DNA of 64,000 nucleotides. Source: Candidatus Nealsonbacteria bacterium (GTDB taxonomy: Bacteria; Patescibacteriota; Minisyncoccia; Minisyncoccales; RBG-13-36-15). Where the stretch lies: contig DRFQ01000001.1 of the NCBI GenBank assembly GCA_011050465.1, positions 114,860-178,859 on the forward strand, given 5' to 3'. Below are positions 1 through 64,000 of the stretch, one piece after another. The notes under the pieces are model-generated. The model had not been told where the DNA came from. It saw only the letters and a list, made by a program, of their open reading frames with translations, and searched no databases. The stretch's first letter is position 1. Every line of letters starts with the position of its first letter. A program made the translations under genes and the position numbers.

Positions 1-99
1 GAGCAATGGGACAACCAAAGCAATATAGCCCCAGATCAATAAAAACGGAGGCGGTTTCCGGGTACTTCTGAGCAATCTCTTTAATTGTCATTTCTTTTG

Positions 100-1167
100 T
101 TATTTTTTCCATAAAACTTTCTTTAGAAAAGATTTTACCTCTGTTGGTTTAATATTTTGAATAAATTTCCCCTTTTTAAAAATTGCGGCTTTCTTGTTTT
201 CCATTCCTACGATCGCCAAATCTACTTCCCGAGCTTCTCCTAATCCGTTAACAATACAACCCATTATTGCGATTTTAAGGGGTTTTTCTTCAAATTTATC
301 GGAAAAACCTTCAATATATTTTACAATATCTTCGACTGGAATTTTAGTCCTGGCGCAGGTTGGACAGCTAATAATCGTTAGTCCTCGGTCTCTTAGTCTT
401 AAGCTTTTTAAAATTTCCCAGCCAACTTTCACTTCTTCAATGGGCGAACCGCTCAAAGAAATCCTAATGGTATCGCCAATGCCTTCTAAGAGTAAACTGC
501 CAATACCAATGGAAGATTTGACGATTCCTGTTCTTGCCCTTCCGGCCTCGGTAATTCCTAAATGAAGCGGCCAATTCCCTCTGCCAGCCAAAATCTTATA
601 AGCTCTAATAGTGGTTAAAACATCAGTTGCTTTTAAAGAAACTACTATATCTTTAAATTTCAGCTTCTCTAAAAATCTAATTGACCTCATTGCAGATTCA
701 ACTAAAATTTCAGCTGTAATCTTTTCTCGATATTTTTTTAATAAATCTAATTCCAAAGAACCGCTATTGATCCCTATCCTTATTGGAATATTCTTCTTCT
801 TAGCTTTTTCAACTATCGCCTTTACTTTCTCTTTGTCGCCTATATTGCCCGGGTTAATTCGAATCTTATCGGCTCCCTGATTTATTGACTCAATGGCTAA
901 TTTATAATCAAAGTGAATATCAACAACTAAAGGAATATTTATTTGTTTTTTTATTTTTCTTATTGCTTTGGCTGATCTCATATCCGGCACCCCAACCCGT
1001 ACTATTTCGCAACCTGATCTTTCTAGCTCTTTAATTTGTCTTACTGTCGCTTTTACGTCTTTAGTTGCGGTATTGGTCATTGACTGAACAGAAATAGGAT
1101 TTTTACCGCCAATTTTTACATTGCCTACTTTTATTATTCTAGTTTTTCTTCTGTTTATCTTTTGCAT
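100..1167 (-). CDS. ispG: 4-hydroxy-3-methylbut-2-en-1-yl diphosphate synthase (IspG/GcpE)
   Basis: 355 aa; N-terminal 'RRKTRIIKVGNVKIGGKNPISVQSMTNT' and the TIM-barrel region are typical of GcpE. Confidence 0.85.
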   Translation of the reverse strand: MQKINRRKTRIIKVGNVKIGGKNPISVQSMTNTATKDVKATVRQIKELERSGCEIVRVGVPDMRSAKAIRKIKKQINIPLVVDIHFDYKLAIESINQGADKIRINPGNIGDKEKVKAIVEKAKKKNIPIRIGINSGSLELDLLKKYREKITAEILVESAMRSIRFLEKLKFKDIVVSLKATDVLTTIRAYKILAGRGNWPLHLGITEAGRARTGIVKSSIGIGSLLLEGIGDTIRISLSGSPIEEVKVGWEILKSLRLRDRGLTIISCPTCARTKIPVEDIVKYIEGFSDKFEEKPLKIAIMGCIVNGLGEAREVDLAIVGMENKKAAIFKKGKFIQNIKPTEVKSFLKKVLWKK

Positions 1168-1168
1168 A

Positions 1169-1355
1169 CCCCGTAGGAAATTAAATATTTTCCGTTGTTA
1201 TATTAAGACCTTTGGATATCTCCATAATTATTGTTATTTACATAATCAAGGGTTTTTGAAGGGAAAATATTTGAAAATGTCTATGTCCCAAGGAAATCTA
1301 ATATTGAACGCGCCATCTTGTCTTATCCACGAAAACCCTCTTGTTTCCTACGGGG
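1169..1355. mobile_element. MITE-like repeat, copy A (TIR CCCCGTAGGAAA ... TTTCCTACGGGG)
   Basis: Perfect 12-bp terminal inverted repeats; about 187 bp; AT-rich interior. Left end starts 2 bp after the ispG ATG and the right TIR contains the ispH stop codon. Shares both ends and internal blocks with copy B at 11081-11272. Confidence 0.6.
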
Positions 1356-2187
1356 CATAGCTTTTTAATTTTTGAATTACTTCTTTAATCAACCAATCGG
1401 GAGTAGATGTGCCAGTGGCTATCCCTAATGTTTTGACATTCAAAAACCGTTTCTTTTTTAATTGGCTTGCGTTTTCAATATGATAAACTGGTTTTCCAAC
1501 TGCTTTGGCAATTTCTACCAGCCTATTAGTATTAGCACTGGTTTTCGACCCAATAATTAACAATAAATCTACTCTTAAGGCTAATTCTTTTAGCCCTTCT
1601 TGATAGGCTGAAACACTTGGGCAAATGGTATTATAAAATTTAAGATTTTTAAATCTCTTCTTAAGTACTCTTATAATTTCTTTAACTTTTACTGGATTCT
1701 GAGTAGTCTGGGCTATTATTGCTAAAGACTTATTTTTTATTTCTAGCCTAAAGGCCTCTTCTTCACTATCGATAATGATTCCTCTTCTTTTTATAACTGC
1801 CTGAATTGATCTGATTTCTTTGTGTTCTTTGTCGCCAATAATAATTATCTGGTTTCCTTTCTCGTGAAGATCTTTCGTTAAGTCTTGAACATTTTTTACT
1901 AAAGGACAGGTCGCATCAACCATTTTAATGCCCATCTCCTTTATCCTTTGCAGGACTTCTGGATCCTCTCCATGAGTAGGAATGATTATCACACCACTTT
2001 TTGCTTCATCTAAAGAATTAATAAATTCTACGCCTGATTCTTGAAGTTTTCTTATAACGCTTTCGTTGTGAACCAAAGGGCCCAACACCTGACAAGGTCT
2101 TACTGCTTTTGACGTCTTTAATGCTAAATTAAAAGCTCTTTTTACCCCAAAACAAAATCCTACCTTTGTAGCTAAAATTATTTCCAT
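1348..2187 (-). CDS. ispH: 4-hydroxy-3-methylbut-2-enyl diphosphate reductase (IspH/LytB)
   Basis: 279 aa; 'ATKVGFCFGVKRA' and 'DATCPLVKNV' conserved Cys regions of LytB. Confidence 0.85.
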   Translation of the reverse strand: MEIILATKVGFCFGVKRAFNLALKTSKAVRPCQVLGPLVHNESVIRKLQESGVEFINSLDEAKSGVIIIPTHGEDPEVLQRIKEMGIKMVDATCPLVKNVQDLTKDLHEKGNQIIIIGDKEHKEIRSIQAVIKRRGIIIDSEEEAFRLEIKNKSLAIIAQTTQNPVKVKEIIRVLKKRFKNLKFYNTICPSVSAYQEGLKELALRVDLLLIIGSKTSANTNRLVEIAKAVGKPVYHIENASQLKKKRFLNVKTLGIATGTSTPDWLIKEVIQKLKSYAP

Positions 2188-2262
2188 AAACAGTAATTTT
2201 TCAAATTTTAATTGGTACTCCTTTTACACCTCTTGTTCTTATTATAGAATAAATAGAGATTT

Positions 2263-3342
2263 ATGAATAACGATTTAATTGAAATTGACGGATCTATTGG
2301 TGAAGCTGGCGGCCAAATATTAAGGACAGCTGTGGCTTTGGCGGCAGTAACTAAAAAACCCTGCCATGTATTTAATATTCGAGAGGGCAGGCCAAAGCCG
2401 GGGTTAGCAACCCAACATCTTTTGGGAATTCAGGCCTTAGCTCGGCTCTGTGATGGAAAATTAGAAGGAGATTATCTGGGTTCAGAAGAAATTAAATTCT
2501 ATCCAGGTGAAGTTTACAGAGGCCGGGCCTCTGTTAATATTACTACTGCAGGAAGTATAGCTTTGGTTTTGCAAGCTTTAATTTTGCCGGCTTTGTTCGC
2601 CCCAGAACCAATTAAAATTTATTTTGACGGTGGATCTACCGACACCTTTTTCTCTCCAACCATTGACCATTTCCGCTATGTATTTTTAAAAATCTTAGAA
2701 AAGATGGGGATGAAAATAGAGATAAATATAATCAGACGAGGTTTTTATCCTGAAGGTGGTGCAAAAGTTGAAGTTATAGTTCATCCCCTCCTTCGGCAAG
2801 CCCGCCTGCCGGCGAGGCAGGGTTCCGGCGGGCAGGCCTCTAAACTAAACAGTGTGAATTTAATTGAAAGAGGTAAGCTTAAAAAAATTACAGTAACTTC
2901 AGGCGCTTCAGAATTTTTACAAGACAAAAAGGTAGCTGAAAGGCAATTAGCTGGAGTAAAAGAAATTTTAGGAAAATTAAAATTGTCCCTTGAAGAAAAA
3001 ATTGAATATTATCAAACTTCCTGTCCGGGAAGCCAAATCTGCTTAATTGCTGAATTTAAAAATACAGTCATTGGGACTGATAATTTGGGGAAATTAGGGA
3101 AAAGAGCTGAAGATGTCGGCAAAGAAGCTGCTTTAGAATTATTAAAAGAACAAAAATCTGAAGCTTGTTTAGATAAACATTTAGCCGACCAAATTTTACC
3201 CTATATGGCTCTTGCCAAAGGCAAATCCCAAGTAACCGTCTCAGAAATAACCGATCACTGCAAAGCCAACATCTGGGTAATTGAAAAATTCATTGATGGA
3301 AAGTTTAAGATAGATGGTAATTTAATATCTTGGAGTCCATAA
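2263..3342 (+). CDS. rtcA: RNA 3'-terminal phosphate cyclase
   Basis: 359 aa; N-terminal 'IEIDGSIGEAGGQILRTAVALAAV' RtcA signature. Confidence 0.8.
   Translation: MNNDLIEIDGSIGEAGGQILRTAVALAAVTKKPCHVFNIREGRPKPGLATQHLLGIQALARLCDGKLEGDYLGSEEIKFYPGEVYRGRASVNITTAGSIALVLQALILPALFAPEPIKIYFDGGSTDTFFSPTIDHFRYVFLKILEKMGMKIEINIIRRGFYPEGGAKVEVIVHPLLRQARLPARQGSGGQASKLNSVNLIERGKLKKITVTSGASEFLQDKKVAERQLAGVKEILGKLKLSLEEKIEYYQTSCPGSQICLIAEFKNTVIGTDNLGKLGKRAEDVGKEAALELLKEQKSEACLDKHLADQILPYMALAKGKSQVTVSEITDHCKANIWVIEKFIDGKFKIDGNLISWSP
2785..2840. repeat. GC-rich palindromic mini-insertion in frame within rtcA
   Basis: About 56 bp at roughly 75% GC inside an AT-rich gene. Near-palindrome gcccgcctgccgg / ccggcgggcaggc. 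Encodes 'LLRQARLPARQGSGGQAS', an extra loop relative to typical RtcA. Confidence 0.45.
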
Positions 3343-3364
3343 AAAATATTGTCTGTTGGGATAA

Positions 3365-3392
3365 AAAAGCCCGCGCTAAAGCGCGGGCTTTT
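3365..3392. terminator. Bidirectional intrinsic terminator
   Basis: aaaagcccgcgctaaagcgcgggctttt: perfect GC stem with flanking A/T runs, between convergent genes. Confidence 0.7.
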
Positions 3393-3414
3393 ACAATCTC
3401 TTGCTAAAAATTTA

Positions 3415-3470
3415 CGGAACTTGCCCCGTGGTCCTGAGGTCATCGAAGGATTTTACGGGGAAAACCGAAA
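3415..3470. repeat. Short copy of the GC-rich 'GTCCTGAG ... TCGAAGGATTT' repeat family
   Basis: ccccgtggtcctgaggtcatcgaaggattttacgggg; CCCCG/CGGGG ends; same core as the 26020-26060 and 19897-19960 copies. Confidence 0.35.
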
Positions 3471-3514
3471 AGTAGAATAGTCAGTCAATAAATGTAATAG
3501 CAGAGAGGATTTGG

Positions 3515-4165
3515 TTATTCAGGAAGCTTAAAACTGTTCACAACAGTCTCAAATTCTTCTCGAAACTCATATTTTCCGTCTTTTACTTTTGGTGCGCCTG
3601 TGAGCCATAGACGGTAAATGTATTTTTTGCCGTAGAGAATATAGGTTTCACCCCAAGATGTTTCACCTTTAAGATCCTCAATATCAAAGATTACTTGGCC
3701 AGGAATATTATTAATGGTTGTATTTTGTACTTTTCTTGTCAGGATTGCTCCATATGATGTTTTTTCTTGGTCTATCTCTTCATACTTAAACGTCTCTCTT
3801 TCTGAAAGATTATGCACATTTAAATAGACGAGGAATGTACCTGCCCAAATGGTTATCACTCTCCCTGGTGACTCTGGAAATCCTTCATATAAAGTCCATT
3901 GACTAGGGTAAGCTAGAGAATAAAAGTATTCCGGGCTTTCATATCGAATTGTTTGTGGTATGGGGGTTAGTGTCACTTCCTCTGGGACTTCTATTGCTGG
4001 TGGCTTTACTTCGGGTAGTCTTATTTCTATTTCAGCTAATCTTGTTTCCAGGCCTGCTATCCATAAATAGTAATAACCTAAAGTCCCTCCGCCAACAATG
4101 GCAGCCAAAACAACAACAATTAAGATGTATTGCAGATTAATTTTACCTTGGGTAATGAATGGCAT
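3515..4165 (-). CDS. Hypothetical membrane-anchored protein (N-terminal TM helix, extracytoplasmic domain)
   Basis: 216 aa; single N-terminal hydrophobic helix 'LIVVVLAAIVGGGTLGYYYLWIAG'; no recognised domain. Confidence 0.5.
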   Translation of the reverse strand: MPFITQGKINLQYILIVVVLAAIVGGGTLGYYYLWIAGLETRLAEIEIRLPEVKPPAIEVPEEVTLTPIPQTIRYESPEYFYSLAYPSQWTLYEGFPESPGRVITIWAGTFLVYLNVHNLSERETFKYEEIDQEKTSYGAILTRKVQNTTINNIPGQVIFDIEDLKGETSWGETYILYGKKYIYRLWLTGAPKVKDGKYEFREEFETVVNSFKLPE

Positions 4166-4182
4166 ATTGGGTTATTATAGCA

Positions 4183-4207
4183 TGTTTAACACCCGACGTT
4201 AAACATC
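4183..4207. promoter_or_regulatory. Palindromic operator-like site ATGTTTAAC-N7-GTTAAACAT upstream of the 3515-4165 gene
   Basis: Perfect 9-bp inverted repeat about 20 bp upstream of the start codon. A near-identical palindrome lies upstream of the 40744 gene. Confidence 0.35.
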
Positions 4208-4272
4208 TTTACCACTTTTTTGATTATTCATATTTTCATTCTCCAACGATTTCTGGCTGGCCCCGTTAGAAA

Positions 4273-5367
4273 TTAATCAGTAATTTCTAAGCGGGGCTGG
4301 AAGAATTGATTAATTCTAATTTCGATTGGGATGACTTCTTTTAATTCCGCGCGGAACGAGGAATCAAGGTTCTGAGGGACTTTACTCCTCACGGTTCTTA
4401 TTTTACCGTCTTCAATCACAACTTTCAACATTAAGCCCTGCATTGTTTCTTTTGAAAAACCCTGGTCGAAAATAAAATTTCCTAAGGAATAGGCGATATA
4501 ACCATCTTTATAGCGTTCGATTTCTTGAACAACATGGGGATGATGGCCAATTATTAAATCTGCCCCAGTATCAATAGCTAGACGGGCGAAGTATTTTTGT
4601 TCTGAAGTTGGTTGGGATTTATATTCCTCGCCAAAATGCATTGAAACAACGATTAAATCTGCCTGATTTTTAGCTTTTTTTATATCTTCTTCTAATCTTT
4701 CTTCTGTCAGCCAGCTAATTCCTGAACGTTTTCCTGTAGCTTCCCAATTTTTAGAACCTAAATTAGTATAAGCTAAAAAGGCAATTTCTATATCATTAAT
4801 CTCTTTTATTATCGGCGAGTAAGCCTCTTTTTCGCTAAATCCTCCGCCAACATAATCTATTCCGGCCTCTCTTAGTCTCAAAAAAGTATCTTCCATTGCT
4901 TCCCGGCCATAATCAAAAATGTGATTATTAGCAACTGATAAAATATCAAAACCAGCATAATTGAATCCTTCGATTGCTTTAGGATTTGTCCGAAAAGAAT
5001 AAATTGAGCCGACTTTGCTGCCTTTATCAGAAATTGGGCTTTCTAAATTTCCGAATAAAATATCGGCCTTCTCTAAGTCTTCAGCAATTTCCAAAAATGG
5101 GAATTTCCAATCTCCTTTGCCGTATTTATTTATCGACCATTCCACTCCCCGATTAAGCATAATATCTCCGACGAAAAATAAAGTTATTTCTGAGGGTGGC
5201 TTTTTAAAAGATATTAATACTTGAGCTTGAGAAATTTCTGAAATTTCCTTTTCAAATTTCTGGAATTCAACAATAAAAAAGCTACTACCAAAGGCAGCGA
5301 TTAGTAAAATAATCAAAATAAAAATGAGTAAGTTTTGATACTTTTTTTTGAAAAAAAGAACGTGCAT
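4273..5367 (-). CDS. CapA/PgsA-family metallophosphatase (poly-gamma-glutamate capsule synthesis protein family)
   Basis: 364 aa; N-terminal TM; 'GNLESPIS', 'VANNHIFDYG', 'IIGHHPHVVQ' CapA motifs. Followed by a long hairpin terminator at about 4228-4266. Confidence 0.7.
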   Translation of the reverse strand: MHVLFFKKKYQNLLIFILIILLIAAFGSSFFIVEFQKFEKEISEISQAQVLISFKKPPSEITLFFVGDIMLNRGVEWSINKYGKGDWKFPFLEIAEDLEKADILFGNLESPISDKGSKVGSIYSFRTNPKAIEGFNYAGFDILSVANNHIFDYGREAMEDTFLRLREAGIDYVGGGFSEKEAYSPIIKEINDIEIAFLAYTNLGSKNWEATGKRSGISWLTEERLEEDIKKAKNQADLIVVSMHFGEEYKSQPTSEQKYFARLAIDTGADLIIGHHPHVVQEIERYKDGYIAYSLGNFIFDQGFSKETMQGLMLKVVIEDGKIRTVRSKVPQNLDSSFRAELKEVIPIEIRINQFFQPRLEITD

Positions 5368-5486
5368 GTTACTTTCTTAGTATAACAAAAAACCCCACGC
5401 GTGAAGCACGGGGTTGTCATACGCAAAAACCCCGCGTCTGACGCAAGGCTTTTTTGACTAACGGCAAAGCTGATTGCTTTATCTAT

Positions 5487-5849
5487 TTAGCAGGTCAAAT
5501 GAAAAAGGCCAATAACTTTATCTTGTTCTCCTTCTTCCTCTTCTGATTCTTCGTTTATTACATTAAAAGTTTTAGTAGCTTGCTCGGTTAAGTCAATTAT
5601 CAATTCAATCCCTTTCGATTTTATCTCGTTTTTAGCGGCTTCGGTAACTTCAGCCATCCCAGATTCCCCGGTCCCAATAATAATAGTGTCTGGATTTTGT
5701 TTTATTGCCCTTTTTATGTCTTCCACGCCTATAATATGACCTTCTTTTCTCCACCATTTCAAAACTTCGTCCGTCCATCTAAGCTCAACGTCGTGATTAT
5801 AAATTTTTCTATTCATAGTGATTGAACCAAATTTATACTCTTCAATCAT
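5487..5849 (-). CDS. Mth938-like (DUF498) domain protein
   Basis: 120 aa; 'FGSI...GTGESG' core and C-terminal 'HLTC' resemble the Mth938 family as recalled; not verifiable without a search. Confidence 0.45.
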   Translation of the reverse strand: MIEEYKFGSITMNRKIYNHDVELRWTDEVLKWWRKEGHIIGVEDIKRAIKQNPDTIIIGTGESGMAEVTEAAKNEIKSKGIELIIDLTEQATKTFNVINEESEEEEGEQDKVIGLFHLTC

Positions 5850-5853
5850 ATTT

Positions 5854-6636
5854 TTACTTTAGCTCAATTAAAGCAATTTCTGGGGGAGCGTTAAATCTAA
5901 TTGGCAAAAGAGTTGTTCCAATGCCTCGGCTTACATAAAGAAAAGTAGAATTCTCTTCAAAAAGCCCACTTTTATATTTCTTATCGTATTTTAAGGGCAG
6001 TAAAAGATTGGTGATAAAAGGAATATTTATTTGACCTCCGTGGGTATGGCCAACAAGAACTAGGTCCACACCTTTTCCCTTCACTTTTCTAAAAATCTCC
6101 GGAGAATGGGCAATTAATATTTTTGATGCACCAGCTTCAATGCCTGCCATTGCTTTTTCAACGTCATCGTAGCCTTCATGTGGATCATCGACGCCAATAA
6201 GGTAAACCCCGTTAGAAATCGAAAGCTTTCTAATGGGGTGAATAAAATCTTCATTTCTCCTTAATATTACTGCTTCGTTCTCAAGGATTTTAATTCCGCT
6301 TTCTTCCAAAAGATTATTTATAATTTTAAATTGTGGATGATAATGATCATGGTTTCCTAATACTCCGAAAACCTTTTTTGAATAACTTTCGGAAAGTTTT
6401 TTCCAAAAATTTTGACAAGACTCTAGATCTTTAGTCGTCTCATTTATAAAATCGCCGGTGATGAAAATAAAGTCTGGATTTAATGATTGTAAAATTTCTA
6501 AAACTTTATTCTCTTTTTCACTAAAATTCTTTGAATGCAAATCAGAAAGATGCGCGATTTTAACTCCTCTAAAAGACGGGGGTAGGTTTTTTATTTCTAT
6601 CGAAAATCTCTCGATTTTAATAGTTTTTGATTGCAT
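5854..6636 (-). CDS. Calcineurin-like metallophosphoesterase
   Basis: 260 aa; 'ITGDFI', 'GNHDHY', 'GHTHGGQ' phosphoesterase motifs. Confidence 0.7.
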   Translation of the reverse strand: MQSKTIKIERFSIEIKNLPPSFRGVKIAHLSDLHSKNFSEKENKVLEILQSLNPDFIFITGDFINETTKDLESCQNFWKKLSESYSKKVFGVLGNHDHYHPQFKIINNLLEESGIKILENEAVILRRNEDFIHPIRKLSISNGVYLIGVDDPHEGYDDVEKAMAGIEAGASKILIAHSPEIFRKVKGKGVDLVLVGHTHGGQINIPFITNLLLPLKYDKKYKSGLFEENSTFLYVSRGIGTTLLPIRFNAPPEIALIELK

Positions 6637-6689
6637 AAAAAAATCATAAATCCTAATAAAATAGCGGAAAACCAGATAGGCAATTAACC

Positions 6690-7646
6690 TTATTGAAATT
6701 TAAGGCTGGAATATTTACCACAACGGTCATTCCACATAGAAACTACTTTTCCTTCAATTCTGGCTTCAATGACCTCACATAAGTTGGGACAACCTTTACA
6801 TTGAAAAGAGGTACACTTTATGTCTTGATCGGAAACTCCCCAGCCCCTAAATTTGGTTTTCCCTTGGATATTTTCTTTGGCTAAAAGGGCTGCCCCCAAG
6901 GCTCCCATTACCGTGTTATGTTTTGGCACAATAACTTCTTCTCCTAAAACGTTATTAAAAGCTTTTCTCATTCCCAAATTTTCTGAAACCCCGCCTAAAA
7001 AAACTATTGGAGGTAAAATCTTTTTTCCTTTAGCTATATTGGCCAAAAAATTTCTGGCCAAACCGTGGCAAAGACCAGCAACAATATCTTCTCTGGAATG
7101 ACCTATCTGCTGTTTGTGAATCATATCAGATTCAGCAAAAACCGTGCACCTGGAACCTACGATTGTTGGTTGTTTTGATTTTAAAGCAATTTGGCCGAAT
7201 TCTTCTATTGGAATTCCCAACCTAAAAGCTTGGGCGTCAAGAAAACTTCCGGTACCCGCAGCACAAATAAGATTCATGGCAAAATCAACCACCACTCCGT
7301 TTTCTAAAATAATAATTTTCGAATCTTGTCCACCAATTTCAATAACTGTTTTGACTTCAGGAATAAAAAAGTTTACCCCCTTGGCGTGGGCAGAAATCTC
7401 ATTCTTAACTAAATCGGCTCCAACTACTACTCCGGCTAAATATCTGGCAGATCCTGTTGTTCCTACTCCGGTAATTTCGATATTGTGAGGAGTCTTTCCT
7501 CGAAGGCGTTTCAAACCATTCTGAATCGCCCTAATAGGATTACCTTCCGTTCGAAGATAAAGAGCGCACAACACATGGTTATTTTCGTCAATTAAGGTCA
7601 ATTTTGTTGAAATAGAACCAACGTCAACGCCAAGATAAGTATTCAT
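6690..7646 (-). CDS. CoA-substrate-specific enzyme activase (BadF/BadG/BcrA/BcrD ATPase family) with Cys-rich C-terminal extension
   Basis: 318 aa; 'LGVDVGSISTKLTLID' actin-like ATPase phosphate-1 motif and 'EIGGQDSKII' typical of HgdC-type activases; C-terminal CxxC...C cluster. Confidence 0.65.
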   Translation of the reverse strand: MNTYLGVDVGSISTKLTLIDENNHVLCALYLRTEGNPIRAIQNGLKRLRGKTPHNIEITGVGTTGSARYLAGVVVGADLVKNEISAHAKGVNFFIPEVKTVIEIGGQDSKIIILENGVVVDFAMNLICAAGTGSFLDAQAFRLGIPIEEFGQIALKSKQPTIVGSRCTVFAESDMIHKQQIGHSREDIVAGLCHGLARNFLANIAKGKKILPPIVFLGGVSENLGMRKAFNNVLGEEVIVPKHNTVMGALGAALLAKENIQGKTKFRGWGVSDQDIKCTSFQCKGCPNLCEVIEARIEGKVVSMWNDRCGKYSSLKFQ

Positions 7647-7712
7647 AATAAAGATAAAATTATTGATTACCTGCTCCGCACTGTTTCGAAGGAATTAGTG
7701 CGTGGTTAATTA

Positions 7713-8810
7713 TTACTTTGATTTCATTAAATCGACGAAAGCTTCTAATCTGGTTTGGATCCCTGCTTCGGCCGTCTGTTCATCTAAAGAGATAGAAAGA
7801 AATGGAAGTTTTTTTTCTTGGCTAATTTTTTGTAAGATTGGCCTAACGGTAACTTCCGGCATACAACCGAATGGTAATAAGTGAATAACACCGTCGAATC
7901 CCTTTCTAGCATATTCCAGTATTTCTTCAATTGCCTGACGACCGTGGCCGCCAACCGTTGTTTTTAGGTACGGATTTACTTTCCTTTGAAGTAACCATTC
8001 ATTCCAGGGAGGAAAACCGCCCTTTAAGTGCTGAGTAAGGTTTAATTTCCTATGCACCGTAATGTTCATCTCGCCTAATTTTTTATCTAAATCAAAATTG
8101 ACCCCTCCATCGATAATGGTATAAATTTCTCCGACTATCCCTACGCTCAAAATCTTTCGATTTTGATCTATTTTAATTTCGGAGAATTTTCCCCAAGTCT
8201 CTTTTTTAAGTTCAGATATTTTTTTTAAACTAGTGGTCTGCGTTAGTTTTTTTAGGGCCGTATTTAAAACTTTGTCTGTCTGACCCTTTTCTTTTTCTCT
8301 TGGTCTAAAGTATTGAGCTTTTTCTTCCAGTTTTTCAATAAAATTAATTTCTTTAAAAAAAACGCGGACTGCCTCGAGAAGTTTCCAAAATGAAATTTTG
8401 TTTGATTTTTTTATTTCTAAAATCCGGGAAAGAAGGTTTTGGGAATTGAAATTTAAAACTTTTATCTTGAAACCGGCCTCTCTTAAGGCTTTTTCTTGAA
8501 TTATCCAATAATATCTCAACCTACAACTCCCTCCAAGATTTTCCCACATTATAACGGTATCGGCTCCTTTTCTTATGGCTGGGAGATAGTTTCCAATATT
8601 AACCTTCAGTGGAAAACAAAAAAGTTCTGGAGAAAGTTTTACCCCTTCTTCAATGACTTTTGGGTTGGTTTTTTCCGGTAAGATAACTTCGAAGCCTAAT
8701 TTTCGAAGCAAGGTTTGAAAAGCTATGGTGTAATTTCCCCAATCTGCAAAAGTAATTTTCATAAACTTTATGGATTGCCTAATGTTTACATACAGCAAAT
8801 TTATATTCAC
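7713..8810 (-). CDS. HgdB/DUF2229-like partner protein of the activase (2-hydroxyacyl-CoA dehydratase-like subunit)
   Basis: 365 aa; C-terminal 'GCMPEV...DEQTAEAGIQTRLEAFVD' motif of dehydratase D-component-like proteins. Confidence 0.5.
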   Translation of the reverse strand: MNINLLYVNIRQSIKFMKITFADWGNYTIAFQTLLRKLGFEVILPEKTNPKVIEEGVKLSPELFCFPLKVNIGNYLPAIRKGADTVIMWENLGGSCRLRYYWIIQEKALREAGFKIKVLNFNSQNLLSRILEIKKSNKISFWKLLEAVRVFFKEINFIEKLEEKAQYFRPREKEKGQTDKVLNTALKKLTQTTSLKKISELKKETWGKFSEIKIDQNRKILSVGIVGEIYTIIDGGVNFDLDKKLGEMNITVHRKLNLTQHLKGGFPPWNEWLLQRKVNPYLKTTVGGHGRQAIEEILEYARKGFDGVIHLLPFGCMPEVTVRPILQKISQEKKLPFLSISLDEQTAEAGIQTRLEAFVDLMKSK

Positions 8811-8912
8811 CCCGCACCTAATCTTTGTAATAAATTCGCCTTAGACTTATAGTGGAGGCGAAAACCGTAAACCATAAGAGATTAGATGCGGGGCGGATAT
8901 GCGGATTTTTAA

Positions 8913-9827
8913 CTAATGTAATGTGTCGAAAAAAGCTTCTAATCTAGTTTGGAGGCCGGCCTCACCGGTGTGTTCGTCAATTAAAAGATACAAGAAAGGA
9001 ATCTTTTTGTTTTTAAATTCTTTTTCGACGAATTCTTTTAAAACTGCATCGCAACCACATTGAAAAGCAGATATTTCAATTGCTCCCGATATACTATCTT
9101 TAGCAATACCTTTAACCTGAGTCAATATTTCCTGCCCGAATTCCCAATGAAATTTAGGTGAAATATTTTCTTGATTTCCTGGTGATTGCCGGACAGGAAC
9201 TTCGTCAATAAATATAACCTCTGCCCCTAGATCAATAATCTTCTTTTTTATGCCTAAGTTAATATAATCATCATATAAATTATAAGGGTGGCTAACAATA
9301 ATTATTTTTTTCTTTTGAGATTGGATTTTCTTTAAATAGCCTTCTTCAATTCTTAATTCTTCTTTTTTTTCTTTCAAGAAAGCAGCCTTAATGGCTATTT
9401 TAACTAATTCTTTTTCCTTGCCAATCTTCCTGCTGAATTTCATTAAAATATCTTCGAGATTGGATTTGTCCAAATCAAGCCAGGGCGATAGAAGAGGAGT
9501 TTTTATCAATAAAGAAAACAAATCGGGTAGGGCGAAAAATTTGGGACAATATTCTAATTTTGCTTCACTTTTCAGTAATCTAGGGATAAAAATAAAATCT
9601 ACTTTCCCGTCTAGCCATAAAATGTGGCCGTAAAGAACTTTAACAGAAAAACAAGACTCTGGATCTGCCGCCTTTATTCCGATTTCAATAATCTCTTTAT
9701 TGCTCTCTGGGGAAAGAAGAACTTGGAAACCAAGCTTTTCGAAAAAGACTGGCCAGAAAAAAGGTTTTTTCCAATAGAATAAGGCTCTTGGAATACCAAC
9801 CGTCGGTCTTTTTTGTTTGGACTCTTT
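8913..9827 (-). CDS. HgdB-like paralogue (second dehydratase-like subunit)
   Basis: Same C-terminal 'CGCDAV...DEHTGEAGLQTRLEAFFD' motif. Start trimmed to the internal ATG at 9827 (MKESKQKRP...) because the longer ORF to 9923 would overlap the EndoQ-like gene. Confidence 0.5.
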   Translation of the reverse strand, partial: KESKQKRPTVGIPRALFYWKKPFFWPVFFEKLGFQVLLSPESNKEIIEIGIKAADPESCFSVKVLYGHILWLDGKVDFIFIPRLLKSEAKLEYCPKFFALPDLFSLLIKTPLLSPWLDLDKSNLEDILMKFSRKIGKEKELVKIAIKAAFLKEKKEELRIEEGYLKKIQSQKKKIIIVSHPYNLYDDYINLGIKKKIIDLGAEVIFIDEVPVRQSPGNQENISPKFHWEFGQEILTQVKGIAKDSISGAIEISAFQCGCDAVLKEFVEKEFKNKKIPFLYLLIDEHTGEAGLQTRLEAFFDTLH

Positions 9828-9831
9828 CATG

Positions 9832-11079
9832 TTAAAAAAGGGTTTTTTGGCGAGATGAAAGTTTTTTTCCTTCCTCTCCAAAAATCTTAATTTTCCCGTA
9901 AACACCATCGTAACCAGGTTCAATTTGAATTTTTCCTCCCCTAACCTTTACGATGCCTTCGCCGATTTCAGGTAAAGTGGCGGCTCTAAGGTCTGATTCG
10001 GAAACTTCAAGTAAAATATTCAATTCGTTACCGAATTTTTTAATCAGATTATTATATTCTTGAATTCCTTGCTTTGTTCCGGGTGAAACGCCCAGGGCAT
10101 CGGCAATTATTTCTTCTAGAGGAATAAGGCTCTTGAAAGGAATTGCATTTTCTGGTTTAAATCCTGCTTTTCTGTCGGCCAACTGCTCAACTCGATTTAA
10201 AACCCCAATTGTTAAAGGTTTTCTGCAGTTCGGGCAAATATTATTATACTTTTTTGTTTCTTGGGGATGAATATTAACCTGACAGTTTCGATGACCATCG
10301 TAATGGTATTTTCCTTCTTGAGGAAAGAATTCAATTGTGTAAAGAAATTTTTGAGGGTTTCTGGATTTTATAGCCTCTATAATTGCAGGATAACTAATTT
10401 CGGTATCAAAAACATTTGCCTCCCGGCCTATTTTTGCCGGACTATGGCTGTCGCTATTTGAAATCAAGGTAATCTTGTCTAGGGCTGACAATCGCCAGTT
10501 CATTTCAGGGTCTGAAGACAATCCTGTTTCTAGGGCGAAAATATATTTTGAATATTCCTCGAAACACTCTTCAATTGAGTCAAAACCAGAACGAGAACCA
10601 AAGAGGCTAAACCAGGGCGTCCAAATATGTGCCGGCACTATGAAACAACTCTCTGATACATCTAGAACAATCTTCGCCAACTCTTTGGCGTCTAGACCCA
10701 GAATTGGCCGGCCATCGGATTTTAAATTACCGATCCAACCAAGATGAGTATTAATTTTTTCAACGGCCTCAAAGGAAGGAGCAAAAACTATAATATGAAT
10801 CTTCCGAACTCTTTCTTTTTTAGAATAGATGCAGCTAATTTCGGTAGTCAGAATAAATCTTGTTTCTGAATGATTAGTTTTTAGCCGAAATAAACTTTCT
10901 TCAGCCGGCTCCAGCTTCTCTTTTAAGTTTTTAAACCATTCAGGATGAGTGAAATCCCCTGTGCTTAAAACCCTAATTCCCTTTATCTTTGCCCACCTAT
11001 CTAGGTTCTCCAGGTCCATATTCTTGGAAGTGGCTCGAGAATATTTAGAATGAAGATGAAAATCAGCAATAAATTTCAT
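9832..11079 (-). CDS. PHP-domain nuclease, endonuclease-Q-like (TIGR00375-type)
   Basis: 415 aa; N-terminal 'ADFHLHSKYSRA' PHP metal-binding motif and C-terminal zinc finger 'CPNCRKPL'. Confidence 0.5.
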   Translation of the reverse strand: MKFIADFHLHSKYSRATSKNMDLENLDRWAKIKGIRVLSTGDFTHPEWFKNLKEKLEPAEESLFRLKTNHSETRFILTTEISCIYSKKERVRKIHIIVFAPSFEAVEKINTHLGWIGNLKSDGRPILGLDAKELAKIVLDVSESCFIVPAHIWTPWFSLFGSRSGFDSIEECFEEYSKYIFALETGLSSDPEMNWRLSALDKITLISNSDSHSPAKIGREANVFDTEISYPAIIEAIKSRNPQKFLYTIEFFPQEGKYHYDGHRNCQVNIHPQETKKYNNICPNCRKPLTIGVLNRVEQLADRKAGFKPENAIPFKSLIPLEEIIADALGVSPGTKQGIQEYNNLIKKFGNELNILLEVSESDLRAATLPEIGEGIVKVRGGKIQIEPGYDGVYGKIKIFGEEGKKLSSRQKTLF

Positions 11080-11080
11080 A

Positions 11081-11272
11081 CCCCGTAGGAAGTTAAATAT
11101 TTTCCGTTGTTATTATATTTAGACCCTCTAAACAATTTTCTAATCATAGTGATTGATATAAAAAGGTTTTTGGATAGAAAATATTTGAGTTTTTATATAT
11201 GCCTCGAAGAAACTTACTTTTTATATTCTGTCTCGTTTTATCGACGAAAACCTTCTGTTTTCCTGCGGGCAT
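11081..11272. mobile_element. MITE-like repeat, copy B (TIR CCCCGTAGGAAG ... TTCCTGCGGGC)
   Basis: Same ends and shared internal blocks as copy A (ccccgtaggaaRttaaatattttccgttgttat; cgacgaaaaccYtctgtttYcctRcgggcata). Again begins 2 bp after the ATG of the adjacent minus-strand gene; junction 'cataccccgtagga' identical in both copies. Confidence 0.6.
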
Positions 11273-11339
11273 ATTTTTCCCTCTTTCATTTATATCATTT
11301 CTTGCATTAAAAAGAAATAAATAAAACCCGTTTTAATAA

Positions 11340-11880
11340 CGGGCGGAGGAATAGCTTTGTTTGGTCTTCTTTAAGGCTCTTGGCTGCTTTTTCTCGTAAC
11401 TCTTTCTTCAAACCATCTTAGGCAAGTTAAAATTATAATCGCAAAAGGTAACAAAAATGGCGGTCCAGTAAAGTTTTACGGCTACGGCCACCCCAATGCC
11501 CGCAGCAACCCAAAGACCAGTAGTAGTGGTTAGGCCTTCAACATGAAATTGTCGATAGATAATTAGACCGGCCCCAATAAAACCCACCCCCAAGACAATT
11601 TAACCAATTATCCGCGAAGGATCAAAATTAACACCAGACTTATCCCAAAACATTGCAGAAGCTTAAAAAGCAACAATTACAAATAAAGCTGCGCCCAGAG
11701 AAACCAGACTATACGTTCTCAATCCGGCTTCTTTTCTTTTATACTCCCGCTCTAGTCCCACTAGAGCTCCAAGAAAAGCAGCAAGTAGTAATTGAAAAAC
11801 AATTTGAATTTAGGGATTTTCTAAAAACCCAGCCACATATTAAACACTAATTTTAATCACTAATTATCGCGAATAAATTA
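11340..11880 (-). pseudogene. Degraded MgtC/SapB-family gene
   Basis: Minus-strand translation gives 'DPSRIIG*IVLGVGFIGAGLIIYRQFHVEGLTTTTGLWVAAGIGVAVA', the conserved MgtC core, interrupted by an in-frame TAA and further stops upstream. Only 61-aa and 65-aa ORF fragments survive. Confidence 0.5.
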
Positions 11881-11922
11881 TCAGCAGTTACTCGTGATTG
11901 AAATCCGTGCTTCTATTAGTGA

Positions 11923-12183
11923 TTACACTTTATAAACCGAATAACCCTCTCGAATCTTTTGTTCCACCTTTAAGCCAACAGATTCTCCAGTTTTAGCCTC
12001 GTCGACTTTTTGGTGTTCAACTTCCATCGATTCAACGCTCTGAGTAAAATCAATTTCTCCGCCAACTATTCGGATGTTATCGCCAGCCTTTAAAGTATCG
12101 GAAAGTTTAATTACCGCTACTCCAATTTTTCCAAAATAGTGAGTAATTTTACCTATTAATTGGCCTTCAATTTTTTCTGGCAT
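11923..12183 (-). CDS. Hypothetical small beta-rich protein
   Basis: 86 aa ORF with plausible composition; no motif recognised. Confidence 0.4.
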   Translation of the reverse strand: MPEKIEGQLIGKITHYFGKIGVAVIKLSDTLKAGDNIRIVGGEIDFTQSVESMEVEHQKVDEAKTGESVGLKVEQKIREGYSVYKV

Positions 12184-12312
12184 ATTTTTTTTAAAAATTA
12201 GCTATTATCTCGTCGACCTCGGGCCTTGTTCTGGTGTTTCTCTTTGTCAATAAGTTTAATTAATTTTTTGACTAGTTTTTTAGGATCTTTCTCATAAATA
12301 TTTTTTTTACCG

Positions 12313-12370
12313 CCCCCGAAAAGGGCCAGTTATTGTTCACGAAAATCCTTGTGTCTTCCTACGAGGCATA
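12313..12370. repeat. Internally deleted/partial copy of the CCCCGTAGGAA MITE
   Basis: cccccgaaaagggccagttattgttcacgaaaatccttgtgtcttcctacgaggcata matches the 3' arm of copy A (cacgaaaaccctcttgtttcctacggggcata). Confidence 0.4.
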
Positions 12371-12632
12371 TTTCTAAAGATATATTAATATTTTTATTAT
12401 AACAAATGTAAAAAAAATAAATAGGCGTTAGATAACACCTACTTATTTTTGAGGGGGAGCAGTCTTAACAAACTCGGTTTGCGCCTTAGGCTGGACGGAC
12501 AATTAGCCAGGGATATCCTTGATAACCTCCTTCATTAAGTTCCGCCTGTCCTTTGAGAATAAAATCTCGCACCCCCTCAATTCTTTATCTTAGTTTTTTA
12601 AAAATATCTGTCAAGAAGTGTTAAAGGCTACC

Positions 12633-12654
12633 TTATCCACATTCTATCCACAGT
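12633..12654 (+). promoter_or_regulatory. Pair of DnaA-box-like 9-mers (TTATCCACA and cTATCCACA) in direct orientation
   Basis: ccttatccacattctatccacag: one perfect consensus DnaA box and one with a single mismatch, 12 bp apart, in a 500-bp non-coding AT-rich stretch. Confidence 0.3.
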
Positions 12655-12720
12655 TTTTTATAGGTGCTTGGAAATTGTATTCTCAGTAAGAATTTTCACC
12701 CCGCACCAGATGCTTTTTAA

Positions 12721-12790
12721 TTATTGTACCACGAGGGGAGTCGAACCCCTGTCTCAGGCTCCGGAGGGCTACATAGCACTTGTCCCGCAC
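12721..12790 (-). tRNA. tRNA-like 3' fragment / pseudo-tRNA
   Basis: Minus strand carries a canonical T-arm (AGGGG-TTCGACT-CCCCT) followed by the acceptor 3' strand CGTGGTA-C. No complementary 5' acceptor strand, D-arm or proper anticodon arm can be found upstream. Confidence 0.3.
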
Positions 12791-12801
12791 TAAATTTAAT
12801 G

Positions 12802-12875
<74 letters not shown>

Positions 12876-12973
12876 ATATTGGTGAGGGTATCCAATTAAG
12901 CTATAGGGACTCTTTTTTATTATACCTTAATGAAGTTATATTCAAAAAGGCCCTCAGATAGGTTGATGTTGTA

Positions 12974-13213
12974 TCATCTTCGGGCCCTTTGCCGCAGTAT
13001 TGCAGCAGCGGTTCGAGTGGCTTTACTGTAAGCCACGGGGGAAATCCAGAGCGATTCTTTGCTCCAAATCCTTGCACCATCCAATCTCATTCTGCCTGAT
13101 TCTCGAGGATTTCCGTCGATAAGTACAAAGATAATGCGTTTGCCTTCAGTTTCAATTATAACCCTTCGGGCTTTCCCATTCTCTCTATCTACACTTATAA
13201 CTTCCAGCTTCAA
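12974..13213 (-). CDS. Hypothetical small protein (TTG start with strong AAGGAG Shine-Dalgarno)
   Basis: 79 aa; 'aaaggagaacggaaTTG' RBS plus start. N-terminal half is protein-like (MKLEVISVDRENGKARRVIIETEGKRIIFVLIDG). The C-terminal tail lies in a GC-richer structured stretch, so the 3' boundary is uncertain. Confidence 0.35.
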   Translation of the reverse strand: MKLEVISVDRENGKARRVIIETEGKRIIFVLIDGNPRESGRMRLDGARIWSKESLWISPVAYSKATRTAAAILRQRARR

Positions 13214-13311
13214 TTCCGTTCTCCTTTCAGGATCTATATTGATAAGCTAATGAACTACTTTATTTTAGCTTATTTTTTGTTTTGTCAACCCCGTAGAATA
13301 ATTTCGAAAAA

Positions 13312-14073
13312 TTATATTCTTATTGAATGGGGCTCATTCGAAATTTCTCTGCGAGGCCAAGGTTTTTCCGCTATAAGATAAATATTAGTCAATTTTTCCT
13401 TTTTATTTTTCCTTTCTAAGATCCCGATTTCTTTTATTCGAAATCCTACTTTCTTGAAAAGTTTTTTTAGTTCTTTTTGGGTAAAAAAATGGAAATAACG
13501 CTGCGCTATTATTTTTTTATCTGAATTTTTCCAGGGATAAAATATATCTCTAAAATCCAGCTGAGATCTTCTTAAAAGTTTAAGAATTGTGGTTTCAATT
13601 AGTAATTTCCATGCTGTTTTTCTCTGCCATAGATTCCAAACAGTTAGAGCCAGAAGACCGCCAGGTCGTAAAGTCCTTTTTGCTTCTTTCAAAAATTGAA
13701 GGCGGAACTCAATTGATGGAATATGGTGTAAAACTGCGACACTATAGATTTTATCAAAACAATTATCGGGGAATGGTAAATTTAAGGCATCGGCTACCTG
13801 GAAATTCTTTTGTGGGTATTTTTCTTTGGCTATTTTAATTAATTTTTCTGAATTATCTATCCCAATATATTCTATGTCTTGATCTTCAAAAATCTGTAAA
13901 AGTCTGCCATTACCACAACCTAGGTCTAAAACCTTATCGCCTGGCGTTATATACTGAACTAACAGCTTTAATTCATCCCAAGCAAAAGAACGCGTCCTTG
14001 AAAAATCATCAGCAATTAAGCTATAATCTTCTTTAGTCTTATTTAAAATATATTTGGCATATTCTCTTTCCAT
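13312..14073 (-). CDS. Class I SAM-dependent methyltransferase
   Basis: 253 aa; 'VLDLGCGNGRL' motif I, 'YIGIDNS' and 'FDKIYSVAVLHHI' Methyltransf_11-like. Confidence 0.75.
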   Translation of the reverse strand: MEREYAKYILNKTKEDYSLIADDFSRTRSFAWDELKLLVQYITPGDKVLDLGCGNGRLLQIFEDQDIEYIGIDNSEKLIKIAKEKYPQKNFQVADALNLPFPDNCFDKIYSVAVLHHIPSIEFRLQFLKEAKRTLRPGGLLALTVWNLWQRKTAWKLLIETTILKLLRRSQLDFRDIFYPWKNSDKKIIAQRYFHFFTQKELKKLFKKVGFRIKEIGILERKNKKEKLTNIYLIAEKPWPRREISNEPHSIRI

Positions 14074-14075
14074 TT

Positions 14076-15845
14076 ATGAAGAAAAGTAAACTAGCCCCAA
14101 AGGACCGAGCACTCAACACTTTGAGTGCTCGGCCTACGAGGCAGGCAGTTAAAGAATTAATTAAAGCTCGAGTTAAAACTTTGGCCGATTTAGCTAAGGT
14201 GAAAAGAAAAATAGCTAAAAAATACAAAACATTCTGTCTGGCCAATGTTGAACTCTTGAAAGCATATCATAAATTACTGAAAGGCAAAAGGATAAAAGAG
14301 AATAAGATTTTAGAAGAATTACTGCGAATAAGAAGAGTGCGCTCTCTGTCCGGGATAGCGGTAATTTCTGTTTTAACCAAGCCTTATCCTTGCCCCGGCC
14401 ATTGCCTTTATTGTCCTACCCAAGATGGCATTCCAAAGAGCTATTTGGACAATGAACCGGCTGTAATGAGGGCAATTTTGAATAAATTTGATCCTTATCT
14501 CCAGGTTAAAACACGGCTTAAATCCCTAAAATTAACCGGCCACCCAACAGATAAAATTGAATTAATAGTCATTGGAGGAACTTGGTCATATTTACCGAGA
14601 AAATATCAAGCCTGGTTCGTTAAAAGGTGCTTTGATGCTTGCAATAAATATGTTTCAAAAAATTTAGAAAGAGCTCAAAAAATAAACGAGAGGGCAAAAC
14701 ATAGAATCATCGGTATTACATTAGAAACTCGGCCAGACTATATCAATAAAAAAGAAATTGAAAGAATGAGGAAACTCGGAGCAACCAGGGTGGAAATGGG
14801 AGTTCAAAGTCTTTATGATAATGTTTTAAAAATAAATCAGCGGGACCATAAAGTAGAAACAGTTATTAAGGCAACTAAGCTTTTAAAAGACGCTGGTTTT
14901 AAGATCTGCTACCATATGATGCCAAATCTTCCTGGCTCGGATTTAAAAAAAGACAAAAAAATGTTTCAAGAATTATTTTCGAACCCTGATTTTCAGCCAG
15001 ATCTTTTGAAAATTTATCCCTGTGTTGTCTTAAAAGAAGCTCAACTTTATAAGCTATGGCAAGTTGGGCAATATAAACCCTACAACATTCACCAATTAAT
15101 AAAGCTTTTAAAAAATATTAAAAAGAGAATTCCATACTATTGTCGGATTCAAAGGCTAATTAGAGATATTCCTTCTCAAAGTATTATTGCGGGCTGTAAG
15201 ACCTCTAATTTACGTCAGATCATCTTTAAAGATATGAAAAAAGAAGGCTGGAAATGCCGTTGTATAAGATGTAGAGAGATAAGAGAAGCATACGACCCAA
15301 AAACGAAACTTTATCTTTTTAGAAAAGATTATGATGCTTCCGGAGGAAAGGAGATTTTTTTAAGCTATGAAGAAAAAAACCGCAAAAAGCTTTATAGTCT
15401 TTTGCGGTTAAGAATTCCTTCCTGCGTTCCTCCTTCGTCAAAGACTACGGAAGGATACAGTAAAACTTCGGAGGGCAGGCCTTCTCAAAAACATTTTTTG
15501 CCGGTTTTACAAAATGCGGCCATTATCAGAGAAGTCCACACTTACGGCCAGCTTGTTCCGATTTCTGAAAGCAAAACCGCCCCTCAACACCGGGGCCTTG
15601 GCAAAAAGTTAATTAAAACAGCTGAAAAAATAGTTTACACTGAGTTTGGTCGAAGTGCTAAAAATGAATTTGGCTTTCGCCCCCACACCAAACGAAGACA
15701 GGACACCAAGATTAGTAAAATTAGTCCTCGTTATGGTGTGGTGGGGGTAAAAAAAATAGCAGTAATTTCTGGAGTAGGAGTAAGAAATTATTGGCGGAAA
15801 TTAGGCTATCAATTAGAAAACGATTATATGGTAAAAAATCTATAA
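14076..15845 (+). CDS. elp3: Elp3-family radical-SAM / GNAT acetyltransferase (tRNA wobble-uridine modification enzyme homologue)
   Basis: 589 aa; 'VISVLTKPYPCPGHCLYCPTQ' Elp3-type radical-SAM cysteine motif; 'TLETRPDYI' and 'RVEMGVQSL'; C-terminal GNAT 'IAVISGVGVRNYWRKLGY'. Confidence 0.75.
   Translation: MKKSKLAPKDRALNTLSARPTRQAVKELIKARVKTLADLAKVKRKIAKKYKTFCLANVELLKAYHKLLKGKRIKENKILEELLRIRRVRSLSGIAVISVLTKPYPCPGHCLYCPTQDGIPKSYLDNEPAVMRAILNKFDPYLQVKTRLKSLKLTGHPTDKIELIVIGGTWSYLPRKYQAWFVKRCFDACNKYVSKNLERAQKINERAKHRIIGITLETRPDYINKKEIERMRKLGATRVEMGVQSLYDNVLKINQRDHKVETVIKATKLLKDAGFKICYHMMPNLPGSDLKKDKKMFQELFSNPDFQPDLLKIYPCVVLKEAQLYKLWQVGQYKPYNIHQLIKLLKNIKKRIPYYCRIQRLIRDIPSQSIIAGCKTSNLRQIIFKDMKKEGWKCRCIRCREIREAYDPKTKLYLFRKDYDASGGKEIFLSYEEKNRKKLYSLLRLRIPSCVPPSSKTTEGYSKTSEGRPSQKHFLPVLQNAAIIREVHTYGQLVPISESKTAPQHRGLGKKLIKTAEKIVYTEFGRSAKNEFGFRPHTKRRQDTKISKISPRYGVVGVKKIAVISGVGVRNYWRKLGYQLENDYMVKNL
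15680..15747. repeat. In-frame palindromic insertion in elp3 (CCCCCACACCAAACGA ... TCGTTATGGTGTGGTGGGGG family)
   Basis: Inverted-repeat arms cccccacaccaaacgaag / ctcgttatggtgtggtggggg inside the GNAT domain add about 35 aa ('EFGFRPHTKRRQDTKISKISPRYGVVGV'). The same element family occurs intergenically at 34131-34207. Confidence 0.45.
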
Positions 15846-16382
15846 TCTTTTAAGCTTTCTAAAGTCTCTTTCTAAAATTTTTCTGAACTTTAAGAATCTT
15901 ATTCCTGCTGCCGGATGATAGACAATAAAATATTCTTTACCATCTTTTTGAAGCCATTTCCCGCGATAATCTTTCAGTTTTTTATTTTTAAAAAATATTG
16001 AAAAAGCAACTTCGCCAAACAAAATAAATTTTTGAGGATTAATAATGTGAATCTGCTCTTTTAAATAAGGCAGGCAGATTTGAATTTCTTTTTGAGTCGG
16101 CTTTCGATTTTTGGGCGGGAAGCATTTTACTGGCGAAGTTATGAAAACTTTTTCTCTCTCGATTTTTACTAACCTTAAGAGTTGGCTTAAAAGCTTACCC
16201 GCTCTTCCTATAAAAGGCCTTCCTGTCTTATTTTCTTCGGCTCCCGGAGCCTGACCAATTATCATAATTTTAGCATTTGCTGGACCTTCTCCCGGTACGG
16301 TGTTTCTCCTCGTTTTCCATAATAAACATTTTTTACAGTGAGAAATCTTTTTATGAAGTTTTTTTAGTTTGACTGTTTTCAT
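15840..16382 (-). CDS. Uracil-DNA glycosylase, family 4
   Basis: 180 aa; 'CKKCLLW...VPGEGPANAKIMIIGQAPG...GRPFIGRAGKLL' family-4 UDG motifs. Confidence 0.8.
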   Translation of the reverse strand: MKTVKLKKLHKKISHCKKCLLWKTRRNTVPGEGPANAKIMIIGQAPGAEENKTGRPFIGRAGKLLSQLLRLVKIEREKVFITSPVKCFPPKNRKPTQKEIQICLPYLKEQIHIINPQKFILFGEVAFSIFFKNKKLKDYRGKWLQKDGKEYFIVYHPAAGIRFLKFRKILERDFRKLKRL

Positions 16383-16540
16383 CTTTAACTCTTTACTGTG
16401 ATTAGTTCTTAAAAATTAAGTTTTTTATTTTCTTTTCTTCTGAACCTTGTTCCGTAATATCAATTTATATTTTACGGGACTCGGTGTCCGATAAGTTGAT
16501 TTGCCTTTTTTAGCTTTTTTAGATGAATAATTTTTCATAG

Positions 16541-16640
16541 CCTCACCCCCCGACCCCCGTGTTAGACACCTTCGGTTTCTAACGTTTTCGCCCCTCGCTT
16601 CACTCGGAGCGAAGGCCTGTTTTTCCACCACGGGGTGAGT
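16541..16640. repeat. GC-rich element with CTCACCCC / GGGGTGAG terminal inverted repeat
   Basis: cctcaccccccgacccccgtgttagacacc...ttctaac...ttttccaccacggggtgag; closely related to 25993-26106 (shared ccccgacccc, ttagacacc, ttctaac, ttttccNccacgggg). Overlaps the 3' end of the DUF763-like gene. Confidence 0.45.
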
Positions 16641-17790
16641 TAGTTAGTCTTTTTAAGGCATTGATTTTTTCTTTTGGGTTTACCTTGCTTCTTTTAATTC
16701 CTTTTTCCATGATTTCAAGGGTTCTATCGTAAATATCTCTCTCAATAAAATAGGGCGTGCCGTCTTTGCCGCCATGAGCAAAAGAATACCTGGCTGGATC
16801 ATCATAAGAGGGTCTTGCCCCATAAATGATTTCAGCAACCAAAGAGAGGGCCCTTATGGTTCTTGGACCGACTCCTTTTATTGATAAAAGCTCTTCGAAA
16901 CTTTGAGGATCTTGTTCTGTTGCAAGAAATATTGATTTTTTCAATCTTTTTAAATCAAATTTTTCCTGCAGTACCGGATGCCAATGAAATTCAATATTAT
17001 TTAATTCCATCTCAGTAAAATTACTTAACCTTCTTTTCTTCATGAAAGAATTTGATTTACTTAAAACACTTTTAAGGTCTTTAAAGAATCTCTTTGGTTC
17101 TTCTTTGACCAGGCTGGCGCTAATTTTTCGATTCTCATCACTCTCTTTAGCTGTAAGATTCAGCGGCTTAACTTTGACATCAGAAATAATTCCAGAATGA
17201 GGTTCTTCAATAAAATTATACTCTGAGCCTGCTAAAGGATCTTTAATGTTAGAAGATAACCAATGGTAACGTCTGGCCCGAGAAAGCTGTTCTGACATCC
17301 CTTGTTGGACCACTGCCCACTGACCGGATTTTGTAAAGATTAAATTGTGGTGGTAAAGCTGGAAACCATCTTGAAGAGCAGTATTGTCTACTTTAGCTGA
17401 CATTTTGGAAGCATACACTAATTCATCTATTTTCTCCAAAGGAAAGCCTAAAAACTCACCCCAATCCTGAATTTGCTCTGGAGTTTTTCTCGAAGTTTTT
17501 CCTTTACCACCACAGATAAAAAGGCCAAGCTCATTTTCTAACCCCCGAAGGCCCTCTTTTAAAGCTCCCATAGTAATTGTGGTTAAACCACTACTATTCC
17601 AATCAAAACCCAAAACACAGCCTAAGCTCTGGAACCAAACGGGATCAGACAGTCTTTTTAATAACTCTTCTGACCCGAATTCTTCAACAATGGCTAAGGC
17701 TATTCCCCGTCCTAACGTACGCATTCTTTCAAAAAGCCAAGGAGGACATCTTCCGTAATCCAATGGAACCGTGGCAATTCCTGTTCTCAT
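16600..17790 (-). CDS. DUF763-like protein with C-terminal helix-hairpin-helix
   Basis: 396 aa; N-terminal 'MRTGIATVPLDYGRCPPWLF' recalled as DUF763-like; 'LLSIKGVGPRTIRAL' HhH. Confidence 0.45.
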   Translation of the reverse strand: MRTGIATVPLDYGRCPPWLFERMRTLGRGIALAIVEEFGSEELLKRLSDPVWFQSLGCVLGFDWNSSGLTTITMGALKEGLRGLENELGLFICGGKGKTSRKTPEQIQDWGEFLGFPLEKIDELVYASKMSAKVDNTALQDGFQLYHHNLIFTKSGQWAVVQQGMSEQLSRARRYHWLSSNIKDPLAGSEYNFIEEPHSGIISDVKVKPLNLTAKESDENRKISASLVKEEPKRFFKDLKSVLSKSNSFMKKRRLSNFTEMELNNIEFHWHPVLQEKFDLKRLKKSIFLATEQDPQSFEELLSIKGVGPRTIRALSLVAEIIYGARPSYDDPARYSFAHGGKDGTPYFIERDIYDRTLEIMEKGIKRSKVNPKEKINALKRLTNSPRGGKTGLRSE

Positions 17791-17848
17791 GGTTCGATAT
17801 ACTCATTATGACCCCAAATTTATTGAAAGGTCATAATTTTATTGTATC

Positions 17849-17876
17849 AAAAAATCTGGTTCTTCAACCAGATTTT
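17849..17876 (-). terminator. Intrinsic terminator downstream of rtcB
   Basis: aaaaatctggttcttcaaccagattttt: perfect 10-bp stem, 4-nt loop, flanking T/A runs. Confidence 0.6.
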
Positions 17877-18082
17877 TAATTTGTTTTTTCTTTGTTCTCG
17901 GTGGATATGTTTAGAAACTTTTGATACAACTCATTTATTAATTCTTCCTGTTTTTTCAAACTTAAGACACTCCGGCGAATCCGGGCCTTTTCTCTGCGAA
18001 TAAATTTCCTGAGACTTTTTGGAAGTTTTTTTTGTTTCATAAATAAAAAAGTGATTTAACAATGTAGCAATTTAACAATTTT

Positions 18083-19528
18083 TTATTCTCCTTTAATTAC
18101 GGCTAAAGGTACAAGTCTGGCTACTTTTTTAGACAAACCTGCCCGATGAACCACCTCAACAACATTATCGATGTCCTTATAGGCCTGAGGGGCCTCTTCG
18201 GCAATACCCCTCAAACTCCAACATTTAATTAATATCCCCTTATTCTTTAATTCTTGAATTAACTGCTGAGGATTAACTCTTCTAACTGCCTCTCTTCGGG
18301 ACATAGTTCTACCTGCGCCGTGGCAAGTACTAAACCAAGCTTCTTCCCCTTTCTGGGTTCCTACTAAAATGTAAGAGGCAGTACCCATAGAGCCTGGAAT
18401 TATAACTGGTTGTCCGGTTTCTCGATATTTTTCTGGGATTTCTGGGTGGCCCGACGGAAAAGCTCTGGTTGCCCCTTTTCGATGAACACAAACCTCTATT
18501 TCTTTTTCATTAATCTTATATTTCTCAATTTTAGCAATATTATGAGCAACATCATATAAAACAGTTAAAGATAAAGCTTTTTCCCCTAAAACCGATTTCC
18601 AGGCCTTTCTAATATAATGAGTAATCATCTGACGATTAGCCCAGGCGTAATTTGCCCCGCAAGCCATAGCTGAAAAATATCTCTGGCCTTCGCTTGATTT
18701 CAAGGGACAGGCAGCCAGCTCGCGATCGGGAAGATCTATTTGATATTTGGGCATGGCTTGCATCATCAACCTGATATAATCTGTGGCTATCTGATGACCA
18801 AGACCCCTAGAACCTGTATGAATCATAATAACTACTTGGTCTTGAACTAAGCCGAAATCTTCAGATATTTTTCCATCAAAAATTTCATCAACTTTCTGAA
18901 TTTCTAGAAAATGATTACCAGAGCCTAAGGTCCCCACTTGGTCTCTCCCTCGGTTCTTGGCCCTATCAGAAACCATTGAAGGATCGGCCTGTTGCAATTT
19001 CCCTTCGGTTTCACAATTTTCAATATCTTCTTTTTCGCCATACCCTTGCTCAACTAATCTTTGAGCGCCTCCTTCTAAAATTTTATTCAGAGAAGAAAAA
19101 TCGATTTTTATTTGTCTCCCCTGACCTAATCCCGAAGGAACTTCTTTTTGAATTTCAGTTGCTAAGTTTTCTAAATAAGGTTTAATATCTTTCTCTGAAT
19201 AATCAGATTTTAAAAGTCTCATTCCGCAATTAATATCATAACCTACCCCTCCTGGCGAAATTACCCCGTCTGAAAGACGGGTAGCAGCTATCCCTCCGAT
19301 CGGAAAACCATAACCCTCATGCATGTCAGGCATTGCCATGCTGTATTTTACAATGCCAGGCAGGGTGGCAATATTGACTAACTGCCCAAGCGACCTATCT
19401 TTAAATGACTCTTCTAACATCTTTTCTGAAACATAAGCTCTGGCCGGAACCTTCATATCTGACCGAAAACTCTTTGGGATCTCCCATAAATAATCATGGA
19501 TTTTTATAAAATCTTTTTTCTGAAGCAT
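18083..19528 (-). CDS. rtcB: RNA-splicing ligase RtcB
   Basis: 481 aa; 'DINCGMRL', 'GSGNHFLEIQ', 'HTGSRGLGHQ', 'CHGAGR' RtcB active-site motifs. Confidence 0.9.
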   Translation of the reverse strand: MLQKKDFIKIHDYLWEIPKSFRSDMKVPARAYVSEKMLEESFKDRSLGQLVNIATLPGIVKYSMAMPDMHEGYGFPIGGIAATRLSDGVISPGGVGYDINCGMRLLKSDYSEKDIKPYLENLATEIQKEVPSGLGQGRQIKIDFSSLNKILEGGAQRLVEQGYGEKEDIENCETEGKLQQADPSMVSDRAKNRGRDQVGTLGSGNHFLEIQKVDEIFDGKISEDFGLVQDQVVIMIHTGSRGLGHQIATDYIRLMMQAMPKYQIDLPDRELAACPLKSSEGQRYFSAMACGANYAWANRQMITHYIRKAWKSVLGEKALSLTVLYDVAHNIAKIEKYKINEKEIEVCVHRKGATRAFPSGHPEIPEKYRETGQPVIIPGSMGTASYILVGTQKGEEAWFSTCHGAGRTMSRREAVRRVNPQQLIQELKNKGILIKCWSLRGIAEEAPQAYKDIDNVVEVVHRAGLSKKVARLVPLAVIKGE

Positions 19529-19794
19529 ATTTTGATATACCCTGTTATTTTACTCGATTTCTTTAAAAATGAAAAGCCCCAAAGTAGAACAAAGTTCACT
19601 TCGGGACTAGTCCCGCACCGAGATTTGCTCTGGTGAGGGGGCCGTGAAAACACGGCAACATTTGGCTAAAATAGTCTATTGAATTTATTGGAGCATTTTT
19701 TCGCTTTTCTTAATTCTGCTTTAATTTTCTTTAAAACTTCCGCAATAAACTCTTTTCTGTTTTCAGTTTTTTGAAGATCAACGAAGTTCATATG

Positions 19795-20035
19795 TCAAAA
19801 AGTCGCTCGCTCTCCTCCAGTCTTCTCGCCTCGTCTTCGCCTCGGTGAAGCGGGCGACTGGCGCCATTCGGTCTTCGGGCTCACTCCTTAGAAACCCTCG
19901 GCACTTCGTCCTGAGCCCTTCGGCAGTGAGCTCAGGACGAATCTGCTCAGTATCGAAGGATTTCTGGCGTTTCTGCCTCAACGGCAGAAGCCTGTTTTTT
20001 TTCACCCCCCCCACCTTTCGAGGTGTTGACAATGT
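19795..20035. repeat. Composite GC-rich repeat region (GTCCTGAGC hairpin family)
   Basis: Perfect 12-bp inverted repeat ttcgtcctgagc/gctcaggacgaa, plus gtatcgaaggatttct and aagcctgtttttttt blocks shared with 26020-26060, 3420-3470, 40560-40600 and 16600-16640. The 84-aa ORF predicted across it is considered spurious. Confidence 0.4.
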
Positions 20036-20140
20036 AAATGTCTAAAGAATAATAAATTACGTAGAATAATTTACGAAAGGTGAGGGGGCAAGCGGGGAGA
20101 TACCCAATCTCCCCGACTCTTTCTGTATCTTTTTGACATT

Positions 20141-21916
20141 TTAAATGTCAAAAAGTACTGTTGCTTCCCAGGTGTCGTCTGTTCTCTGACGGATATTTAA
20201 GTCATGGTGGGTCACGGCCTTAATGTCTTCGCCAAAGTTTTTAACTTTTTGGCCAAAAAGTTCTCCTTCAAGATTAGCTTGCCCTGAACCCATTGAAGGG
20301 CTATCTGAAAATTTTCGGAATTTAACACTCGAATAAACCTCTTTATTGACCTGGTTTAAATAAAGAATTTCACTCAAGAAGTCGACCAGGAGGGCCGACA
20401 AATCAAGGGAGGTTATTTTAATTTCTCTGCTTATTTTTTGTTCAGATTTTCCAATCTTTGGCTTCATACTTTCTTCCATACCCGAGAGAGCGTTGGAAAA
20501 TAACTCTTTCTTAGTTGAGCCAAAAGCTTTAATTTTTAAATCTGCTTTATGCTCAAGTATTTCGTATTTTTTCCATAAATTCAGGTTTTGAAATTCTTCT
20601 CTAACAATTTTTTTATCATCCCAAGGAATTTTTTTTCCGCCAGCTACACATATCCAGGGCTCTGATCCCTTTCCGGTAATAATCAACTTGTCTCCAGGCT
20701 CTGCAAATTTCAAAGCCACCCTAATTGCCTCTTTTCTATCGAGAATTCTATGAAGCGGAACAGATATGTCTTCGTCTGCGGCAGCTCCTTCAACGCCATT
20801 GGCTACCTCCTCGATAATCTTCATTGGGTCTTCATCGTAAGGGTCCTCATTGGTGATAAAAATTCGATCACAATGTTGAGAAGCCAATTTTCCTAAAATC
20901 GGTCTTTTCCACTTATCTCTACCTCCTCCTGCCGCACCCAAAACACAAATCATTTTAGAATCGGACTTGTTAAGTTCTGGCCCCAGTTTCTTTATGGTTT
21001 TATAAACTTTTTCCAAGGCAGCAGGAGTAAAAGCGTAGTCAACAAAAACTTTGAAGGGTTTGGAAATTACAAGTTCCATTCTCCCTGGAATTCCCTCAAT
21101 TTCTTCCAGGGCTGATTTACAAATCTCTAGAGAAATAGCCTGAGATAAACCGACACATATTGCTGCTAGGGCATTATATATATTAAATTCACCGAGTAGA
21201 TTGAGCTTAAACTGGGTTTTCTCGATCCAAAAAGTAATTCCCTCTCTTTCTAGCATCCAAAAATAATTAGTGGCTCGTACTTGTTTATAGACTAACTCAT
21301 CATTTTCTTCATCTGCTGGCTGCCAGCTACCCGTTCCTAAGCCGTAACCATATTTTTCATCGGCTGGGAAATTTAAAAAATAACCAGCTGCTTCGTCATC
21401 CAAATTAACGATGCTGATTCTTCTGCCTTTTAGGGATTGAAATAATTTTCCTTTCGCTTCTTTGTATTTTTCAAAAGAGCCATGGGCTTCGATATGTTCC
21501 GGGGTTAAATTAGTAAATACGGATATATCAAAATTGATGAATTTGTGTCGATATTGTTTTATCCCCTCGGATGTTACTTCTAAAATTGCGTACTGGCACC
21601 CAGAATCTAAAGCCTTTCTTAAGAATTTTTGCAGTTGAAAACGACCGGGCATGGTTTGTTTCAAAAGATTCGACCATTCTTTCTCTCTAATTTTAAATTT
21701 AATAGACGACAGAGAAGCTATTTTATATCCTGCTTTTTCGAAAATTTTAGTTATTAGCTCTATTACCGTTGACTTTCCGTTAGTCCCGGTAACTCCAACA
21801 ACTTTTAAGCTTTTTGACGGAAACCGGTACAAAATAGCACCGCAAAAAGCTAAGAAAAAATGGTACCAACTGACTAAAAACGAAGGGATGAGTTTTTTGG
21901 CAATATTCTTTATCAT
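20141..21916 (-). CDS. Mur-ligase-family enzyme (N-terminal TM; MurE/MurF/PgsB-like) translationally fused to a C-terminal archease domain
   Basis: 591 aa; 'GVTGTNGKST' P-loop, 'TNLTPEHIEAHGS', 'DYAFTP' Mur ligase motifs in residues about 1-440. Residues about 450-591 'YEILEHKADLKIKAFGSTKKELFSNA...EDIKAVTHHDLNIRQ...WEATVLFDI' match the archease signature. No stop codon and no ATG separate the two parts. Confidence 0.7.
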   Translation of the reverse strand: MIKNIAKKLIPSFLVSWYHFFLAFCGAILYRFPSKSLKVVGVTGTNGKSTVIELITKIFEKAGYKIASLSSIKFKIREKEWSNLLKQTMPGRFQLQKFLRKALDSGCQYAILEVTSEGIKQYRHKFINFDISVFTNLTPEHIEAHGSFEKYKEAKGKLFQSLKGRRISIVNLDDEAAGYFLNFPADEKYGYGLGTGSWQPADEENDELVYKQVRATNYFWMLEREGITFWIEKTQFKLNLLGEFNIYNALAAICVGLSQAISLEICKSALEEIEGIPGRMELVISKPFKVFVDYAFTPAALEKVYKTIKKLGPELNKSDSKMICVLGAAGGGRDKWKRPILGKLASQHCDRIFITNEDPYDEDPMKIIEEVANGVEGAAADEDISVPLHRILDRKEAIRVALKFAEPGDKLIITGKGSEPWICVAGGKKIPWDDKKIVREEFQNLNLWKKYEILEHKADLKIKAFGSTKKELFSNALSGMEESMKPKIGKSEQKISREIKITSLDLSALLVDFLSEILYLNQVNKEVYSSVKFRKFSDSPSMGSGQANLEGELFGQKVKNFGEDIKAVTHHDLNIRQRTDDTWEATVLFDI

Positions 21917-22797
21917 TAAATTTGCCGGTCAATTGCTTCTGAAATTAATTTTAAATCTACCATTAATGTCTTAAATCCGAAGAAACTTAAAGATTGAGGA
22001 CCATCAGATAGGGCTTTTTCGGGTTGAGGATGGATTTCAATTAAAAGACCATCTGCTCCAGCAGCTACGGCTCCCTTAGCTAAAGAGGGAACAAATTCTC
22101 TCTGGCCGGCTGGATGGCTTGGATCGACAATAATAGGTAGGTGACTTATTTTTTTTACTACGGCGATTGAGCTTATATCAAGGGTAAATCTAGTTGAGGT
22201 TTCAAAGGTTCTTATCCCTCTTTCACATAAAAGAACCCGGGAATTACCCTCTTTTAGAATATATTCAGCTGCTGCCAACCATTCTTCAATAGTGGCCGCC
22301 AAGCCTCTCTTTAAAACTACTGGTTTTCGGCTTTTGCCTACCGACTTAAGTAAAGAGTAATTCTGCATATTTCTGGCACCAATTTGTAAAATATCTGCAT
22401 ATTTTGCCACCAGAGAAACATTTTCTGGTTTTAAAACCTCGGTAATTGTCAAAAGGCCTGTTTCTTTTCCTACCGAAGCTAAAATTTTCAACCCTTTTTC
22501 TTCTAAGCCCTGGAAGCTATAAGGAGAGGTTCTGGGTTTAAAAGCCCCTCCTCGCAATATTTTTCCACCTAATTTTTTTACTAGTCTTCCACAAGCTAAA
22601 AGTTGTTGTTTATTTTCAATAGCACAGGGACCGGCCATAATAATAATATCTTTTCCGCCAACCTTTAAGTCGCCTATTTTAATAATAGTTTTTCCTTGTT
22701 GAGTTGTTCGGCTAGCTAATTTATAGGGCTTATTTGCCATTTTGATTTTCTCACCTTTGAATTTACCACAATTTGCCAAAGAAAAAAAGCCGGACAA
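21916..22797 (-). CDS. 3-deoxy-7-phosphoheptulonate (DAHP) synthase, class I-beta (AroG/KdsA superfamily)
   Basis: 'LRGGAFKPRTSPYSFQG', 'ILQIGARNMQN', 'IVDPSHPAG' match Thermotoga-type DAHP synthase. The true start is probably the internal ATG at 22740 (MANKPYK...). Confidence 0.7.
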   Translation of the reverse strand: MSGFFSLANCGKFKGEKIKMANKPYKLASRTTQQGKTIIKIGDLKVGGKDIIIMAGPCAIENKQQLLACGRLVKKLGGKILRGGAFKPRTSPYSFQGLEEKGLKILASVGKETGLLTITEVLKPENVSLVAKYADILQIGARNMQNYSLLKSVGKSRKPVVLKRGLAATIEEWLAAAEYILKEGNSRVLLCERGIRTFETSTRFTLDISSIAVVKKISHLPIIVDPSHPAGQREFVPSLAKGAVAAGADGLLIEIHPQPEKALSDGPQSLSFFGFKTLMVDLKLISEAIDRQI

Positions 22798-22842
22798 AAG
22801 AGTCGGTTCCGGAATCCGGCTGATGAATTTGTTGCCTAAAAA

Positions 22843-23415
22843 TCATCTAAGACGTTTTCCTAAGATTTTAAGGGCTTCTTTCACTCTATCCTCGATGTCT
22901 GTCGTCTCTTCTGGGATTTTAGTCAAGGCCTCTTTTATTGTCTGGCGAGGGAAACCAAGATTAATTAAAATCTGGGAAGTCTCATCTTCCGGGGTGGATT
23001 TTTTCTTCGGAGGAGATTTTATCTTCCGAGACAACTCCAGAATGATTATTTGGGCTTTTTTCTTGCCGATACCAAAGATTTCTTTAATATTTTTTTCATC
23101 TTCTTGCTCAAGGGCCTCTTTAATTTTCTCTATTGGTCCTAGGGAAGAAATCTCTAGAGCGGCTTTAGGGCCAATACTGGGAAGACCTATTAAAAGTTCG
23201 AAAGATTCTAGCCCTTCTTGGCTCAAAAATCCATAAACATCCAGGGCTCGTTCTCTAACGTTCAAATAACAAAAAAGCTTGAAGTCATCTGTTTTTTGTG
23301 GTATCTTATTGAGTGTTTTCTGAGGTAAAAAAACTTTGTAACCCACTCCGTTAACATCCAGAATTATAAATTTTTCTCTTATAAGTATAATTTTTCCTCG
23401 AAGATAAGAAATCAT
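22843..23415 (-). CDS. ruvA: Holliday junction DNA helicase RuvA
   Basis: 190 aa; 'MISYLRGKI...VNGVGYKV' OB domain, tandem HhH 'LIGLPSIGPKAA' / 'IFGIGKKKAQ', C-terminal domain III. Confidence 0.85.
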   Translation of the reverse strand: MISYLRGKIILIREKFIILDVNGVGYKVFLPQKTLNKIPQKTDDFKLFCYLNVRERALDVYGFLSQEGLESFELLIGLPSIGPKAALEISSLGPIEKIKEALEQEDEKNIKEIFGIGKKKAQIIILELSRKIKSPPKKKSTPEDETSQILINLGFPRQTIKEALTKIPEETTDIEDRVKEALKILGKRLR

Positions 23416-23608
23416 AAACCCTTCACTGAAATGAACGATAAAATATAAGAACCTGCTTTGCAGAACCTTAATTCCTCGCTTTGCTCGTAATTAAAAGATA
23501 AAAAACAAATGTGCAAAGATGTGAAAATGTTTTTCTGTGTTTATATTTTTGTTTCTAATGTTTCTTCTTTGATCTTTTATTTTCCAGACATCAATAAGTT
23601 AATTATAC

Positions 23609-25834
23609 ATGAGATTTAAACTTTACTCAAAGTTCAGACCTACGGGCGGTCAGCCCAAGACAATCGAAAAGTTAACAAGAAATTTAAAGGCTGGGGTCCG
23701 CCATAATGTTTTATTAGGAGTAACAGGCTCTGGGAAAACAGCTATTATGAGTTGGATTATAGAAAAAATTCAAAAACCCGTGCTTTTGATAGTGGCCAAT
23801 AAAACCTTGGCCGCTCAATTATATCAAGAGTTCAAGGAATTTTTCCCAAAAAATGGCGTCCATTATTTTGTCTCCTACTATGATTATTATCAGCCGGAAG
23901 CCTACATCCCCCAAACAGATACATATATTGAAAAGGACGCTAAAATCAACGAAGAAATCGACAGATTAAGGCACGCTGCCATCCAGGATTTGTTGAATAG
24001 ACGAGACTGTGTTGTGATAGCCTCTGTCTCTTGTATCTATAATATCGGTTCTCCTAAGGTCTATCGAAAAGTATCCTTAGAAATTAAGTCTGGCCAAAAA
24101 ATTAAGAGGAGAACATTTTTAAAACACCTAACCGGCCTACGGTACCAGAGGAACGATATTGATTTTAAACCCGGATCATTCCGAGTCAGGGGGAATATTG
24201 TTGATATTTATTTGGTCACCGGAGAGAAGATTTTAAGAATAGAATTCTTGGGCGATAAAATAAATAATACTTTCATTACACCCGCCGCTTTGGCTCCTGG
24301 GTACCCACTGTTCGCACACAGTAAAGCACTGAACGCTAAATACCAACTTTTTCCTGCTCATTTTTGGGTTACTCCTCAAGAAAAACTGAATATTGCCATT
24401 GAAAATATAAAATTAGAGTTACAAGAAAAGTTAAAAGAATTCGGCAAGAAGAATAAAGAAGCTCCCGCCCTAAAAGGGCGAGGCTCGCTCAATTTGGTTG
24501 AGCGGCAAAGATTAGAACGACGAACAAAATATGATTTAGAAATGTTAAAAGAATCTGGTTTCTGTCATGGAATTGAAAATTATTCAAGGCATCTCGAATT
24601 TAGAAAGATTGGGGAACCGCCCTATACTTTGATGGATTATTTCTCTAAAGATTTCTTAATTTTTATCGACGAATCGCACTTGACCATACCTCAATTAAAA
24701 GCTATGGCGATCCAAGACAGAGCAAGAAAAGAAACTTTAATCGAACACGGCTTCAGACTTCCTTCGGCAGTTGATAATCGTCCGTTAACATTCGAAGAAT
24801 TTAATAAAAAGGCGGGCCAAATAATCTATTTTTCGGCTACTCCTAATAAATACGAGATAGAAAAAACTCTTCGACCCATTCAATCAATTCCCGTTCGAGG
24901 GCCTGAGCGGCCCCTCAGGGCCAGTCGAAGGCAGGGTCACCCCGAAGACCTTGAATGGCGACAATCCAAGGGTAAACTAGATAAAAAACTCGACACCAAA
25001 GCAAAGCACGGCGCCGAATCAGCCCGAGAATTAAACAAAATTTCCCCTCGGCCCGAGGACATTCGACCGAGCTCAGCCGAGGACCTCGGGACGAAGGCTG
25101 GTACGGAACACATCGTTGAACAATTAATTAGGCCAACTGGTCTCTTAGAGCCATCGATTGAAATTAGACCAACCAAGAATCAAGTTAAAGATTTAATTAA
25201 AGAAATCAAGAAAATGGTCGGGAAAAAACAAAGAACACTGGCCTTAACCTTGACCAAAAGATTAGCAGAAGATCTATCGGGTTATTTAACTGAAGAAGGA
25301 GTTTTGAGCCAATGGCTTCACTCAGAGATTAAAACATTAGAAAGACCGCAGATTCTAAAAGGTTTAAGAGAGGGAAAATATGATGTCTTGGTGGGAATTA
25401 ATCTTTTGAGGGAAGGCTTAGATTTACCAGAAGTAGCTTTGGTGGCTATTTTAGACGCTGATAAAGAAGGTTTTTTGAGGTCGAAAACCACCTTAATCCA
25501 AACAATGGGCAGGGCAGCCCGTCATCTCAATGGTCATGTTATTTTATATGCCGATAAAATCACCCGTTCTATACAAGAAGCAATTCAGGAAGTTAAAAGA
25601 AGACGGAAAATTCAGATGGAATATAATATGATTCACAAAATCACCCCTGCTCCAATTATAAAAGAAATTAGAGAATGGCCTTTTGCTAAAAAAGAGGCGA
25701 TTAAGTCTGAGTTTTGGTTAATTCAGGATAAAAAACTTTTAGAAAAAGAGATGGAAATAGCGGCTAAAAACTTAGATTTTGAAAGAGCGGCTAAAATTAG
25801 AGACCTAATCGAAAAGATTAAAAATAAAAAATAA
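23609..25834 (+). CDS. uvrB: Excinuclease ABC subunit B (UvrB) carrying an in-frame insert of about 80 aa
   Basis: 741 aa; 'GVTGSGKT', 'YFVSYYDYYQPEAY', 'VEQLIRPTGLLEP', C-terminal UVR 'LEKEMEIAAKNLDFERAAKIRD'. Insert lies between 'YEIEKT' and 'EHIVEQLIRPTGL'. Confidence 0.9.
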   Translation: MRFKLYSKFRPTGGQPKTIEKLTRNLKAGVRHNVLLGVTGSGKTAIMSWIIEKIQKPVLLIVANKTLAAQLYQEFKEFFPKNGVHYFVSYYDYYQPEAYIPQTDTYIEKDAKINEEIDRLRHAAIQDLLNRRDCVVIASVSCIYNIGSPKVYRKVSLEIKSGQKIKRRTFLKHLTGLRYQRNDIDFKPGSFRVRGNIVDIYLVTGEKILRIEFLGDKINNTFITPAALAPGYPLFAHSKALNAKYQLFPAHFWVTPQEKLNIAIENIKLELQEKLKEFGKKNKEAPALKGRGSLNLVERQRLERRTKYDLEMLKESGFCHGIENYSRHLEFRKIGEPPYTLMDYFSKDFLIFIDESHLTIPQLKAMAIQDRARKETLIEHGFRLPSAVDNRPLTFEEFNKKAGQIIYFSATPNKYEIEKTLRPIQSIPVRGPERPLRASRRQGHPEDLEWRQSKGKLDKKLDTKAKHGAESARELNKISPRPEDIRPSSAEDLGTKAGTEHIVEQLIRPTGLLEPSIEIRPTKNQVKDLIKEIKKMVGKKQRTLALTLTKRLAEDLSGYLTEEGVLSQWLHSEIKTLERPQILKGLREGKYDVLVGINLLREGLDLPEVALVAILDADKEGFLRSKTTLIQTMGRAARHLNGHVILYADKITRSIQEAIQEVKRRRKIQMEYNMIHKITPAPIIKEIREWPFAKKEAIKSEFWLIQDKKLLEKEMEIAAKNLDFERAAKIRDLIEKIKNKK
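24870..25110. repeat. GC-rich palindromic insertion, in frame, inside uvrB
   Basis: Two GC-rich modules (cgagggcctgagcggcccctcagggccagtcgaagg; cccctcggcccgaggacattcgaccgagctcagccgaggacctcggg) flank an A-rich spacer. Contains short palindromes ctcggcccgag and cgaggacctcg. Shares GTCGAAGG / GAGCTCAG blocks with the intergenic GC-rich repeats. Confidence 0.45.
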
Positions 25835-25992
25835 AAAAGCGAAAACACAAATTAAAAATTTAAAAATATTTACACCTAAAGACCTCTCACTTGCACAATG
25901 TAATTTTATATCGTATTATATTAAAGGATAAACATTTTGTATATTTAATTTTAGAGAGCAGCGCTTATGCCAATAATAAAATCACGATCACA

Positions 25993-26106
25993 CGATTTCC
26001 CCCGACCCCTCTCTTTTAGACACCCACGGCACTTCGTCCTGAGCTCAGTGTCGAAGGATTTCTAACTCTCACTCACTCCGTTCGTTTTCCTCCACGGGGG
26101 AAATCG
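25993..26106. repeat. GC-rich element with CGATTTCCCCCG / CGGGGGAAATCG terminal inverted repeat
   Basis: 12-bp perfect TIR; interior ccccgacccctctcttttagacacc...cttcgtcctgagctcagtgtcgaaggatttctaac... homologous to 16541-16640 and to the 19897-19960 hairpin. Confidence 0.45.
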
Positions 26107-26181
26107 AGATTTTGTTCTAATTGAACCAACCAAGATTTTCTTAAAAACAAAAATAATATCTAACTTCACGCTTAATTTAAA

Positions 26182-26448
26182 ATGCCCATCACAAAATCTG
26201 CTAAAAAAGCTCTCCGTCAGAGCATAAAAAGAAGGACTAAAAATCTTCTCTATAAAAATAAAATAAAAAATCTCATTAAAGAGGTGCAAAAATTAGTTGC
26301 CGATAAAAAAATTGAAGAGGCTAAGAAGATTTTACCTAAAGTTTATAAAATCCTTGATAAAGCAGGTAAAGTTGGGGTAATTAAATTAAGGACTGCCGAT
26401 AGAAGAAAATCTAGGATCGCCAGGTTGATCGGTGGGTCTAAAGCGTAG
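26182..26448 (+). CDS. rpsT: 30S ribosomal protein bS20
   Basis: 88 aa; 'MPITKSAKKALRQSIKRR' and overall basic helical composition typical of S20. Confidence 0.8.
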   Translation: MPITKSAKKALRQSIKRRTKNLLYKNKIKNLIKEVQKLVADKKIEEAKKILPKVYKILDKAGKVGVIKLRTADRRKSRIARLIGGSKA

Positions 26449-26460
26449 AAGTGGCAGAAA

Positions 26461-26496
26461 ATTATAGACATCATGAACGATGTCTATAATTTTTGC
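26461..26496 (+). terminator. Intrinsic terminator after rpsT
   Basis: attatagacatc-atgaac-gatgtctataat followed by ttttt. Confidence 0.65.
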
Positions 26497-26524
26497 ATTT
26501 TACTTCAAAACAGCTTAATTTTAG

Positions 26525-27460
26525 TCATATCTCGGCAACCAATAAGTCTAAGGCCGTTTTGGCATCCACCTTTCCTGTTTTGATAGCTAGATCAAATTGA
26601 AAGATCTTTTGATAGATCTTTTTTAATTCGTCTAAAGAAAATTTTCTTGATTGTTCTACGGCTTTCCTCGCCACATAAGGATGCATTCCCCACCTCTTTG
26701 GAGATGTTGACAGATAGCCTGTGTTAAATTTATGGGATTTCATTATTAGTAAATTCCGAAATTGAAAATTAATCATTGAAAGAAGGTATAAAGGAGAATC
26801 TCCTTTTTCTAAATGTTGGTGAATTAAAGAAAAGGCGCTTCTTCTATTTCTAGCAGCAATCGCATCAATGGTTTTAAAAATATCTGTTTCAATTTTCGGA
26901 CGGATTAAAAGCTCAATATCATTTGTTTCAATTTTCTGATTGTATTTGTAAGCAACTAATTTTTGGATTTCTTTATTAAGCCGCCAGAGATCATTACCAA
27001 TGAAAGCAATAAGTTTCTCTAAAGGTTTCTGGTCTATTGTTGATCCAAGGTTCTTAAATTCTTTTTTCACCCAATTTATCAGCGGTTGACCGCTTAATGA
27101 CCTAAATTCTTGAGACTTTACGTGTTTCTTAAGAAATTTAAAAAGCTTGCCCTTTACTGGAATATCTTTGTCTTCGTAAAATAAAATTATATCTTTAGAA
27201 TTAATAAGTTTTTTAGAATCTTTGATGAAGTTTGTTTGAAAATTTTCATTTAAAATTGCGTTTTTCAAAACTATTAATTTTTTCCCAGCAAACATTGGAA
27301 TAGATTGAATCTCATTCTGAAAATCATTATAATCGTCTTTCTTGAAATCAAAATGTTTTAAATTGAATCCGTCTTTGTAGGTTTTTTTATAGTGATCAAC
27401 AATTTCATTAACTTTCTGACGAGATCTATAAGTATCTTGACCGTAAAGAAAGATGATCAT
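26525..27460 (-). CDS. holA: DNA polymerase III delta subunit (HolA)
   Basis: 311 aa; 'IFLYGQDTY' N-terminus, 'DIFKTIDAIAARNRRSAFSLI' and C-terminal 'FQFDLAIKTGKVDAKTALDLL' HolA-like helices. Confidence 0.6.
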   Translation of the reverse strand: MIIFLYGQDTYRSRQKVNEIVDHYKKTYKDGFNLKHFDFKKDDYNDFQNEIQSIPMFAGKKLIVLKNAILNENFQTNFIKDSKKLINSKDIILFYEDKDIPVKGKLFKFLKKHVKSQEFRSLSGQPLINWVKKEFKNLGSTIDQKPLEKLIAFIGNDLWRLNKEIQKLVAYKYNQKIETNDIELLIRPKIETDIFKTIDAIAARNRRSAFSLIHQHLEKGDSPLYLLSMINFQFRNLLIMKSHKFNTGYLSTSPKRWGMHPYVARKAVEQSRKFSLDELKKIYQKIFQFDLAIKTGKVDAKTALDLLVAEI

Positions 27461-27538
27461 AATAAAATTTCTAATTAACTTAATTTCTAAAAACTTTAGT
27501 CATTTAATCATTGATTTTGACTAAACACTAGAAGTCAA

Positions 27539-28459
27539 TCATTTTTGGCATTTAGGACAGAAATGAGCACTTCTTCCTGCCAACTTTATCCGTTTTATTT
27601 TTGTACTACATCTGGGACATTTTTCTCCGTCTTTGCGATAAACTTTCCTAACTTTACCGAAAGATCCTCTTTTTCCCTCAAGGTCTCTAAAATCAGAGAT
27701 CGATGTTCCTCTAAGCTCAACTGCTTTTTTAAGAATTTTCTTAATTGCCTGATAAATTCTTTTTAATTCTGCTAAAGTTAGTCTTGGAGCTTCTTTAAGG
27801 GGACGAATTTTTGCCTCAAACAATATTTCATCAGAATAAATATTGCCAATTCCGGCAATTACTGTCTGATCCATTAAAATTTGTTTAATTTTCCTTTTTT
27901 CTTTCTTTAGGATTTCTTGGAATTTTTGAAAGGTAAAAGACTTCGCCAGGGGTTCTGGCCCCAAGCCTGTGAACTCTTTAGATTCTTTTAATTCTTGGCT
28001 ATTCCATAGTTCAACTTTGGCAAACTTCCTTAAATCAGAAAGGGCAAGCTGTTTAGGAATAGACAGATGATATTTATTGTCTAACCAAAAAATTAGGTGT
28101 AAAAATCGGTTTATAGGATCTTCTAATGGTCCTGGCTTGATTGGTCTCCAAGCTTTAACTTCTCTTTCCCAATCTCCTAAAAGTAAGTGGCCGGTTAATT
28201 TTTGGTGGATTAGAAGGGTTTTGCCCTCCGAAAGCTCAAAGAGAATATTTTTCCCTCTTCTCCAGACTTTTTTAATCTTTTTACCTTTGATCTCTTTCTT
28301 GAATTTCTTAAAACTATCTGGTCTTTTTACTTGTCCACCGAAGCCTTGGCGAAGGTGGATCATTTTCTTCCAGTCGGTCCAAACATCAACAAAGGCCCTA
28401 CCAAGGACCTTTCTGTTTAAATCACGGACAATAGTTTCCACCTCGGGAAGTTCCGGCAT
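27539..28459 (-). CDS. mutM: Formamidopyrimidine-DNA glycosylase (Fpg/MutM; Fpg/Nei family)
   Basis: 306 aa; 'MPELPEVETI' catalytic N-terminus, H2TH region, C-terminal zinc finger 'CPRCSTKI...GRSAHFCPKCQ'. Confidence 0.8.
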   Translation of the reverse strand: MPELPEVETIVRDLNRKVLGRAFVDVWTDWKKMIHLRQGFGGQVKRPDSFKKFKKEIKGKKIKKVWRRGKNILFELSEGKTLLIHQKLTGHLLLGDWEREVKAWRPIKPGPLEDPINRFLHLIFWLDNKYHLSIPKQLALSDLRKFAKVELWNSQELKESKEFTGLGPEPLAKSFTFQKFQEILKKEKRKIKQILMDQTVIAGIGNIYSDEILFEAKIRPLKEAPRLTLAELKRIYQAIKKILKKAVELRGTSISDFRDLEGKRGSFGKVRKVYRKDGEKCPRCSTKIKRIKLAGRSAHFCPKCQK

Positions 28460-28464
28460 CTCTT

Positions 28465-28510
28465 AAATTGCTAAACTGTTAAATTGTCAAATTGTTAAAC
28501 TGGGAATAAT
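28465..28510. promoter_or_regulatory. Array of 8-bp WAAWTGTT direct repeats upstream of mutM
   Basis: cttaaattgctaaactgttaaattgtcaaattgttaaactg: five consecutive units. The same unit recurs at 43330-43410, 49440-49480, 59370-59410 and 18050-18080. Confidence 0.3.
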
Positions 28511-28552
28511 AAAATTTCTTTTATCGACAAAACAATTTAATAATGTGGCCAT

Positions 28553-28921
28553 TTATTTCAGAACGTTTTTAATTTTCTCGATTATCTCCCCCGGAGTAAA
28601 GTGAGCTTTAATTAAGTAATCAATTGCACCTAATTTTAAGCCTCTTTCAACATCTTCTTTTTGACCAAGATTCGAAAGGATAATTACTGGTATCGAAGAC
28701 AAATTAGAATCCTCTCTCATCTTAGACAACACCTCAAACCCATCAATACCCGGCAGAATCAAATCAAGCAAAACCAGATCTGGCTTTTCTTCTTTTATTT
28801 TCTTTATTCCTTGTTCTCCATCAACGGCCTCGGAAACTTTATAATTTTCCTTGATGAGCTTCTGGACGATTAACTCTCTTAGAAATTTATCATCTTCAAT
28901 GACAAGAATTGTTGTAGACAT
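28553..28921 (-). CDS. Single-domain response regulator (CheY-like receiver)
   Basis: 122 aa; 'ILVIEDD', phospho-acceptor 'LVLLDLILPGIDG', 'AIDYLIK'. Confidence 0.8.
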   Translation of the reverse strand: MSTTILVIEDDKFLRELIVQKLIKENYKVSEAVDGEQGIKKIKEEKPDLVLLDLILPGIDGFEVLSKMREDSNLSSIPVIILSNLGQKEDVERGLKLGAIDYLIKAHFTPGEIIEKIKNVLK

Positions 28922-28924
28922 AAA

Positions 28925-29040
28925 ATAAGATAATCCGAATCTACGAATGATAATCCAAATGCTACGAATATTCGGATGGGCGCATTCGGATACCCCGAGC
29001 CTTAGCGAAAGTAAAGGCGAGGGTTGCGCTATTCGGATGC
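28925..29040. repeat. Intergenic cluster of ATTCGGAT/ATCCGAAT and CTACGAAT motifs
   Basis: taatccgaatctacgaatgataatccaaatgctacgaatattcggatgggcgcattcggatacc...ctattcggatgc; related to the TACGAAT repeat at 58664-58724. Confidence 0.3.
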
Positions 29041-29041
29041 T

Positions 29042-29428
29042 TTATTTACCAATCTGTTTTATTACTTTGTCAATCACTTCTTGGGGATCAAACTCGGTTT
29101 TAATCAACCAATCTTTAGCTCCCAATCTTTTTGCTCGATCAAGTTCTACTGGTTGACCAGAATTAGAAATAACAATAATCGGAATTTTTTTTAATTCTTC
29201 ATCTTCGCTCATTGTCTCCATCACTTCAAACCCCCCCATTTTTGGCATAATGATATCAAGCAAAACTAGATCAGGTTTTACTTCTTTTATTTTTTTTAGG
29301 CCCTCAACTCCGTCCCTGGCCACCGCAACCTCATAGCCTTCCCGAATAAGTCTTTTTTCTAAAAGTTCGATCATTAATTGTTCGTCTTCAATTAGTAATA
29401 TTTTTTTTGCCATAAAATCAATGAACAA
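29042..29428 (-). CDS. Single-domain response regulator (second CheY-like receiver)
   Basis: 128 aa; 'ILLIEDEQ', 'LVLLDIIMPKMGG', 'AKDWLIK'. Confidence 0.8.
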   Translation of the reverse strand: MFIDFMAKKILLIEDEQLMIELLEKRLIREGYEVAVARDGVEGLKKIKEVKPDLVLLDIIMPKMGGFEVMETMSEDEELKKIPIIVISNSGQPVELDRAKRLGAKDWLIKTEFDPQEVIDKVIKQIGK

Positions 29429-29568
29429 TGAACAGCAAACAGAGAGTAGTCTTTTTATTTAAGGCACTATCTTGTTCTTTGTTCTTTTATTCTTTGTTTT
29501 TTATTCTACTTCTATTATATCTTTACCTTAAAAACTTTTCAAGCCCTCCCACCGAGCACATAATAAAA

Positions 29569-31209
29569 TTATGTGCTTCGGTTGGAAGAGTGAGTCTTTA
29601 CTATTGGTAGAGTAAAACGGAAAGTAGAGCCTCTTCCTTCTTTTGATTCAAACCAAATAGTACCGCCGTGAGCTTCAATAATGTTTTTGGCTATAAACAA
29701 ACCAAGACCAGATCCCTCGGTTTCCATTCTTATCACATTAGCTCCTCGAAAGAATTTAGTAAAAATCCTATCTTGTTGATCTTTGGGAATACCAACCCCG
29801 GTATCTTTAACCGAAAACTCTATTTCTTTTTTACCACATTTCAAGGTAACTGTCACTTGACCTCCTGGAAAAGTGTATTTAAGGGCATTATCAATAAAAT
29901 TTTCAATAGCTAGCCCTATCTTTTCTTTATCGATCTTTACTTTCGACAATCTCGTTTTGGGTTTTTTAAAGGTAAAAGTAATTTTTTTTCGCTTCATCTC
30001 TTCTCGGTAAGACTTTATTATCGGGTTAATTACATCTTCGATCTGAGCCAAAGCAGGTTTAAAAAGATATCTTCCTTCTTCGATCCGAGTTACGTTTAAA
30101 AGATCATTAATTAAATGAATCATTCTTTCGTTGGACTGATAAGTTTTTTGGAGGAAATCTTCTTGTTCCCGGGTAATTTCCCCGAGATCTCCGTCAAGAA
30201 TCATCCTTAGGGTCCATTTGATCGCTGAAAGCGGAGTTCTTAGCTGGTGGGCAGCCAAAGAAACAAATTCTGTCTTCATTTGTTCAATGAATTTTTCTCG
30301 ACTGATATCGTGTAAGATAACCGACGTCCCAATCCTTGCTTTATTTCTTAAGATAGAGAAAGTAGAAACTTCTAGAACCAGGTTTTTCCTAAGATTAAAT
30401 TCTCGCCTAAAGATACTCTTAATTCCTTTGTCTATTATGCTTTTGTCAGAAGGGCTGTTATTCAGAAGTTGGAATAGAGAGTTTAAATTTGATATCTTAG
30501 TCAAGTCAGCAAATGACTGGCCTACTATTTCTCCTGCCTTTACTTTAAAGAAAGTTTCTACCTGAGGATTAGCCAAAATTAGAATATTTTCTTTATCAAA
30601 GACCAAAAGACCATCAACGAAATTAGTAATTATAGCCTGGGTTTTACTTCTTTCTTCTTCAGCCTTTATTCTTGCCTCCTCAACGTCTTCCAACATATTA
30701 ATTAAAGCTCTTCTTGTATCCTCTAGCTCTTTTGTTCTTTTCTCTAATGCCTTCGTTCTTTCTTGAACTCTTTCTTCTAATTCTGTCTGAAGTTTTTTAA
30801 GTCCACCAATACCAGAGAAAGTTAAAAAATATCCGACTATCTTACCTTTTTCATCCTTTCGAGGAGAAGCAGAAAACAAAGCCTCTATTCTTTCTTTATT
30901 CTTAGCCACCAGTATCATCTCTTTATTTTTAGTTATTTTTTGTTTTAGAGTCTTTTCTCTAAGAACTGAAGCTTCTTTTTTGTTCGAAAATAGGATATCT
31001 ACCTCTCCCCCCACTATCTCGGTCTTACTATATCCAGTAAAATCAGAGAAAGCTCTATTGATACTAATAATAATGCCTAGGGGATTAACTATACAAAAGG
31101 GCAAAGGCAAAAATGCCAAAAAACCTTCGATATATCTCTCGAGTTCTTTAATCTCTTGTCTGGCTCTCTCCAGTTCTTCTGTTTCGTTTTTATATTTATT
31201 GTTTCCCAT
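29569..31209 (-). CDS. Cytoplasmic PAS-domain sensor histidine kinase
   Basis: 546 aa; two PAS-like segments, signalling-helix 'ALINMLEDVEEAR', H-box 'SLAAHQLRTPLSAI', HATPase 'DTGVGIP...GSGLGL'. Confidence 0.8.
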   Translation of the reverse strand: MGNNKYKNETEELERARQEIKELERYIEGFLAFLPLPFCIVNPLGIIISINRAFSDFTGYSKTEIVGGEVDILFSNKKEASVLREKTLKQKITKNKEMILVAKNKERIEALFSASPRKDEKGKIVGYFLTFSGIGGLKKLQTELEERVQERTKALEKRTKELEDTRRALINMLEDVEEARIKAEEERSKTQAIITNFVDGLLVFDKENILILANPQVETFFKVKAGEIVGQSFADLTKISNLNSLFQLLNNSPSDKSIIDKGIKSIFRREFNLRKNLVLEVSTFSILRNKARIGTSVILHDISREKFIEQMKTEFVSLAAHQLRTPLSAIKWTLRMILDGDLGEITREQEDFLQKTYQSNERMIHLINDLLNVTRIEEGRYLFKPALAQIEDVINPIIKSYREEMKRKKITFTFKKPKTRLSKVKIDKEKIGLAIENFIDNALKYTFPGGQVTVTLKCGKKEIEFSVKDTGVGIPKDQQDRIFTKFFRGANVIRMETEGSGLGLFIAKNIIEAHGGTIWFESKEGRGSTFRFTLPIVKTHSSNRST

Positions 31210-31812
31210 TTATTCCCAACGGATTATGAATTCATGAAAAGAATCCCCTTGAAAATTACATTTTACTTCTTGACACCAGATTTTTTTAACTCCTCTAAGC
31301 ACGAATCCAGAAATTGTCTCAAAATAACCCTCTAAATAACGGCAAAAAAATGGATGGATGTTGAAATCCTTTATTCTTAGAATGCCGTATTTTTCTTTTT
31401 GATTAAGCTCTATGGTTTCTAATTTACCAAAGTTATAGGTCTTTTTCCAAAAAATTGTTGCCGCCTGATAAAGTCGCTTGATGGAAATGATATATTTCGC
31501 TAAATATTTTACCAAAAAAGACATTTTTGGCTCAACTTGCCCCATTTCTTTCATTTCTTTCTCACCCCAGTTCAACGTTTCGGAAATAGCAAAAAGCAAA
31601 GCAGCGGTAAGAGCAACCGGGTACCATCCCAAAGCTCTAATCTCTTTTAAAATTACTGGATAACCATACTGGGCCAATTTTTCTTCAATTTTAGAAACAG
31701 CTTCTTTACCTTCTTTTTTTTCAATATATTCAGCGATCGCTTTAATGCCGTTTCCTCTTTCTTGATATTTTGTTTTGGAAAGGCGATCAATAGTCTCTTT
31801 GAAATTTTCCAT
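31210..31812 (-). CDS. V4R/DUF2378-like putative ligand-binding protein (paralogue of 33493-34089)
   Basis: About 200 aa from the internal ATG at 31812 (MENFKETIDRL...), which aligns with the paralogue N-terminus and removes the overlap with the next gene. Shared 'FLVK(Y/F)', 'C.YLEG(Y/F).E' and C-terminal 'D(S/P).HE(F/Y)...W(E/K)'. Family assignment is tentative. Confidence 0.3.
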   Translation of the reverse strand: MENFKETIDRLSKTKYQERGNGIKAIAEYIEKKEGKEAVSKIEEKLAQYGYPVILKEIRALGWYPVALTAALLFAISETLNWGEKEMKEMGQVEPKMSFLVKYLAKYIISIKRLYQAATIFWKKTYNFGKLETIELNQKEKYGILRIKDFNIHPFFCRYLEGYFETISGFVLRGVKKIWCQEVKCNFQGDSFHEFIIRWE

Positions 31813-31819
31813 ATTTTTT

Positions 31820-32554
31820 TTATAAGTAGTTTTTATTTTTGTTATCCAAAGAGGTCTTTTGTTTGCCTGGCTCATCTTGTAGCTTCTTAATCTCTTCTTT
31901 AAGCTCTACCATTCGTAACTCTCTGCCTACAGCTAACTTATTAAACTTCTCCAATTCTTCTATTCTTTCGTGAAGAGCTAACCTCGCCTCCTCAACGTCT
32001 TCTAAAATATTCAAGGTCGCTAAACGATTTTCTTCTATTTCTTTCCTGGAATGCTCAAGGTCTCTTATTTTTTTAGATAGCTCTGAAGTTTTTTCTTCAA
32101 TTTCTTCTTCTTTAATTTTTAATTGCAACTGAGTTTCTTTTAAATTTTCAACGATTTTATTTAAAAGATAGGTAATTTCTCCTATTTCATTCCTGTCTTT
32201 TATCTTAATTTTAAAATTAAGGTCACCAGCTAAAATTTTTTTGAGGCCTGTAGAAATTTTTCCTAATCTTCTCGAGAAACGCCAAGAAATTAAGGTTCCT
32301 AGAAACAAAGCTAAAACGAGAGTTAGAACTAAAATTAATCTGGTCTGAAATTCGATATCTGTCATAATTAAGGGAAGTTTTCGAAGGGTCTCTTCAGGAG
32401 GATAAGGTAAAAAAACTTTGGCCAGGAAAGCCGAATAGCTAAGAATGATTATTGGTAGTCCTAAAAAAAGGAGAGGAATTAATATCTTTATAAAAATTCC
32501 TGTTTTCCTTTGAAAGATATTCTCCTTGTTTGGGTTTCTTTTAATTTTTCGCAT
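31820..32554 (-). CDS. Membrane sensor (2 TM + HAMP-like + coiled coil) ending in a 'VGRELKM' tail; no kinase domain
   Basis: 244 aa; TM helices, 'RLATLNILEDVEEARLAL' signalling helix (same motif as the HK), C-terminal 'FNKLAVGRELRMVELKEEIKKL'. Confidence 0.5.
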   Translation of the reverse strand: MRKIKRNPNKENIFQRKTGIFIKILIPLLFLGLPIIILSYSAFLAKVFLPYPPEETLRKLPLIMTDIEFQTRLILVLTLVLALFLGTLISWRFSRRLGKISTGLKKILAGDLNFKIKIKDRNEIGEITYLLNKIVENLKETQLQLKIKEEEIEEKTSELSKKIRDLEHSRKEIEENRLATLNILEDVEEARLALHERIEELEKFNKLAVGRELRMVELKEEIKKLQDEPGKQKTSLDNKNKNYL

Positions 32555-32560
32555 AATTTT

Positions 32561-32680
32561 TTAAGGCTTCAATTGCCCTTGAAGAACATTCAATTCATTT
32601 TGGAGTTCTTCTGGCTTTTCCTCGCGACCTAAAGCCATCTTTTTGAACCTTTCCAATTCTTCTGCCCTTTCCCGAAGGAT
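32561..32680 (-). pseudogene. Remnant of a VGRELKM-tail gene (tail only)
   Basis: Minus-strand frame bounded by stops translates 'ILRERAEELERFKKMALGREEKPEELQNELNVLQGQLKP', homologous to the C-terminal tails of the four intact family members. Confidence 0.45.
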
Positions 32681-32980
32681 TCATTGATTACTGTCTGTGG
32701 CTTCTTAATCTTAACCCTATTTATTAAAAGATCGATAGGAATAGAAGATAAAAGGAGGTTAGGAAAAACAAGATATCTGGCAAGGGAATTTTGGGGGCCA
32801 TTCTCAAAATAAATATTAAGAAAAGAAGGAAACTAGCTATAGGAAATCTTTGATTGATATCTACTTTAAGTCTTGGTAAAAATTCACTGGCTTCAATAAT
32901 AATATTTTTTCCATATTTATATTACTCAAATTATGAAAACAGGTTGGAGACTATAATATTTATCTTTTGCTCTGGATTTC

Positions 32981-33502
32981 TTATTTAAGTCTAGCTATTT
33001 CTTTTTTAAGCTCAATCATTTTTAACTCTCTGCCGGTGGCTAGTTGATTAAGCTTTTCCAATGCTTTAACCTTCTTTTGAAGCTCTTTTTCTTTCTCTTT
33101 AATTTCGGTCATATCTATAAAAGCGAAGAAATAACCAGTAATTATTCCTTTTTCATCTTCTCTCGTTTTTGCCGAAAGGTTAACTAAAATTTCTTTCTTT
33201 TCTTTTGTTAAAAAAATTGTCTCTTTGCCAAAAATAGTTTTCTTTATGTTGAGCTCTTTTTTAATTCCTTTGAAATATTTTAAGAAATCTTTTAAATGTT
33301 CCCCAATAATCTCAATTTCCTTATAGCCGGATACCTCCTTGAAAGCTTTACTTATATTCACAATGTTAAAAACTGGATTTGTTAAGCATACTGGAATCGG
33401 TAAAAAATGCCAAAGATCCTCGGTGTGAGTCTCAAGTTTCCCCAGGTTTTCTATTAACAAATTGATGTCTTTTTTCTGATAATCTTTATTCCTCATTTCC
33501 AT
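32981..33502 (-). CDS. PAS-domain protein with 'VGRELKM' coiled-coil tail
   Basis: 173 aa; PAS segment 'FLPIPVCLTNPVFNIVNISKAFKEVSGYKEIEIIG' parallels the HK PAS; C-terminal 'LNQLATGRELKMIELKKEIARLK'. Confidence 0.6.
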   Translation of the reverse strand: MEMRNKDYQKKDINLLIENLGKLETHTEDLWHFLPIPVCLTNPVFNIVNISKAFKEVSGYKEIEIIGEHLKDFLKYFKGIKKELNIKKTIFGKETIFLTKEKKEILVNLSAKTREDEKGIITGYFFAFIDMTEIKEKEKELQKKVKALEKLNQLATGRELKMIELKKEIARLK

Positions 33503-34089
33503 TGGGAAGTGTATTCGTGAGAAGGGTCACCTCTAAACATACACTTTGTTTCTTTAGTAACTACTCCTTGTTCTACGAATAGAAGAACTCTTTCAATAAA
33601 TCCTTCAAGGTATATACAAAAAATAGGGTCAATCTTAAAATCCTTTAAATGAAGGGCCATTTCTTTGTTTTCTTCATCAAATTTCAGCACTTCCATTTCT
33701 CCTATTGTATAATGTTCTTTCCAGTCTGAAGGGATTTCTTTGACTAATTTTTTTAATGGAGCAAAAAGCTTGAAGATAAATTTTACTAGAAAAGAAAATT
33801 TAGGAGCTCTCTTGCCTATTTCTCTTATCTCTGAATCTGTCCAGTCGAAGGTATCTTTAATAAGTAAAAGCGAAATTATTCTTAAACCGACCGGGTGCCA
33901 ATCTGTTGCTTTTCCCGACCTATAATCTATGTCATAACCTAAATCCTTAACCCGCTTTTCTAGTTTCTGAAGACCCTCTTCGCCTTCTTTTGCTAAAACA
34001 TTTTTAGCATCAGTTTGGAAAACTGCACCTCTGACTTTACCCTTAATTTCTATTAATTTATCTAATTTTTCTTTTGTTATTTTTTCCAT
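33493..34089 (-). CDS. V4R/DUF2378-like putative ligand-binding protein (paralogue of 31210-31812)
   Basis: 198 aa; paralogous blocks as above. Confidence 0.3.
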   Translation of the reverse strand: MEKITKEKLDKLIEIKGKVRGAVFQTDAKNVLAKEGEEGLQKLEKRVKDLGYDIDYRSGKATDWHPVGLRIISLLLIKDTFDWTDSEIREIGKRAPKFSFLVKFIFKLFAPLKKLVKEIPSDWKEHYTIGEMEVLKFDEENKEMALHLKDFKIDPIFCIYLEGFIERVLLFVEQGVVTKETKCMFRGDPSHEYTSQWK

Positions 34090-34130
34090 GGTTTTAATTT
34101 TTAAAAGTTTTTAATTTTCTCGACCTTTAC

Positions 34131-34207
34131 CCCCCCCACACCAAACGAGGACTGGATTTGGTCAATTTAGGCGCCTTCGGCGCCGTATCCTCGTTTGGTG
34201 TAGGGGT
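34131..34207. repeat. Palindromic element CCCCCCCACACCAAACGAGGA ... TCCTCGTTTGGTGTAGGGG (intergenic copy)
   Basis: 19-bp terminal inverted repeat enclosing the ggcgccttcggcgcc hairpin; same family as the in-frame insert in elp3 (15680-15747). Confidence 0.45.
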
Positions 34208-34225
34208 TTTCCAAACAGATATTTT

Positions 34226-35101
34226 TTATCTGCTCGATGATTTTTTAAGAGCTTTTTCTAATTTCTCAATTTCTTTTTTAAGCGCTCTCATTTTTAGCTC
34301 CCGGCCAACAGCTACTTTGCGGAATCTCTCCAGTTCCACTATCCTTTTTGTCAATTCCTTTCTTCCACCCTCTAACTCCCTTGTCCTTTCTCTAACTTTC
34401 TCTTCCAGGCTTTCTCTTTCCTCCGAAAGCTCCTCTGTCCTAGCCCTCACCCGAATTTCTAAAGAAGCCCTTTCTTCTTTGAGCATCTCTTTTGTTTTTT
34501 GTAGTACCTTAATTTTCTCTTGTAAAAATTTATAAAAAGTATCGCCGTAATAACCAAAAAGCCAGAAGAAAATAATAGCCGCTATCCAAGCGGAAAATGC
34601 ATAAGGGAAATTTTGAGGAATCCTTTCTTCTAAAGAAAAACTGGATTGGAGAGGCAAAATTTCTAAATATTGAACAATGACCAATGCGGTATATAAAAAA
34701 GAGCAATAGAAAATAAAAAAAAGTGAGTAAATTCTGGGAAAGAGTAAAAAGCCAGTATAGATATAAAGACCATAAAAAATAAACCCAAGCCAGGTTATTC
34801 CGCCAACAAGATAAATAACTATAGATAAAATAATTACATCAAAAAGCAGGTAACCAAAATAACCATTAACAATTTGAGAGCTTTTAGGTTCTTTAATCTG
34901 CCTAAAGAGAAAGTCATAAATAATTGTTGAGATAAGCATAAACGAAATAAGAAAAAATAATAAGTTAGGGGAGGAAACGTTAAAAGAAACTTTTAAAATA
35001 AAAGCGGCGAAAAGAAAAGCAGTCATTGCCGGAAACCTAATATTTATCAACTGATCGTATCTTCGTAAAGCCTCCTCTTTTTCAATGAAAAATTGGGCCA
35101 T
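34226..35101 (-). CDS. Polytopic membrane sensor (about 6 TM) with coiled coil and 'VGRELKM' tail
   Basis: 291 aa; 'EERASLEIRVRARTEEL' signalling-helix motif; C-terminal 'FRKVAVGRELKMRALKKEIEKL'. Confidence 0.55.
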   Translation of the reverse strand: MAQFFIEKEEALRRYDQLINIRFPAMTAFLFAAFILKVSFNVSSPNLLFFLISFMLISTIIYDFLFRQIKEPKSSQIVNGYFGYLLFDVIILSIVIYLVGGITWLGFIFYGLYIYTGFLLFPRIYSLFFIFYCSFLYTALVIVQYLEILPLQSSFSLEERIPQNFPYAFSAWIAAIIFFWLFGYYGDTFYKFLQEKIKVLQKTKEMLKEERASLEIRVRARTEELSEERESLEEKVRERTRELEGGRKELTKRIVELERFRKVAVGRELKMRALKKEIEKLEKALKKSSSR

Positions 35102-35115
35102 GTTTTAATTTATTT

Positions 35116-35976
35116 TTACTTTTTTCTTTTTTTAAGTCTTTCGATTTCTCTTTTTAACTGAGTCATCTTTAATTCTCTGCCAACCGTTAGCTTGTGAAAC
35201 TCTTCTAATTCTCCAACCCTCTTTGTTAGTTTTTCTCTTCCTCTTTGTAACTCCCTTGTCCTTTCTTTAACTTTCTTTTCAAGGCTTTTTCTTTCTTCCC
35301 AGAGCTCTTTTGTCCTGGCCCCGACCCGAATTTCTAGAGATGCCCTTTCTTCTTCGAGTATTTTTTGGGTTTTTTGGAGTCCTTCAATTTTTTTCTGCAA
35401 CATTTTATAAAAGACATCGCCGTAAAGACCCAAAATCAAGAGAAAAATGACAGCCACCGCCCAAGAAGCTACTACATAATTCAAATTTTGAGGAACCATT
35501 TCTTCTGAGGAAAAAATGTATCGATAAGGTAAAATTTCTAAATATTGAACAATGACCAATGTGGTATATAAAAAAGAGCAATAGAAAGTATAAGAAATAG
35601 AGTAAATCCTGGGAAAGAGTAAAAAACCAAAATAAATATAAAGACCATAATAGATAAAGCCGGTCCAGGTTACTCCGCCAATAATATAAATAATTATGGT
35701 TAAAGTAATTGTATCGAAAAGCAGGTAACCAAAATAACCACGAATGATCTGAGAGGTTTTAGGTTCTTTAATCTGCCGAAAGAGAAGGTCGTAAACAATT
35801 GTTGAGATGGCTATAAGGCAAATAAAGAAAAATACAGGATCTGGAAAATGAATCTTGAAAAATATTTTTAAAATAAGGACAAGGAGAAGGTAAGCACTGA
35901 CTGCCAAAAGTTTAATATTTATCAGTTGATTGTATCTTATCAGGGTTTCTTCTTTTTTAATGAAAGTTTCTGCCAT
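35116..35976 (-). CDS. Paralogue of 34226-35101 (polytopic membrane sensor with 'VGRELKM' tail)
   Basis: 286 aa; near-identical TM core 'LFRQIKEPK(S/T)SQI(V/I)(N/R)GYFGYLLFD', C-terminal 'FHKLTVGRELKMTQLKREIERLK'. Confidence 0.55.
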   Translation of the reverse strand: MAETFIKKEETLIRYNQLINIKLLAVSAYLLLVLILKIFFKIHFPDPVFFFICLIAISTIVYDLLFRQIKEPKTSQIIRGYFGYLLFDTITLTIIIYIIGGVTWTGFIYYGLYIYFGFLLFPRIYSISYTFYCSFLYTTLVIVQYLEILPYRYIFSSEEMVPQNLNYVVASWAVAVIFLLILGLYGDVFYKMLQKKIEGLQKTQKILEEERASLEIRVGARTKELWEERKSLEKKVKERTRELQRGREKLTKRVGELEEFHKLTVGRELKMTQLKREIERLKKRKK

Positions 35977-36055
35977 TTTTATTTTTTTTAACTTTCGAGT
36001 TTTAAAACTTTAAAGAATGGAGGTTGACTTTATTTTAACAGAAATAAAGAAATTC

Positions 36056-36955
36056 TTAAGGCAGACGGCTAACTAAGCTGAAAAATTCAAGGTTCTTAAG
36101 AAGTTGAGATGTTTTCTCTTTATCATATTTACTCCAGATATATTTCTCTAAATTAAAATCAATTTCAACATTTCTGTCAATTGTGGCTAACATTTTTGAC
36201 AAAAATACTTGCTCTTTTGATTGAATTAATATTTCTCTGATTCTGACTTTCAGTTTCTTTGCTTTTTCTGTCTTTAATTCTAGCTCTTTATAAAGGCTTT
36301 CTATTGTGCCAAACTTTGTCAGGAGTTCAATGGCTGTTTTTTCTCCAATTCCTGGCGCTCCCGGAATATTGTCTGAAGGATCTCCTCTTAAAGCTTTATA
36401 ATCAGAAAGTTGGTCTGGCCTTAACCCTTGATATCTTGTGCCAACTGCCCCCTCATCATACAAGACAATATCTTTCACTCCTTTTCTTAAAAACCAAACT
36501 TTAGTTTGAGGGTTAATTAATTGTAGAACATCTAAATCGCCGCTCAAAATAATAGTGTTTATCTTTGGTAAAGCTTGTTTTTTGGGAATAAGACGAGCAA
36601 TAGTTCCAATAAGGTCATCTGCTTCGTATCCTTCTTTTTCAAAAATAGCAACATTAAAACTCTTTAAAATTTCTTTAATCCTGGGAATTTGCAGGTAGAA
36701 TTCTTCTGGGGTTTTGGGTCGAGTGGCTTTATAAGCCTCAAATTTTTTGTGGCGAAAAGTTGGGCCTGGCAAATCAAAGGTAGCAACAATATAATCCGGC
36801 TGGAGTTCTTTTATGGCTTTAAAAAAAACCAACAGAAATCCATAGACAGCTGAAACTAACTCTCCTTTTTTAGTAGTAAGGGGGGGTAAAGCATGATAGG
36901 CCCGATGCAAAATAGCATGACCATCGATTATAATAAAGCGCTTTTCATCTTTCAT
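36056..36955 (-). CDS. 5'-3' exonuclease (Pol I N-terminal / FEN-like domain protein)
   Basis: 299 aa; 'IIIDGHAILHRAYHAL', 'ATFD', 'EGYEADDLIGT', H3TH region. Confidence 0.8.
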   Translation of the reverse strand: MKDEKRFIIIDGHAILHRAYHALPPLTTKKGELVSAVYGFLLVFFKAIKELQPDYIVATFDLPGPTFRHKKFEAYKATRPKTPEEFYLQIPRIKEILKSFNVAIFEKEGYEADDLIGTIARLIPKKQALPKINTIILSGDLDVLQLINPQTKVWFLRKGVKDIVLYDEGAVGTRYQGLRPDQLSDYKALRGDPSDNIPGAPGIGEKTAIELLTKFGTIESLYKELELKTEKAKKLKVRIREILIQSKEQVFLSKMLATIDRNVEIDFNLEKYIWSKYDKEKTSQLLKNLEFFSLVSRLP

Positions 36956-36958
36956 CGT

Positions 36959-37519
36959 CTATTTTACCATAATTGGTTTAATTAGAAAGGTAATTTTTCT
37001 TGTATTCTTATTGATGACCGTCAATTGAATCCAAAGAGTATTTTGTGGCAAGATTTTTAAGATTCTTTCTGCCCACTCAATGGTTATAATATTTTGGGGG
37101 TTAGAAACTATCTTTTGAAAACCTAAGGCTAAAATTTCTCTTGGTTTTTGAATCCGGTAACAATCGATATGGTAAAACCTAGAATACAAACTCTGCCGTT
37201 TTTGACTTGTTTCGCCCTCACTTTTGGTAGAAATCCTTGAAGATTTTTTGTTGAGTTTTTTCGTGTTTTGTAATTCGTACTTTTTCAATATAACGAAAGT
37301 GGGACTTAAAATATTCTCTTGTATCCCTAATCCTTTGGCAAAACCTTGCAAAAAAGTAGTTTTGCCTGCTCCCAAATTACCCTTTAACCCTAAAACAACA
37401 GCCTTATCGCTGTGTAAATATAAATTCAAAATGCTCTTAGCCAAAATAGTGCCAATTTTTTTAGTCTGGCTTGGTTGTTTCGTTAAATATTTTGATCTAA
37501 GTAAAGTTTTTTTTGCCAA
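36959..37519 (-). CDS. tsaE: tRNA threonylcarbamoyladenosine biosynthesis ATPase TsaE (YjeE) with a lineage-specific insertion of about 30 aa
   Basis: 186 aa; 'LKGNLGAGKTTFLQGF', 'SPTFVILKKYE', 'YHIDCYRI'. Confidence 0.7.
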   Translation of the reverse strand: MAKKTLLRSKYLTKQPSQTKKIGTILAKSILNLYLHSDKAVVLGLKGNLGAGKTTFLQGFAKGLGIQENILSPTFVILKKYELQNTKKLNKKSSRISTKSEGETSQKRQSLYSRFYHIDCYRIQKPREILALGFQKIVSNPQNIITIEWAERILKILPQNTLWIQLTVINKNTRKITFLIKPIMVK

Positions 37520-37632
37520 AGTTGACTATTTTAAAAAGATAGTATAAAGTTAAATAATCCGAATTGAATTTCGGTTCCTTATTACACTTTAAAATAGATA
37601 GATAAAAATGTAAATTACCTAGAGGTTCTCAG

Positions 37633-38961
37633 ATGATGAATCCTTCTAATTCGAAAATTACTGGCGAAATTAGAATTTCTCCAGTCATCTTAACTAAGCT
37701 CCAAAAAAAAGTAAAAAACATCTCTCTCTTTAAAAAGATAGTCGAAGATTATTTAGAAAAAAAAATTACTGAGCTCTCAGAGGTTTTGTTGGGAGGAGGG
37801 ATATTGCTAGAAGCTTCTGATTTACATATCGAACCAGAAAAAAATCAGGCCAAATTAAGACTAAGAGTGGATGGTATTTTGCAGGATGTTACGTTTTTCA
37901 ATTTAAAAACATATGAAGTTCTCCTCTCTCGAATAAAACTTCTGTCTGGTATCAAATTTAATATCACTGATCGCCCTCAAGATGGGCGATTTTCTATTTT
38001 ACTGACCCCAAAAAAAGATAAAAAAGAAGAGTCGATTGAAATTAGGACGTCTACTCTCCCCACGGAATACGGAGAGTCAATTGTTTTGCGAATTTTAAAC
38101 CCGAAAAACTTAATTACAATGGAAGCTTTGGGTTTAAGAAAAGACCTTCTGTCTCTTTTTAAAAATAAGATTAAACAACCAAACGGAATGATTATTGTCA
38201 CCGGCCCTACCGGTTCTGGAAAAACAACTACTCTTTATGCTTTTCTGAAAGGAATCCAAAAACCAGAAATTAAAATCATTACTATCGAAGATCCTATAGA
38301 ATATCATTTAGGGAGCATCTCTCAAACCCAAGTGAATCCTGCGAAAAAATATGACTTTGCTAATGGCCTCCGTTCAATTGTCAGGCAAGATCCAGACGTT
38401 ATTTTGGTTGGTGAAATTAGAGATTTAGAAACTGCCAAAATTTCTCTTCAAGCCGCCCTGACGGGGCATTTGGTTTTAACTACTTTGCACACAAACGATG
38501 CCGCCGGCACCATCGCCCGTCTCCAGGCTTTAGGAGAAAAACCAGTCAACATCGCCCCAGCTATTAGCTTAGCTATTGCCCAAAGATTGGTTAGAAAAAT
38601 TTGCAAAAAATGCGGGAAATTAACTGCTGTTTCTCCAGCTGCTTTAAAAAAGATAAAAAGTGAACTTAGAAAACTTTCTAAAGAGGTTGAAATTTCTATC
38701 CCAAAATCAAACCTAAAAATCCCCGCAATTAAAGGCTGTACGGCTTGCAACTTGACTGGTTATCGTGGAAGAATTGGGATTTTTGAAGCTTTTTTGGTTG
38801 ACGATGAAATGGAAAAATTTATTATGTCTTCGCCCTCAATTGCTGCTCTGAGAAAAAAGGCAATAGAAAAAGGAATGTTAACTATGCGGCAGGATGGTCT
38901 GATTAAAGTGCTTCAAGGAACAACTACCTTAGAAGAAGTGGAAAGGGTAGCTGGAGAATAA
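37633..38961 (+). CDS. pilB: Type II/IV secretion / type IV pilus assembly ATPase (GspE/PilB family)
   Basis: 442 aa; Walker A 'GPTGSGKTTTL', Asp box, His box 'LTTLHTND', C-terminal tetracysteine 'CKKCGK...CTACNLTGYRGRIGIFE'. Confidence 0.75.
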   Translation: MMNPSNSKITGEIRISPVILTKLQKKVKNISLFKKIVEDYLEKKITELSEVLLGGGILLEASDLHIEPEKNQAKLRLRVDGILQDVTFFNLKTYEVLLSRIKLLSGIKFNITDRPQDGRFSILLTPKKDKKEESIEIRTSTLPTEYGESIVLRILNPKNLITMEALGLRKDLLSLFKNKIKQPNGMIIVTGPTGSGKTTTLYAFLKGIQKPEIKIITIEDPIEYHLGSISQTQVNPAKKYDFANGLRSIVRQDPDVILVGEIRDLETAKISLQAALTGHLVLTTLHTNDAAGTIARLQALGEKPVNIAPAISLAIAQRLVRKICKKCGKLTAVSPAALKKIKSELRKLSKEVEISIPKSNLKIPAIKGCTACNLTGYRGRIGIFEAFLVDDEMEKFIMSSPSIAALRKKAIEKGMLTMRQDGLIKVLQGTTTLEEVERVAGE

Positions 38962-38988
38962 ACCGAGCACATAAATGATGTGCTCGGT
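38962..38988 (+). terminator. Hairpin terminator after pilB
   Basis: accgagcacataaatgatgtgctcggt. The same CCGAGCACAT...ATGTGCTCGG hairpin also occurs at 29549-29585 after the HK gene. Confidence 0.5.
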
Positions 38989-38995
38989 GAAATTA

Positions 38996-39183
38996 GCCTG
39001 GAGCTGGGGGCAAGGCTTTAGTGTTAGAACGTAAAGTTTGGAATTTTTCCGAGGAATAACCCAGCCCCCCACCATCTTTACCATCTTTTATAAAGCCTTT
39101 ATAAAGCCTTTTGGATTAATTCTAAAAAATGGTAGAGGGCCAGGTTATCCAACTGAGAAAAATTCCAACCCCCAGCTCCAGGC
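38996..39183. repeat. 188-bp palindromic element with 15-bp perfect TIR GCCTGGAGCTGGGGG / CCCCCAGCTCCAGGC
   Basis: Nested inner inverted repeat ttggaatttttc / gaaaaattccaa; AT-rich interior; intergenic between pilB and ruvB. Confidence 0.45.
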
Positions 39184-39217
39184 TAACAACTATATATAAT
39201 AACAGATTATTAAATTT

Positions 39218-40258
39218 ATGTCAAGACCAAATAGGATTTTCCCTTCGAGTCCGCCTATTCTTCAAAAAAAGGTCACTGAAGAAGATAGGGTTTTAGATGT
39301 AACGCTTAGGCCAAGAAATTGGGAAGAATATATTGGTCAAGCAAAAATAAAAAGAAACTTGGGGATAATTATCCAAGCGGCCCAAAAAAGAAAGGAAAAT
39401 CCTGAACACCTTTTATTTTACGGCGGAAGCGGACTAGGTAAAACCACCATTTCTTATATTATTGCCAAAGAGCTAGGAGTTAATATTAAAGTTACTTCCG
39501 GCCCAGCTATTGAAAAAGCTGGTGACTTGGCCGCTATTTTAACCAATCTTTCAGAGGGTGATATCCTTTTTGTCGATGAGCTTCATCGGCTTAATAAACT
39601 TTGCGAGGAAATATTATATCCAGCTCTGGAAGAATTTAAATTAAATTTAATTGTGGGTAAAGGACCGATGGCCAGAACCATGGAGCTTAAACTCCCCCGT
39701 TTTACTTTAATTGGAGCCACAACCCGAATTGCTCTTTTGTCCTCTCCTTTAAGGTCACGCTTTGGAGCTACTTTCCAGTTAAATTTTTATGAGATTGAAG
39801 ATATTGAAAAAATTCTTCAAAGATCAAGCCGGATTTTAGGATTAGAAACCGAACCTGAATCTATAAAGATTATTGCCCAACGTTCGAGGTCCACGCCAAG
39901 GGTAGCCAACCGGCTCTTAAAAAGAGTGAGAGACTTTGCCCAAGTAGAAGGTCAGGGAATAATAACTAAAGAAATTGCCCGATCTGCCTTAGAATTTTTA
40001 GAAATTGATGAAAAAGGCTTAGAATCTGGCGATCGAAAAATCTTAGAAGTAATTATTAAAAAGTTTGATGGTGGGCCAGTCGGTTTACAAGCACTAGCTG
40101 CTTCCACCTCAGAAGAAGAAGATACAGTTTTAGATATCTATGAGCCTTATTTAATGCAATTGGGCTTTATCGAAAGAACATCCCGAGGCAGAATGGTGAC
40201 CAAATCTGCCTATCAACATTTAGGAATAAAATATAAGGGGGCTCAAACTTTGCTTTAA
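39218..40258 (+). CDS. ruvB: Holliday junction DNA helicase RuvB
   Basis: 346 aa; 'LRPRNWEEYIGQ', Walker A 'GGSGLGKTT', 'ILFVDELHRL', sensor and winged-helix regions. Confidence 0.9.
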   Translation: MSRPNRIFPSSPPILQKKVTEEDRVLDVTLRPRNWEEYIGQAKIKRNLGIIIQAAQKRKENPEHLLFYGGSGLGKTTISYIIAKELGVNIKVTSGPAIEKAGDLAAILTNLSEGDILFVDELHRLNKLCEEILYPALEEFKLNLIVGKGPMARTMELKLPRFTLIGATTRIALLSSPLRSRFGATFQLNFYEIEDIEKILQRSSRILGLETEPESIKIIAQRSRSTPRVANRLLKRVRDFAQVEGQGIITKEIARSALEFLEIDEKGLESGDRKILEVIIKKFDGGPVGLQALAASTSEEEDTVLDIYEPYLMQLGFIERTSRGRMVTKSAYQHLGIKYKGAQTLL

Positions 40259-40353
40259 ATAAAGAAAGGGGGTAGCTAAAGTTGTTGGGCGTCTGGAGTC
40301 ATTATTATAAAATCGCTATTTTGGCGGTTTTTATTTTAAAAAATTATCCACTT

Positions 40354-40525
40354 GCCCCCCACCTATTTTACTGCTCAATCTTAAGTCTAACCAAAATACA
40401 CAAAATAGAGGGGTAAAATTCCGGAAACACACTCTCATGAACAGTAAGGTTCACCTTCGGTGGACTGGCTGATTCATCCACCGTGTGCCGCCAGTATATC
40501 AGCTGGCAAAATAGGTGGGGGGGGC
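40354..40525 (+). ncRNA. Candidate structured RNA closed by a 16-bp terminal helix (identity unknown; 6S/SRP-like size)
   Basis: GCCCCCCACCTATTTT ... AAAATAGGTGGGGGGGGC flank about 140 nt containing mutually exclusive hairpins (CACC-TTCG-GTGG versus GGTGGA...TCCACC) and GCCAG-tatatca-CTGGC. The segment CGTGTGCCG...AGCTGGCA resembles the 3' half of 4.5S RNA, but the GGAAGCAGCC domain-IV motif is absent. Confidence 0.25.
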
Positions 40526-40630
40526 TTGACAGCCAGGGGCCTTTTTATTTTTAGAAAGAGACTCGTCCTGAGTTTGTCGAAGGAGTTTACCTTGAACTTA
40601 CTGAAGGGTTGCCTCGGGAAATAAAAACTG

Positions 40631-40652
40631 CCCAGCGATGGGCTTTTTTTTG
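40631..40652 (+). terminator. Intrinsic terminator
   Basis: gcccagcgatgggc followed by tttttttt. Confidence 0.55.
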
Positions 40653-40685
40653 CTGTAACACTTCTCTCTTTATTGTTCGTTGTTT

Positions 40686-40712
40686 AACATCGGATGTTAA
40701 ACATGTCTAAAT
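40686..40712. promoter_or_regulatory. Palindromic operator-like site GTTTAACAT-cgg-ATGTTAAAC upstream of the LTD-repeat protein gene
   Basis: Perfect 9-bp inverted repeat about 35 bp upstream of the 40744 ATG; same half-site as the 4183-4207 palindrome. Confidence 0.35.
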
Positions 40713-40743
40713 TATAGACTATCCTCCAATAATTTGTTAAAGT

Positions 40744-42600
40744 TTGGGTAGGATCATGAAAATTAGATTCTTGGAAATCGCCGTTTTTTTCTTTCTTGTT
40801 TTATTTATCTTCGTTCTGTCGAATGCGTCAGTTCAAGCTGCTAATCCTTTGGACGTGGTTATCAACGAGATAGCGTGGATGGGCACTCAGACAGCCCACC
40901 AAGACGAATGGATTGAGTTATACAATAACACGTCTTCTCTGATAAGTCTTGAGGGTTGGCAGCTGGTGGCTCAAGACGGAGTCCCAGAGATTATCCTGGC
41001 GAGAACTATTCCCGCTAACGGCTATTATCTCTTAGAAAGAACCGACAACACTACTGTTCCCAATATTGCTGCCGATAAAATTTATATTGGAAATTTAGGT
41101 AATAACGGTGAGTATTTAAAAATTTTTGATGCTCAGGATGATTTAATTGATGGAATAAATTATAGCAAAGGTTGGCCTGCTGGCGACAATTCAACTAAAC
41201 AAACAATGGAAAGGGTAAATTCTAACTTAACGGGAACTATTCCCACTAATTGGCAAACGAGCCAAAATTCTGGTGGAACTCCCAAGGCTGAAAATAGTAC
41301 TATTGAATCCGAACCGGAACCAGAACCTGTATGTGAACCCACTGAAGAAATTTGCGATGGAATAGACAATGATTGTGATGGAGAAATAGACGAAGACGGC
41401 ATCTGTGAAACGCCTGAGCCTCCGACCAGCCAACCTGAGCCAATAATTTATCCATCGGGTATTTTTATTAATGAATTTTTGCCATCACCTGAGGGACCCG
41501 ATCTGGATGAGGAATGGATTGAGATTTACAATAACAATCCAACGTCGATTGATTTCTCTGGGTGGACAATCGAAGACACACAAGGCAGCATCAAAATCTA
41601 CACCCTGCCTCAGGGTATTAATATCCAAGGTTATGGATTCTTGGTGTTGAATCGCCCGACATCTAAAATAGTACTGAATAACGATGGAGAGGGATTGATT
41701 TTAAAAGATCCCTTAGGAAAATTAGTAAATTCTGTTAATTATAATGACAAAGCGCCGGAAGGGCAGTCTTATGCCAGGAAAACTAACGGAATTTGGCAAT
41801 GGACTTCAGTCCTTACGCCGGAGCAAGAAAATCGTTTTGCAATTCCAGCAGAAGCTAATCTTGAGGCCGAGGCTGAACCAGAGCCCCAATCCTCCTCCGA
41901 TAAATCTTCGACGGACAAGTCGGAGGACAGACCCAAACCTCAGCCGAAACTTGAGGCCGAAGCCTCCTCCGTTCCACAGAACGGAACTTCGAAAGATAAG
42001 CCTCGGTTTGAATTGACTACCTATCCATCTGGAATTGTTATTAATGAAATTTTACCTTCTCCTGATGGGCCGGACAAAGACAATGAATGGATTGAGATTT
42101 TTAACCAAAACAATTTCGAAGTTAACCTTTCCGATTGGCAAATCCAAGACATGAAGGGCAAAACAAGGACTTATACCTTCTCTCAGGAAACAAAAATTAT
42201 CCCCCGAGGATTTTTGATATTACCCCGACCAACAACAAAAATTACTTTAAATAACGATGGTGATGGATTGAATTTAGTCCAACCCAATGATAACATCGTA
42301 GATCAGGTTATTTATGATAAGGCTCCTTTGAATTCTTCTTACAGCCGAACCCACTCTGGATGGGCATGGAGTAATATTCTAACTCCGGGTTCTGAAAATA
42401 CCGTCCCGGCCAAGACTTCTCAAGGGGCTAAAGAAAATGAAAGCAGCTATTCTAAAATATCAGACAAAGAGCTGGCAGCCGTTGGAAAACAACTTCCGAA
42501 AGCATCTCGTTCTTTGTTTATTCTGTTGGTCGCCGTAGTCATCGCTATTTTTTCCGGAGCAACAGTTTTGGTTTTGAAAAATAAAATCAAGTTAAACTAA
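40744..42600 (+). CDS. Secreted cell-surface protein with three lamin-tail-domain (LTD) repeats, a Cys-rich acidic linker and a C-terminal membrane anchor
   Basis: 618 aa; signal peptide; three copies of 'INE(F/I)(L/A)...(D/E)EWIE(L/I)(Y/F)N...(D/S)(F/L)SGW.I.D'; 'CEPTEEICDGIDNDCDGEIDEDGIC'; C-terminal 'LPKASRSLFILLVAVVIAIFSGATVLVLKNKIK'. Confidence 0.65.
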   Translation: MGRIMKIRFLEIAVFFFLVLFIFVLSNASVQAANPLDVVINEIAWMGTQTAHQDEWIELYNNTSSLISLEGWQLVAQDGVPEIILARTIPANGYYLLERTDNTTVPNIAADKIYIGNLGNNGEYLKIFDAQDDLIDGINYSKGWPAGDNSTKQTMERVNSNLTGTIPTNWQTSQNSGGTPKAENSTIESEPEPEPVCEPTEEICDGIDNDCDGEIDEDGICETPEPPTSQPEPIIYPSGIFINEFLPSPEGPDLDEEWIEIYNNNPTSIDFSGWTIEDTQGSIKIYTLPQGINIQGYGFLVLNRPTSKIVLNNDGEGLILKDPLGKLVNSVNYNDKAPEGQSYARKTNGIWQWTSVLTPEQENRFAIPAEANLEAEAEPEPQSSSDKSSTDKSEDRPKPQPKLEAEASSVPQNGTSKDKPRFELTTYPSGIVINEILPSPDGPDKDNEWIEIFNQNNFEVNLSDWQIQDMKGKTRTYTFSQETKIIPRGFLILPRPTTKITLNNDGDGLNLVQPNDNIVDQVIYDKAPLNSSYSRTHSGWAWSNILTPGSENTVPAKTSQGAKENESSYSKISDKELAAVGKQLPKASRSLFILLVAVVIAIFSGATVLVLKNKIKLN

Positions 42601-42604
42601 AATT

Positions 42605-43336
42605 ATGTCAGGCCATTCGCATTGGAAAAGTATAAAACACAAAAAAGGGATCGCCGACAAGGCGAAAAGTAAGGTTTTCTCGAAGCTTTCTCAGGCAATC
42701 TCGATTGCGGTCCAAGAAAAAGGGCCAGATCCAGAAACAAATTCTAAATTAAGGTTAGCTATAGAAACGGCGCGTTCTTTTAGTTTACCGAGAGATACTA
42801 TTGAACGTGCGATCAAAAAAGGAAGCGGCGAGCTTGAGGGAAAAAAATTAGAACCGATAACCTTTGAAGCTTATGGCCCCGGCGGAATCGCTATTATCGT
42901 CGAGAGTATTACCGATAATAAAAACCGTACTGTAAACGAAATTAAGCAAATTCTAAATCAGAACAACGGGAAACTTGCCGATGCTGGCGCGGTAAAGTGG
43001 CTCTTTGAAAGGAGAGGAATCATCACCCTACGAATTACGAATCAGTACGAATATACAAATAAAGAAGATCTAGAATTAAAAGTGATTGAGGCGGGGGCCG
43101 AAGATATTACTTGGAATAATAACGCCCTGAATATTTACACAAAAATTGAAGATTTCGATAAGGTTAAAAAAAACCTTGAAAGTCAGGAAATCAAGATAGA
43201 ATCCGCCTCTCTGGACTGGGTGGCTAAAGAGAATGTCCAGACCGCGCAAAAATACAAAGAAGCAACTGAAAAATTATTTGCGGCCTTAGACGAATCAGAT
43301 AGCGTTCAAGAAATATATTCAAACCTTAAAGTTTAA
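42605..43336 (+). CDS. yebC: YebC/PmpR-family transcriptional regulator
   Basis: 243 aa; 'MSGHSHWKSIKHKKG' N-terminus and three-domain YebC architecture; contains the 32-nt TACGAAT repeat in frame. Confidence 0.85.
   Translation: MSGHSHWKSIKHKKGIADKAKSKVFSKLSQAISIAVQEKGPDPETNSKLRLAIETARSFSLPRDTIERAIKKGSGELEGKKLEPITFEAYGPGGIAIIVESITDNKNRTVNEIKQILNQNNGKLADAGAVKWLFERRGIITLRITNQYEYTNKEDLELKVIEAGAEDITWNNNALNIYTKIEDFDKVKKNLESQEIKIESASLDWVAKENVQTAQKYKEATEKLFAALDESDSVQEIYSNLKV
43024..43055. repeat. TACGAAT-repeat segment inserted in frame in yebC
   Basis: accctacgaattacgaatcagtacgaatatac is identical over 32 nt to intergenic 58678-58709. Encodes 'TLRITNQYEYT', an extra loop relative to typical YebC. 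Confidence 0.5.
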
Positions 43337-43410
43337 TTGTTAAACTGTTACATTGTTATAGTGACTTCAATTGAACAATGTGACAATATAACAATGTAGT
43401 AATGTAATAA
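43330..43410. promoter_or_regulatory. Inverted array of 8-bp WAAWTGTT units upstream of ruvC
   Basis: aattgttaaactgttacattgttatagtgacttcaattgaacaatgtgacaatataacaatgtagtaatgtaataatgg; contains the 11-bp inverted repeat acattgttata / tataacaatgt. Confidence 0.3.
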
Positions 43411-43955
43411 TGGTAATATTAGGTATTGATCCCGGAACGGCTAAAGTGGGATATGGAGTGATTAGAAAAATCCAAAACCCACCGAACCGAACGAAGTTCG
43501 GGACTCCCCGTAGGGTTGCATCTAAAACTCAATATGGATTAAAATGTTTGAGTTATGGATTAATTCAAACTAGTTCTTCTTCGCCTCCGGCTGAGCGTTT
43601 AAAAAAAATAAGCCAAGAGTTGGGCCAGTTAATAAATAAATACCGGCCAGAGATTTTGGCCGTTGAAAATGTTTATTTCTTTAGAAACTTAAAAACTGCT
43701 CTACCCGTTTCTCAGGCTAAAGGGGTAATTTTACTCGCTGCCGCTAATCACAATATTCCGGTTTACGAATTTACTCCTTCACAGGTAAAAATGGCGGTGG
43801 TGGGATACGGTCGGGCCGAAAAAAGACAAGTCCAAGAAATGGTTAAAATCTTACTTAATTTAAAAGAGCTGCCCCGTTCAGATGACGCAGCAGACGCACT
43901 TGCGATAGCAATCTGTTACACGATTTCCCCTCAAGAACAATATCTTGCGAAGTAA
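43410..43955 (+). CDS. ruvC: Crossover junction endodeoxyribonuclease RuvC with an in-frame insert of about 20 aa
   Basis: 181 aa; 'ILGIDPGTAKVGYGVI', 'AVENVYFF', 'AKGVILLAAA', 'DAADALAIAICY'. Insert 'QNPPNRTKFGTPRRVASKTQYG' is encoded by the GC-rich stretch 43468-43510. Confidence 0.85.
   Translation: MVILGIDPGTAKVGYGVIRKIQNPPNRTKFGTPRRVASKTQYGLKCLSYGLIQTSSSSPPAERLKKISQELGQLINKYRPEILAVENVYFFRNLKTALPVSQAKGVILLAAANHNIPVYEFTPSQVKMAVVGYGRAEKRQVQEMVKILLNLKELPRSDDAADALAIAICYTISPQEQYLAK
43468..43510. repeat. GC-rich palindromic mini-insertion in frame within ruvC
   Basis: cccaccgaaccgaacgaagttcgggactccccgtagggttgc: palindrome ccgaacgaagttcgg plus the CCCCGTAGGG motif that matches the MITE TIR. 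Confidence 0.4.
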
Positions 43956-44062
43956 CTGATACTCAAACCATCGCTCTTGGCTGTGGAAATCTAACTAAAA
44001 AATAAGGTGAATTTCCTATTCTTTCCGATAAAAAACAATGATTTGTTTTGAAAAGAAAAACC

Positions 44063-44090
44063 TTGACAGAGTGTCTTAAAAATCTATAAT
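44063..44090 (+). promoter_or_regulatory. Consensus sigma-70 promoter (TTGACA-16 nt-TATAAT)
   Basis: ccTTGACAgagtgtcttaaaaatcTATAATag, about 100 nt upstream of the small acidic ORF. Confidence 0.5.
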
Positions 44091-44196
44091 AGTTTTAAGC
44101 TGCTGGAAAAGGGGGACGGTAATCAAGAAAAAAAATAAAAACAGGGTTATTATCTCGTTTTTCAAGCGAGCAAAGGTCGCAAAAAACAGGAATACA

Positions 44197-44328
44197 ATGA
44201 AAACTATGTTTTACGAAGAAGATTTTTTTGATCCTCTCGGCCAAGACGAGGAAGGAGTAGGGGTCCCGGAAGAACCATCTGAAGAAAAAACAGAAGAGGA
44301 AGAAGAAACCGAAGAAGAAACTCAATAA
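44197..44328 (+). CDS. Small, highly acidic protein (43 aa), unannotated because under the ORF-track length cut-off
   Basis: ATG...TAA ORF 'MKTMFYEEDFFDPLGQDEEGVGVPEEPSEEKTEEEEETEEETQ' bracketed by a consensus promoter and a strong terminator. The 76-aa antisense ORF called on the minus strand is poly-Phe and looks spurious. Confidence 0.4.
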   Translation: MKTMFYEEDFFDPLGQDEEGVGVPEEPSEEKTEEEEETEEETQ

Positions 44329-44330
44329 AC

Positions 44331-44355
44331 AAAGCCCCGTTTCAAACGGGGTTTT
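44331..44355 (+). terminator. Intrinsic terminator
   Basis: aaagccccgtttcaaacggggtttt. Confidence 0.65.
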
Positions 44356-44413
44356 ACTTTTTAAAAACTTATTGCCGTAATGGCAGAAATTTAGTGAAAT
44401 AATTCAAATAATA

Positions 44414-46333
44414 ATGGCTCAAAGAAAATACTATCGCCATACTTTTCGAAAGAAAGAAAAGTATAAATTGCTTTTAAAAATCTTATCTGGTTTTCTTTTT
44501 TTTATTGTTGCTATCTTTCTAATGGTCGCTTTTTTGTTTGTCTTTTATGCCAAAGATTTGCCTCGTCCGGAAAAATTTACCGAACGTACTTTCATTGAAT
44601 CTTCAAAAATATTTGACCGTTCAGGAGAAATTCTCTTATATGAAATTTATGGAGAAGAAAGAAGAGAAATTGTCCCCATAGGTATTGTTCCCGAATATTT
44701 GAAAAACGCTGTTATTGTTACGGAAGATATCGAATTCTATCATCACTTTGGTATCAGCTTTAAGGCAATCGCCCGAGCTATCCTGATCGATTTGAAATTA
44801 GGAAAACCGGCTCAAGGAGGTTCTACAATTTCTCAACAGTTAATCCGTTCCTCATTTTTAACTCCCTCGAAAACGGCAAAAAGAAAAATTCGAGAAATTA
44901 TTTTGACTCTTGAGCTAGAAAGACGTTATTCTAAGGAGCAAATTTTAGAATTTTATTTGAACCAAATCCCTTTTGGCGAGAACGCTTATGGTGTCGAAGC
45001 TGCCAGTCAGGTTTATTTTGGAAAATCGGTTTCAAACATCTCGATAACAGAAGCTGCTATTTTAGCTAGTTTAATCCAGGCTCCCAGTCGTCTCTCACCT
45101 TACGGAGAACATAAAGAAGATCTTCTAATAAGGAAAGATTATGTTTTAGAGAAAATGGCAGAATATAATTTTTTAACCCAAGAAGAAGTCGAAGACGCAA
45201 AGAGCCAAACCTTAAAATTTATTTCTCCTCGTCTTATTAAAGCTCCTCATTTTGTTGTATATGTGAGAGACTACTTGCTTAATCAATATAGTGAGGATTT
45301 TTTAAAAGAAAAAGGGTTAAAGATAATAACTACTTTAGACTGGGGGCTACAAAAATGGGCAGAAGAAGTGGTGCAGGAAGGAGCCCGAATTAACCAGGCG
45401 TCACGAGCTCATAATGCTGCCCTAGTGGCTATTGATCCAAAAACTGGAGAAATTTTAGCGATGGTGGGGTCGAAAGATTTTTGGGCCGATTCTTATCCTG
45501 AAAACTGTATGCCTGGCGAAAATTGTCTTTTCGATCCTCAGTATAACGTAGCGACTGGAATTTCCGGTCGTCAACCAGGATCAGCTTTTAAGCCTTTTGT
45601 TTATGTTACCGCCTTTAAGAATGGGTATTCAGACGAAACAATTGTGATTGATGAAAAAACTGATTTCAATGGCTATATCCCTCAGAATTATGATGGAATT
45701 TTCCGTGGGGCTGTAACTTTAAGAGAAGCCTTGGCGCAGTCTCTTAATGTCCCTTCAGTCAAAGTTCTGGCTAATTTTGCCGGCGTAGAAGATTCAATAA
45801 AGACCGCAAAGAGCTTTGGAATTACCACTTTGAATCAACCTCTTTCTTATTATGGCTTATCTTTAGTTTTAGGAGGAGGAGAAGTAAGGCTTCTTGATAT
45901 GGTCTCAGCATACGGAGTTTTTGCCACCGGCGGCTTTCGGTTCCCGCCGAGAAACATATTAAGAATAGAAGACTCTTCGGGGAATATCCTTGAAAAAAGA
46001 GAAAATAATGGCCGGAGAGTAATGAATCCCGAACCAATTTATTTAATCAACAGTATTCTCTCTGACAATGAGGCCAGGGCTCCAACATTTGGTTTAAATT
46101 CTCTTTTATATTTTAAAGACTATCAGGTGGCGGCCAAAACCGGCACGACCCAAAACTATAAAGATGGTTGGATTATCGGTTATACCTCTTCTATTGTCGT
46201 TGGAGTATGGGTTGGCAACAACGATAATTCTCCAATGTATGAAAAACCCGGAGTTTCCGTGGCTGCCCCTATATGGAGAAGATTTATAGAAAAAGCTCTT
46301 CTAGAATTTCCTAAAGAGCTTTTGTTTGAATAA
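44414..46333 (+). CDS. Bifunctional penicillin-binding protein 1A (glycosyltransferase GT51 + transpeptidase)
   Basis: 639 aa; N-terminal TM; GT51 motifs 'TEDIEFYHHFGI', 'GGSTISQQL'; transpeptidase 'SAFKPF', 'SLN', 'KTGTT'. Confidence 0.85.
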   Translation: MAQRKYYRHTFRKKEKYKLLLKILSGFLFFIVAIFLMVAFLFVFYAKDLPRPEKFTERTFIESSKIFDRSGEILLYEIYGEERREIVPIGIVPEYLKNAVIVTEDIEFYHHFGISFKAIARAILIDLKLGKPAQGGSTISQQLIRSSFLTPSKTAKRKIREIILTLELERRYSKEQILEFYLNQIPFGENAYGVEAASQVYFGKSVSNISITEAAILASLIQAPSRLSPYGEHKEDLLIRKDYVLEKMAEYNFLTQEEVEDAKSQTLKFISPRLIKAPHFVVYVRDYLLNQYSEDFLKEKGLKIITTLDWGLQKWAEEVVQEGARINQASRAHNAALVAIDPKTGEILAMVGSKDFWADSYPENCMPGENCLFDPQYNVATGISGRQPGSAFKPFVYVTAFKNGYSDETIVIDEKTDFNGYIPQNYDGIFRGAVTLREALAQSLNVPSVKVLANFAGVEDSIKTAKSFGITTLNQPLSYYGLSLVLGGGEVRLLDMVSAYGVFATGGFRFPPRNILRIEDSSGNILEKRENNGRRVMNPEPIYLINSILSDNEARAPTFGLNSLLYFKDYQVAAKTGTTQNYKDGWIIGYTSSIVVGVWVGNNDNSPMYEKPGVSVAAPIWRRFIEKALLEFPKELLFE

Positions 46334-46370
46334 TTTCCGAGCCGTTGGTGTTTTCGTATGGTTGAGTAGG

Positions 46371-47495
46371 TTAAGTGGCTTTAATCGGCATTATAACGTA
46401 AAAATAACTTTGGTCGTCCACTGGTTTTAGAATTGCCGGCCCTTCTTCCCCGCTTAATTCGAAAACGACCTCCCGGCTTTTAATATTTGAAAGTCCTTCG
46501 GCAAGAAAGCGCCAGTTAAAGGAAACTTCTACTGCTTCGCCTTTTACTTCGCCAGAGAAAGAAGACTTATTCTCTCCCAAGTCGGGACTTTGAGAGAAAA
46601 CTTCTATTGTTTTTTGTTTTGGGTTAATTTTTAATTTAACTTCGTTGATTTTGCCGCAAAAAAGACCCGCTGTTTTAACTTGGTTTAAAAAGGTTGGCCT
46701 GGGAACGGTAATTTGAGTACTATGTTTTTGGGGGATAATTTCTTGATAATTCGGGTAATCCCCTTCAATTAAACGAGAGAAAATTTGAATGCGAGGCTGC
46801 GTTATTTCATCAACTAAAAATTCAAAAACAACTTGATTTTTTGTGAAATAAATAATTAGTTTGCCTTTTTTTTCGGAGAAAATATTCACTAATTCACGAG
46901 CTGTTTTTTGAGGGATAATAAAAGCAGTTTTTTGTTTTTCTTTTTTTTCAAAGAAAAGGGTTTTTTCGGCCAACCGGAAACTGTCGGTAGCTACTAACTT
47001 TAAAGTGTCGGGGCTAAAATCCAGAAAAACACCGGATATTTCTGGTTTCGTTTGAGAAGGGGAAGTAATTTCGATAATTTGTTTCAAACCTTCGACGAAA
47101 GGAATGGTGTTGATTTGGATAGAATTTTTTTCATCGAAAGAAGGAAAAAGAGGAAAATCCTCTGTTGTCGTTTTTTTAATTTTAGTTTGAAAATTTTTAC
47201 TCTCAATATTGAGAAAATTTCCCTCTTCTTTTAGACAAATTTTATCTGGCTCTAATGAATTTATATAATTTGAAAGAAACTTGGCTGGAAGAGCAACGCT
47301 TCCCTCTATTTCGATTTTGGCCAAAATCCAACATTTAATAGCCGTTTCAAGATCTGTGGTTGTTAGAATTAAGAAATTTTTCTCTGTTGATATTAAAACA
47401 TTTTCTAAAATAGGAAAATTAATATTTTTATTCGCCACTCTTTCTACAATTTGAAGGCCGGATTTAAAATTATTTTTCAAAATAAAAACTTTCAT
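46371..47495 (-). CDS. dnaN: DNA polymerase III beta sliding clamp
   Basis: 374 aa; three-domain clamp architecture; position immediately downstream of dnaA. Confidence 0.85.
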   Translation of the reverse strand: MKVFILKNNFKSGLQIVERVANKNINFPILENVLISTEKNFLILTTTDLETAIKCWILAKIEIEGSVALPAKFLSNYINSLEPDKICLKEEGNFLNIESKNFQTKIKKTTTEDFPLFPSFDEKNSIQINTIPFVEGLKQIIEITSPSQTKPEISGVFLDFSPDTLKLVATDSFRLAEKTLFFEKKEKQKTAFIIPQKTARELVNIFSEKKGKLIIYFTKNQVVFEFLVDEITQPRIQIFSRLIEGDYPNYQEIIPQKHSTQITVPRPTFLNQVKTAGLFCGKINEVKLKINPKQKTIEVFSQSPDLGENKSSFSGEVKGEAVEVSFNWRFLAEGLSNIKSREVVFELSGEEGPAILKPVDDQSYFYVIMPIKAT

Positions 47496-47679
47496 ATAAT
47501 AATAATAAATTTATAATAAACTTATTTATAGTTATTGTTATAGAGGGGTAAATTTTAAATAAATAAGGTTAATTTGATTGGGGAAAAACTTTGTTTTTCC
47601 TTTGGGAAAGACATGGGAATGATATATAAGAAAATGAAGAAAACAATTTTAAAATTACAGCGGGTTATTTTTACACCCG

Positions 47680-49032
47680 TTATGCACTGAAAATCCGCTG
47701 GCGAATTAGGTTTAATTCCTCTTTTAAATTTTCATTAGAATTAAGTTCTTTTTTGATTTTTTCGTAGGAATGGATAGCAGTAGTGTGGTCTTTCCCCCCT
47801 ATTTTCCTCCCAATGAAAGGGAATGAATTTTTTAATTCTTCCCTTAAAAAATAAACAATAATTTGTCTTGGTTGAACAATTTCTCTCTTTCGAGACGAAG
47901 ATAAAATATCTTTCTCTTTTACGTCATAAAATTCAACAACCGTTTGGATTATTTTTTTAGGACTGACTATTTTTTTAGGAGACTGAATTAAATTTTTCAA
48001 AAGATTTTTTGTAATCTCTAACCCAGGAATTTGCTTATTTAATTTTTGGAAAGCAATTAACCTGTTAAGGGCACCCTCTAATTCTCTGATATTCCGTTGA
48101 ATATTATTGGCTAAATAAGTCAAAATTTCGTCTGAGAAATTCATTTTTCTTTCCTGGGCTTTGACCTTGAGAATAGCTATCCTTGTTTCGAAATCAGGCA
48201 AGCCAATATCGGCTATCATTCCCCCTTCAAACCTTGAACGTAATCTTTCTTCGAGAGAAGGGATGGCTTTTGGGGGACGATCAGAGGAAAGAATTATTTG
48301 TTTGTTATTTTCATACAAAGTATTAAAAATATGAAAAAATTCTTCTTGGGTTTTTTCTTTGCCAGCCAAGAACTGGATGTCGTCAATAATTAAAACGTCT
48401 ACCTGACGATATTTATTTTTAAAAGCTTCTACATTATGGTTGCGAATGGAGAGGACAACCTCAGAAGTGAATTTCTCGGACGGTATGTACTTAACCTTTT
48501 TTGAGGATAATTTTTTTGTCACCTCGTTTCCGATTGATTGCAAAAGATGGGTTTTGCCCAGGCCGACACCGCCGTATACAAACAAAGGATTATATACTAA
48601 CCCCGGCTCTTTGGCGACAGCAATGGCCGCGGCATGGGGCAGTTCGTTGAAAGAACCAACGATGAAATTTTCAAACGTATAACGAGGATTTAGGTTAGTT
48701 GTTTTATCAATCTTAAACTCCGAAAACTCCAATTGATCAGATTCCGGCATGGTAATAGTTTCTTTCATACGAAGACCTTTTGGTTGTATAGATTCAACAG
48801 AGTATTTCACCTCCTTAATTTCTCCATCAAGGCTGCGAAGAGTTGTTAAGATTAATTTATGATATTTGTTTTCTATCCATTCTTTTGAAAAAGAGTTAGG
48901 GACAGCAATTTGAACCTCATTCTCCTTTTGAGAGAGAATATTAGTGTTTTTAAACCAAGTTTCGAAATTAGCCGGAGAAATATGAAATTGAATTTGGGCA
49001 AGGACAGCTTGCCAGAGTTCTTCTTGTTGCAT
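47680..49032 (-). CDS. dnaA: Chromosomal replication initiator DnaA
   Basis: 450 aa; AAA+ 'GGVGLGKTHLLQSIGN', 'LIIDDIQFLAGKEKTQEEFFHIFN', C-terminal DNA-binding domain 'VQPRQIIVYF...GGKDHTTAIHSYEKI'. Confidence 0.9.
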   Translation of the reverse strand: MQQEELWQAVLAQIQFHISPANFETWFKNTNILSQKENEVQIAVPNSFSKEWIENKYHKLILTTLRSLDGEIKEVKYSVESIQPKGLRMKETITMPESDQLEFSEFKIDKTTNLNPRYTFENFIVGSFNELPHAAAIAVAKEPGLVYNPLFVYGGVGLGKTHLLQSIGNEVTKKLSSKKVKYIPSEKFTSEVVLSIRNHNVEAFKNKYRQVDVLIIDDIQFLAGKEKTQEEFFHIFNTLYENNKQIILSSDRPPKAIPSLEERLRSRFEGGMIADIGLPDFETRIAILKVKAQERKMNFSDEILTYLANNIQRNIRELEGALNRLIAFQKLNKQIPGLEITKNLLKNLIQSPKKIVSPKKIIQTVVEFYDVKEKDILSSSRKREIVQPRQIIVYFLREELKNSFPFIGRKIGGKDHTTAIHSYEKIKKELNSNENLKEELNLIRQRIFSA

Positions 49033-49240
49033 AGCTTTTATTTTTTATCTTTCTTTGATTATAGCATTAAAAGAAAAGAAGATGTCAAATAGAATTAAAA
49101 CCAAACCGCAAGACCAAATTTTGTTAATAAAATGGGGGAAATCTGTGGATTCTTAAATGAAAATGAACCGGCGATTCCGATTGACTAAAACAAAAATTTT
49201 TGATATCTTAGTCTATAAAGTCTAAAATGAATTTTTCAAA

Positions 49241-49375
49241 ATGTCAATTACTTATCAACCCAAAAAAAGAAAAAGAAAAAAATCCCATGGTTTCAGAAAA
49301 AGGAAGAGAACAAAAGGCGGAAGGACAACATTGACCAGGAGGAGAAGAAAAAAAAGACAGCGACTAACCGTTTAA
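49241..49375 (+). CDS. rpmH: 50S ribosomal protein bL34 (below ORF-track cut-off)
   Basis: 44 aa '[44 protein letters not shown]'; classic L34 sequence and position upstream of rnpA. Confidence 0.8.
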
Positions 49376-49483
49376 ATTGACATACCGTCACATTATTGCA
49401 TTATTCAATTAGTTTTATTGAGCAAAGAAATTTCGTTATTTTTAGTGCAACAGTTTACCAATTTAACAGTTTAACAATTTATT

Positions 49484-49846
49484 TTGTTGCCCAGAGAAAA
49501 TCGACTTAACCAAAAAAAAGACTTCCAGAGAGTTTTTCAAAAAGGAAAGGGTCTTAGAGAAAATTTATTAACATTCAAATGGGCTCCAAATAATTTAAAA
49601 GTAAGTCGTTTCGGTTTCATTGTCAGTAAAAAAATTTCCAAAAAAGCCATTGTAAGAAATCAAATTAAAAGAAGGTTAAGAGAAAAAGTGAGAATAGAAC
49701 TTCCTCGTCTTAAGAAAGGCATAGATGGAGTAATCATTGTCCGGCCCGGAGTAGCAAAAGAAAAAAATCAGGAAATTTCCAAAAATTTAAACAAAATTTT
49801 TCTTAGAGCAAAATTAATTAGAAAAAATGGAAGCAGCAATTTCTAA
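49484..49846 (+). CDS. rnpA: Ribonuclease P protein component
   Basis: 120 aa; '[19 protein letters not shown]', '[10 protein letters not shown]' RNR-like basic motif. Confidence 0.8.
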
Positions 49847-50033
49847 AGCTATAAAATTTTATCAGAACTTTATCTCTCCAGGACTGGGTTTGCATTGTCG
49901 TTTTTGGCCCAGCTGCTCAGAATACACCAATCAGGCGATAAAAAAGTACGGCCTTAAAAAAGGCTCTCTTCTTTTTTTTAAAAGAATATTAAAGTGTCAT
50001 CCCTGGCATCCGGGCGGCATAGACCTACCTTAA
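49827..50033 (+). CDS. yidD: Membrane protein insertion efficiency factor YidD
   Basis: 68 aa; '[23 protein letters not shown]...[12 protein letters not shown]' YidD signature. Confidence 0.75.
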
Positions 50034-50039
50034 AAAAAT

Positions 50040-50777
50040 ATGGATTTTATAATTACTTTTTTCAATACATTTTTATATAGACCGTTATTTAATCTTTTGG
50101 TTTTGCTTTATCAATATTTGCCCGGACACGATTTCGGAATAGCGGTTATCGCTTTAACCGTTTTAGTAAGAGTCGTTTTTTATCCTTTGAACCTCAAGGC
50201 CATTAAATCACAGAAACTTCTTCAAGAGTTACAGCCCAAAATTCAAGAAATTCAAAGAAAATTTAAAAACGATAAGGAAAAACTAACCAAAGCCACTATT
50301 GAGCTTTATCAAAAAGGTAAGGTCAATCCTTTGTCTGGATGTTTGCCGATTTTAATCCAATTCCCAATTTTAATTGCTCTTTTCTGGGTATTTCAAAAAG
50401 GACTTCGAGTTGAAGAAATGGTTAATCTTTACAGTTTCGTTCCTAATCCCGGGCAAATTGTCCCTACTTTTTTGGGGATTTTAAATTTAGCCCAGCCTTC
50501 GGCTGTTTTGGCAGTCCTTTGCGGTTTCGCCCAGTTCGTTCAGACAAAAATGTTGACCCCTAAAACCCAGACTAAAAAAGGCAAGGCCGATTTTTCTACG
50601 ATGATGCAAAAACAAATGCTTTATTTTTTTCCAATTTTTACAGTTTTTATCCTTTGGAACCTTCCCTCTGCCATTGCTCTTTACTGGCTGGTTACCTCCC
50701 TTTTCTCGATTTTCCAGCAATATTTAATCTTTAGACCCAACACTAAAACTTCACTTAATGCAGAGCAGAAGACATAA
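50040..50777 (+). CDS. yidC: Membrane protein insertase YidC (short form)
   Basis: 245 aa; 'GCLPILIQFPILIALFWV' conserved TM and basic C-terminus. Confidence 0.8.
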   Translation: MDFIITFFNTFLYRPLFNLLVLLYQYLPGHDFGIAVIALTVLVRVVFYPLNLKAIKSQKLLQELQPKIQEIQRKFKNDKEKLTKATIELYQKGKVNPLSGCLPILIQFPILIALFWVFQKGLRVEEMVNLYSFVPNPGQIVPTFLGILNLAQPSAVLAVLCGFAQFVQTKMLTPKTQTKKGKADFSTMMQKQMLYFFPIFTVFILWNLPSAIALYWLVTSLFSIFQQYLIFRPNTKTSLNAEQKT

Positions 50778-50780
50778 AAT

Positions 50781-51260
50781 ATGATTTCTCAAAAAGACTT
50801 AGAAAAAGCCAAAGAAATCACAGAAAAGTTTTTTCAGAAAATGACCATTCAGGTAGAAATTAAAGTAAAAGCCCAAAAAGAGCAAACTTTTTCGATTGAT
50901 TTAGAAACAGAAAATCCTCAGATTTTAATTGGCGAAGGGGGCAGGACCCTTGCGGAGATTCAACATCTTCTCAGGTTAATTCTAAGAAAAAAACTTTTTT
51001 CTTCTAAAGAAAATGATAAAATTTTCTTCGTTGATCTTGATATAGTAGATTACAAAAAGAAAAAATATCAACACTTAAAAGAACTGGCACGTTCCATAGC
51101 TGACGAGGTTGCTCTGTCTAAAAAAGAAAAAAATCTTCCTTCAATGTCGGCCGCAGAAAGAAGAATTATTCACCTGGAATTAGCTGATAGATCAGACGTT
51201 GTTACCGAAAGCCTTGGCCAAGAGCCAGAAAGAAGTATAGTCATTCGACCCCATCCTTAA
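50781..51260 (+). CDS. jag: Jag/KhpB R3H RNA-binding protein
   Basis: 159 aa; KH-like 'ILIGEGGRTL' and R3H 'ERRIIHLELADRSDVVTESLGQEPERSIVI'. Confidence 0.7.
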   Translation: MISQKDLEKAKEITEKFFQKMTIQVEIKVKAQKEQTFSIDLETENPQILIGEGGRTLAEIQHLLRLILRKKLFSSKENDKIFFVDLDIVDYKKKKYQHLKELARSIADEVALSKKEKNLPSMSAAERRIIHLELADRSDVVTESLGQEPERSIVIRPHP

Positions 51261-51280
51261 ATCATAATCAGTATTTTTCT

Positions 51281-51327
51281 AAAGACCTAAAAAGAGCTGC
51301 CAGTGGCAGCTCTTTTTAGGTCTTACT
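51281..51327. terminator. Long bidirectional terminator hairpin
   Basis: aagacctaaaaagagctgcc-agt-ggcagctctttttaggtctt (20-bp perfect stem) between jag and the convergent type-IV locus. Confidence 0.7.
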
Positions 51328-51339
51328 CGATATCAAAAC

Positions 51340-52830
51340 CTACATACCTTTTTTAATAACCGGAATAACTAACATAGCTCTTGTTTGGTTATCACCAATA
51401 TGGTTATCTTTAAGCCTGATATCACTCGCCGTAAACACTTCTCCTCTTCCATCCCCTCGGAATAAAACAGCACTAAAATTACCTTCAACTCTCAGCGAGG
51501 AGATTCCGTTACTATCAGTAAAGGTTGGACACCACCCCGCATCTATCCACTGGGGATAGTCTAGGGCCATTGGCGGGATAGGATAAATACCACACTCAGC
51601 CCCATTCTCATCTTCGTTAAAATTATAATTTTGATAAAGAGTTATTCCTCCAGAAGGTAAAGAGCTATCTGGTGGACGCTGAACAAAAACACTGATTGAT
51701 GAAACTCTGTCTTTTTCGACGTGCTCGACACAATATGAGTTATCCATACCAATAAGAGGATTACATTCAGGGATTGCACCTCCTTCGCTTAAGGGAATAC
51801 ATCTTGGAGGCCATTCGTCAATTGTGCCACCAAAAAAGACCTCAGCATCGCCTCGGAAATCATTGTGTTCGTGCAGAACTGCTCCGAGCTTACCGACGAT
51901 GACCATTTCTCCTCTACAACACTGTGGATTAATGTTACAGTCGATAACCCATGGCCCAGGGCATAAACCATCATCCCACACTAAATTTTCCGGCTTTTCT
52001 ATTCTTCGTGGTATTATTTTAATCGATTTGGCTTTGTTGTCAAAATTTATAGAACCACTCAAGTCAGACACGCTGCTTGTAAAAAGATGAGGATCTGCTT
52101 TACAACCGTCATCAGAGAAAAGATAAACCCCGGGCATTTTCCAGATTAATCTAACAGATTGGCTGTTTCCACTGATTGGTTTACAATCATCTCCATCATG
52201 ATCATCAGATTCCCAAGGTGTTCCTTCATAATTTTCTTCAGGGAAAATTTTGATCTCCATTTCTTCTGCAGAATCATAAAAATAAACTGATGTGGCCTCA
52301 TTGTTGAAGTCTCCCAGCGAAGAATAGTTGCTTCTTACTCTTAAAAAGTCTTCTCCCTCTATTAATCCCGAAGTGTCACTTTTGAGAGAATTACAATCAA
52401 TTCCCGGCCTTTCTTTGTACAAAATAACCCCTTTATTAAATTCTACTTTTCCTATTTTTAAAACCACCAACTCCGGATTAAGTTGGATTAAAATGACATA
52501 AGCAATAAGTAGAATAATTAAACCTAAAATGCCAGCTGTAATCTGGCTTTTGGCATCAGATATGGCTAAAGGGTTGCCGGCTGAAGCTAAATAGCGAAAG
52601 CCGCCGTAAACTAAACTACCAAAAGTAACCAAAGCGGCAATAAGCAAGGCGAGATTGAACAGATATTTAATATAATCTGGTAAAAAAGTTTTGACTGTCC
52701 TTGGGGTTTCTGCCCCCGAAACCTGAGGATAATCCACTTCTGTTTTTTGCGCCAGCGCTAAGCCGTTCAAAACCAAAAAACAGAAACTGGCAAGAATCAA
52801 AATTAAAAAGATTTTTTTAAAGCTTTTCAT
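51340..52830 (-). CDS. Secreted Cys-rich protein with N-terminal VirB2/TrbC-like two-helix pilin module
   Basis: 496 aa; signal peptide; 'LPDYIKYLFNLALLIAALVTFGSLVYGGFRYLASAGNPLAISDAKSQITAGILGLIILLIAYVILIQLNPE' (helix-loop-helix); C-terminal domain with about 16 Cys. Confidence 0.6.
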   Translation of the reverse strand: MKSFKKIFLILILASFCFLVLNGLALAQKTEVDYPQVSGAETPRTVKTFLPDYIKYLFNLALLIAALVTFGSLVYGGFRYLASAGNPLAISDAKSQITAGILGLIILLIAYVILIQLNPELVVLKIGKVEFNKGVILYKERPGIDCNSLKSDTSGLIEGEDFLRVRSNYSSLGDFNNEATSVYFYDSAEEMEIKIFPEENYEGTPWESDDHDGDDCKPISGNSQSVRLIWKMPGVYLFSDDGCKADPHLFTSSVSDLSGSINFDNKAKSIKIIPRRIEKPENLVWDDGLCPGPWVIDCNINPQCCRGEMVIVGKLGAVLHEHNDFRGDAEVFFGGTIDEWPPRCIPLSEGGAIPECNPLIGMDNSYCVEHVEKDRVSSISVFVQRPPDSSLPSGGITLYQNYNFNEDENGAECGIYPIPPMALDYPQWIDAGWCPTFTDSNGISSLRVEGNFSAVLFRGDGRGEVFTASDIRLKDNHIGDNQTRAMLVIPVIKKGM

Positions 52831-52848
52831 TTTTAGCTTGGATAAAAA

Positions 52849-54168
52849 TTATTTCTCTATTGGTTCGCAGCAAAAGAAATTAGTTAAATAGCACTCTTCC
52901 TGGTCGTCTGATAACATTCTTAACCATTTAGCTTCGTCACAACTAACAAGAGTTTCAACAAGCTGAACTTCCTCTGTTGGTTCGTATCCCGAAGCCGGAG
53001 TGGTGCACGCTGCCAGTCCTATCCTTGCTTTTTCCAACATAGCTCTAAGTCCCGGCGCCTTTTGAACTTCAGTGTTTATTGCAGCTGCGTAGTTAGCGAT
53101 TTGTAATGATCTGATATAAATTATAGCTCTCTGATCCCCTAATTCGACAATAGCATCTATGGGGCAGGCATTACCCGTGCAAGAGGAAATCCCGCAGTCG
53201 AAGTCTCGAACATATTTTTCTTCACAGGCACCACCAAAAGACTTATCAAAACATTCATTATCTCCCCAACACTGCGTTTCTGTCCCAATATTAAAACAGG
53301 TAGGGTCTATTGCCGGGTCACAAGAACCAACCGGCCCACAATCACAGGCCCCTATGCCCGGTCCATACCAGCAAGTTTCCCCTGTGACGACATCAGTCCA
53401 ACAGCATTCGTCAGAGGGAGCCGGAGGAAAAAATATACACATTTCCGGACCACATGATGATATTGCACAGACGCCAAAATCACTACATTCATCATCTCCC
53501 CAGACCCATGTTTCAGGATCATTAGATATTTTAAAACAGGTGGGGTCTGTCGGGTTTGCCGGGTTGCAGGTATTTCCATATTCGCAAAAATCTCCTTTTT
53601 CTTCCCAAGTACACAACCAACTACCACAGACACAGCTGCCTGGAAGTGCCTCGGGTGGGCAGCCCGGCGGATTTAGTCCGGTACGTGATATAGTTACATC
53701 CGCACAATTAGCGGTACACTCTTGATAAAGACAATTATCTGGATTCGGGTCGCAAAACTGTTCTGTTACAGTAACAGCATCACATTCGCCCCAGTAATTT
53801 TCACTATAATTCATCCAACAGTCTGTATTGCAATTTTCAGCTTGACATTCGTCAGGCAGAGGAAGCTCATAAACTGCATTGGCAGCTGCAACCACTTGTC
53901 CTCCTGCCGGCAGCATTTGATCATAATTCCAGATAATAGCCGTAGCCATTGCATAAGTGCCGTCCATTGCTTCTCCAATCGGGATTTCTCCACCCCCTAA
54001 ATATTGTCCAAATGCGCCAATTTCTTCTTCCTGGCATTCCCAATCCCATTGCTCTACAGCTGAAATTGCCTCCTCTTTATTATAGAAGAAAGAAAAGGTA
54101 AAGAAAAGCAGTCCCAAAAGCATAACAGGGAAAATAATCTTTTTATAGTTTCGTAATTTCATAAACAT
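52849..54168 (-). CDS. Secreted, extremely cysteine-rich protein (about 45 Cys, Trp-rich internal repeats)
   Basis: 439 aa; signal peptide; repeated 'C.P..DPTCF.I....(T)W.WGD(D/N)EC' units. The overlapping plus-strand ORFs are antisense artefacts of Cys/Gly codons. Confidence 0.6.
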   Translation of the reverse strand: MFMKLRNYKKIIFPVMLLGLLFFTFSFFYNKEEAISAVEQWDWECQEEEIGAFGQYLGGGEIPIGEAMDGTYAMATAIIWNYDQMLPAGGQVVAAANAVYELPLPDECQAENCNTDCWMNYSENYWGECDAVTVTEQFCDPNPDNCLYQECTANCADVTISRTGLNPPGCPPEALPGSCVCGSWLCTWEEKGDFCEYGNTCNPANPTDPTCFKISNDPETWVWGDDECSDFGVCAISSCGPEMCIFFPPAPSDECCWTDVVTGETCWYGPGIGACDCGPVGSCDPAIDPTCFNIGTETQCWGDNECFDKSFGGACEEKYVRDFDCGISSCTGNACPIDAIVELGDQRAIIYIRSLQIANYAAAINTEVQKAPGLRAMLEKARIGLAACTTPASGYEPTEEVQLVETLVSCDEAKWLRMLSDDQEECYLTNFFCCEPIEK

Positions 54169-54176
54169 AAATTAAA

Positions 54177-56414
54177 TTACCAGCATAAAGCAGGGTCATC
54201 TCTTCGATCAGGACCGCAAATCCCAGCAGTCCAATCGGGAGCTGCATCAACACATTCAAGTTGTACACATTCTGCCGGGTAAGGATTTACTGTGTCTGGA
54301 AAATAACCCATATGGAGGTGGTCGCCTTCACTAAAACCAGTATCATCGACATGGCCAATTAAGTCTCCTTTCAAGATTCCTATGCTGGCTTCATTCGCAA
54401 GACATATATTCTCGCCACAGGTGTCTAAAAGGTGGCAATAGCGAAATTCGCCGAATTCTGTAAAAAGTCTAATGGCAATACCACAGCTGCCAAAAGGATG
54501 ATAAGCAGTAATCGTACCATCAGCTACTGCATAAACAGGATCGCCTCTTGCGGCAGAAAGATCAATTCCATGATGCCCGGGATATCCTTCCCAGCCGCAG
54601 GTAAAACCAAAACCAGGCTGAAGGGGACAACCCGCTAATTCGGGAGGCAGAGGACCGCCGCCGCCAGGGGCTGTCGTGGTGCAGCTGCCCGTAGGATATG
54701 CCGGGTTTTCTTCAGCTTCTTGCTCGCCAAGATCAGGGAACAAGCTGATATAGAGTGGAAAAAAATTGGGCCAAAAGTTGGGGTTATTGGAAAGGGTGCA
54801 ACTAGCTCCTCCTGACCAACAGCGCATAAAAGAACAAAAGTCAGTGTTATCTTCTCCGCAAAAACCGCTACAATTACTTACTATGTCGAGGAAACATTGT
54901 AATTGGGCAGGAACGCCCCGGCCAGCTGGGCAGTCTACTATTCCTAAAGTCCAACAGAGTTCACCGCCAATATCGCACGGCGTACCATCATCATCAAACC
55001 CAGACTCTTCTCCCCACATAGTTAAAATCAAAGCTTGGTTCCAGTTGTTAGCTTGCGCCCAGTTTACTATATAATCCCAGCAATCAATTCCACCAGGACA
55101 GGTTGTGTTTTTTATTGTCGGATATGTAGCAGCTAAATCTTCTTTGATGCTTGCTGGTATGTCAAAATCATTAAAATAGAGGTCAATTTCGCACTCGTTA
55201 CAACCAGCGAGGGTATCTAAGATGGGGAAGGAAGGCCAACCCCCGCTGGCCATTAGCTCTTTTACTTGTTCTTCGTCAGTATAAAAAGTAGCAGGGTCGC
55301 CTTTTCCCCTAATCGTCTGGCCCAAAAAAGTAAAGGGAACAATCTCCACATCTCCGCCCAGTTCCAGTATAATCTGTTTCATCTCCAACATATTGTCGTA
55401 ATTTATGGGGTAAATCGTTTCTCTGATGATTTTTATCCCTAATTCTAATCTCTGGTTATCTTTTTTGAAACTGGTCAGATCGGGAAGTATTGCTTCCATT
55501 TCAGCCGCCAAAACCGCAGCCAGATTGCGAATATCTATTTTTAGATTTTCAGCGTCATCTCGTTTATCCAAACAAGGTTCGCCCGTGCAAATCACTGGCT
55601 CTGGATCCCAGTCCTGACAGGGACCTCCACAAAACTCAACGTCTAAACAGGGATCACCTGCACATTGCATCGGCAGACAATAATTTAACCCAAAATCAGG
55701 AGGAGGATCAGCACCGGATTGTCCAAGATCGCACTCTGAAGGATCGGGTTCGGTGTTGCCGCATACATTACAAGGATTATTGATTATGTCTTCAAATTGG
55801 ATTGTTTTGTCGGAAATTTGTGCTGAGAGGTTCTTAATGCTCTGGGCAGAACTATTGAGTCGATTTAGCCTGTTTGATTCTAAAACCCTTTCGATTAACT
55901 TTCCAATGGGAATTTCATAGAGTCTATAAACTTTGGCCGTTAACTGAAGCGGTTTAATTGGCACCATACAAACTCCACCATTACATTCCTGGCCTTCGTA
56001 ACAATCTGCATCAACACTGCATTCTAAGGCGAGGTCAAGAGGGCCGATGCGTAAAATGGTTAATTCGGGGTTAACAGCCACTAAAAATAAATAAGAGCCC
56101 AGTAAAATCATTAAACCGACAATTCCAGCTGTGATTTGGTCTTTGGCGTCTGACATGGCAGCTGGTTGGCCTACTGAAAACATATAACGAAAGCCGCCAT
56201 ATATTAGAGAGAAAAAAGCTATCAGGCCGGCAATAATTAGTGCGAAGTTATAAATATATTTTATATATTCCGGCAAAGTAGGTTCTGCCGGAAGAGGCGC
56301 TCCCGGGATGGTTGGATAGGTAACCTCTAAGTCCTGGGCAAAAACAAAAACAGCAAAAAACAGGAGGAAAGAAACTAAAAAAATTAATTTGTATTTTTTT
56401 ACTTTCTTGTTCAT
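54177..56414 (-). CDS. Secreted protein: VirB2-like pilin module + Cys-rich region + C-terminal M23 (LytM) peptidase
   Basis: 745 aa; N-terminus 'LPEYIKYIYNFALIIAGLIAFFSLIYGGFRYMFSVGQPAAMSDAKDQITAGIVGLMILLGSYLFLVAVNPE' paralogous to the 496-aa protein; M23 motifs 'HHGIDL...DPVYAVADG' and 'GDHLHMGYF'. Confidence 0.7.
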   Translation of the reverse strand: MNKKVKKYKLIFLVSFLLFFAVFVFAQDLEVTYPTIPGAPLPAEPTLPEYIKYIYNFALIIAGLIAFFSLIYGGFRYMFSVGQPAAMSDAKDQITAGIVGLMILLGSYLFLVAVNPELTILRIGPLDLALECSVDADCYEGQECNGGVCMVPIKPLQLTAKVYRLYEIPIGKLIERVLESNRLNRLNSSAQSIKNLSAQISDKTIQFEDIINNPCNVCGNTEPDPSECDLGQSGADPPPDFGLNYCLPMQCAGDPCLDVEFCGGPCQDWDPEPVICTGEPCLDKRDDAENLKIDIRNLAAVLAAEMEAILPDLTSFKKDNQRLELGIKIIRETIYPINYDNMLEMKQIILELGGDVEIVPFTFLGQTIRGKGDPATFYTDEEQVKELMASGGWPSFPILDTLAGCNECEIDLYFNDFDIPASIKEDLAATYPTIKNTTCPGGIDCWDYIVNWAQANNWNQALILTMWGEESGFDDDGTPCDIGGELCWTLGIVDCPAGRGVPAQLQCFLDIVSNCSGFCGEDNTDFCSFMRCWSGGASCTLSNNPNFWPNFFPLYISLFPDLGEQEAEENPAYPTGSCTTTAPGGGGPLPPELAGCPLQPGFGFTCGWEGYPGHHGIDLSAARGDPVYAVADGTITAYHPFGSCGIAIRLFTEFGEFRYCHLLDTCGENICLANEASIGILKGDLIGHVDDTGFSEGDHLHMGYFPDTVNPYPAECVQLECVDAAPDWTAGICGPDRRDDPALCW

Positions 56415-56833
56415 TGCTTAAGTTCGAAATAAACCAATAGAACCCAGAGAGGGAGCATTCCCACAATAGGGATGAACTCTATGGCAATTAGCAGGGGTCT
56501 TAACCATCTTAGTCTTTTTGCCCATTTGGCTGCTTTTCCTAATCTGGCCGTTGCCCCCCGGGTGGCTTTAAGCTGTCCAGAGCGGGAATAAATCCAGCCC
56601 CCGATTACAAGTATTGCGACGATATCAAGAATAAGAAGACTTCCAATGAAGAAATCGATTATATCTATTATAGCGGCAAGAGGCAGCATAATCAATCCTG
56701 CCGGGCTAAGTAGAGCTCCTTGTCTTTCGATTTCTGCCGTTTCTATTTGTTCTTTTATTTTCTTTTCTAGAGATTTATTTTTCTTTTCTAAAGGCTTAGT
56801 AGTCGTTTTTAAAGATTTAATAGCCATAGTCAT
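56411..56833 (-). CDS. Small polytopic membrane protein (type-IV-secretion-associated; VirB3-like by context)
   Basis: 140 aa, 3 predicted TM; 4-nt overlap with the upstream gene, suggesting translational coupling. Confidence 0.45.
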   Translation of the reverse strand: MTMAIKSLKTTTKPLEKKNKSLEKKIKEQIETAEIERQGALLSPAGLIMLPLAAIIDIIDFFIGSLLILDIVAILVIGGWIYSRSGQLKATRGATARLGKAAKWAKRLRWLRPLLIAIEFIPIVGMLPLWVLLVYFELKQ

Positions 56834-56872
56834 TATCTTTTTTCTTTACCCGCTCAAGTTTTCCCAAAAAAT

Positions 56873-58678
56873 TTAGGTGGGTTTACCCAGTTCTTTCTTT
56901 GCTTTTCTTATTTTCAGGATTTCTTCGGGAGTAGTAGTGATTAACTGATCTTCCCCGTAAGAGGCAACGATCTTGAGCGCCACATGTTTTTGGCCGGCAA
57001 AAAACAATCCTTCTCCGACCGATGATTCTAATAATAAATATTTTTCTTCTTCAGTCAGATTAAAAGTTTTTTTAACAATGTCTATGGTGGCAGGGCTTTG
57101 TTTCATTAAAAGCTGTAGGGCGGAGTTGGCGATTATTGGTTGGCCGTATTCTGATTTCATAAAATCATTTACATCCTGGGTAATCGTTGTTACTCCCAAC
57201 CAGTACTTTCTTGCTCTTTTTGCTATTCCAAACAAGAAAGAAGCCCCATCTTCGGTCTGCATTAACCACCAGGCCTCGTCTACCACTAAAATTCTTTTTT
57301 TCAATTTTGAGCGGATGGTATTCCAAACATACCTCAAGACTATAAACATTGCCATTTGTTTTAATTCTTCTTCCATGTCTCTGATGCCAAAACAGACAAA
57401 GTGGCCCGTTGTTTTAATGTTTGATGGCTGGTTGAAAAAACTGGCAAAAGTTCCTCGGGTAAATTTTCTCACCCTTGTAACCAGACTTTCTGCTCCTTCC
57501 ATGCTATCCAAAACGGATTCTAAATCTTGCATTAAAGGCGGTTCAATCTTAGAAAAATCAGACTCCGGAGTAATATCTTTAGCGGCATAAGTTTCGGTTA
57601 AAGCCCGGTCAATGATAGCATCTTCTTCCGGGGTTAATCCCCCCAGCATAATTCTCAAAAGACCAACCAAGTTGATAATATTCGATCTTAAAATATCTTC
57701 CGGTCTTTCATCTTCTCTGGGAATTGGCAAATCAAAAGGATTAAGGTGATTGGGAGAGGTCAGGGAAATTTTAAAGAAGGAGCCGTCAACAGCATCAGAC
57801 AAAGACTCATATTCATTTTCAGGGTCAATAATAATAACATCTACGCCCTGCATTAGAAGTCGTAAAATTTCTAATTTTACTGCATAACTTTTTCCTCCGC
57901 CTGCCTTTCCGAAAACGACCGAATTCGCATTTTCCAGACTGAAGCGGTCAAATAAGACCAAAGAATTATTGTGAAGGTTAAGGCCGTATAAAATCCCTTC
58001 ATTTGAAGAAAGGTCAAAAGAGATAAAAGGAAAACAACTTGAAAGAGGGCCGGTATTCATTGGGGTATAAACCTGCATGAGGTCTAATCCGTAAGGAGAG
58101 GTTGAGACAAACCCTTCTCTTTGCCGAAAGAGGGCCGGTTTAATGTAGATTAAGCGCGATTCAAAAATTGAACGTAGAGTATTCTCGGTATTTTTTAATT
58201 CTTGTTCGTTATCGCCATAGATAGTTAAATAAAGGCCGAATTTAAACATTCTTTCCTGGGCCGACATAAGCTTATCTCTTAAAGACTCAAGGTCTCGATA
58301 GGCTGTTTCTAGGGCGGGGTCGCGTACCAGCCCTTTTTCTTCTTTATCGATAATTTCAGATTGGATTTCGGTAACTTTTTTCCGTAGCTTCTTTAAAATT
58401 GTGCCTGTGTCAGTTGGGTTAATAAATAGTGAAATATCAAGAGGGCTTTCTAAATTTACAAGGGGTGAAAACCAGCCAGAGCCAATATATCTAGGAAAGG
58501 AGAAAACAAAAAAAGATCTGGCCATTCTATCACCGAATTTAAGATTACTTTGACCTACTTCAATAGACGAGGGCGCAATAATATCAACAGCTGTGATTGG
58601 CTCGTCTTCAAAAATTTTTTCTGGAATTTTTATTTTCTTTTTTAAAAAAGGTATTTTCATATCCCTGCGAATTACCAA
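56873..58678 (-). CDS. virB4: Type IV secretion ATPase VirB4/TrbE/TraC family
   Basis: 601 aa; N-terminal 'PSSIEVGQSNLKFGDRMARSFFVFSFPRYIGSGWFSPL' VirB4 N-domain; Walker A 'GKAGGGKSYAVK'; 'VIIIDPENEY'; Walker B 'LVVDEAW'. Confidence 0.8.
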   Translation of the reverse strand: MVIRRDMKIPFLKKKIKIPEKIFEDEPITAVDIIAPSSIEVGQSNLKFGDRMARSFFVFSFPRYIGSGWFSPLVNLESPLDISLFINPTDTGTILKKLRKKVTEIQSEIIDKEEKGLVRDPALETAYRDLESLRDKLMSAQERMFKFGLYLTIYGDNEQELKNTENTLRSIFESRLIYIKPALFRQREGFVSTSPYGLDLMQVYTPMNTGPLSSCFPFISFDLSSNEGILYGLNLHNNSLVLFDRFSLENANSVVFGKAGGGKSYAVKLEILRLLMQGVDVIIIDPENEYESLSDAVDGSFFKISLTSPNHLNPFDLPIPREDERPEDILRSNIINLVGLLRIMLGGLTPEEDAIIDRALTETYAAKDITPESDFSKIEPPLMQDLESVLDSMEGAESLVTRVRKFTRGTFASFFNQPSNIKTTGHFVCFGIRDMEEELKQMAMFIVLRYVWNTIRSKLKKRILVVDEAWWLMQTEDGASFLFGIAKRARKYWLGVTTITQDVNDFMKSEYGQPIIANSALQLLMKQSPATIDIVKKTFNLTEEEKYLLLESSVGEGLFFAGQKHVALKIVASYGEDQLITTTPEEILKIRKAKKELGKPT

Positions 58679-58724
58679 CCCTACGAATTACGAATCAGTA
58701 CGAATATACGAATTTGTAGGGTTA
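58664..58724. repeat. TACGAAT tandem repeat flanked by inverted CCCTAC/GTAGGG
   Basis: ccctgcgaattaccaaccctacgaattacgaatcagtacgaatatacgaatttgtagggtta; the central 32 nt are identical to the in-frame segment of yebC (43024-43055). Confidence 0.5.
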
Positions 58725-59366
58725 TTAGATACTTAGTTCGGGAGGAATTTCTGGGTAATAGCCAAATTCAGATTCTCTTGGGTGATGAAGACCCCAGAGA
58801 AGTTCGATTAATTCTTCGGTAGTTAGGGGAATCGCTCGTAGTCCGGATCTTCTTAATCCCAAGGCCACAAACTCCATTCTCTGCCAAAGTTGAGATTTGC
58901 ATCTTTGAAATTCTCCCTCGTTCAAAACAGACATTTTCTGGGCTTTAAGTAATTGCAGCGGAGTTTTTATCCCCTGGGCTTCAAAAATAGTGAAAGGAAC
59001 AACCACATAAAAAGATTTTGTCATTATTGTGCCTGACTCAACCAAACTCTTTATAAAATCATAATATCCACCCGTTTGAATTTTAAGCAGTTCGTTTTTC
59101 TGATTTTTTTCCAGCTCTTTTATTTTTTCAAGGTATCCCGTAATATTTAATCTCCTTGAGTGAACTAAAATTTGGCAAGGGAAATCAAGCGAATTTAAGA
59201 AATTCTGAAATTGATAGATGGTGGCATTTTGTTCGTCTTCAGATTTTAAGGCAAAATTTAAAGAAGACACCATTAAAACTCCTCTTAGGGCTCTATTTTT
59301 TAAAACAATTACCCCTTCTCTTATTTGTTTAACCTCCAAAAATTGTTGAGTAGTTGCTTGTGCCAT
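58725..59366 (-). CDS. Hypothetical protein of the type-IV locus (VirB4-N-domain-like fold suspected)
   Basis: 213 aa; 'EVKQIREGVIVLKNRALRGVLMVSSLNFALKSEDEQNATIYQFQNFLNSLDFPCQILV' resembles the N-terminal region of conjugative ATPases; no ATPase motifs. Confidence 0.4.
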   Translation of the reverse strand: MAQATTQQFLEVKQIREGVIVLKNRALRGVLMVSSLNFALKSEDEQNATIYQFQNFLNSLDFPCQILVHSRRLNITGYLEKIKELEKNQKNELLKIQTGGYYDFIKSLVESGTIMTKSFYVVVPFTIFEAQGIKTPLQLLKAQKMSVLNEGEFQRCKSQLWQRMEFVALGLRRSGLRAIPLTTEELIELLWGLHHPRESEFGYYPEIPPELSI

Positions 59367-59443
59367 AAAACTACATTGTTACATTGTCAAATTGCCACAT
59401 TGTTAAATCGAAAATTTCTGATTGGTAAATTGAATTAGAGAAT

Positions 59444-59863
59444 TTATTTCGTTTTGAGTTCAATTTGAGTTGATAAATCTTTTAAACGGCCTTGCTTGGT
59501 TATTTTCAATAAAGCAGCTGGTTCGGCTTTTTCTTTTCCGGCCTTTACTTTTTCTTTTTTATAAACAAGCCTTGGCTCTGTTTGTTTTTTTCTCCAGGTA
59601 TAGACTTTCGATGAAATATTAAAAAATACAAAGCTTATTAATACGCTTAACAAGGGCCGGTTCCCAATTTTAATTAAGGCGAAGCTGAAGGCTGTAATTG
59701 CCAGAATAAAAGCAATGACAAGGAAAAGGTAAAAATTACTTAAGATAAAATAGAGAAAAAAAATAATAATTCCAGCTCCACCAAGAAAAATAAACTGGCG
59801 CCAAGTAAAAGGACCAACTATCTTCGTTTCCATTTCAATAAATTGGGGAATAGAAAATTCCAT
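59444..59863 (-). CDS. PrgI/VirB3-like two-TM membrane protein
   Basis: 139 aa; 'VGPFTWRQFIFLGGAGIIIFFLYF' followed by a second TM and a basic tail. Confidence 0.4.
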   Translation of the reverse strand: MEFSIPQFIEMETKIVGPFTWRQFIFLGGAGIIIFFLYFILSNFYLFLVIAFILAITAFSFALIKIGNRPLLSVLISFVFFNISSKVYTWRKKQTEPRLVYKKEKVKAGKEKAEPAALLKITKQGRLKDLSTQIELKTK

Positions 59864-60004
59864 GTTGTTATTTATCTTTAAGAATAAAAAACTATTTAAT
59901 TAAACCGCGCTAAGTAATTATCTTAATTATATCACAAACAAAAAATAGTAGTAAATAACATCAAAGACAATAAACATCAAGGCGTCAAAAAGAAGACATT
60001 GTTA

Positions 60005-60032
60005 TTGACAAATTATGAGGGTATGCTATAAT
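60005..60032 (+). promoter_or_regulatory. Consensus sigma-70 promoter (TTGACA-16 nt-TATAAT) driving a structured leader
   Basis: atTTGACAaattatgagggtatgcTATAATac. Downstream leader contains hairpins ggagagagc...gctctctcc, ccgcaacaatgcgg and ctccgag-taat-ctcggag before the AGGGAGG RBS. Confidence 0.55.
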
Positions 60033-60232
60033 ACAGGCGTAAGAGGAGAGAGCAAGTATTTTCATATTAAATTCGTCATAGACGGCTCTCTCCGAGGGCC
60101 TTGTTTTTTAGGAGAGTTCTTTTTTCCGCAAAGTTCATCGAAATTGGTGGATTCTACGGAGAGAAAAACGAATTTCCGCAACAATGCGGACTCCGAGTAA
60201 TCTCGGAGAAAAAGAACAGAAAGGGAGGAAAA

Positions 60233-60586
60233 ATGGAATCCAATTCTGGCTTTGTTGTTGATGCTGGGTTTATCCTGGGAATGGTAGGCAATTACCTTGT
60301 CCTGGGGATCTTCATCCAGCGGGCAGTGGGGAAAGAAAGGTGCGGGGGTGCTCTCTGCACTTATCAAGCTTCCCACCATCCCGGGATTGAGGGTAGCCAT
60401 AGCAGCATCGCTTGGCCTCGACGGCTGGCAATCATTGTCGGCTGGCTTCCCTGGTTCGTACTCCGTGTTATCCGCTTTGTCTTCCAGACTCTGGGTTGGA
60501 CAATCAGCAGGTTCCGTCCTCGGAGGATCTGGATGAGCCTTTGTGTCACAGGCCGAGCGGTGCGCTGGACAGTCCAGGGCACCTAA
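60233..60586 (+). CDS. Possible small two-TM protein encoded in a 58%-GC islet (alternatively a structured RNA)
   Basis: Strong SD 'aagggaggaaaaATG'. 118-aa ORF 'MESNSGFVVDAGFILGMVGNYLVLGIFIQ...LAIIVGWLPWFVLRVIRFVFQTLGW' has two hydrophobic helices. All six frames are open here because of GC-richness, so coding status is unproven. Confidence 0.3.
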   Translation: MESNSGFVVDAGFILGMVGNYLVLGIFIQRAVGKERCGGALCTYQASHHPGIEGSHSSIAWPRRLAIIVGWLPWFVLRVIRFVFQTLGWTISRFRPRRIWMSLCVTGRAVRWTVQGT

Positions 60587-60751
60587 TACCAAGGGGAGGA
60601 GGGCCTCATGATTCGTAGTCGATGAGACCGCGATCTGGCCTTCCCCCCTTACCCAATTTTTCTAGCAAAGAAAATTTTTAAACTATTTAACATTATCTAA
60701 TCCGAGGAAGTCCTAAAAGGGGCTCTTTTTTATTTTTGTATTAGCAAAAAC

Positions 60752-60779
60752 TTGACAAAAAACTTAAATCTTATATAAT
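60752..60779 (+). promoter_or_regulatory. Consensus sigma-70 promoter (TTGACA-16 nt-TATAAT) for the SPFH gene
   Basis: cTTGACAaaaaacttaaatcttaTATAATtaaa; RBS aggaggtgcaaaATG. Confidence 0.5.
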
Positions 60780-60845
60780 TAAAAAGCTAAGAAAAGGAGA
60801 AATCTTGGCAAAAAGTTATTTAACAACTGCATTAGGAGGTGCAAA

Positions 60846-62018
60846 ATGGTAGCAACGATAGTAACTGGAATAGTCTTCGGAGTAGTCTTCCTTTCACTCT
60901 TCACCATTGTCTATATAAAGTTAGGATGGTGGAAGTTTCCCATAATACCCCAGATAGTGAAGCCAGAAGAGATGGCAATAAAAGTTATCCTGGGAAGACC
61001 AGAAGAGTTTTTCGACAGCGGCCTTCGCTGGATTCCTCTCTGGTTTAGCTCTCTCAGAAGGTTTCCCAAAACGATGTATAACCTGGATTATCCGGCCAGA
61101 GAGGCTGTGACTAAAAGAGAAACGATAGATGGAATAGAATATGGAGCCCAGGTATTAAAAGTAGATTCAGTAGCTTATGTGAGCTTCCCGCAGTGCTACG
61201 TATGGCTTCGGTACAAAGACCAGCAGGGGAAACTGCAAATAGCGAGGGTGAACAGCGAAACGGCCCTAACAAAGAAAAAAGATGAACTCAAGAAAGCAGG
61301 AATGACAGACATTGAAGCCAAAGGCGGGCTTGTCGAAATATACCGGCGACAGATTCCCATTGACGAAGGAAAGCTAAAGGATTTCACTGGAGAGGCAATA
61401 GTCGCAGCCCTGCGTGTAGCTATGGGTAAGGTTACCTGGAGACAGGCAACCGAGGATATTGAAGACGTTAGAAAGGCAGCTGAGGACGTTTTTAAGTCTA
61501 GCGATGGTGCTTTGCTTGCGGCAGGATTCCATCCAGACGATTTGAGACTGGCTATTGAGGAAGTAAAGCTTCCTCAAGAACTGGAGCAAGCTCTGCCAGG
61601 GCCCGACAGGGCAAGGCTAGAGGCTCAAGCGGCAAAGTTTGTTTCTCAGACTCGGGCCACCGAAACGGTCGGAACAGTCATTGAAATGATGGCTCAAAGC
61701 AGAGGCAAGTCGCTTCAGGAAGTTCAGGCGGAAATTGAAGCTGACCCCGACGCCAGAAAGGAATTCCTAGCCCTGTCCAAGGACTTGATTGTTCGAAGGA
61801 TGGGTCTTGACAAGAATGCCTACCTTGACATCCGGGTAGAGGGAGCCGATGGAATTGAGAAATCTCTCTTGAACCTTGTTGCTGCCTGGCAAAGAATGCC
61901 AGGGGGCGGAAAAGAAAAAGAAGAAAAAGAAGAAAAAAAAGGCCGTAGAAGAGTCCGCGTTCCAGGCGGAACCAGAGAGATGGATGAAGAAGAGAGAAGA
62001 AGGTATGGGATACCCTAA
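60846..62018 (+). CDS. SPFH/band-7 (stomatin/flotillin-like) membrane protein with charged C-terminal tail
   Basis: 390 aa; N-terminal TM 'IVTGIVFGVVFLSLFTIVYI', SPFH-like core, Ala/Glu-rich coiled coil, 'KEKEEKEEKKGRRR' tail. Codon usage (ATA Ile, AGA/AGG Arg, about 48% GC) differs from neighbouring genes. Confidence 0.55.
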   Translation: MVATIVTGIVFGVVFLSLFTIVYIKLGWWKFPIIPQIVKPEEMAIKVILGRPEEFFDSGLRWIPLWFSSLRRFPKTMYNLDYPAREAVTKRETIDGIEYGAQVLKVDSVAYVSFPQCYVWLRYKDQQGKLQIARVNSETALTKKKDELKKAGMTDIEAKGGLVEIYRRQIPIDEGKLKDFTGEAIVAALRVAMGKVTWRQATEDIEDVRKAAEDVFKSSDGALLAAGFHPDDLRLAIEEVKLPQELEQALPGPDRARLEAQAAKFVSQTRATETVGTVIEMMAQSRGKSLQEVQAEIEADPDARKEFLALSKDLIVRRMGLDKNAYLDIRVEGADGIEKSLLNLVAAWQRMPGGGKEKEEKEEKKGRRRVRVPGGTREMDEEERRRYGIP

Positions 62019-62068
62019 TTATAAAGGGGCGACTACTGTCGCCCCTCTTTTGTTATTTATATCAATAT

Positions 62069-62629
62069 TTATTCAAATGGTTCCCGGTAAGTATCTTCTT
62101 TCCGCGGCATAGGTTTTTCTTCTTCTAAGGGAGTTTCAGGCTTTTCTATTTTTGGTGGAACAGTCTCTGGTTCAGATGGAGCCGGAGTTTTTAAGGATTC
62201 CTCTGGCGGCGGAGGAGCAACTGGCAGAGGTTTAATCGGAACTCTTTTCCTGGTAAGAGGAGTAATTTCCCTTTCGATTACGACTTTTCTGGCAAAAGTA
62301 AGAACGTTTTTCTCAAGGTCTTTAGCTAAATCTTTTGCAATTTTCGGAGAAATATTAAAAATTTGCCGAAGTTCTTCTGGAAAATCCTTAATCATTATTT
62401 TTTCCTCAGCCATATCCTTGATAAGTCTTGCTATTTTTCTTTCCGGCTGTTTTCCAGTAATTTTCTCCTTTTCTTTAAAAGTTTGAGCTTCTTTTAACTC
62501 TTGTGCCAACTTCTCCATTATTTCTTTCGGCTCTCTGTGCAGTTTATACTTTTTCAGTATTTCTTGGATGACAAAATGAGATTCGTCCGGGAAAATTATT
62601 TCTTGATTTTTGGATAGTTTTTGAGCCAT
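62069..62629 (-). CDS. Hypothetical protein with Pro-rich C-terminus (type-IV locus)
   Basis: 186 aa; charged helical N-terminal half, 'PLPVAPPPPEESLKTPAPSEPETVPP' tail. Confidence 0.45.
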   Translation of the reverse strand: MAQKLSKNQEIIFPDESHFVIQEILKKYKLHREPKEIMEKLAQELKEAQTFKEKEKITGKQPERKIARLIKDMAEEKIMIKDFPEELRQIFNISPKIAKDLAKDLEKNVLTFARKVVIEREITPLTRKRVPIKPLPVAPPPPEESLKTPAPSEPETVPPKIEKPETPLEEEKPMPRKEDTYREPFE

Positions 62630-62645
62630 ATTTTTTACATTTTAT

Positions 62646-63977
62646 TTAGGTTTGATAATTTGGATTACCTTGAATATTGATCCACATCGCTTCTACTTTT
62701 TCAGCCTCTCTTATTGCTTTGGGGGTGCCTGTAAGTGTCAAGCCACGAATCATATCGGTGATATCTTGCTCCCTTTGGTTGATAAGATTTCTCAGAGCGT
62801 CTTTTTGCAGTTTGTTTCCTGTGCGGCCTAACTCCTGCACCTTTGCCATGTCCATAGAGTAAAATACTTGAAGATTTTCGTCGGTGTACTTTGGCCCACC
62901 AGGTGTTTGAGTTTCAAAGGCTTGGGGCAGAATGTTTCTCCTGAATTCTCTAGTTTCTTGTCTTTCTATATGCCCACGGATACTTTCTTCTGTAGTCATG
63001 CCGGGAGAAACACCGGGAGCTCCCGCTACTGCCGCAGTCGGCATTTTACCATAAAGCATTCTAGGAGAAACCCCATATTTGATGGCTTCACCGAAATATC
63101 TTTGATCTTTTGCCTCGAGCCGGTCTCTCTTAGCCAGCTCTTCTATGGCCGCTGCCCGCGTTAATCTACCCTCTCGGGTCATAACACCCTTTTCCGCAAT
63201 CCCTCGAATGTTTTCTACACTTTCAGCCCCAAGATTTCTCCCTGCTTTTTTTCTATCTCTTTCTAATTCTGATGCATAAGCCCCAGGCCCTCCCACAAGC
63301 CCACTAAGAGGTGTTCTTTCCAGCCTTTGCCTTATTCTTTGTTCTGTCCTTGCGACAGCCGGAATGCCTCTGGCCGTTGATACTCCCGCAGCTCCTGCTA
63401 TTTTAGGCATCGCTTTTCCCGCCTTTTGAGCTATAGAAATAACTCCGGAGGCTCCCATGGCTGAGGTGCTCAGGGCGGCAAAAAATCCAAGTAAAAGGAA
63501 AGCCAAAGCTATTCCATAAGGCAAAACCTCGTTTAAAATAGCAGCGACAGGATTGGGGTCTCCTACTGCTCCTGTCAGGCCGCCTCTACTGGCTATCCCA
63601 ATCATATGGTCTCCTAACCATAAGAAAAAGGCGGCAAAGACTCCAATGAATGTCCATTGAAGAAATTGACTCCACCATGTTCGGAACCAACCCCTGGTAG
63701 CGGGTAGAACATAAAAGACAAAGGCAATTGGGGACATGATAACCAACAGCCAAATAGCCACCCTTCTCATTATAAAAAGGATGGCAAAGAGAAAGAAAAC
63801 AATAGCAGCAAAGAACATAAATAGCGCAATAACTATAATTTTAATGAAAAAACTTAAAAGCGCAATAGGATTAAAAAAGTTAAACCCTCCCAAGTCGCTG
63901 GCAATCATATTGCTTATATTAGTGAACACGCTACCTATAATTTTTCCTCCGGTTAAGCCCCCCAAAAAAAAGTTCAT
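62646..63977 (-). CDS. VirB6/TrbL-like polytopic membrane protein (may extend beyond the window end)
   Basis: At least 443 aa; five or more TM helices in the N-terminal 190 aa followed by a Gly/Ala-rich then charged extramembrane domain; placement in the type-IV cluster. Confidence 0.55.
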   Translation of the reverse strand: MNFFLGGLTGGKIIGSVFTNISNMIASDLGGFNFFNPIALLSFFIKIIVIALFMFFAAIVFFLFAILFIMRRVAIWLLVIMSPIAFVFYVLPATRGWFRTWWSQFLQWTFIGVFAAFFLWLGDHMIGIASRGGLTGAVGDPNPVAAILNEVLPYGIALAFLLLGFFAALSTSAMGASGVISIAQKAGKAMPKIAGAAGVSTARGIPAVARTEQRIRQRLERTPLSGLVGGPGAYASELERDRKKAGRNLGAESVENIRGIAEKGVMTREGRLTRAAAIEELAKRDRLEAKDQRYFGEAIKYGVSPRMLYGKMPTAAVAGAPGVSPGMTTEESIRGHIERQETREFRRNILPQAFETQTPGGPKYTDENLQVFYSMDMAKVQELGRTGNKLQKDALRNLINQREQDITDMIRGLTLTGTPKAIREAEKVEAMWINIQGNPNYQT

Positions 63978-64000
63978 CAGAATGTTGGCAAAATCTACAA

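Follow-up and report, generated by a model that had tools for sequence, protein, structure and literature searches.

We analysed a 64,000-nucleotide stretch (the window) of a 385-kb Ca. Nealsonbacteria chromosome contig; a partial protein matching at 100% identity is named Ca. Nealsonbacteria. It carries a type IV secretion system (T4SS) cluster at the replication origin, flanked on either side by housekeeping genes, with ksgA at one end and jag, yidC, rnpA and dnaA at the other (contig order LysM-M23 / KsgA / TrbL ... A496 / Jag / YidC / RnpA / DnaA / DnaN / PBP). A preliminary description of this DNA had named a series of minus-strand open reading frames (ORFs), all of which exist where it placed them (Table 1). 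It had also taken them to form one contiguous block, which is in fact broken at 59864-62068, where an SPFH/Band_7 gene on the plus strand and a GC-rich element intervene.

Table 1. Features of the T4SS cluster, in window coordinates.
Feature	Position	Strand	Description
A496	51340..52830	-	Signal peptide, VirB2-like helical hairpin (aa 28-125), beta/gamma-crystallin-type domains (131-493)
B439	52849..54168	-	N-terminal transmembrane anchor and EIPIG domain, the latter interrupted at aa 116-329 by a hypervariable Cys-rich stretch of ~210 aa
C745	54177..56414	-	Signal peptide, VirB2-like hairpin (aa 27-121), EIPIG helical region (162-399) with hypervariable Cys-rich insert (~215-281), Cys-rich domain (401-590), predicted M23 metallopeptidase (600-710)
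D140	56411..56833	-	140-aa membrane protein, hydrophobic segments 38-85 and 111-139
VirB4	56873..58678	-	ATPase; called gene 595 aa with start 58660
TrsD-like	58725..59366	-	213 aa; equivalent of a split-off VirB4 N-terminal domain
PrgI/VirB3-like	59444..59863	-	Small membrane protein; PF12666 PrgI, E 1.9e-9
SPFH/Band_7	60846..62018	+	Membrane-scaffold protein embedded in the cluster on the opposite strand; Band_7, E 4e-7
186-aa protein	62069..62629	-	Acidic, Pro-rich, soluble
VirB6/TrbL-like	62646..64000	-	Polytopic membrane protein; runs 532 nt past the window end, full length 628 aa

The core components are VirB6/TrbL, PrgI/VirB3, the TrsD-like protein, VirB4 and a small membrane protein. 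VirB4 matched Pfam P-loop_TraG (E 1.3e-23) and scored 366 bits on the NCBIfam CD1110 family model NF045971 (cutoff 325), covering positions 178-734 of its 752, while the diderm VirB4, TrbE and TraC models of NCBIfam scored far below their cutoffs. On these matches it is assigned to the monoderm (FATA) type, its clade placement being drawn from family, taxon and synteny. PrgI and the TrsD-like protein are encoded immediately upstream. In NCBIfam the latter aligned to TrsD (E 1.7e-4), to VirB4_plasma over model positions 102-233 (E 1.4e-9) and to the CD1110 VirB4 model over positions 3-151, and it has a precomputed match to PF26593 (TraC-like); PrgI also showed weak similarity to the N-terminus of a fused Mycoplasma ICE VirB3-VirB4 model. 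The TrbL frame is open to the window end, where the fragment gave weak Pfam matches to TrbL and TrbL_4; the full 628-aa gene has a precomputed TrbL_3 match (L001) and about seven hydrophobic segments. These results support the earlier calls of a VirB4 ATPase, a VirB6/TrbL channel and a PrgI/VirB3-like protein, and with them that of a Gram-positive-style T4SS-like locus. One of the two small membrane proteins proposed with them was retained, namely D140, but the 213-aa ORF encodes the soluble TrsD-like protein and the 186-aa product has no hydrophobic segment.

The comparison was extended to 160 related loci, in which we found TrsD-like proteins (149 loci), PrgI (137), YidC (99), TrbL (84), DnaA (78) and KsgA (71). 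The window order, whose conservation had been proposed as a check, is repeated in L005 and L006 and rearranged in L007. D140 lies directly downstream of VirB4, a position kept in L005, L006 and L008; it occurs in 36 loci, and its L007 homologue adjoins the pilin-M23 gene. The SPFH/Band_7 gene, present in 16 related loci, keeps its position and orientation in L005, L006 and L007. No Pfam or NCBIfam family matched the 186-aa protein, phmmer matches to which were found in 13 related loci; homologues lie directly upstream of PrgI in many relatives, and it shares a C-terminal DTYRE motif with 145-152-aa proteins of L005, L007 and L089. The same flanks recur in many candidate genera, Nealson-, Staskawicz-, Gribaldo- and Zambryskibacteria among them, which implies long vertical inheritance of the cluster.

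The three surface proteins had been introduced as giant, each with 16-45 cysteines and Trp-rich internal repeats. "Giant" overstates lengths of 439-745 aa, and the cysteine totals of A496, B439 and C745 are 13, 38 and 38 (12, 38 and 38 in the mature proteins, all even). Among window ORFs of 150 aa or more, B439 (8.7% Cys) and C745 (5.1%) nonetheless rank first and second in cysteine content (median 0.79%), whereas A496 is only mildly enriched (2.6%). BLAST self-comparison found no internal repeats in any of the three, Trp content is 1.4-3.0%, and the sole visible repeat is a short two-copy motif in B439 (DPTCF..W.WGD.EC).

A496 and C745 are 51% identical over their first 130 aa. The AlphaFold2 model of A496 (pLDDT 81.7) shows a signal peptide, a helical hairpin (helices 51-82 and 87-117) and, C-terminal to it, beta domains, which Foldseek matched to gamma/beta-crystallins (probability 1.0; E 2e-5 to gamma-D-crystallin; target-normalised TM at most 0.69). 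A496 itself has no Pfam Crystall match, and its homologues P0064 and P0065 bear PF00030. On the model, the ectodomain is assigned to the beta/gamma-crystallin superfamily. The motif N/D-N/D-x-x-S/T-S is present in one full copy (NNEATS) and two relaxed copies, and the domains probably bind Ca2+. The C-terminus of C745 matched M23 (E 7e-10) with intact HxxxD and HxH zinc-ligand motifs and conserved catalytic residues, so that the M23 peptidase first reported there is upheld and the domain, with its predicted fold and zinc ligands, is placed in Peptidase M23. The structure model of C745 is poor (pLDDT 58). A lysozyme-like/SLT (VirB1) domain was tested for at aa 400-590 and was not confirmed; two orthologues at greater distance, P0024 and P0073, carry SLT_3. 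B439 had no sequence match in Pfam, NCBIfam or PDB, and a profile search recovered 188 representative homologues. Conserved halves bracket its variable insert.

Hypervariability is localised. In a comparison with a strain sharing about 89% DNA identity, homology disappears solely at the two inserts of B439 and C745, and the DNA homology of B439 to L008 vanishes exactly across its insert. A diversity-generating retroelement target was rejected, as no repeat involves 51340-56414 and no reverse transcriptase domain was found among the scanned window ORFs.

The hairpin module is not peculiar to the window. It precedes large Cys-rich ectodomains in 204 ORFs from 105 of the related loci (median 471 aa, maximum 2095 aa, up to 88 Cys), and in 85 of the 102 loci with sufficient flank VirB4 is followed downstream by a hairpin ORF in the same orientation. 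Scores against PF18895 (T4SS_pilin) were 26.2 bits for C745 and 22.4 bits for A496, just under the gathering cutoff of 26.6; many orthologues have precomputed PF18895 matches. The hairpin is weakly similar to an 80-aa Mycoplasma pilin-like protein, and the module profile had no sequence match to solved VirB2/TraA structures. Given that the pilin family is itself a predicted one, and given the sub-cutoff scores and this lack of a match, what is strictly established is a plain two-helix membrane anchor. A small hairpin-only VirB2/TrbC/TraA pilin (~70-120 aa) was rejected for A496 and C745, where ectodomains of 370 and 620 aa follow the hairpin. The joining of pilin-like anchors to large, probably disulfide-rich ectodomains is real and widespread in the lineage, and we did not find it discussed in the searchable literature.

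The apparatus itself is already known. Relaxase-free, chromosomal, origin-proximal T4SSs with VirB2-like pilin genes have been described in Patescibacteria (Wang et al. 2023, PMC10633639; Quinonero-Coronel et al. 2025, PMC12102498; 2025 FEMS review, PMC12857230), and the context of the window cluster agrees with the published account (PMC12102498). By gene content and order, the locus is identified as this Patescibacteria-type T4SS. The earlier suggestion of an undescribed architecture is not supported, though the coupling of anchor and ectodomain on which it drew is upheld; the less known part is that the "pilin" genes encode large Cys-rich surface proteins, two of them with strain-variable inserts. 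The Southlakia T4SS is essential, as is its pilin array (PMC10633639), and in methanogen-parasitising Paceibacterales the strongly expressed genes without known function include those for T4SS-pilin-domain proteins (PMC10936435).

Neither a relaxase nor a coupling protein (T4CP) was found among the scanned window ORFs of at least 100 aa (six of which had no family match), within 2.5 kb past the window end, or in the ten most frequent families of unassigned ORFs (400 aa or longer) from the 160 related loci; no integrase domain was found among the scanned window ORFs. An ICE or plasmid with mating-pair and DNA-processing modules was rejected, no relaxase, T4CP, integrase or attachment sites having been detected in the 64-kb window and the adjoining 2.5 kb. 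A T4CP for this system could lie elsewhere on the chromosome; many patescibacterial T4CP homologues are reported to sit far from virB4, and relaxases were near virB4 in only 15 cases of the published survey (PMC12102498). The system probably does not conjugate DNA. The searches bear out the previous report that relaxase and VirD4 genes are missing here; no complete conjugative module was detected next to the cluster, and the locus is very probably not an ordinary conjugative element.

We therefore favour, with good but not full confidence, a chromosomal Patescibacteria-type T4SS, vertically inherited at the replication origin and derived from monoderm MPF-FATA machinery. Its role would most likely be host contact and wall passage rather than conjugation; contact or attachment, as first proposed for the locus, is also the leading published view. 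PrgI (VirB3), the TrsD-like protein with VirB4, and TrbL/VirB6 would form the membrane translocon, the TrsD-like protein and VirB4 together equalling one full-length VirB4, and the genes downstream of VirB4 would supply envelope and surface parts. The C745 hairpin may hold the protein in the membrane or feed it to the machine, and its active-looking M23 endopeptidase most likely clears a way for the apparatus through the symbiont's own peptidoglycan, analogous to PrgK, CwlT and TcpG, the wall-opening hydrolases of Gram-positive systems. Ca. Nealsonbacteria have been observed on Methanothrix, which is compatible with a self-directed M23. In A496 the same hairpin would present the putative Ca2+-binding crystallin-type domains, and B439 would be a transmembrane-anchored helical domain with a disulfide-knotted variable insert; together these two would most likely serve contact with, or adhesion to, the host cell.

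It is possible, if rather doubtful, that the hairpin-ectodomain proteins polymerise by way of their VirB2-like part into a short fibre or a T4SS pilus, a "display pilus" whose surface of Cys-rich, strain-variable ectodomains sets host specificity. The locus has no small canonical pilin, VirB2-like modules occurring solely in A496 and C745, and in relatives just 5 of the 204 ORFs with the module do not exceed 200 aa, although the module HMM was built from fusion proteins and may miss small divergent pilins. Conservation of the module (mean column identity 72%) against varying ectodomains is the pattern expected of an assembly role, and in F-type pili the pilin C-terminus faces outward. However, ectodomains of 370-2000 aa per subunit would be sterically hard to place in a VirB2-type helical filament, no imaged pilus is on record for the lineage, and solved pilins do not match the module in sequence.

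We think it unlikely that the machine takes up DNA or nutrients in the manner of ComB of Helicobacter or Ced of Sulfolobales, with the surface proteins docking it to the host. Patescibacteria lack nucleotide synthesis and a review has proposed the T4SS as an uptake route (PMC11665869); that no T4CP or relaxase was detected nearby would fit, as would weak NCBIfam matches of VirB4 to CedB (E 5e-14) and CedD (E 1.6e-5). These Ced matches, however, are far under the cutoffs and cover shared P-loop regions only, the conjugative CD1110 family is by far the best VirB4 match, the cluster has no ComEC-type or Ced-type channel, and nothing in the sequence indicates a direction of transport.

That A496, B439 and C745 are general envelope proteins, acting like EnvC/LytM in division wall remodelling and merely neighbouring the T4SS, with the hairpin only an anchor, appears improbable. 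The pilin assignment is sub-threshold and a separate LysM-M23 gene also adjoins ksgA, but the hairpin ORF is found directly 3' of VirB4 in most loci, and hairpin proteins stay with the T4SS genes in rearranged clusters (L007, L012, L023 and L031). C745 retains catalytic residues, unlike EnvC, and housekeeping wall enzymes would not be expected to bear hypervariable surface inserts. A decayed or split ICE with relaxase and coupling protein elsewhere is very improbable: the VirB4 family is typical of conjugative transposons and just 64 kb plus ~2.5 kb of the contig were inspected, but origin-proximal housekeeping genes flank both sides and are kept across many candidate genera, integrase, relaxase and T4CP domains are absent among the scanned window ORFs, and relaxases near virB4 are rare in the published survey.

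The favoured reading, a Patescibacteria-type T4SS with a probable role in host contact, can be set against known systems. Like the Patescibacteria-clade T4SS (Southlakia epibionticum SEML1_0006-0019; Quinonero-Coronel et al. 2025), the locus has the monoderm core of VirB3/PrgI, TrsD, VirB4 and VirB6 and, downstream of virB4, a gene for a peptidoglycan hydrolase; it too sits on the chromosome next to dnaA, dnaN, rnpA and ksgA, and neither a relaxase nor a T4CP was detected close by. Its candidate VirB2-like genes near virB4, whose PF18895 scores are just under the cutoff, likewise form an array that a non-pilin gene interrupts. Published VirB2 homologues were treated as small pilins, whereas in the window and the 160 relatives the VirB2-like part is the N-terminal module of 240-2095-aa, mostly Cys-rich proteins. 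The window further differs in the fusion of one module to M23 and another to beta/gamma-crystallin domains, in its embedded SPFH gene, and in that no VirB8-like protein was recognised. With MPF-FATA systems (the C. difficile CTn2 CD1110 family, pCF10 PrgH-L, ICEBs1, Mycoplasma ICE Mbov_0395/0397) it shares PrgI, a VirB4 above the CD1110 cutoff and an analogous membrane-anchored wall hydrolase, and its PrgI, TrsD-like protein and VirB4 line up, in order, along the fused Mycoplasma ICE ATPase. Unlike them, it has no relaxase, T4CP, oriT or integrase in the DNA inspected and no PrgB-type LPXTG adhesin, is not on a mobile element, and has a hydrolase with M23 only. As in VirB2/TraA pilins, a predicted cleavable signal peptide precedes a two-helix hydrophobic hairpin, but canonical pilins are ~70-120 aa without an ectodomain, and no solved pilin matches. 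Gram-negative T4SSs differ in their VirB5 and outer-membrane core complex, which the window lacks; its variable surface part is plausibly analogous to the VirB5 tip adhesin or to the varying VirB2 paralogues that PMC12102498 cites for Bartonella and Anaplasma. Finally, A496 resembles microbial beta/gamma-crystallin proteins (Protein S, spherulin 3a; PF00030) in its modelled repeated Greek-key domains, and differs from them in that these follow a T4SS pilin-like hairpin within one protein, whose gene belongs to a T4SS cluster.

The minus-strand ORFs named in the preliminary description were all found in place, and the HMM searches it proposed confirmed VirB4 and PrgI/VirB3 by Pfam and NCBIfam family matches. 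VirB4 scored 366 bits against NCBIfam NF045971 ('VirB4-like conjugal transfer ATPase, CD1110 family'), above the curated cutoff of 325, with the match confined to model positions 178-734. The 213-aa TrsD-like ORF aligned with positions 3-151 of the same model and with positions 102-233 of a Mycoplasma ICE VirB4 model (E 1.4e-9), and also matched TrsD. Since these matches cover the N-terminus missing from VirB4, this ORF is a split VirB4 N-domain and not a membrane protein. Of the 'two small membrane proteins' previously ascribed to the locus, D140 (140 aa) is indeed one, whereas the TrsD-like ORF is not, and neither is H186 (186 aa), in which no hydrophobic segment was found. VirB6/TrbL has about seven hydrophobic segments. 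The translocon genes are of monoderm type; this core is ordinary for the phylum, and our understanding of it is unchanged.

Features located in the window (positions in nt)
Feature	Position	Strand	Remarks
Similar short upstream regions	1162-1289; 11074-11203		separation 9.9 kb
RNA 3'-phosphate cyclase	2263-3342
Tandem intergenic motif	18041-18083; 28464-28538; 43323-43424; 49407-49481; 59371-59419	both orientations	(A/C)ATTGT(T/C)A(A/C)
RtcB	18083-19528
Mur ligase-Archease	20141-21916	-	Archease domain C-terminal
PilB-type T2SSE ATPase	37633-38961	+
LTD protein	40744-42600	+	618 aa; three Lamin-tail (LTD) domains, E 7e-47
VirB4	56873-58678	-	P-loop_TraG E 1e-23; AAA_10 and DUF87 matches
213-aa TrsD-like ORF	58725-59366	-	directly upstream of VirB4; precomputed 'TraC-like' match
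PrgI/VirB3		-	139-aa ORF; Pfam PrgI E 1.9e-9
GC-rich stretch	60000-60760	+	~700 nt, at 60037-60740
Promoter, perfect TTGACA-17-TATAAT	~60005-60033		in GC-rich stretch
117-aa W/R-rich ORF	60234-60586		strong RBS; in GC-rich stretch
Terminator-like hairpin with T-run	~60715-60735		in GC-rich stretch
SPFH/Band_7 scaffold protein	60846-62018	+	embedded within T4SS cluster
VirB6/TrbL		-	last ORF of block; extends past window end; 628 aa on source contig

The block had been called contiguous, but it is interrupted at 59864-62068 by the plus-strand SPFH/Band_7 gene and a GC-rich stretch. The SPFH/Band_7 gene, unmentioned in the T4SS survey PMC12102498, has VirB6 on one side and PrgI on the other, an arrangement shared by at least 16 related loci; more divergent copies occur elsewhere. 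Its product may have a role in organising the membrane machine. The GC-rich stretch, between PrgI and the Band_7 gene, reaches 59% GC in a genome of 36-39% GC, and its predicted RNA fold is more stable than shuffles, much more so on the plus strand (z -6.8) than on the minus strand (z -4.3). Rfam gave no match, whether at the gathering threshold or with E relaxed to 1, and blastn no homologue in 165 other loci; the 160 related loci lack the stretch. An analogous GC-rich insert in locus L006 (fold z -5.1) has little sequence similarity to it, and the ORFs within the two inserts are not significantly similar. A 176-aa minus-strand gene called over the stretch on one contig copy looks spurious. 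The stretch could be a structured RNA or encode an odd small membrane protein. An intergenic motif of ~8 nt recurs in the window in sets of 3-4 tandem copies, one of which separates the TrsD-like gene from PrgI and another of which is situated upstream of rnpA; the motif may bind a regulator or be associated with promoters. Two short regions (similar over 40-42 nt; identity 95% and 74%, families D6 and D8), which precede the GcpE (ispG) gene in one case and an unassigned 415-aa ORF in the other, may represent a common regulatory leader.

On the 385-kb contig the gene order is LysM-M23, KsgA, TrbL, H186, Band_7(-), PrgI, TrsD-like, VirB4, D140, C745, B439, A496, Jag, YidC, RnpA, DnaA, DnaN and PBP, where A496, B439 and C745 are the three surface proteins of 496, 439 and 745 aa. 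The T4SS cluster therefore has housekeeping genes on either side and sits at the chromosomal origin. Three other long contigs share the order, with the L007 set rearranged. A partial protein of 100% identity carries a Ca. Nealsonbacteria annotation, and a further identical protein is present in the LCGC14 marine-sediment metagenome. The domain scan, which covered nearly all window ORFs of at least 100 aa and left six without a family match, otherwise returned housekeeping genes, the PilB-type ATPase and the LTD protein, and no relaxase, T4CP, integrase or reverse transcriptase domain among the scanned ORFs. An ordinary ICE was rejected on account of the housekeeping flanks and the synteny. Together with the negative scan for relaxase, T4CP and integrase domains, these flanks support the proposal that the locus has a non-conjugative function.

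We examined the three surface proteins individually. They contain 13 (A496), 38 (B439) and 38 (C745) cysteines, not the 16 to 45 originally reported, and 12, 38 and 38 without signal peptide or anchor, all even numbers. B439 (8.7% Cys) and C745 (5.1%) rank highest in Cys content among window ORFs of at least 150 aa (median 0.79%), whereas A496 (2.6%) is only mildly enriched. The internal repeats previously ascribed to the three proteins were not detected by BLAST. The first 130 residues of A496 and C745 are 51% identical, with a signal peptide ahead of two long hydrophobic helices. This VirB2-like N-terminal module, hereafter the hairpin, scores slightly below the cutoff of Pfam T4SS_pilin (PF18895), and many orthologues carry a precomputed PF18895 match. 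Its profile had no significant match among solved structures, matches to the HtrII transmembrane hairpin being non-significant. Structure prediction, also proposed in the preliminary description, was run on A496: the AlphaFold model is good (pLDDT 81.7) and consists of helices 51-82 and 87-117, a flexible linker and beta-rich domains that match beta/gamma-crystallins (Foldseek, probability 1.0). Of the microbial Ca2+-binding motif N/D-N/D-x-x-S/T-S, A496 contains one full copy and two relaxed ones.

C745, whose M23 peptidase site is intact, has at residues 162-399 a helical region starting 'YEIPIG', with a Cys-rich insert between two long helices. B439 begins with a TM anchor and has the EIPIG domain too: hhalign gave a probability of 96% and E 2e-9 for the N-terminal half of the domain. 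An insert of ~210 aa, in which the majority of the B439 cysteines lie, interrupts this domain. B439 had no sequence match in Pfam, NCBIfam or PDB, but a profile search recovered 188 representative relatives, typically of 220-350 aa; in some proteins of 600-1000 aa the EIPIG domain is C-terminal, behind a T4SS_pilin module.

A set of 160 related loci with VirB4 of 56-88% identity, from Nealson-, Staskawicz-, Gribaldo-, Zambryski-, Wildermuthbacteria and others, was scanned with profiles made from the window proteins. The hairpin was found in 204 ORFs across 105 loci, nearly always N-terminally. These ORFs have a median length of 471 aa; 43 exceed 800 aa, up to 2095 aa, and only five are of 200 aa or less, a count to be read with the caveat that a profile derived from fusion proteins may overlook small, divergent pilins. 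Their median Cys content is 2.7%, against 0.43% in neighbouring housekeeping proteins, and the twelve most Cys-rich (1019-2095 aa) have 73-88 cysteines each. Among the 102 loci with sufficient flank, a hairpin ORF in the orientation of VirB4 lies downstream of it in 85, and one longer than 400 aa in 70. Counting PF18895 matches as small pilins conceals this hairpin-ectodomain architecture, a point of annotation that the result corrects.

The B439 domain occurs in relatives as a stand-alone protein or as the C-terminal ~240 aa of large hairpin proteins; in Staskawiczbacteria-type loci it ends pilin proteins of 1000-1200 aa with 63-83 cysteines. Hairpin-M23 fusions are restricted to the five loci nearest to that of the window. 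Domain shuffling among hairpin proteins was seen in several related loci (including L020 and L023; proteins P0020 and P0023). In some C745 orthologues the hairpin is directly followed by a crystallin-type domain that is a copy from the A496 family, and in distant orthologues M23 is followed by a lysozyme-like SLT_3 domain. LTD domains are fused to the hairpin in other genomes (P0068, P0069), so LTD may be part of the same surface-domain repertoire.

Comparison with a close relative showed that variation is sharply localised. Locus L008 (a Logan contig) is ~89% identical in DNA to the window from VirB4 into A496, and homology is lost over precisely two segments, aa 226-278 of C745 and aa 116-329 of B439. 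Protein identity is 80-94% in the flanks but 42% in the insert of C745, and 88-100% against 29% in B439. In L008 the two inserts have a common 39-aa module (67% identity, E 6e-20), whereas those of the window are only weakly similar to each other (E 1e-4). These two genomes hint that the inserts change together. A further homologue, P0014, is a mosaic, with a hairpin 96% identical to that of C745, the other of the two insert types and a C-terminal half 42-49% identical. Comparable local loss of homology in Cys-rich ectodomains was found in the pairs L113/L118, L016/L019 and L108/L111, and not in L032/L134 or L033/L135. Neither template/variable repeats of the DGR type nor donor or silent cassettes for the inserts were found in the 64-kb window.

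By analogy with VirB2 in the membrane, the hairpin loop would be cytoplasmic and the C-terminal domain would be on the outside. The even Cys counts, together with MdbA/VKOR-type oxidoreductases reported in CPR bacteria, suggest that the ectodomains are disulfide-bonded. The window has genes for a PBP and a Mur ligase, which show that the organism makes peptidoglycan, and M23 probably cuts through the wall of the symbiont itself to make way for the apparatus, in the manner of PrgK, CwlT and TcpG. The Mur ligase itself is an unusual fusion, joining a wall-synthesis enzyme to an RNA-ligase cofactor, Archease, and its gene lies near those for RtcB and RNA 3'-phosphate cyclase. An archaeon has been reported as a Nealsonbacteria host. 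A496 and B439, together with the variable inserts, would be the best candidates for host contact.

Host recognition and exploitation by Patescibacteria is an open question, for which two results offer concrete leads: the 'pilin' genes of this Paceibacteria-type lineage encode large Cys-rich surface proteins, and two such proteins have sharply bounded inserts that differ between strains ~89% identical in DNA. These proteins are candidate host-specificity determinants, and offer defined targets for structural modelling, for labelling with antibodies or nanobodies and for cross-strain comparison. A more speculative and, in our judgement, rather unlikely interpretation is that the hairpin serves generally as a handle for delivery and assembly, by which the T4SS exports large, cassette-variable, disulfide-knotted ectodomains and polymerises them into a decorated fibre or surface array, with the co-varying C745 and B439 inserts as strain-level determinants of the host cell to which the ultrasmall episymbiont attaches.

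The same system has been described by Quinonero-Coronel et al. 2025 (PMC12102498), who reported a VirB4 clade specific to Patescibacteria and related to MPF-FATA, the presence of TrsD, PrgI and VirB6 close to virB4, hydrolases containing M23 or LysM, a near absence of relaxases and, in Paceibacteria, a T4SS adjoining dnaA, dnaN, rnpA and ksgA. The patescibacterial T4SS is also listed in a 2025 review (PMC12857230). Wang et al. 2023 (PMC10633639) showed that both the T4SS and the pilin array belonging to it are essential in a Saccharibacterium. In Paceibacterales parasitising methanogens, the genes that are highly expressed but of unknown function include those for T4SS-pilin-domain proteins (Kuroda et al. 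2024, PMC10936435), and the role of the essential patescibacterial T4SS has been called 'completely unknown' (PMC11665869). The earlier statement that the architecture is undescribed therefore fails for the locus as a whole, which is a variant of a known system; the underlying observation was largely real, with its numbers corrected, and its non-conjugative reading stands. In the literature searched we found no discussion of how large or cysteine-rich these T4SS 'pilins' are or of what they are fused to, and what seems under-described is the lineage-wide fusion of a VirB2-like module to large Cys-rich, locally hypervariable ectodomains. If the hairpin did act as a delivery and assembly handle, this would be a type of T4SS pilus without a described counterpart, and would give a concrete handle on CPR host specificity.

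Follow-up and report, generated by a model that had tools for sequence, protein, structure and literature searches.

A probable native two-gene module with a replaceable small-gene cassette in a Candidatus Nealsonbacteria type IV secretion locus

[quoted passage not shown] Is this pair a foreign islet that split the locus, does its GC-rich part encode a protein or an RNA, and what could it contribute to the secretion system? A sequence-only reading had regarded it as horizontally acquired and had offered a 118-aa protein with two transmembrane (TM) helices or a structured RNA for the GC-rich part. We analysed a window of 64 kb (the whole stretch of 64,000 nucleotides) and compared it with related loci. 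The results make it probable, with some room for doubt, that 60000-62050 is a native two-gene accessory module of a chromosomal, dnaA-proximal T4SS locus, with a replaceable small-gene cassette.

Composition and layout of the locus

The GC-richest 420 nt of the window are at 60235-60654 (GC 0.567, against a mean of 0.372 and an sd of 0.048), and GC reaches 0.58 across 60300-60600. The contrast between a GC-rich segment and an AT-rich genome (0.57 vs 0.37) is therefore real. Codon usage was compared with that of 47 window genes (mean GC3 0.32). The small gene in this segment (z = -8.9, GC3 0.61) and the SPFH gene (z = -4.0, GC3 0.46) were both outliers, in agreement with the atypical codon choice reported earlier. 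For the SPFH gene, the reported enrichment of ATA and of G/C-ending codons was reproduced, but AGA/AGG use (48/19%) was normal relative to the bulk (47/18%). The claim that every reading frame is open across the segment was incorrect: stops are absent only from the sense frame (as far as 60584) and from one antisense frame, and each of the other four has 3-7. Within the SPFH gene, GC is highest in the 3' half, away from the cassette. The features of the locus are as follows.

59444-59863, minus strand: PrgI/VirB3-like T4SS gene (Pfam PF12666), left flank, divergent from the small gene
60005-60032, plus strand: promoter P1 of the small gene, TTGACA-16-TATAAT, 12/12 match with extended -10 TG (TGCTATAAT)
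60039-60232, plus strand: structured 5' leader of the small gene, identified by folding (MFE -65.9 kcal/mol, z = -5.0)
60233-60586, plus strand: small membrane-protein gene of family A, 117 aa, GC 0.56, GC3 0.61
60591-60650, plus strand: GC-rich 3' hairpin directly after the small-gene stop, basal stem GGGGAGGAGGGCC / GGCCTTCCCCCC
60704-60735, plus strand: intrinsic terminator of the small gene, hairpin (60709-60724) followed by TTTTTTATTTTT
60752-60779, plus strand: promoter P2 of the SPFH gene, TTGACA-16-TATAAT
60786-60845, plus strand: SPFH 5' UTR with a 5'-proximal hairpin, the motif TTTAACAAC and the Shine-Dalgarno sequence (SD) AGGAGG at 60834-60839
60846-62018, plus strand: SPFH/Band-7 gene, 390 aa, GC3 0.46, with a predicted N-terminal TM anchor and a C-terminal tail rich in K, E and R
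62025-62046, plus strand: terminator between the convergent SPFH and 186-aa genes, 9 pairs (7 G-C) followed by a T-run
62069-62629, minus strand: ~180-aa gene (186 aa here), right flank, always between SPFH and TrbL
62646-63977, minus strand: TrbL/VirB6-like T4SS gene, weak Pfam TrbL/TrbL_4 match, probably cut by the window end

The T4SS setting was confirmed, with VirB4, TrsD and PrgI on one side of the module and TrbL on the other. The locus also holds a pilin-like protein fused to an M23 peptidase, KsgA is nearby in relatives, and dnaA is located at 47680-49032. PrgI holds the same position in L002-L004 and L007-L009. The TrbL orthologues have 570-680 aa and carry PF19590 (TrbL_3). The 186-aa protein is 58-67% identical to its counterparts in L001-L003 and matched nothing in Pfam or NCBIfam.

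Pfam PF01145 (Band_7) matched the SPFH protein with 30.7 bits, above its cut-off of 23.6, with residues 37-108 aligned to profile positions 2-71. This supports the earlier SPFH/Band-7 identification by a modest score above the curated threshold; the match covers only the N-terminal part of the domain and lies only in the N-terminal third of the protein. Direct reading showed a hydrophobic N-terminus (MVATIVTGIVFGVVFLSLFTIVYI). We found 22 homologues, one of them named as Candidatus Nealsonbacteria, and PF01145 was precomputed for most; a scan of a genome collection for SPFH relatives gave 2 loci. A profile of 14 homologues (E <= 0.01) found no SPFH structure among the PDB sequences. Its short matches to TAL-effector repeats were judged spurious and rejected as an artefact of summing over repeats, because no single stretch was significant.

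Perfect TTGACA-N16-TATAAT sites occur three times in the 64 kb (0.03 expected), and two of these are P1 and P2, so the two consensus sigma-70 promoters described earlier are exact at 60005-60032 and 60752-60779. Nearly every related locus has an equivalent of P2 ahead of SPFH. In the SPFH 5' UTR, direct reading indicated pairing of GCTAAGA (60786-60792) with TCTTGGC (60803-60809). A 5' hairpin of varying sequence and the motif TTT(A/T)A(C/A)AAC recur by direct reading in most loci, including several without the small gene.

The small membrane-protein gene and its predicted transcript

An exhaustive HMMER search and a profile search detected homologues of the small protein at 38-66% identity (P0032 at 62%, P0033 and P0034, with P0036-P0038 coming from the profile search). 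We refer to these proteins as family A; a second family, B, is described below. In both families, dN/dS was 0.10-0.41 with pS of 0.57-0.77; for family A, pS was 0.57-0.75. Only the sense frame stays open in all relatives of the family A gene, and the start, the SD, the stop, the C-terminal QGT and the protein motifs are conserved among them. The layout, drawn from an AF2 model (pLDDT 60.6) and hydropathy, consists of an N-terminal TM helix, a loop of ~30 aa with the conserved motifs C-x-G-x(2-3)-C and HPG, a long second hydrophobic or amphipathic helix and, at the C-terminus, a basic helix whose last residues are QGT. The 117-aa protein is rich in R (10%), G (12%) and W (5%) and contains 0.8% K. 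It had no match in Pfam, NCBIfam, PADLOC or the PDB. The AF2 models of families A (pLDDT 60.6) and B (80.2) are all-helical, generic hairpins. With these models, Foldseek found no PDB structure below E = 3, and sequence searches of the PDB likewise had no match.

The antisense 176-aa ORF (60062-60592) was rejected because its frame is interrupted in L015, L045 and L014. The exact sequence of the 117-aa ORF is recorded only from Logan assemblies, and NCBI annotation apparently left the ORF uncalled. The small genes are called in L001, L005 and short Logan and ENA contigs and are not called in L002-L004.

Could the segment instead act as a structured non-coding or dual-function RNA, with an incidental ORF? 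Such a role would fit a segment that is GC-rich although the genome is AT-rich, that has a consensus promoter and a terminator to itself, and whose ORF NCBI apparently did not call. The predicted 681-nt transcript folds with z = -4.5, the CDS z-scores are mostly negative (average about -2.2), and the 3' hairpin is conserved with compensatory changes. However, pS is far above pN, with dN/dS of 0.1-0.4, and the start, SD, stop, QGT and protein motifs persist at 38-66% identity while the sense frame alone stays open. A conserved RNA structure spanning the CDS is hard to reconcile with synonymous sites that are saturated. Searches with the Rfam 15 covariance models found only a tRNA at gathering score in the whole window and nothing credible at E <= 10 in 60030-60850, where the sub-threshold matches (MicX, mir-46, leuA-Halobacteria) were noise; the earlier remark that hallmarks of RNase P, tmRNA and rRNA are absent agrees with this. 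We regard the RNA reading as extremely improbable. Collectively, these comparisons of sequence indicate that the GC-rich piece is a predicted gene for a 117-aa membrane protein and not an RNA gene. Of the two options offered earlier, the small protein is favoured by the homologues, the purifying selection, the conserved frame and the lack of an Rfam match. The predicted two-TM protein survives as a small membrane-protein gene, with a length of 117 aa in place of 118.

The GC-rich tract extends past the small-gene stop codon because the conserved 3' hairpin (about 60591-60650) comes next. This hairpin is present in L015, L013 and L019 and readable in L045. Four of its 21 predicted pairs are kept through changes on both sides, and the sequence of its basal stem is conserved despite the saturated synonymous sites in the ORF. 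A mini-ORF with an SD inside the hairpin (MIRSR) occurs in the window, L015, L045 and L013; it was judged incidental because it is absent in L019. Equivalents of the terminator, with a hairpin and a T-run, follow in L013, L015 and L019.

The earlier description of the leader as strongly structured with a strong Shine-Dalgarno (GGGAGG at 60223-60228) was correct. Its length, from the -10 box to the ATG at 60233, is about 195 nt, and its hairpins number four (60045-60093, 60116-60169, 60175-60190 and 60191-60208). A terminator-like hairpin with a U-run (60084-60100) overlaps the 3' arm of the first. About 155 nt of the leader (roughly 60055-60212) are an insertion seen in this genome only: the leader is 40 nt long in the closest relatives, L015 and L045, and the alignment has a clean gap at 60061-60210. 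The idea of a repeated or mobile element was rejected, since neither the window nor any of the compared loci contains another copy of the leader.

Conserved position, cassette exchange and the origin of the GC shift

The order PrgI (minus) / small GC-rich gene (plus) / SPFH (plus) / ~180-aa gene (minus) / TrbL (minus) is common to related Patescibacteria contigs (L001-L005 and the P0032 contig, each covering the whole order or part of it). The small gene and SPFH are found together at this position in L001-L005, L013-L015, L019, L020, L034, L043 and the P0032 contig. Both promoters are shared by the small-gene-bearing contigs wherever the sequence extends that far, and a terminator hairpin and second promoter likewise separate the two genes in relatives covering that interval. 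SPFH without the small gene occurs in many more, more distant loci, still among T4SS genes; a recognisable adjacent PrgI was found in only some of these (L007, L008/L009). Since these distant loci hold SPFH alone, the small protein is no obligatory SPFH partner.

The small-gene slot is dimorphic. Assignment by HMM in 15 loci showed that family A, as found here, and family B alternate among loci whose flanks are 65-100% identical. For example, L014 (A) matches L002/L003 (B) at 65-100% identity in the flanks, but its cassette, at 30-50%, cannot be aligned with theirs; the boundaries are P1 on the left and P2 on the right. At their N-termini, the SPFH proteins of L014 and L003 are almost identical. 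In L020, L034 and L043, a family B gene and both promoters are located directly upstream of SPFH. The promoter at the P1 position was found in loci of both families wherever the sequence reaches (L014 and L045 were read directly). On the SPFH tree, a crude NJ tree, loci of the two families are intermingled; some of the family A loci are short contigs. The window's neighbouring T4SS proteins are 52-79% identical to those of family B loci.

Homology of the window ORF to the family B genes at the same position was rejected: the family B HMM found nothing in the six frames of the window (2.5 bits), and hhalign of A against B gave a probability of 2.9%. The two families were therefore treated as positional analogues. 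They share a predicted architecture of TM helix, loop, long helix and short helix. From these alignments, the small-gene unit is seen to behave as a replaceable cassette between two conserved promoters, and the exchange appears to have occurred by homologous recombination within the clade, via the conserved promoter flanks.

These findings bear on the reading of the two genes as a recent islet from a higher-GC donor, inserted between T4SS genes with the donor composition kept. The composition and codon-usage outliers, the strand opposite to the neighbours, the separate promoters and terminators, and the demonstrable replacement of the small-gene cassette during evolution are what such an islet would show. 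However, loci with an SPFH of only 46-67% identity and with saturated synonymous sites show the same arrangement and composition, and SPFH holds this position even where the small gene is missing. When 1.84 billion representatives were searched exhaustively, family A was found in this context alone and in no higher-GC donor lineage. There is no integrase, flanking direct repeat or nearby tRNA (the window's only tRNA is at 12801-12875), the flanking ORFs have no mobility domain, and blastn 'distant' searches of the segment and leader gave no phage or plasmid match. Orthologous genomes share the GC-rich segment, its position and a conserved protein, the very observation that the sequence-only reading had named as its refutation, and the proposed import into the T4SS locus is not borne out. 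What remains of it is the exchange of the cassette itself between lineages, seen as A and B in near-identical flanks. A recent foreign origin of the module is, in our estimate, very unlikely.

The composition of the small gene has two roughly equal sources: the choice of amino acids raises GC from 0.37 to 0.46, through Arg replacing Lys and through Gly and Trp, and the synonymous codons raise it from 0.46 to 0.56. Across orthologous loci, small-gene GC3 is 0.53-0.65 in families A and B, and SPFH GC3 is roughly 0.1 above that of the neighbours in loci with tabulated or annotated neighbouring genes. The shift is kept in orthologues despite saturated synonymous divergence, suggesting that it is actively maintained and is not a trace of recent import. 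The force behind it may be a GC bias linked to recombination, or selection that favours mRNAs which are abundant, stable and structured. A motif search of the window for highly expressed markers (EF-Tu, DnaK, RpoB, ribosomal protein S12 and others) found only dnaA. If the cassette slot is a recombination hot spot and the GC enrichment a side effect of GC-biased gene conversion there, this would account for the coincidence of the GC-rich tract with the recombinationally exchanged segment, for the shift of all three codon positions and of the amino acids (Arg over Lys, Gly), and for its presence in both unrelated families. However, SPFH is also GC3-shifted in the cassette-less loci L007, L008 and L010, its GC in the window peaks in the 3' half, away from the cassette, and the flanking promoters and UTRs, where the breakpoints fall, are still AT-rich. 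We consider gene conversion in place of selection on expression or RNA structure rather unlikely. Two unrelated genes have kept 55-65% GC3 within genomes of 32% GC3, which makes the upkeep of local composition in tiny genomes a tractable question. The case also calls for caution in composition-based island calling, as a sharp GC and codon anomaly is here a conserved trait of native genes.

Possible role and comparison with known systems

In the native module, two units would be transcribed separately, both on the strand opposite that of the T4SS genes. The predicted first unit comprises an extended -10 promoter, the leader, an SD, the gene for an Arg/Trp/Gly-rich helical-hairpin membrane protein of 117 aa, the 3' hairpin and a terminator. 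The second would comprise a consensus promoter, a 5' UTR with a hairpin, a strong SD, the gene for a membrane-anchored SPFH/Band-7 protein and a terminator. The SPFH protein may oligomerise into a scaffold in the membrane that serves the T4SS by organising or stabilising its membrane components. The small protein, we infer, is likely either the partner of this scaffold in the membrane or a factor that gives it specificity, much like the small proteins encoded beside prokaryotic SPFH genes, which usually share an operon with a conserved partner such as NfeD (PMC2636767). In H. pylori, full Cag T4SS function needs a flotillin-like protein (PMC5460342). In Agrobacterium, T4SS components co-fractionate with SPFH proteins; counting against the proposed role, the association of the T4SS with detergent-resistant membranes is reported not to depend on SPFH proteins there (PMC8656257). 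In Patescibacteria, few functions have been shown to be essential for epibiotic growth, and T4SS genes belong to them (PMC12102498).

Alternatively, the cassette types could be specificity alleles of the T4SS, acting in exclusion, immunity or self/non-self recognition like the Eex/TraG groups, with SPFH a mere neighbour. Two non-homologous small inner-membrane proteins that occupy one slot in near-identical flanks and are patchy on the tree are what a balanced polymorphism is expected to produce. Entry-exclusion proteins are likewise small, membrane-bound and in discrete groups matched to a T4SS partner (PMC2791158), and the cassette is accessory, because cassette-less loci exist. However, Patescibacteria T4SS loci are mostly without relaxases and thought to be non-conjugative (PMC12102498), and we found no partner gene with a matching two-group split: the window's TrbL, PrgI, 186-aa protein and SPFH, including the SPFH N-terminus, showed ordinary similarity to family B loci, with only one family A locus reaching TrbL. 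No similarity to Eex, TraS or TrbK models was detected in libraries that are not specific for those. We consider specificity alleles an unlikely explanation. A variant in which the two unrelated Arg/Trp-rich, GC-recoded proteins form a balanced dimorphism of alternative specificity determinants (self/non-self, exclusion or host range) with a dedicated SPFH scaffold is just as doubtful; if true, it would add an accessory layer, hitherto undescribed, to machinery on which the lifestyle of these epibionts depends.

As judged from the compared loci, what is new here is the presence of two unrelated, interchangeable small-gene versions in one slot. Automated annotation overlooks these small genes (in L002-L004 and apparently in the NCBI annotation of this genome).

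The preferred reading, a native accessory module, shares with genomic islets and horizontally acquired cassettes the local GC and codon anomaly, the sharp edges and the replaced cassette. It is unlike them in that orthologous loci have kept the anomaly even though their divergence is saturating, and in that mobility genes, a tRNA and repeats are absent. Operons of the NfeD-stomatin or QmcA type (PMC2636767, PMC4208085) resemble it in having a small membrane gene directly upstream, on the same strand, of a gene for an SPFH protein with a predicted membrane anchor, in an adjacency that is conserved in the clade. However, families A and B lack an NfeD or OB-fold domain, with no Pfam match to the NfeD-type partner (PF01957) or any other entry even at E <= 10. 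The slot is also filled by two unrelated families and lies inside a T4SS locus. Moreover, the small gene and SPFH probably do not form an operon, because the predicted terminator (60704-60735) and promoter (60752-60779) lie between them. Like the Eex/TraG system of SXT/R391 ICEs (PMC2791158), the locus has a small membrane protein in a T4SS cluster with two discrete variants among close clusters. In contrast, the Eex variants are homologous to each other and A and B not detectably so, no co-varying partner was found, the T4SS is probably non-conjugative, and there is no sequence similarity.

In gene content, the locus resembles the MPF-FATA-like T4SS loci of Patescibacteria/CPR (PMC12102498), which share VirB4, TrsD, PrgI/VirB3, VirB6/TrbL and the pilin-M23 fusion, are chromosomal, and are reported to be dnaA-proximal, matching dnaA at 47680-49032 here. 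The main text of that survey mentions neither an SPFH/Band-7 gene nor these small proteins. The putative SPFH scaffold gene, the ~180-aa gene and the swappable cassette are candidate T4SS parts that it does not list. Here, SPFH and the ~180-aa gene lie among T4SS genes just upstream of VirB6 across many loci and, in the closer ones, directly between VirB3 and VirB6.

GC content, coding capacity and codon usage of the module

The GC content of the window rises to 0.58 at 60300-60600, compared to 0.30-0.40 in the surroundings, and 60235-60654 is the GC-richest 420-nt stretch of the 64 kb (0.567, against a mean of 0.372, sd 0.048). The genes of a type IV secretion system (T4SS) lie on either side, with VirB4, TrsD and PrgI/VirB3 on one flank and a ~186-aa gene and TrbL/VirB6 on the other. 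The source recorded for the identical SPFH protein is Candidatus Nealsonbacteria, a CPR/Patescibacteria lineage. A sequence-only reading had described here a GC-rich segment, two promoters, a structured leader with a strong Shine-Dalgarno (SD) and an SPFH gene, and this observation was largely confirmed. The features are as follows.

60005-60032: promoter of the small gene (P1)
60233-60586 (+): small gene, 117-aa predicted membrane protein (family A)
~60591-60650: conserved hairpin 3' of the small-gene stop, basal stem GGGGAGGAGGGCC/GGCCTTCCCCCC
60704-60735: canonical terminator after the 3' hairpin
60752-60779: promoter of the SPFH gene (P2)
60846-62018 (+): SPFH gene
62069-62629 (-): ~180-aa gene between SPFH and TrbL

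Both promoters are perfect TTGACA-16-TATAAT sites, of which the window holds three compared to 0.03 expected from shuffles, and P1 has an extended -10 TG. The third site, at 44063-44090 (+), is upstream of a 639-aa ORF (44414-46333). The leader of the small gene forms four hairpins (MFE -65.9 kcal/mol, z -5.0), and a GGGAGG SD precedes the ATG at 60233. The SPFH gene matches Pfam Band_7 with a score just over threshold. Alien codon usage had also been claimed: relative to 47 other ORFs of the window (mean GC3 0.32), both the small ORF (z = -8.9, GC3 0.61) and the SPFH gene (z = -4.0, GC3 0.46) are outliers, but AGA/AGG use in the SPFH gene is the same as in the bulk. The claim that every reading frame is open across the segment was wrong, as just two frames, the sense frame and one antisense frame, are open.

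Whether the GC-rich piece encodes a small protein or an RNA had been left as alternatives. An Rfam search of the segment matched no family, even at E <= 10. Exhaustive HMMER searching of the 117-aa ORF over 1.84 billion representative proteins yielded three true homologues (38-62% identity), and a profile search added three more to make up family A. Conserved across the family are the start, C-x-G-x(2-3)-C and HPG in the loop, a GW motif, and QGT at the C-terminus just before the stop. Their pairwise dN/dS is 0.10-0.41, with pS at 0.57-0.75, near saturation. The sense frame alone is open throughout among all relatives; the 176-aa antisense ORF of the window is broken in three related loci (L015, L045 and L014). 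Hydropathy and a low-confidence AF2 model (pLDDT 60.6) predict a TM helix at the N-terminus, then a loop of ~30 residues and a second, long helix, with a basic helix at the C-terminus. Collectively, the homologues, the dN/dS values, the conserved sense frame and the lack of an Rfam match indicate that the GC-rich segment is a protein gene, which confirms the small-protein alternative. The GC-rich tract extends beyond the stop because the conserved hairpin comes next, and 4 of the 21 predicted pairs of this hairpin stay paired despite double changes.

Conservation of the module and two families of the small gene

SPFH homologues were traced to their contigs and to further metagenome loci. The order PrgI(-), small GC-rich gene(+), SPFH(+), ~180-aa gene(-) and TrbL(-) was observed, whole or in the covered part, in loci L001-L005 and in the contig of P0032, a family A homologue that is 62% identical. 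In L013, L014, L019, L020, L034 and L043, which are shorter contigs or have no gene table, the small gene is directly upstream of SPFH. P1 and P2 are kept at equivalent relative positions in all loci whose sequence covers them. In the distant loci L007-L012 and L021-L033, SPFH is found beside T4SS genes without the small gene. L017 shows an SPFH homologue of Saccharibacteria. Between the window and these related loci, T4SS proteins share 52-79% identity. The GC3 of the small gene is 0.53-0.65 in every locus carrying one, and that of SPFH is ~0.1 over its neighbours in the seven loci with tabulated neighbouring genes; these shifts persist although synonymous turnover is complete. Neither a tRNA, an integrase or flanking repeats around the module nor phage or plasmid matches to it were found. 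The segment had been read as a foreign islet. That reading is refuted by the orthologous loci, which share the GC-rich segment, its position and a conserved protein, and the comparison argues for a module native to the T4SS locus.

The ~180-aa gene and its orthologues are always located between SPFH and TrbL. Their N-terminus (MAQKLSKNQEI...) is conserved, and they match no family. Their GC3, 0.22-0.29, does not exceed the usual genome level and contrasts sharply with that of the adjacent SPFH gene.

In eight loci (L001-L005, L020, L034 and L043) the small-gene position is taken by another gene, family B, with the signature RLWPRWRD-x-EG-x-IR-x-NPLH-xx-EAIFWP. That family B is coding is clear from the synonymous third-position changes throughout the motif and from its dN/dS of 0.10-0.30. 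No relation between A and B was detected when the family B HMM was run against all six frames of the window (2.5 bits), and hhalign of A against B gave a probability of 2.9%. The two families have in common their size, predicted helix order, preference for Arg over Lys, Trp richness and GC3. When L014 (A) was compared with L002 and L003 (B), both flanks were 65-100% identical, the left comprising PrgI, the intergenic region and P1, and the right P2, the SPFH 5' UTR and the SPFH 5' end. From the first -10 box to the second -35 box, the same loci are unalignable (30-50%). The loci that have a small gene group into a single clade of a neighbour-joining tree of SPFH proteins, and A and B interleave within it: the sister of the window (A) is L001 (B), and L002/L003 (B) enclose L014 (A). 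The near-identical flanks around an unalignable cassette, together with this interleaving, indicate that the cassette (SD, ORF and 3' hairpin or terminator) has been exchanged at least twice through recombination in the conserved promoter flanks.

Several further observations were made on the family B loci. In L034 (1896-2253) the gene is split between two reading frames, with HMM matches in two overlapping pieces, which points to a frameshifted pseudogene or else to an error of assembly. The genes of L002 (3818-4135) and L003 (4518-4823) are very close (dS 0.06) and differ by a 12-nt in-frame deletion, with a dN/dS of ~1.1; over so short a range, selection may be relaxed or diversifying, though the differences are few. 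The window lacks a PDDEXK_3 nuclease-like gene of very low GC (0.28) that is present in the VirB4-TrsD gap of L003 (2811-3203) and the TrsD-PrgI gap of L004 (3452-3853) and that is apparently a mobile or variable insertion in the T4SS operon.

Leaders and the source of the GC excess

The leader of the closest family A relatives, L015 and L045, is 40 nt. The window leader has an extra ~155 nt (roughly 60055-60212), absent from both, that holds all four hairpins. No second copy of this insertion was found in the window or any fetched locus, and it has no Rfam match. The 5' arm of a terminator-like hairpin (60084-60100, followed by the U-run UUGUUUUUU to 60109) is shared with the 3' arm of hairpin 1, so that the two compete, and therefore an attenuator-like layout is possible in this one genome.

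At the usual codon usage of the genome, the amino acids of the small protein would give 0.456 GC, compared to 0.368 for the bulk and 0.556 observed, so amino-acid composition accounts for about half of the excess (R 10.2% vs K 0.8%, G 11.9%, W 5.1%). The other half is synonymous choice, e.g. ATC, CTG/CTC, AGC and GGC/GGG. Relative to dinucleotide shuffles, the folding of the coding regions is somewhat stronger (mean z ~ -2.2, negative in 9/10). The consensus promoters, strong SDs and terminal hairpins are in keeping with one candidate for what maintains the GC shift, namely selection for mRNAs that are abundant, stable and structured; recombination-linked GC bias is another option. Large proteins of the same locus, with a T4SS-pilin-like N-terminus and either an M23 peptidase (54177-56414, -) or an uncharacterised region (51340-52830, -), are encoded at a GC of 0.44-0.46, likewise over the genome mean.

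The SPFH 5' UTR (60786-60845 in the window) was compared with those of L001-L004, L007, L013, L014, L019-L021, L023, L024 and L026. Its 5'-proximal hairpin keeps its pairing across the loci while changing in sequence, with arms GCTAAGA/TCTTGGC in the window, GTCAAGA/TCTTGAC in L001 and CCAAGGAA/TTCCTTG in L007 and L021. The hairpin is followed by a conserved TTT(A/T)A(C/A)AAC motif and by AGGAGGTG. Several loci that lack the small gene also keep this layout, which resembles an mRNA-stabilising or regulatory leader. At positions 243-276 of the SPFH homologue profile (~61570-61680), summed matches to PDB TAL-effector repeats reached a best E of 1e-9. No single stretch was significant, and the match probably arises artefactually, from summing a short helical motif over many repeats.

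Likely function and comparison with known systems

A dnaA-like ORF (47680-49032, -) with the motif GGVGLGKTH is ~11 kb from the module, ~3 kb from the nearest T4SS-like gene and ~8 kb from VirB4, in agreement with the reported location of Patescibacteria T4SS loci near dnaA (PMC12102498). SPFH proteins are membrane-anchored oligomeric scaffolds, and prokaryotic SPFH genes usually occur with conserved small partners (PMC2636767). In Agrobacterium, SPFH proteins and components of the T4SS co-fractionate (PMC8656257), and full Cag T4SS activity in H. pylori needs a flotillin-like protein (PMC5460342). The most economical reading is that a dedicated SPFH scaffold serves the Patescibacteria T4SS and that the small helical-hairpin protein would be its partner or specificity factor. 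The main text of a 2025 survey of Patescibacteria T4SSs includes neither SPFH nor these small proteins (PMC12102498). The interest of the locus lies in a conserved, unannotated CPR T4SS accessory module, in which the small-gene cassette has two states and the anomalous composition is stably maintained.

An NfeD-type SPFH pair was considered and rejected, since the NfeD domain is absent and the small gene and SPFH are predicted to be in separate transcription units. The A/B dimorphism is reminiscent of the two exclusion groups (Eex/TraG) of SXT/R391 elements (PMC2791158); no co-varying partner was found, however, with only one family A locus reaching TrbL.
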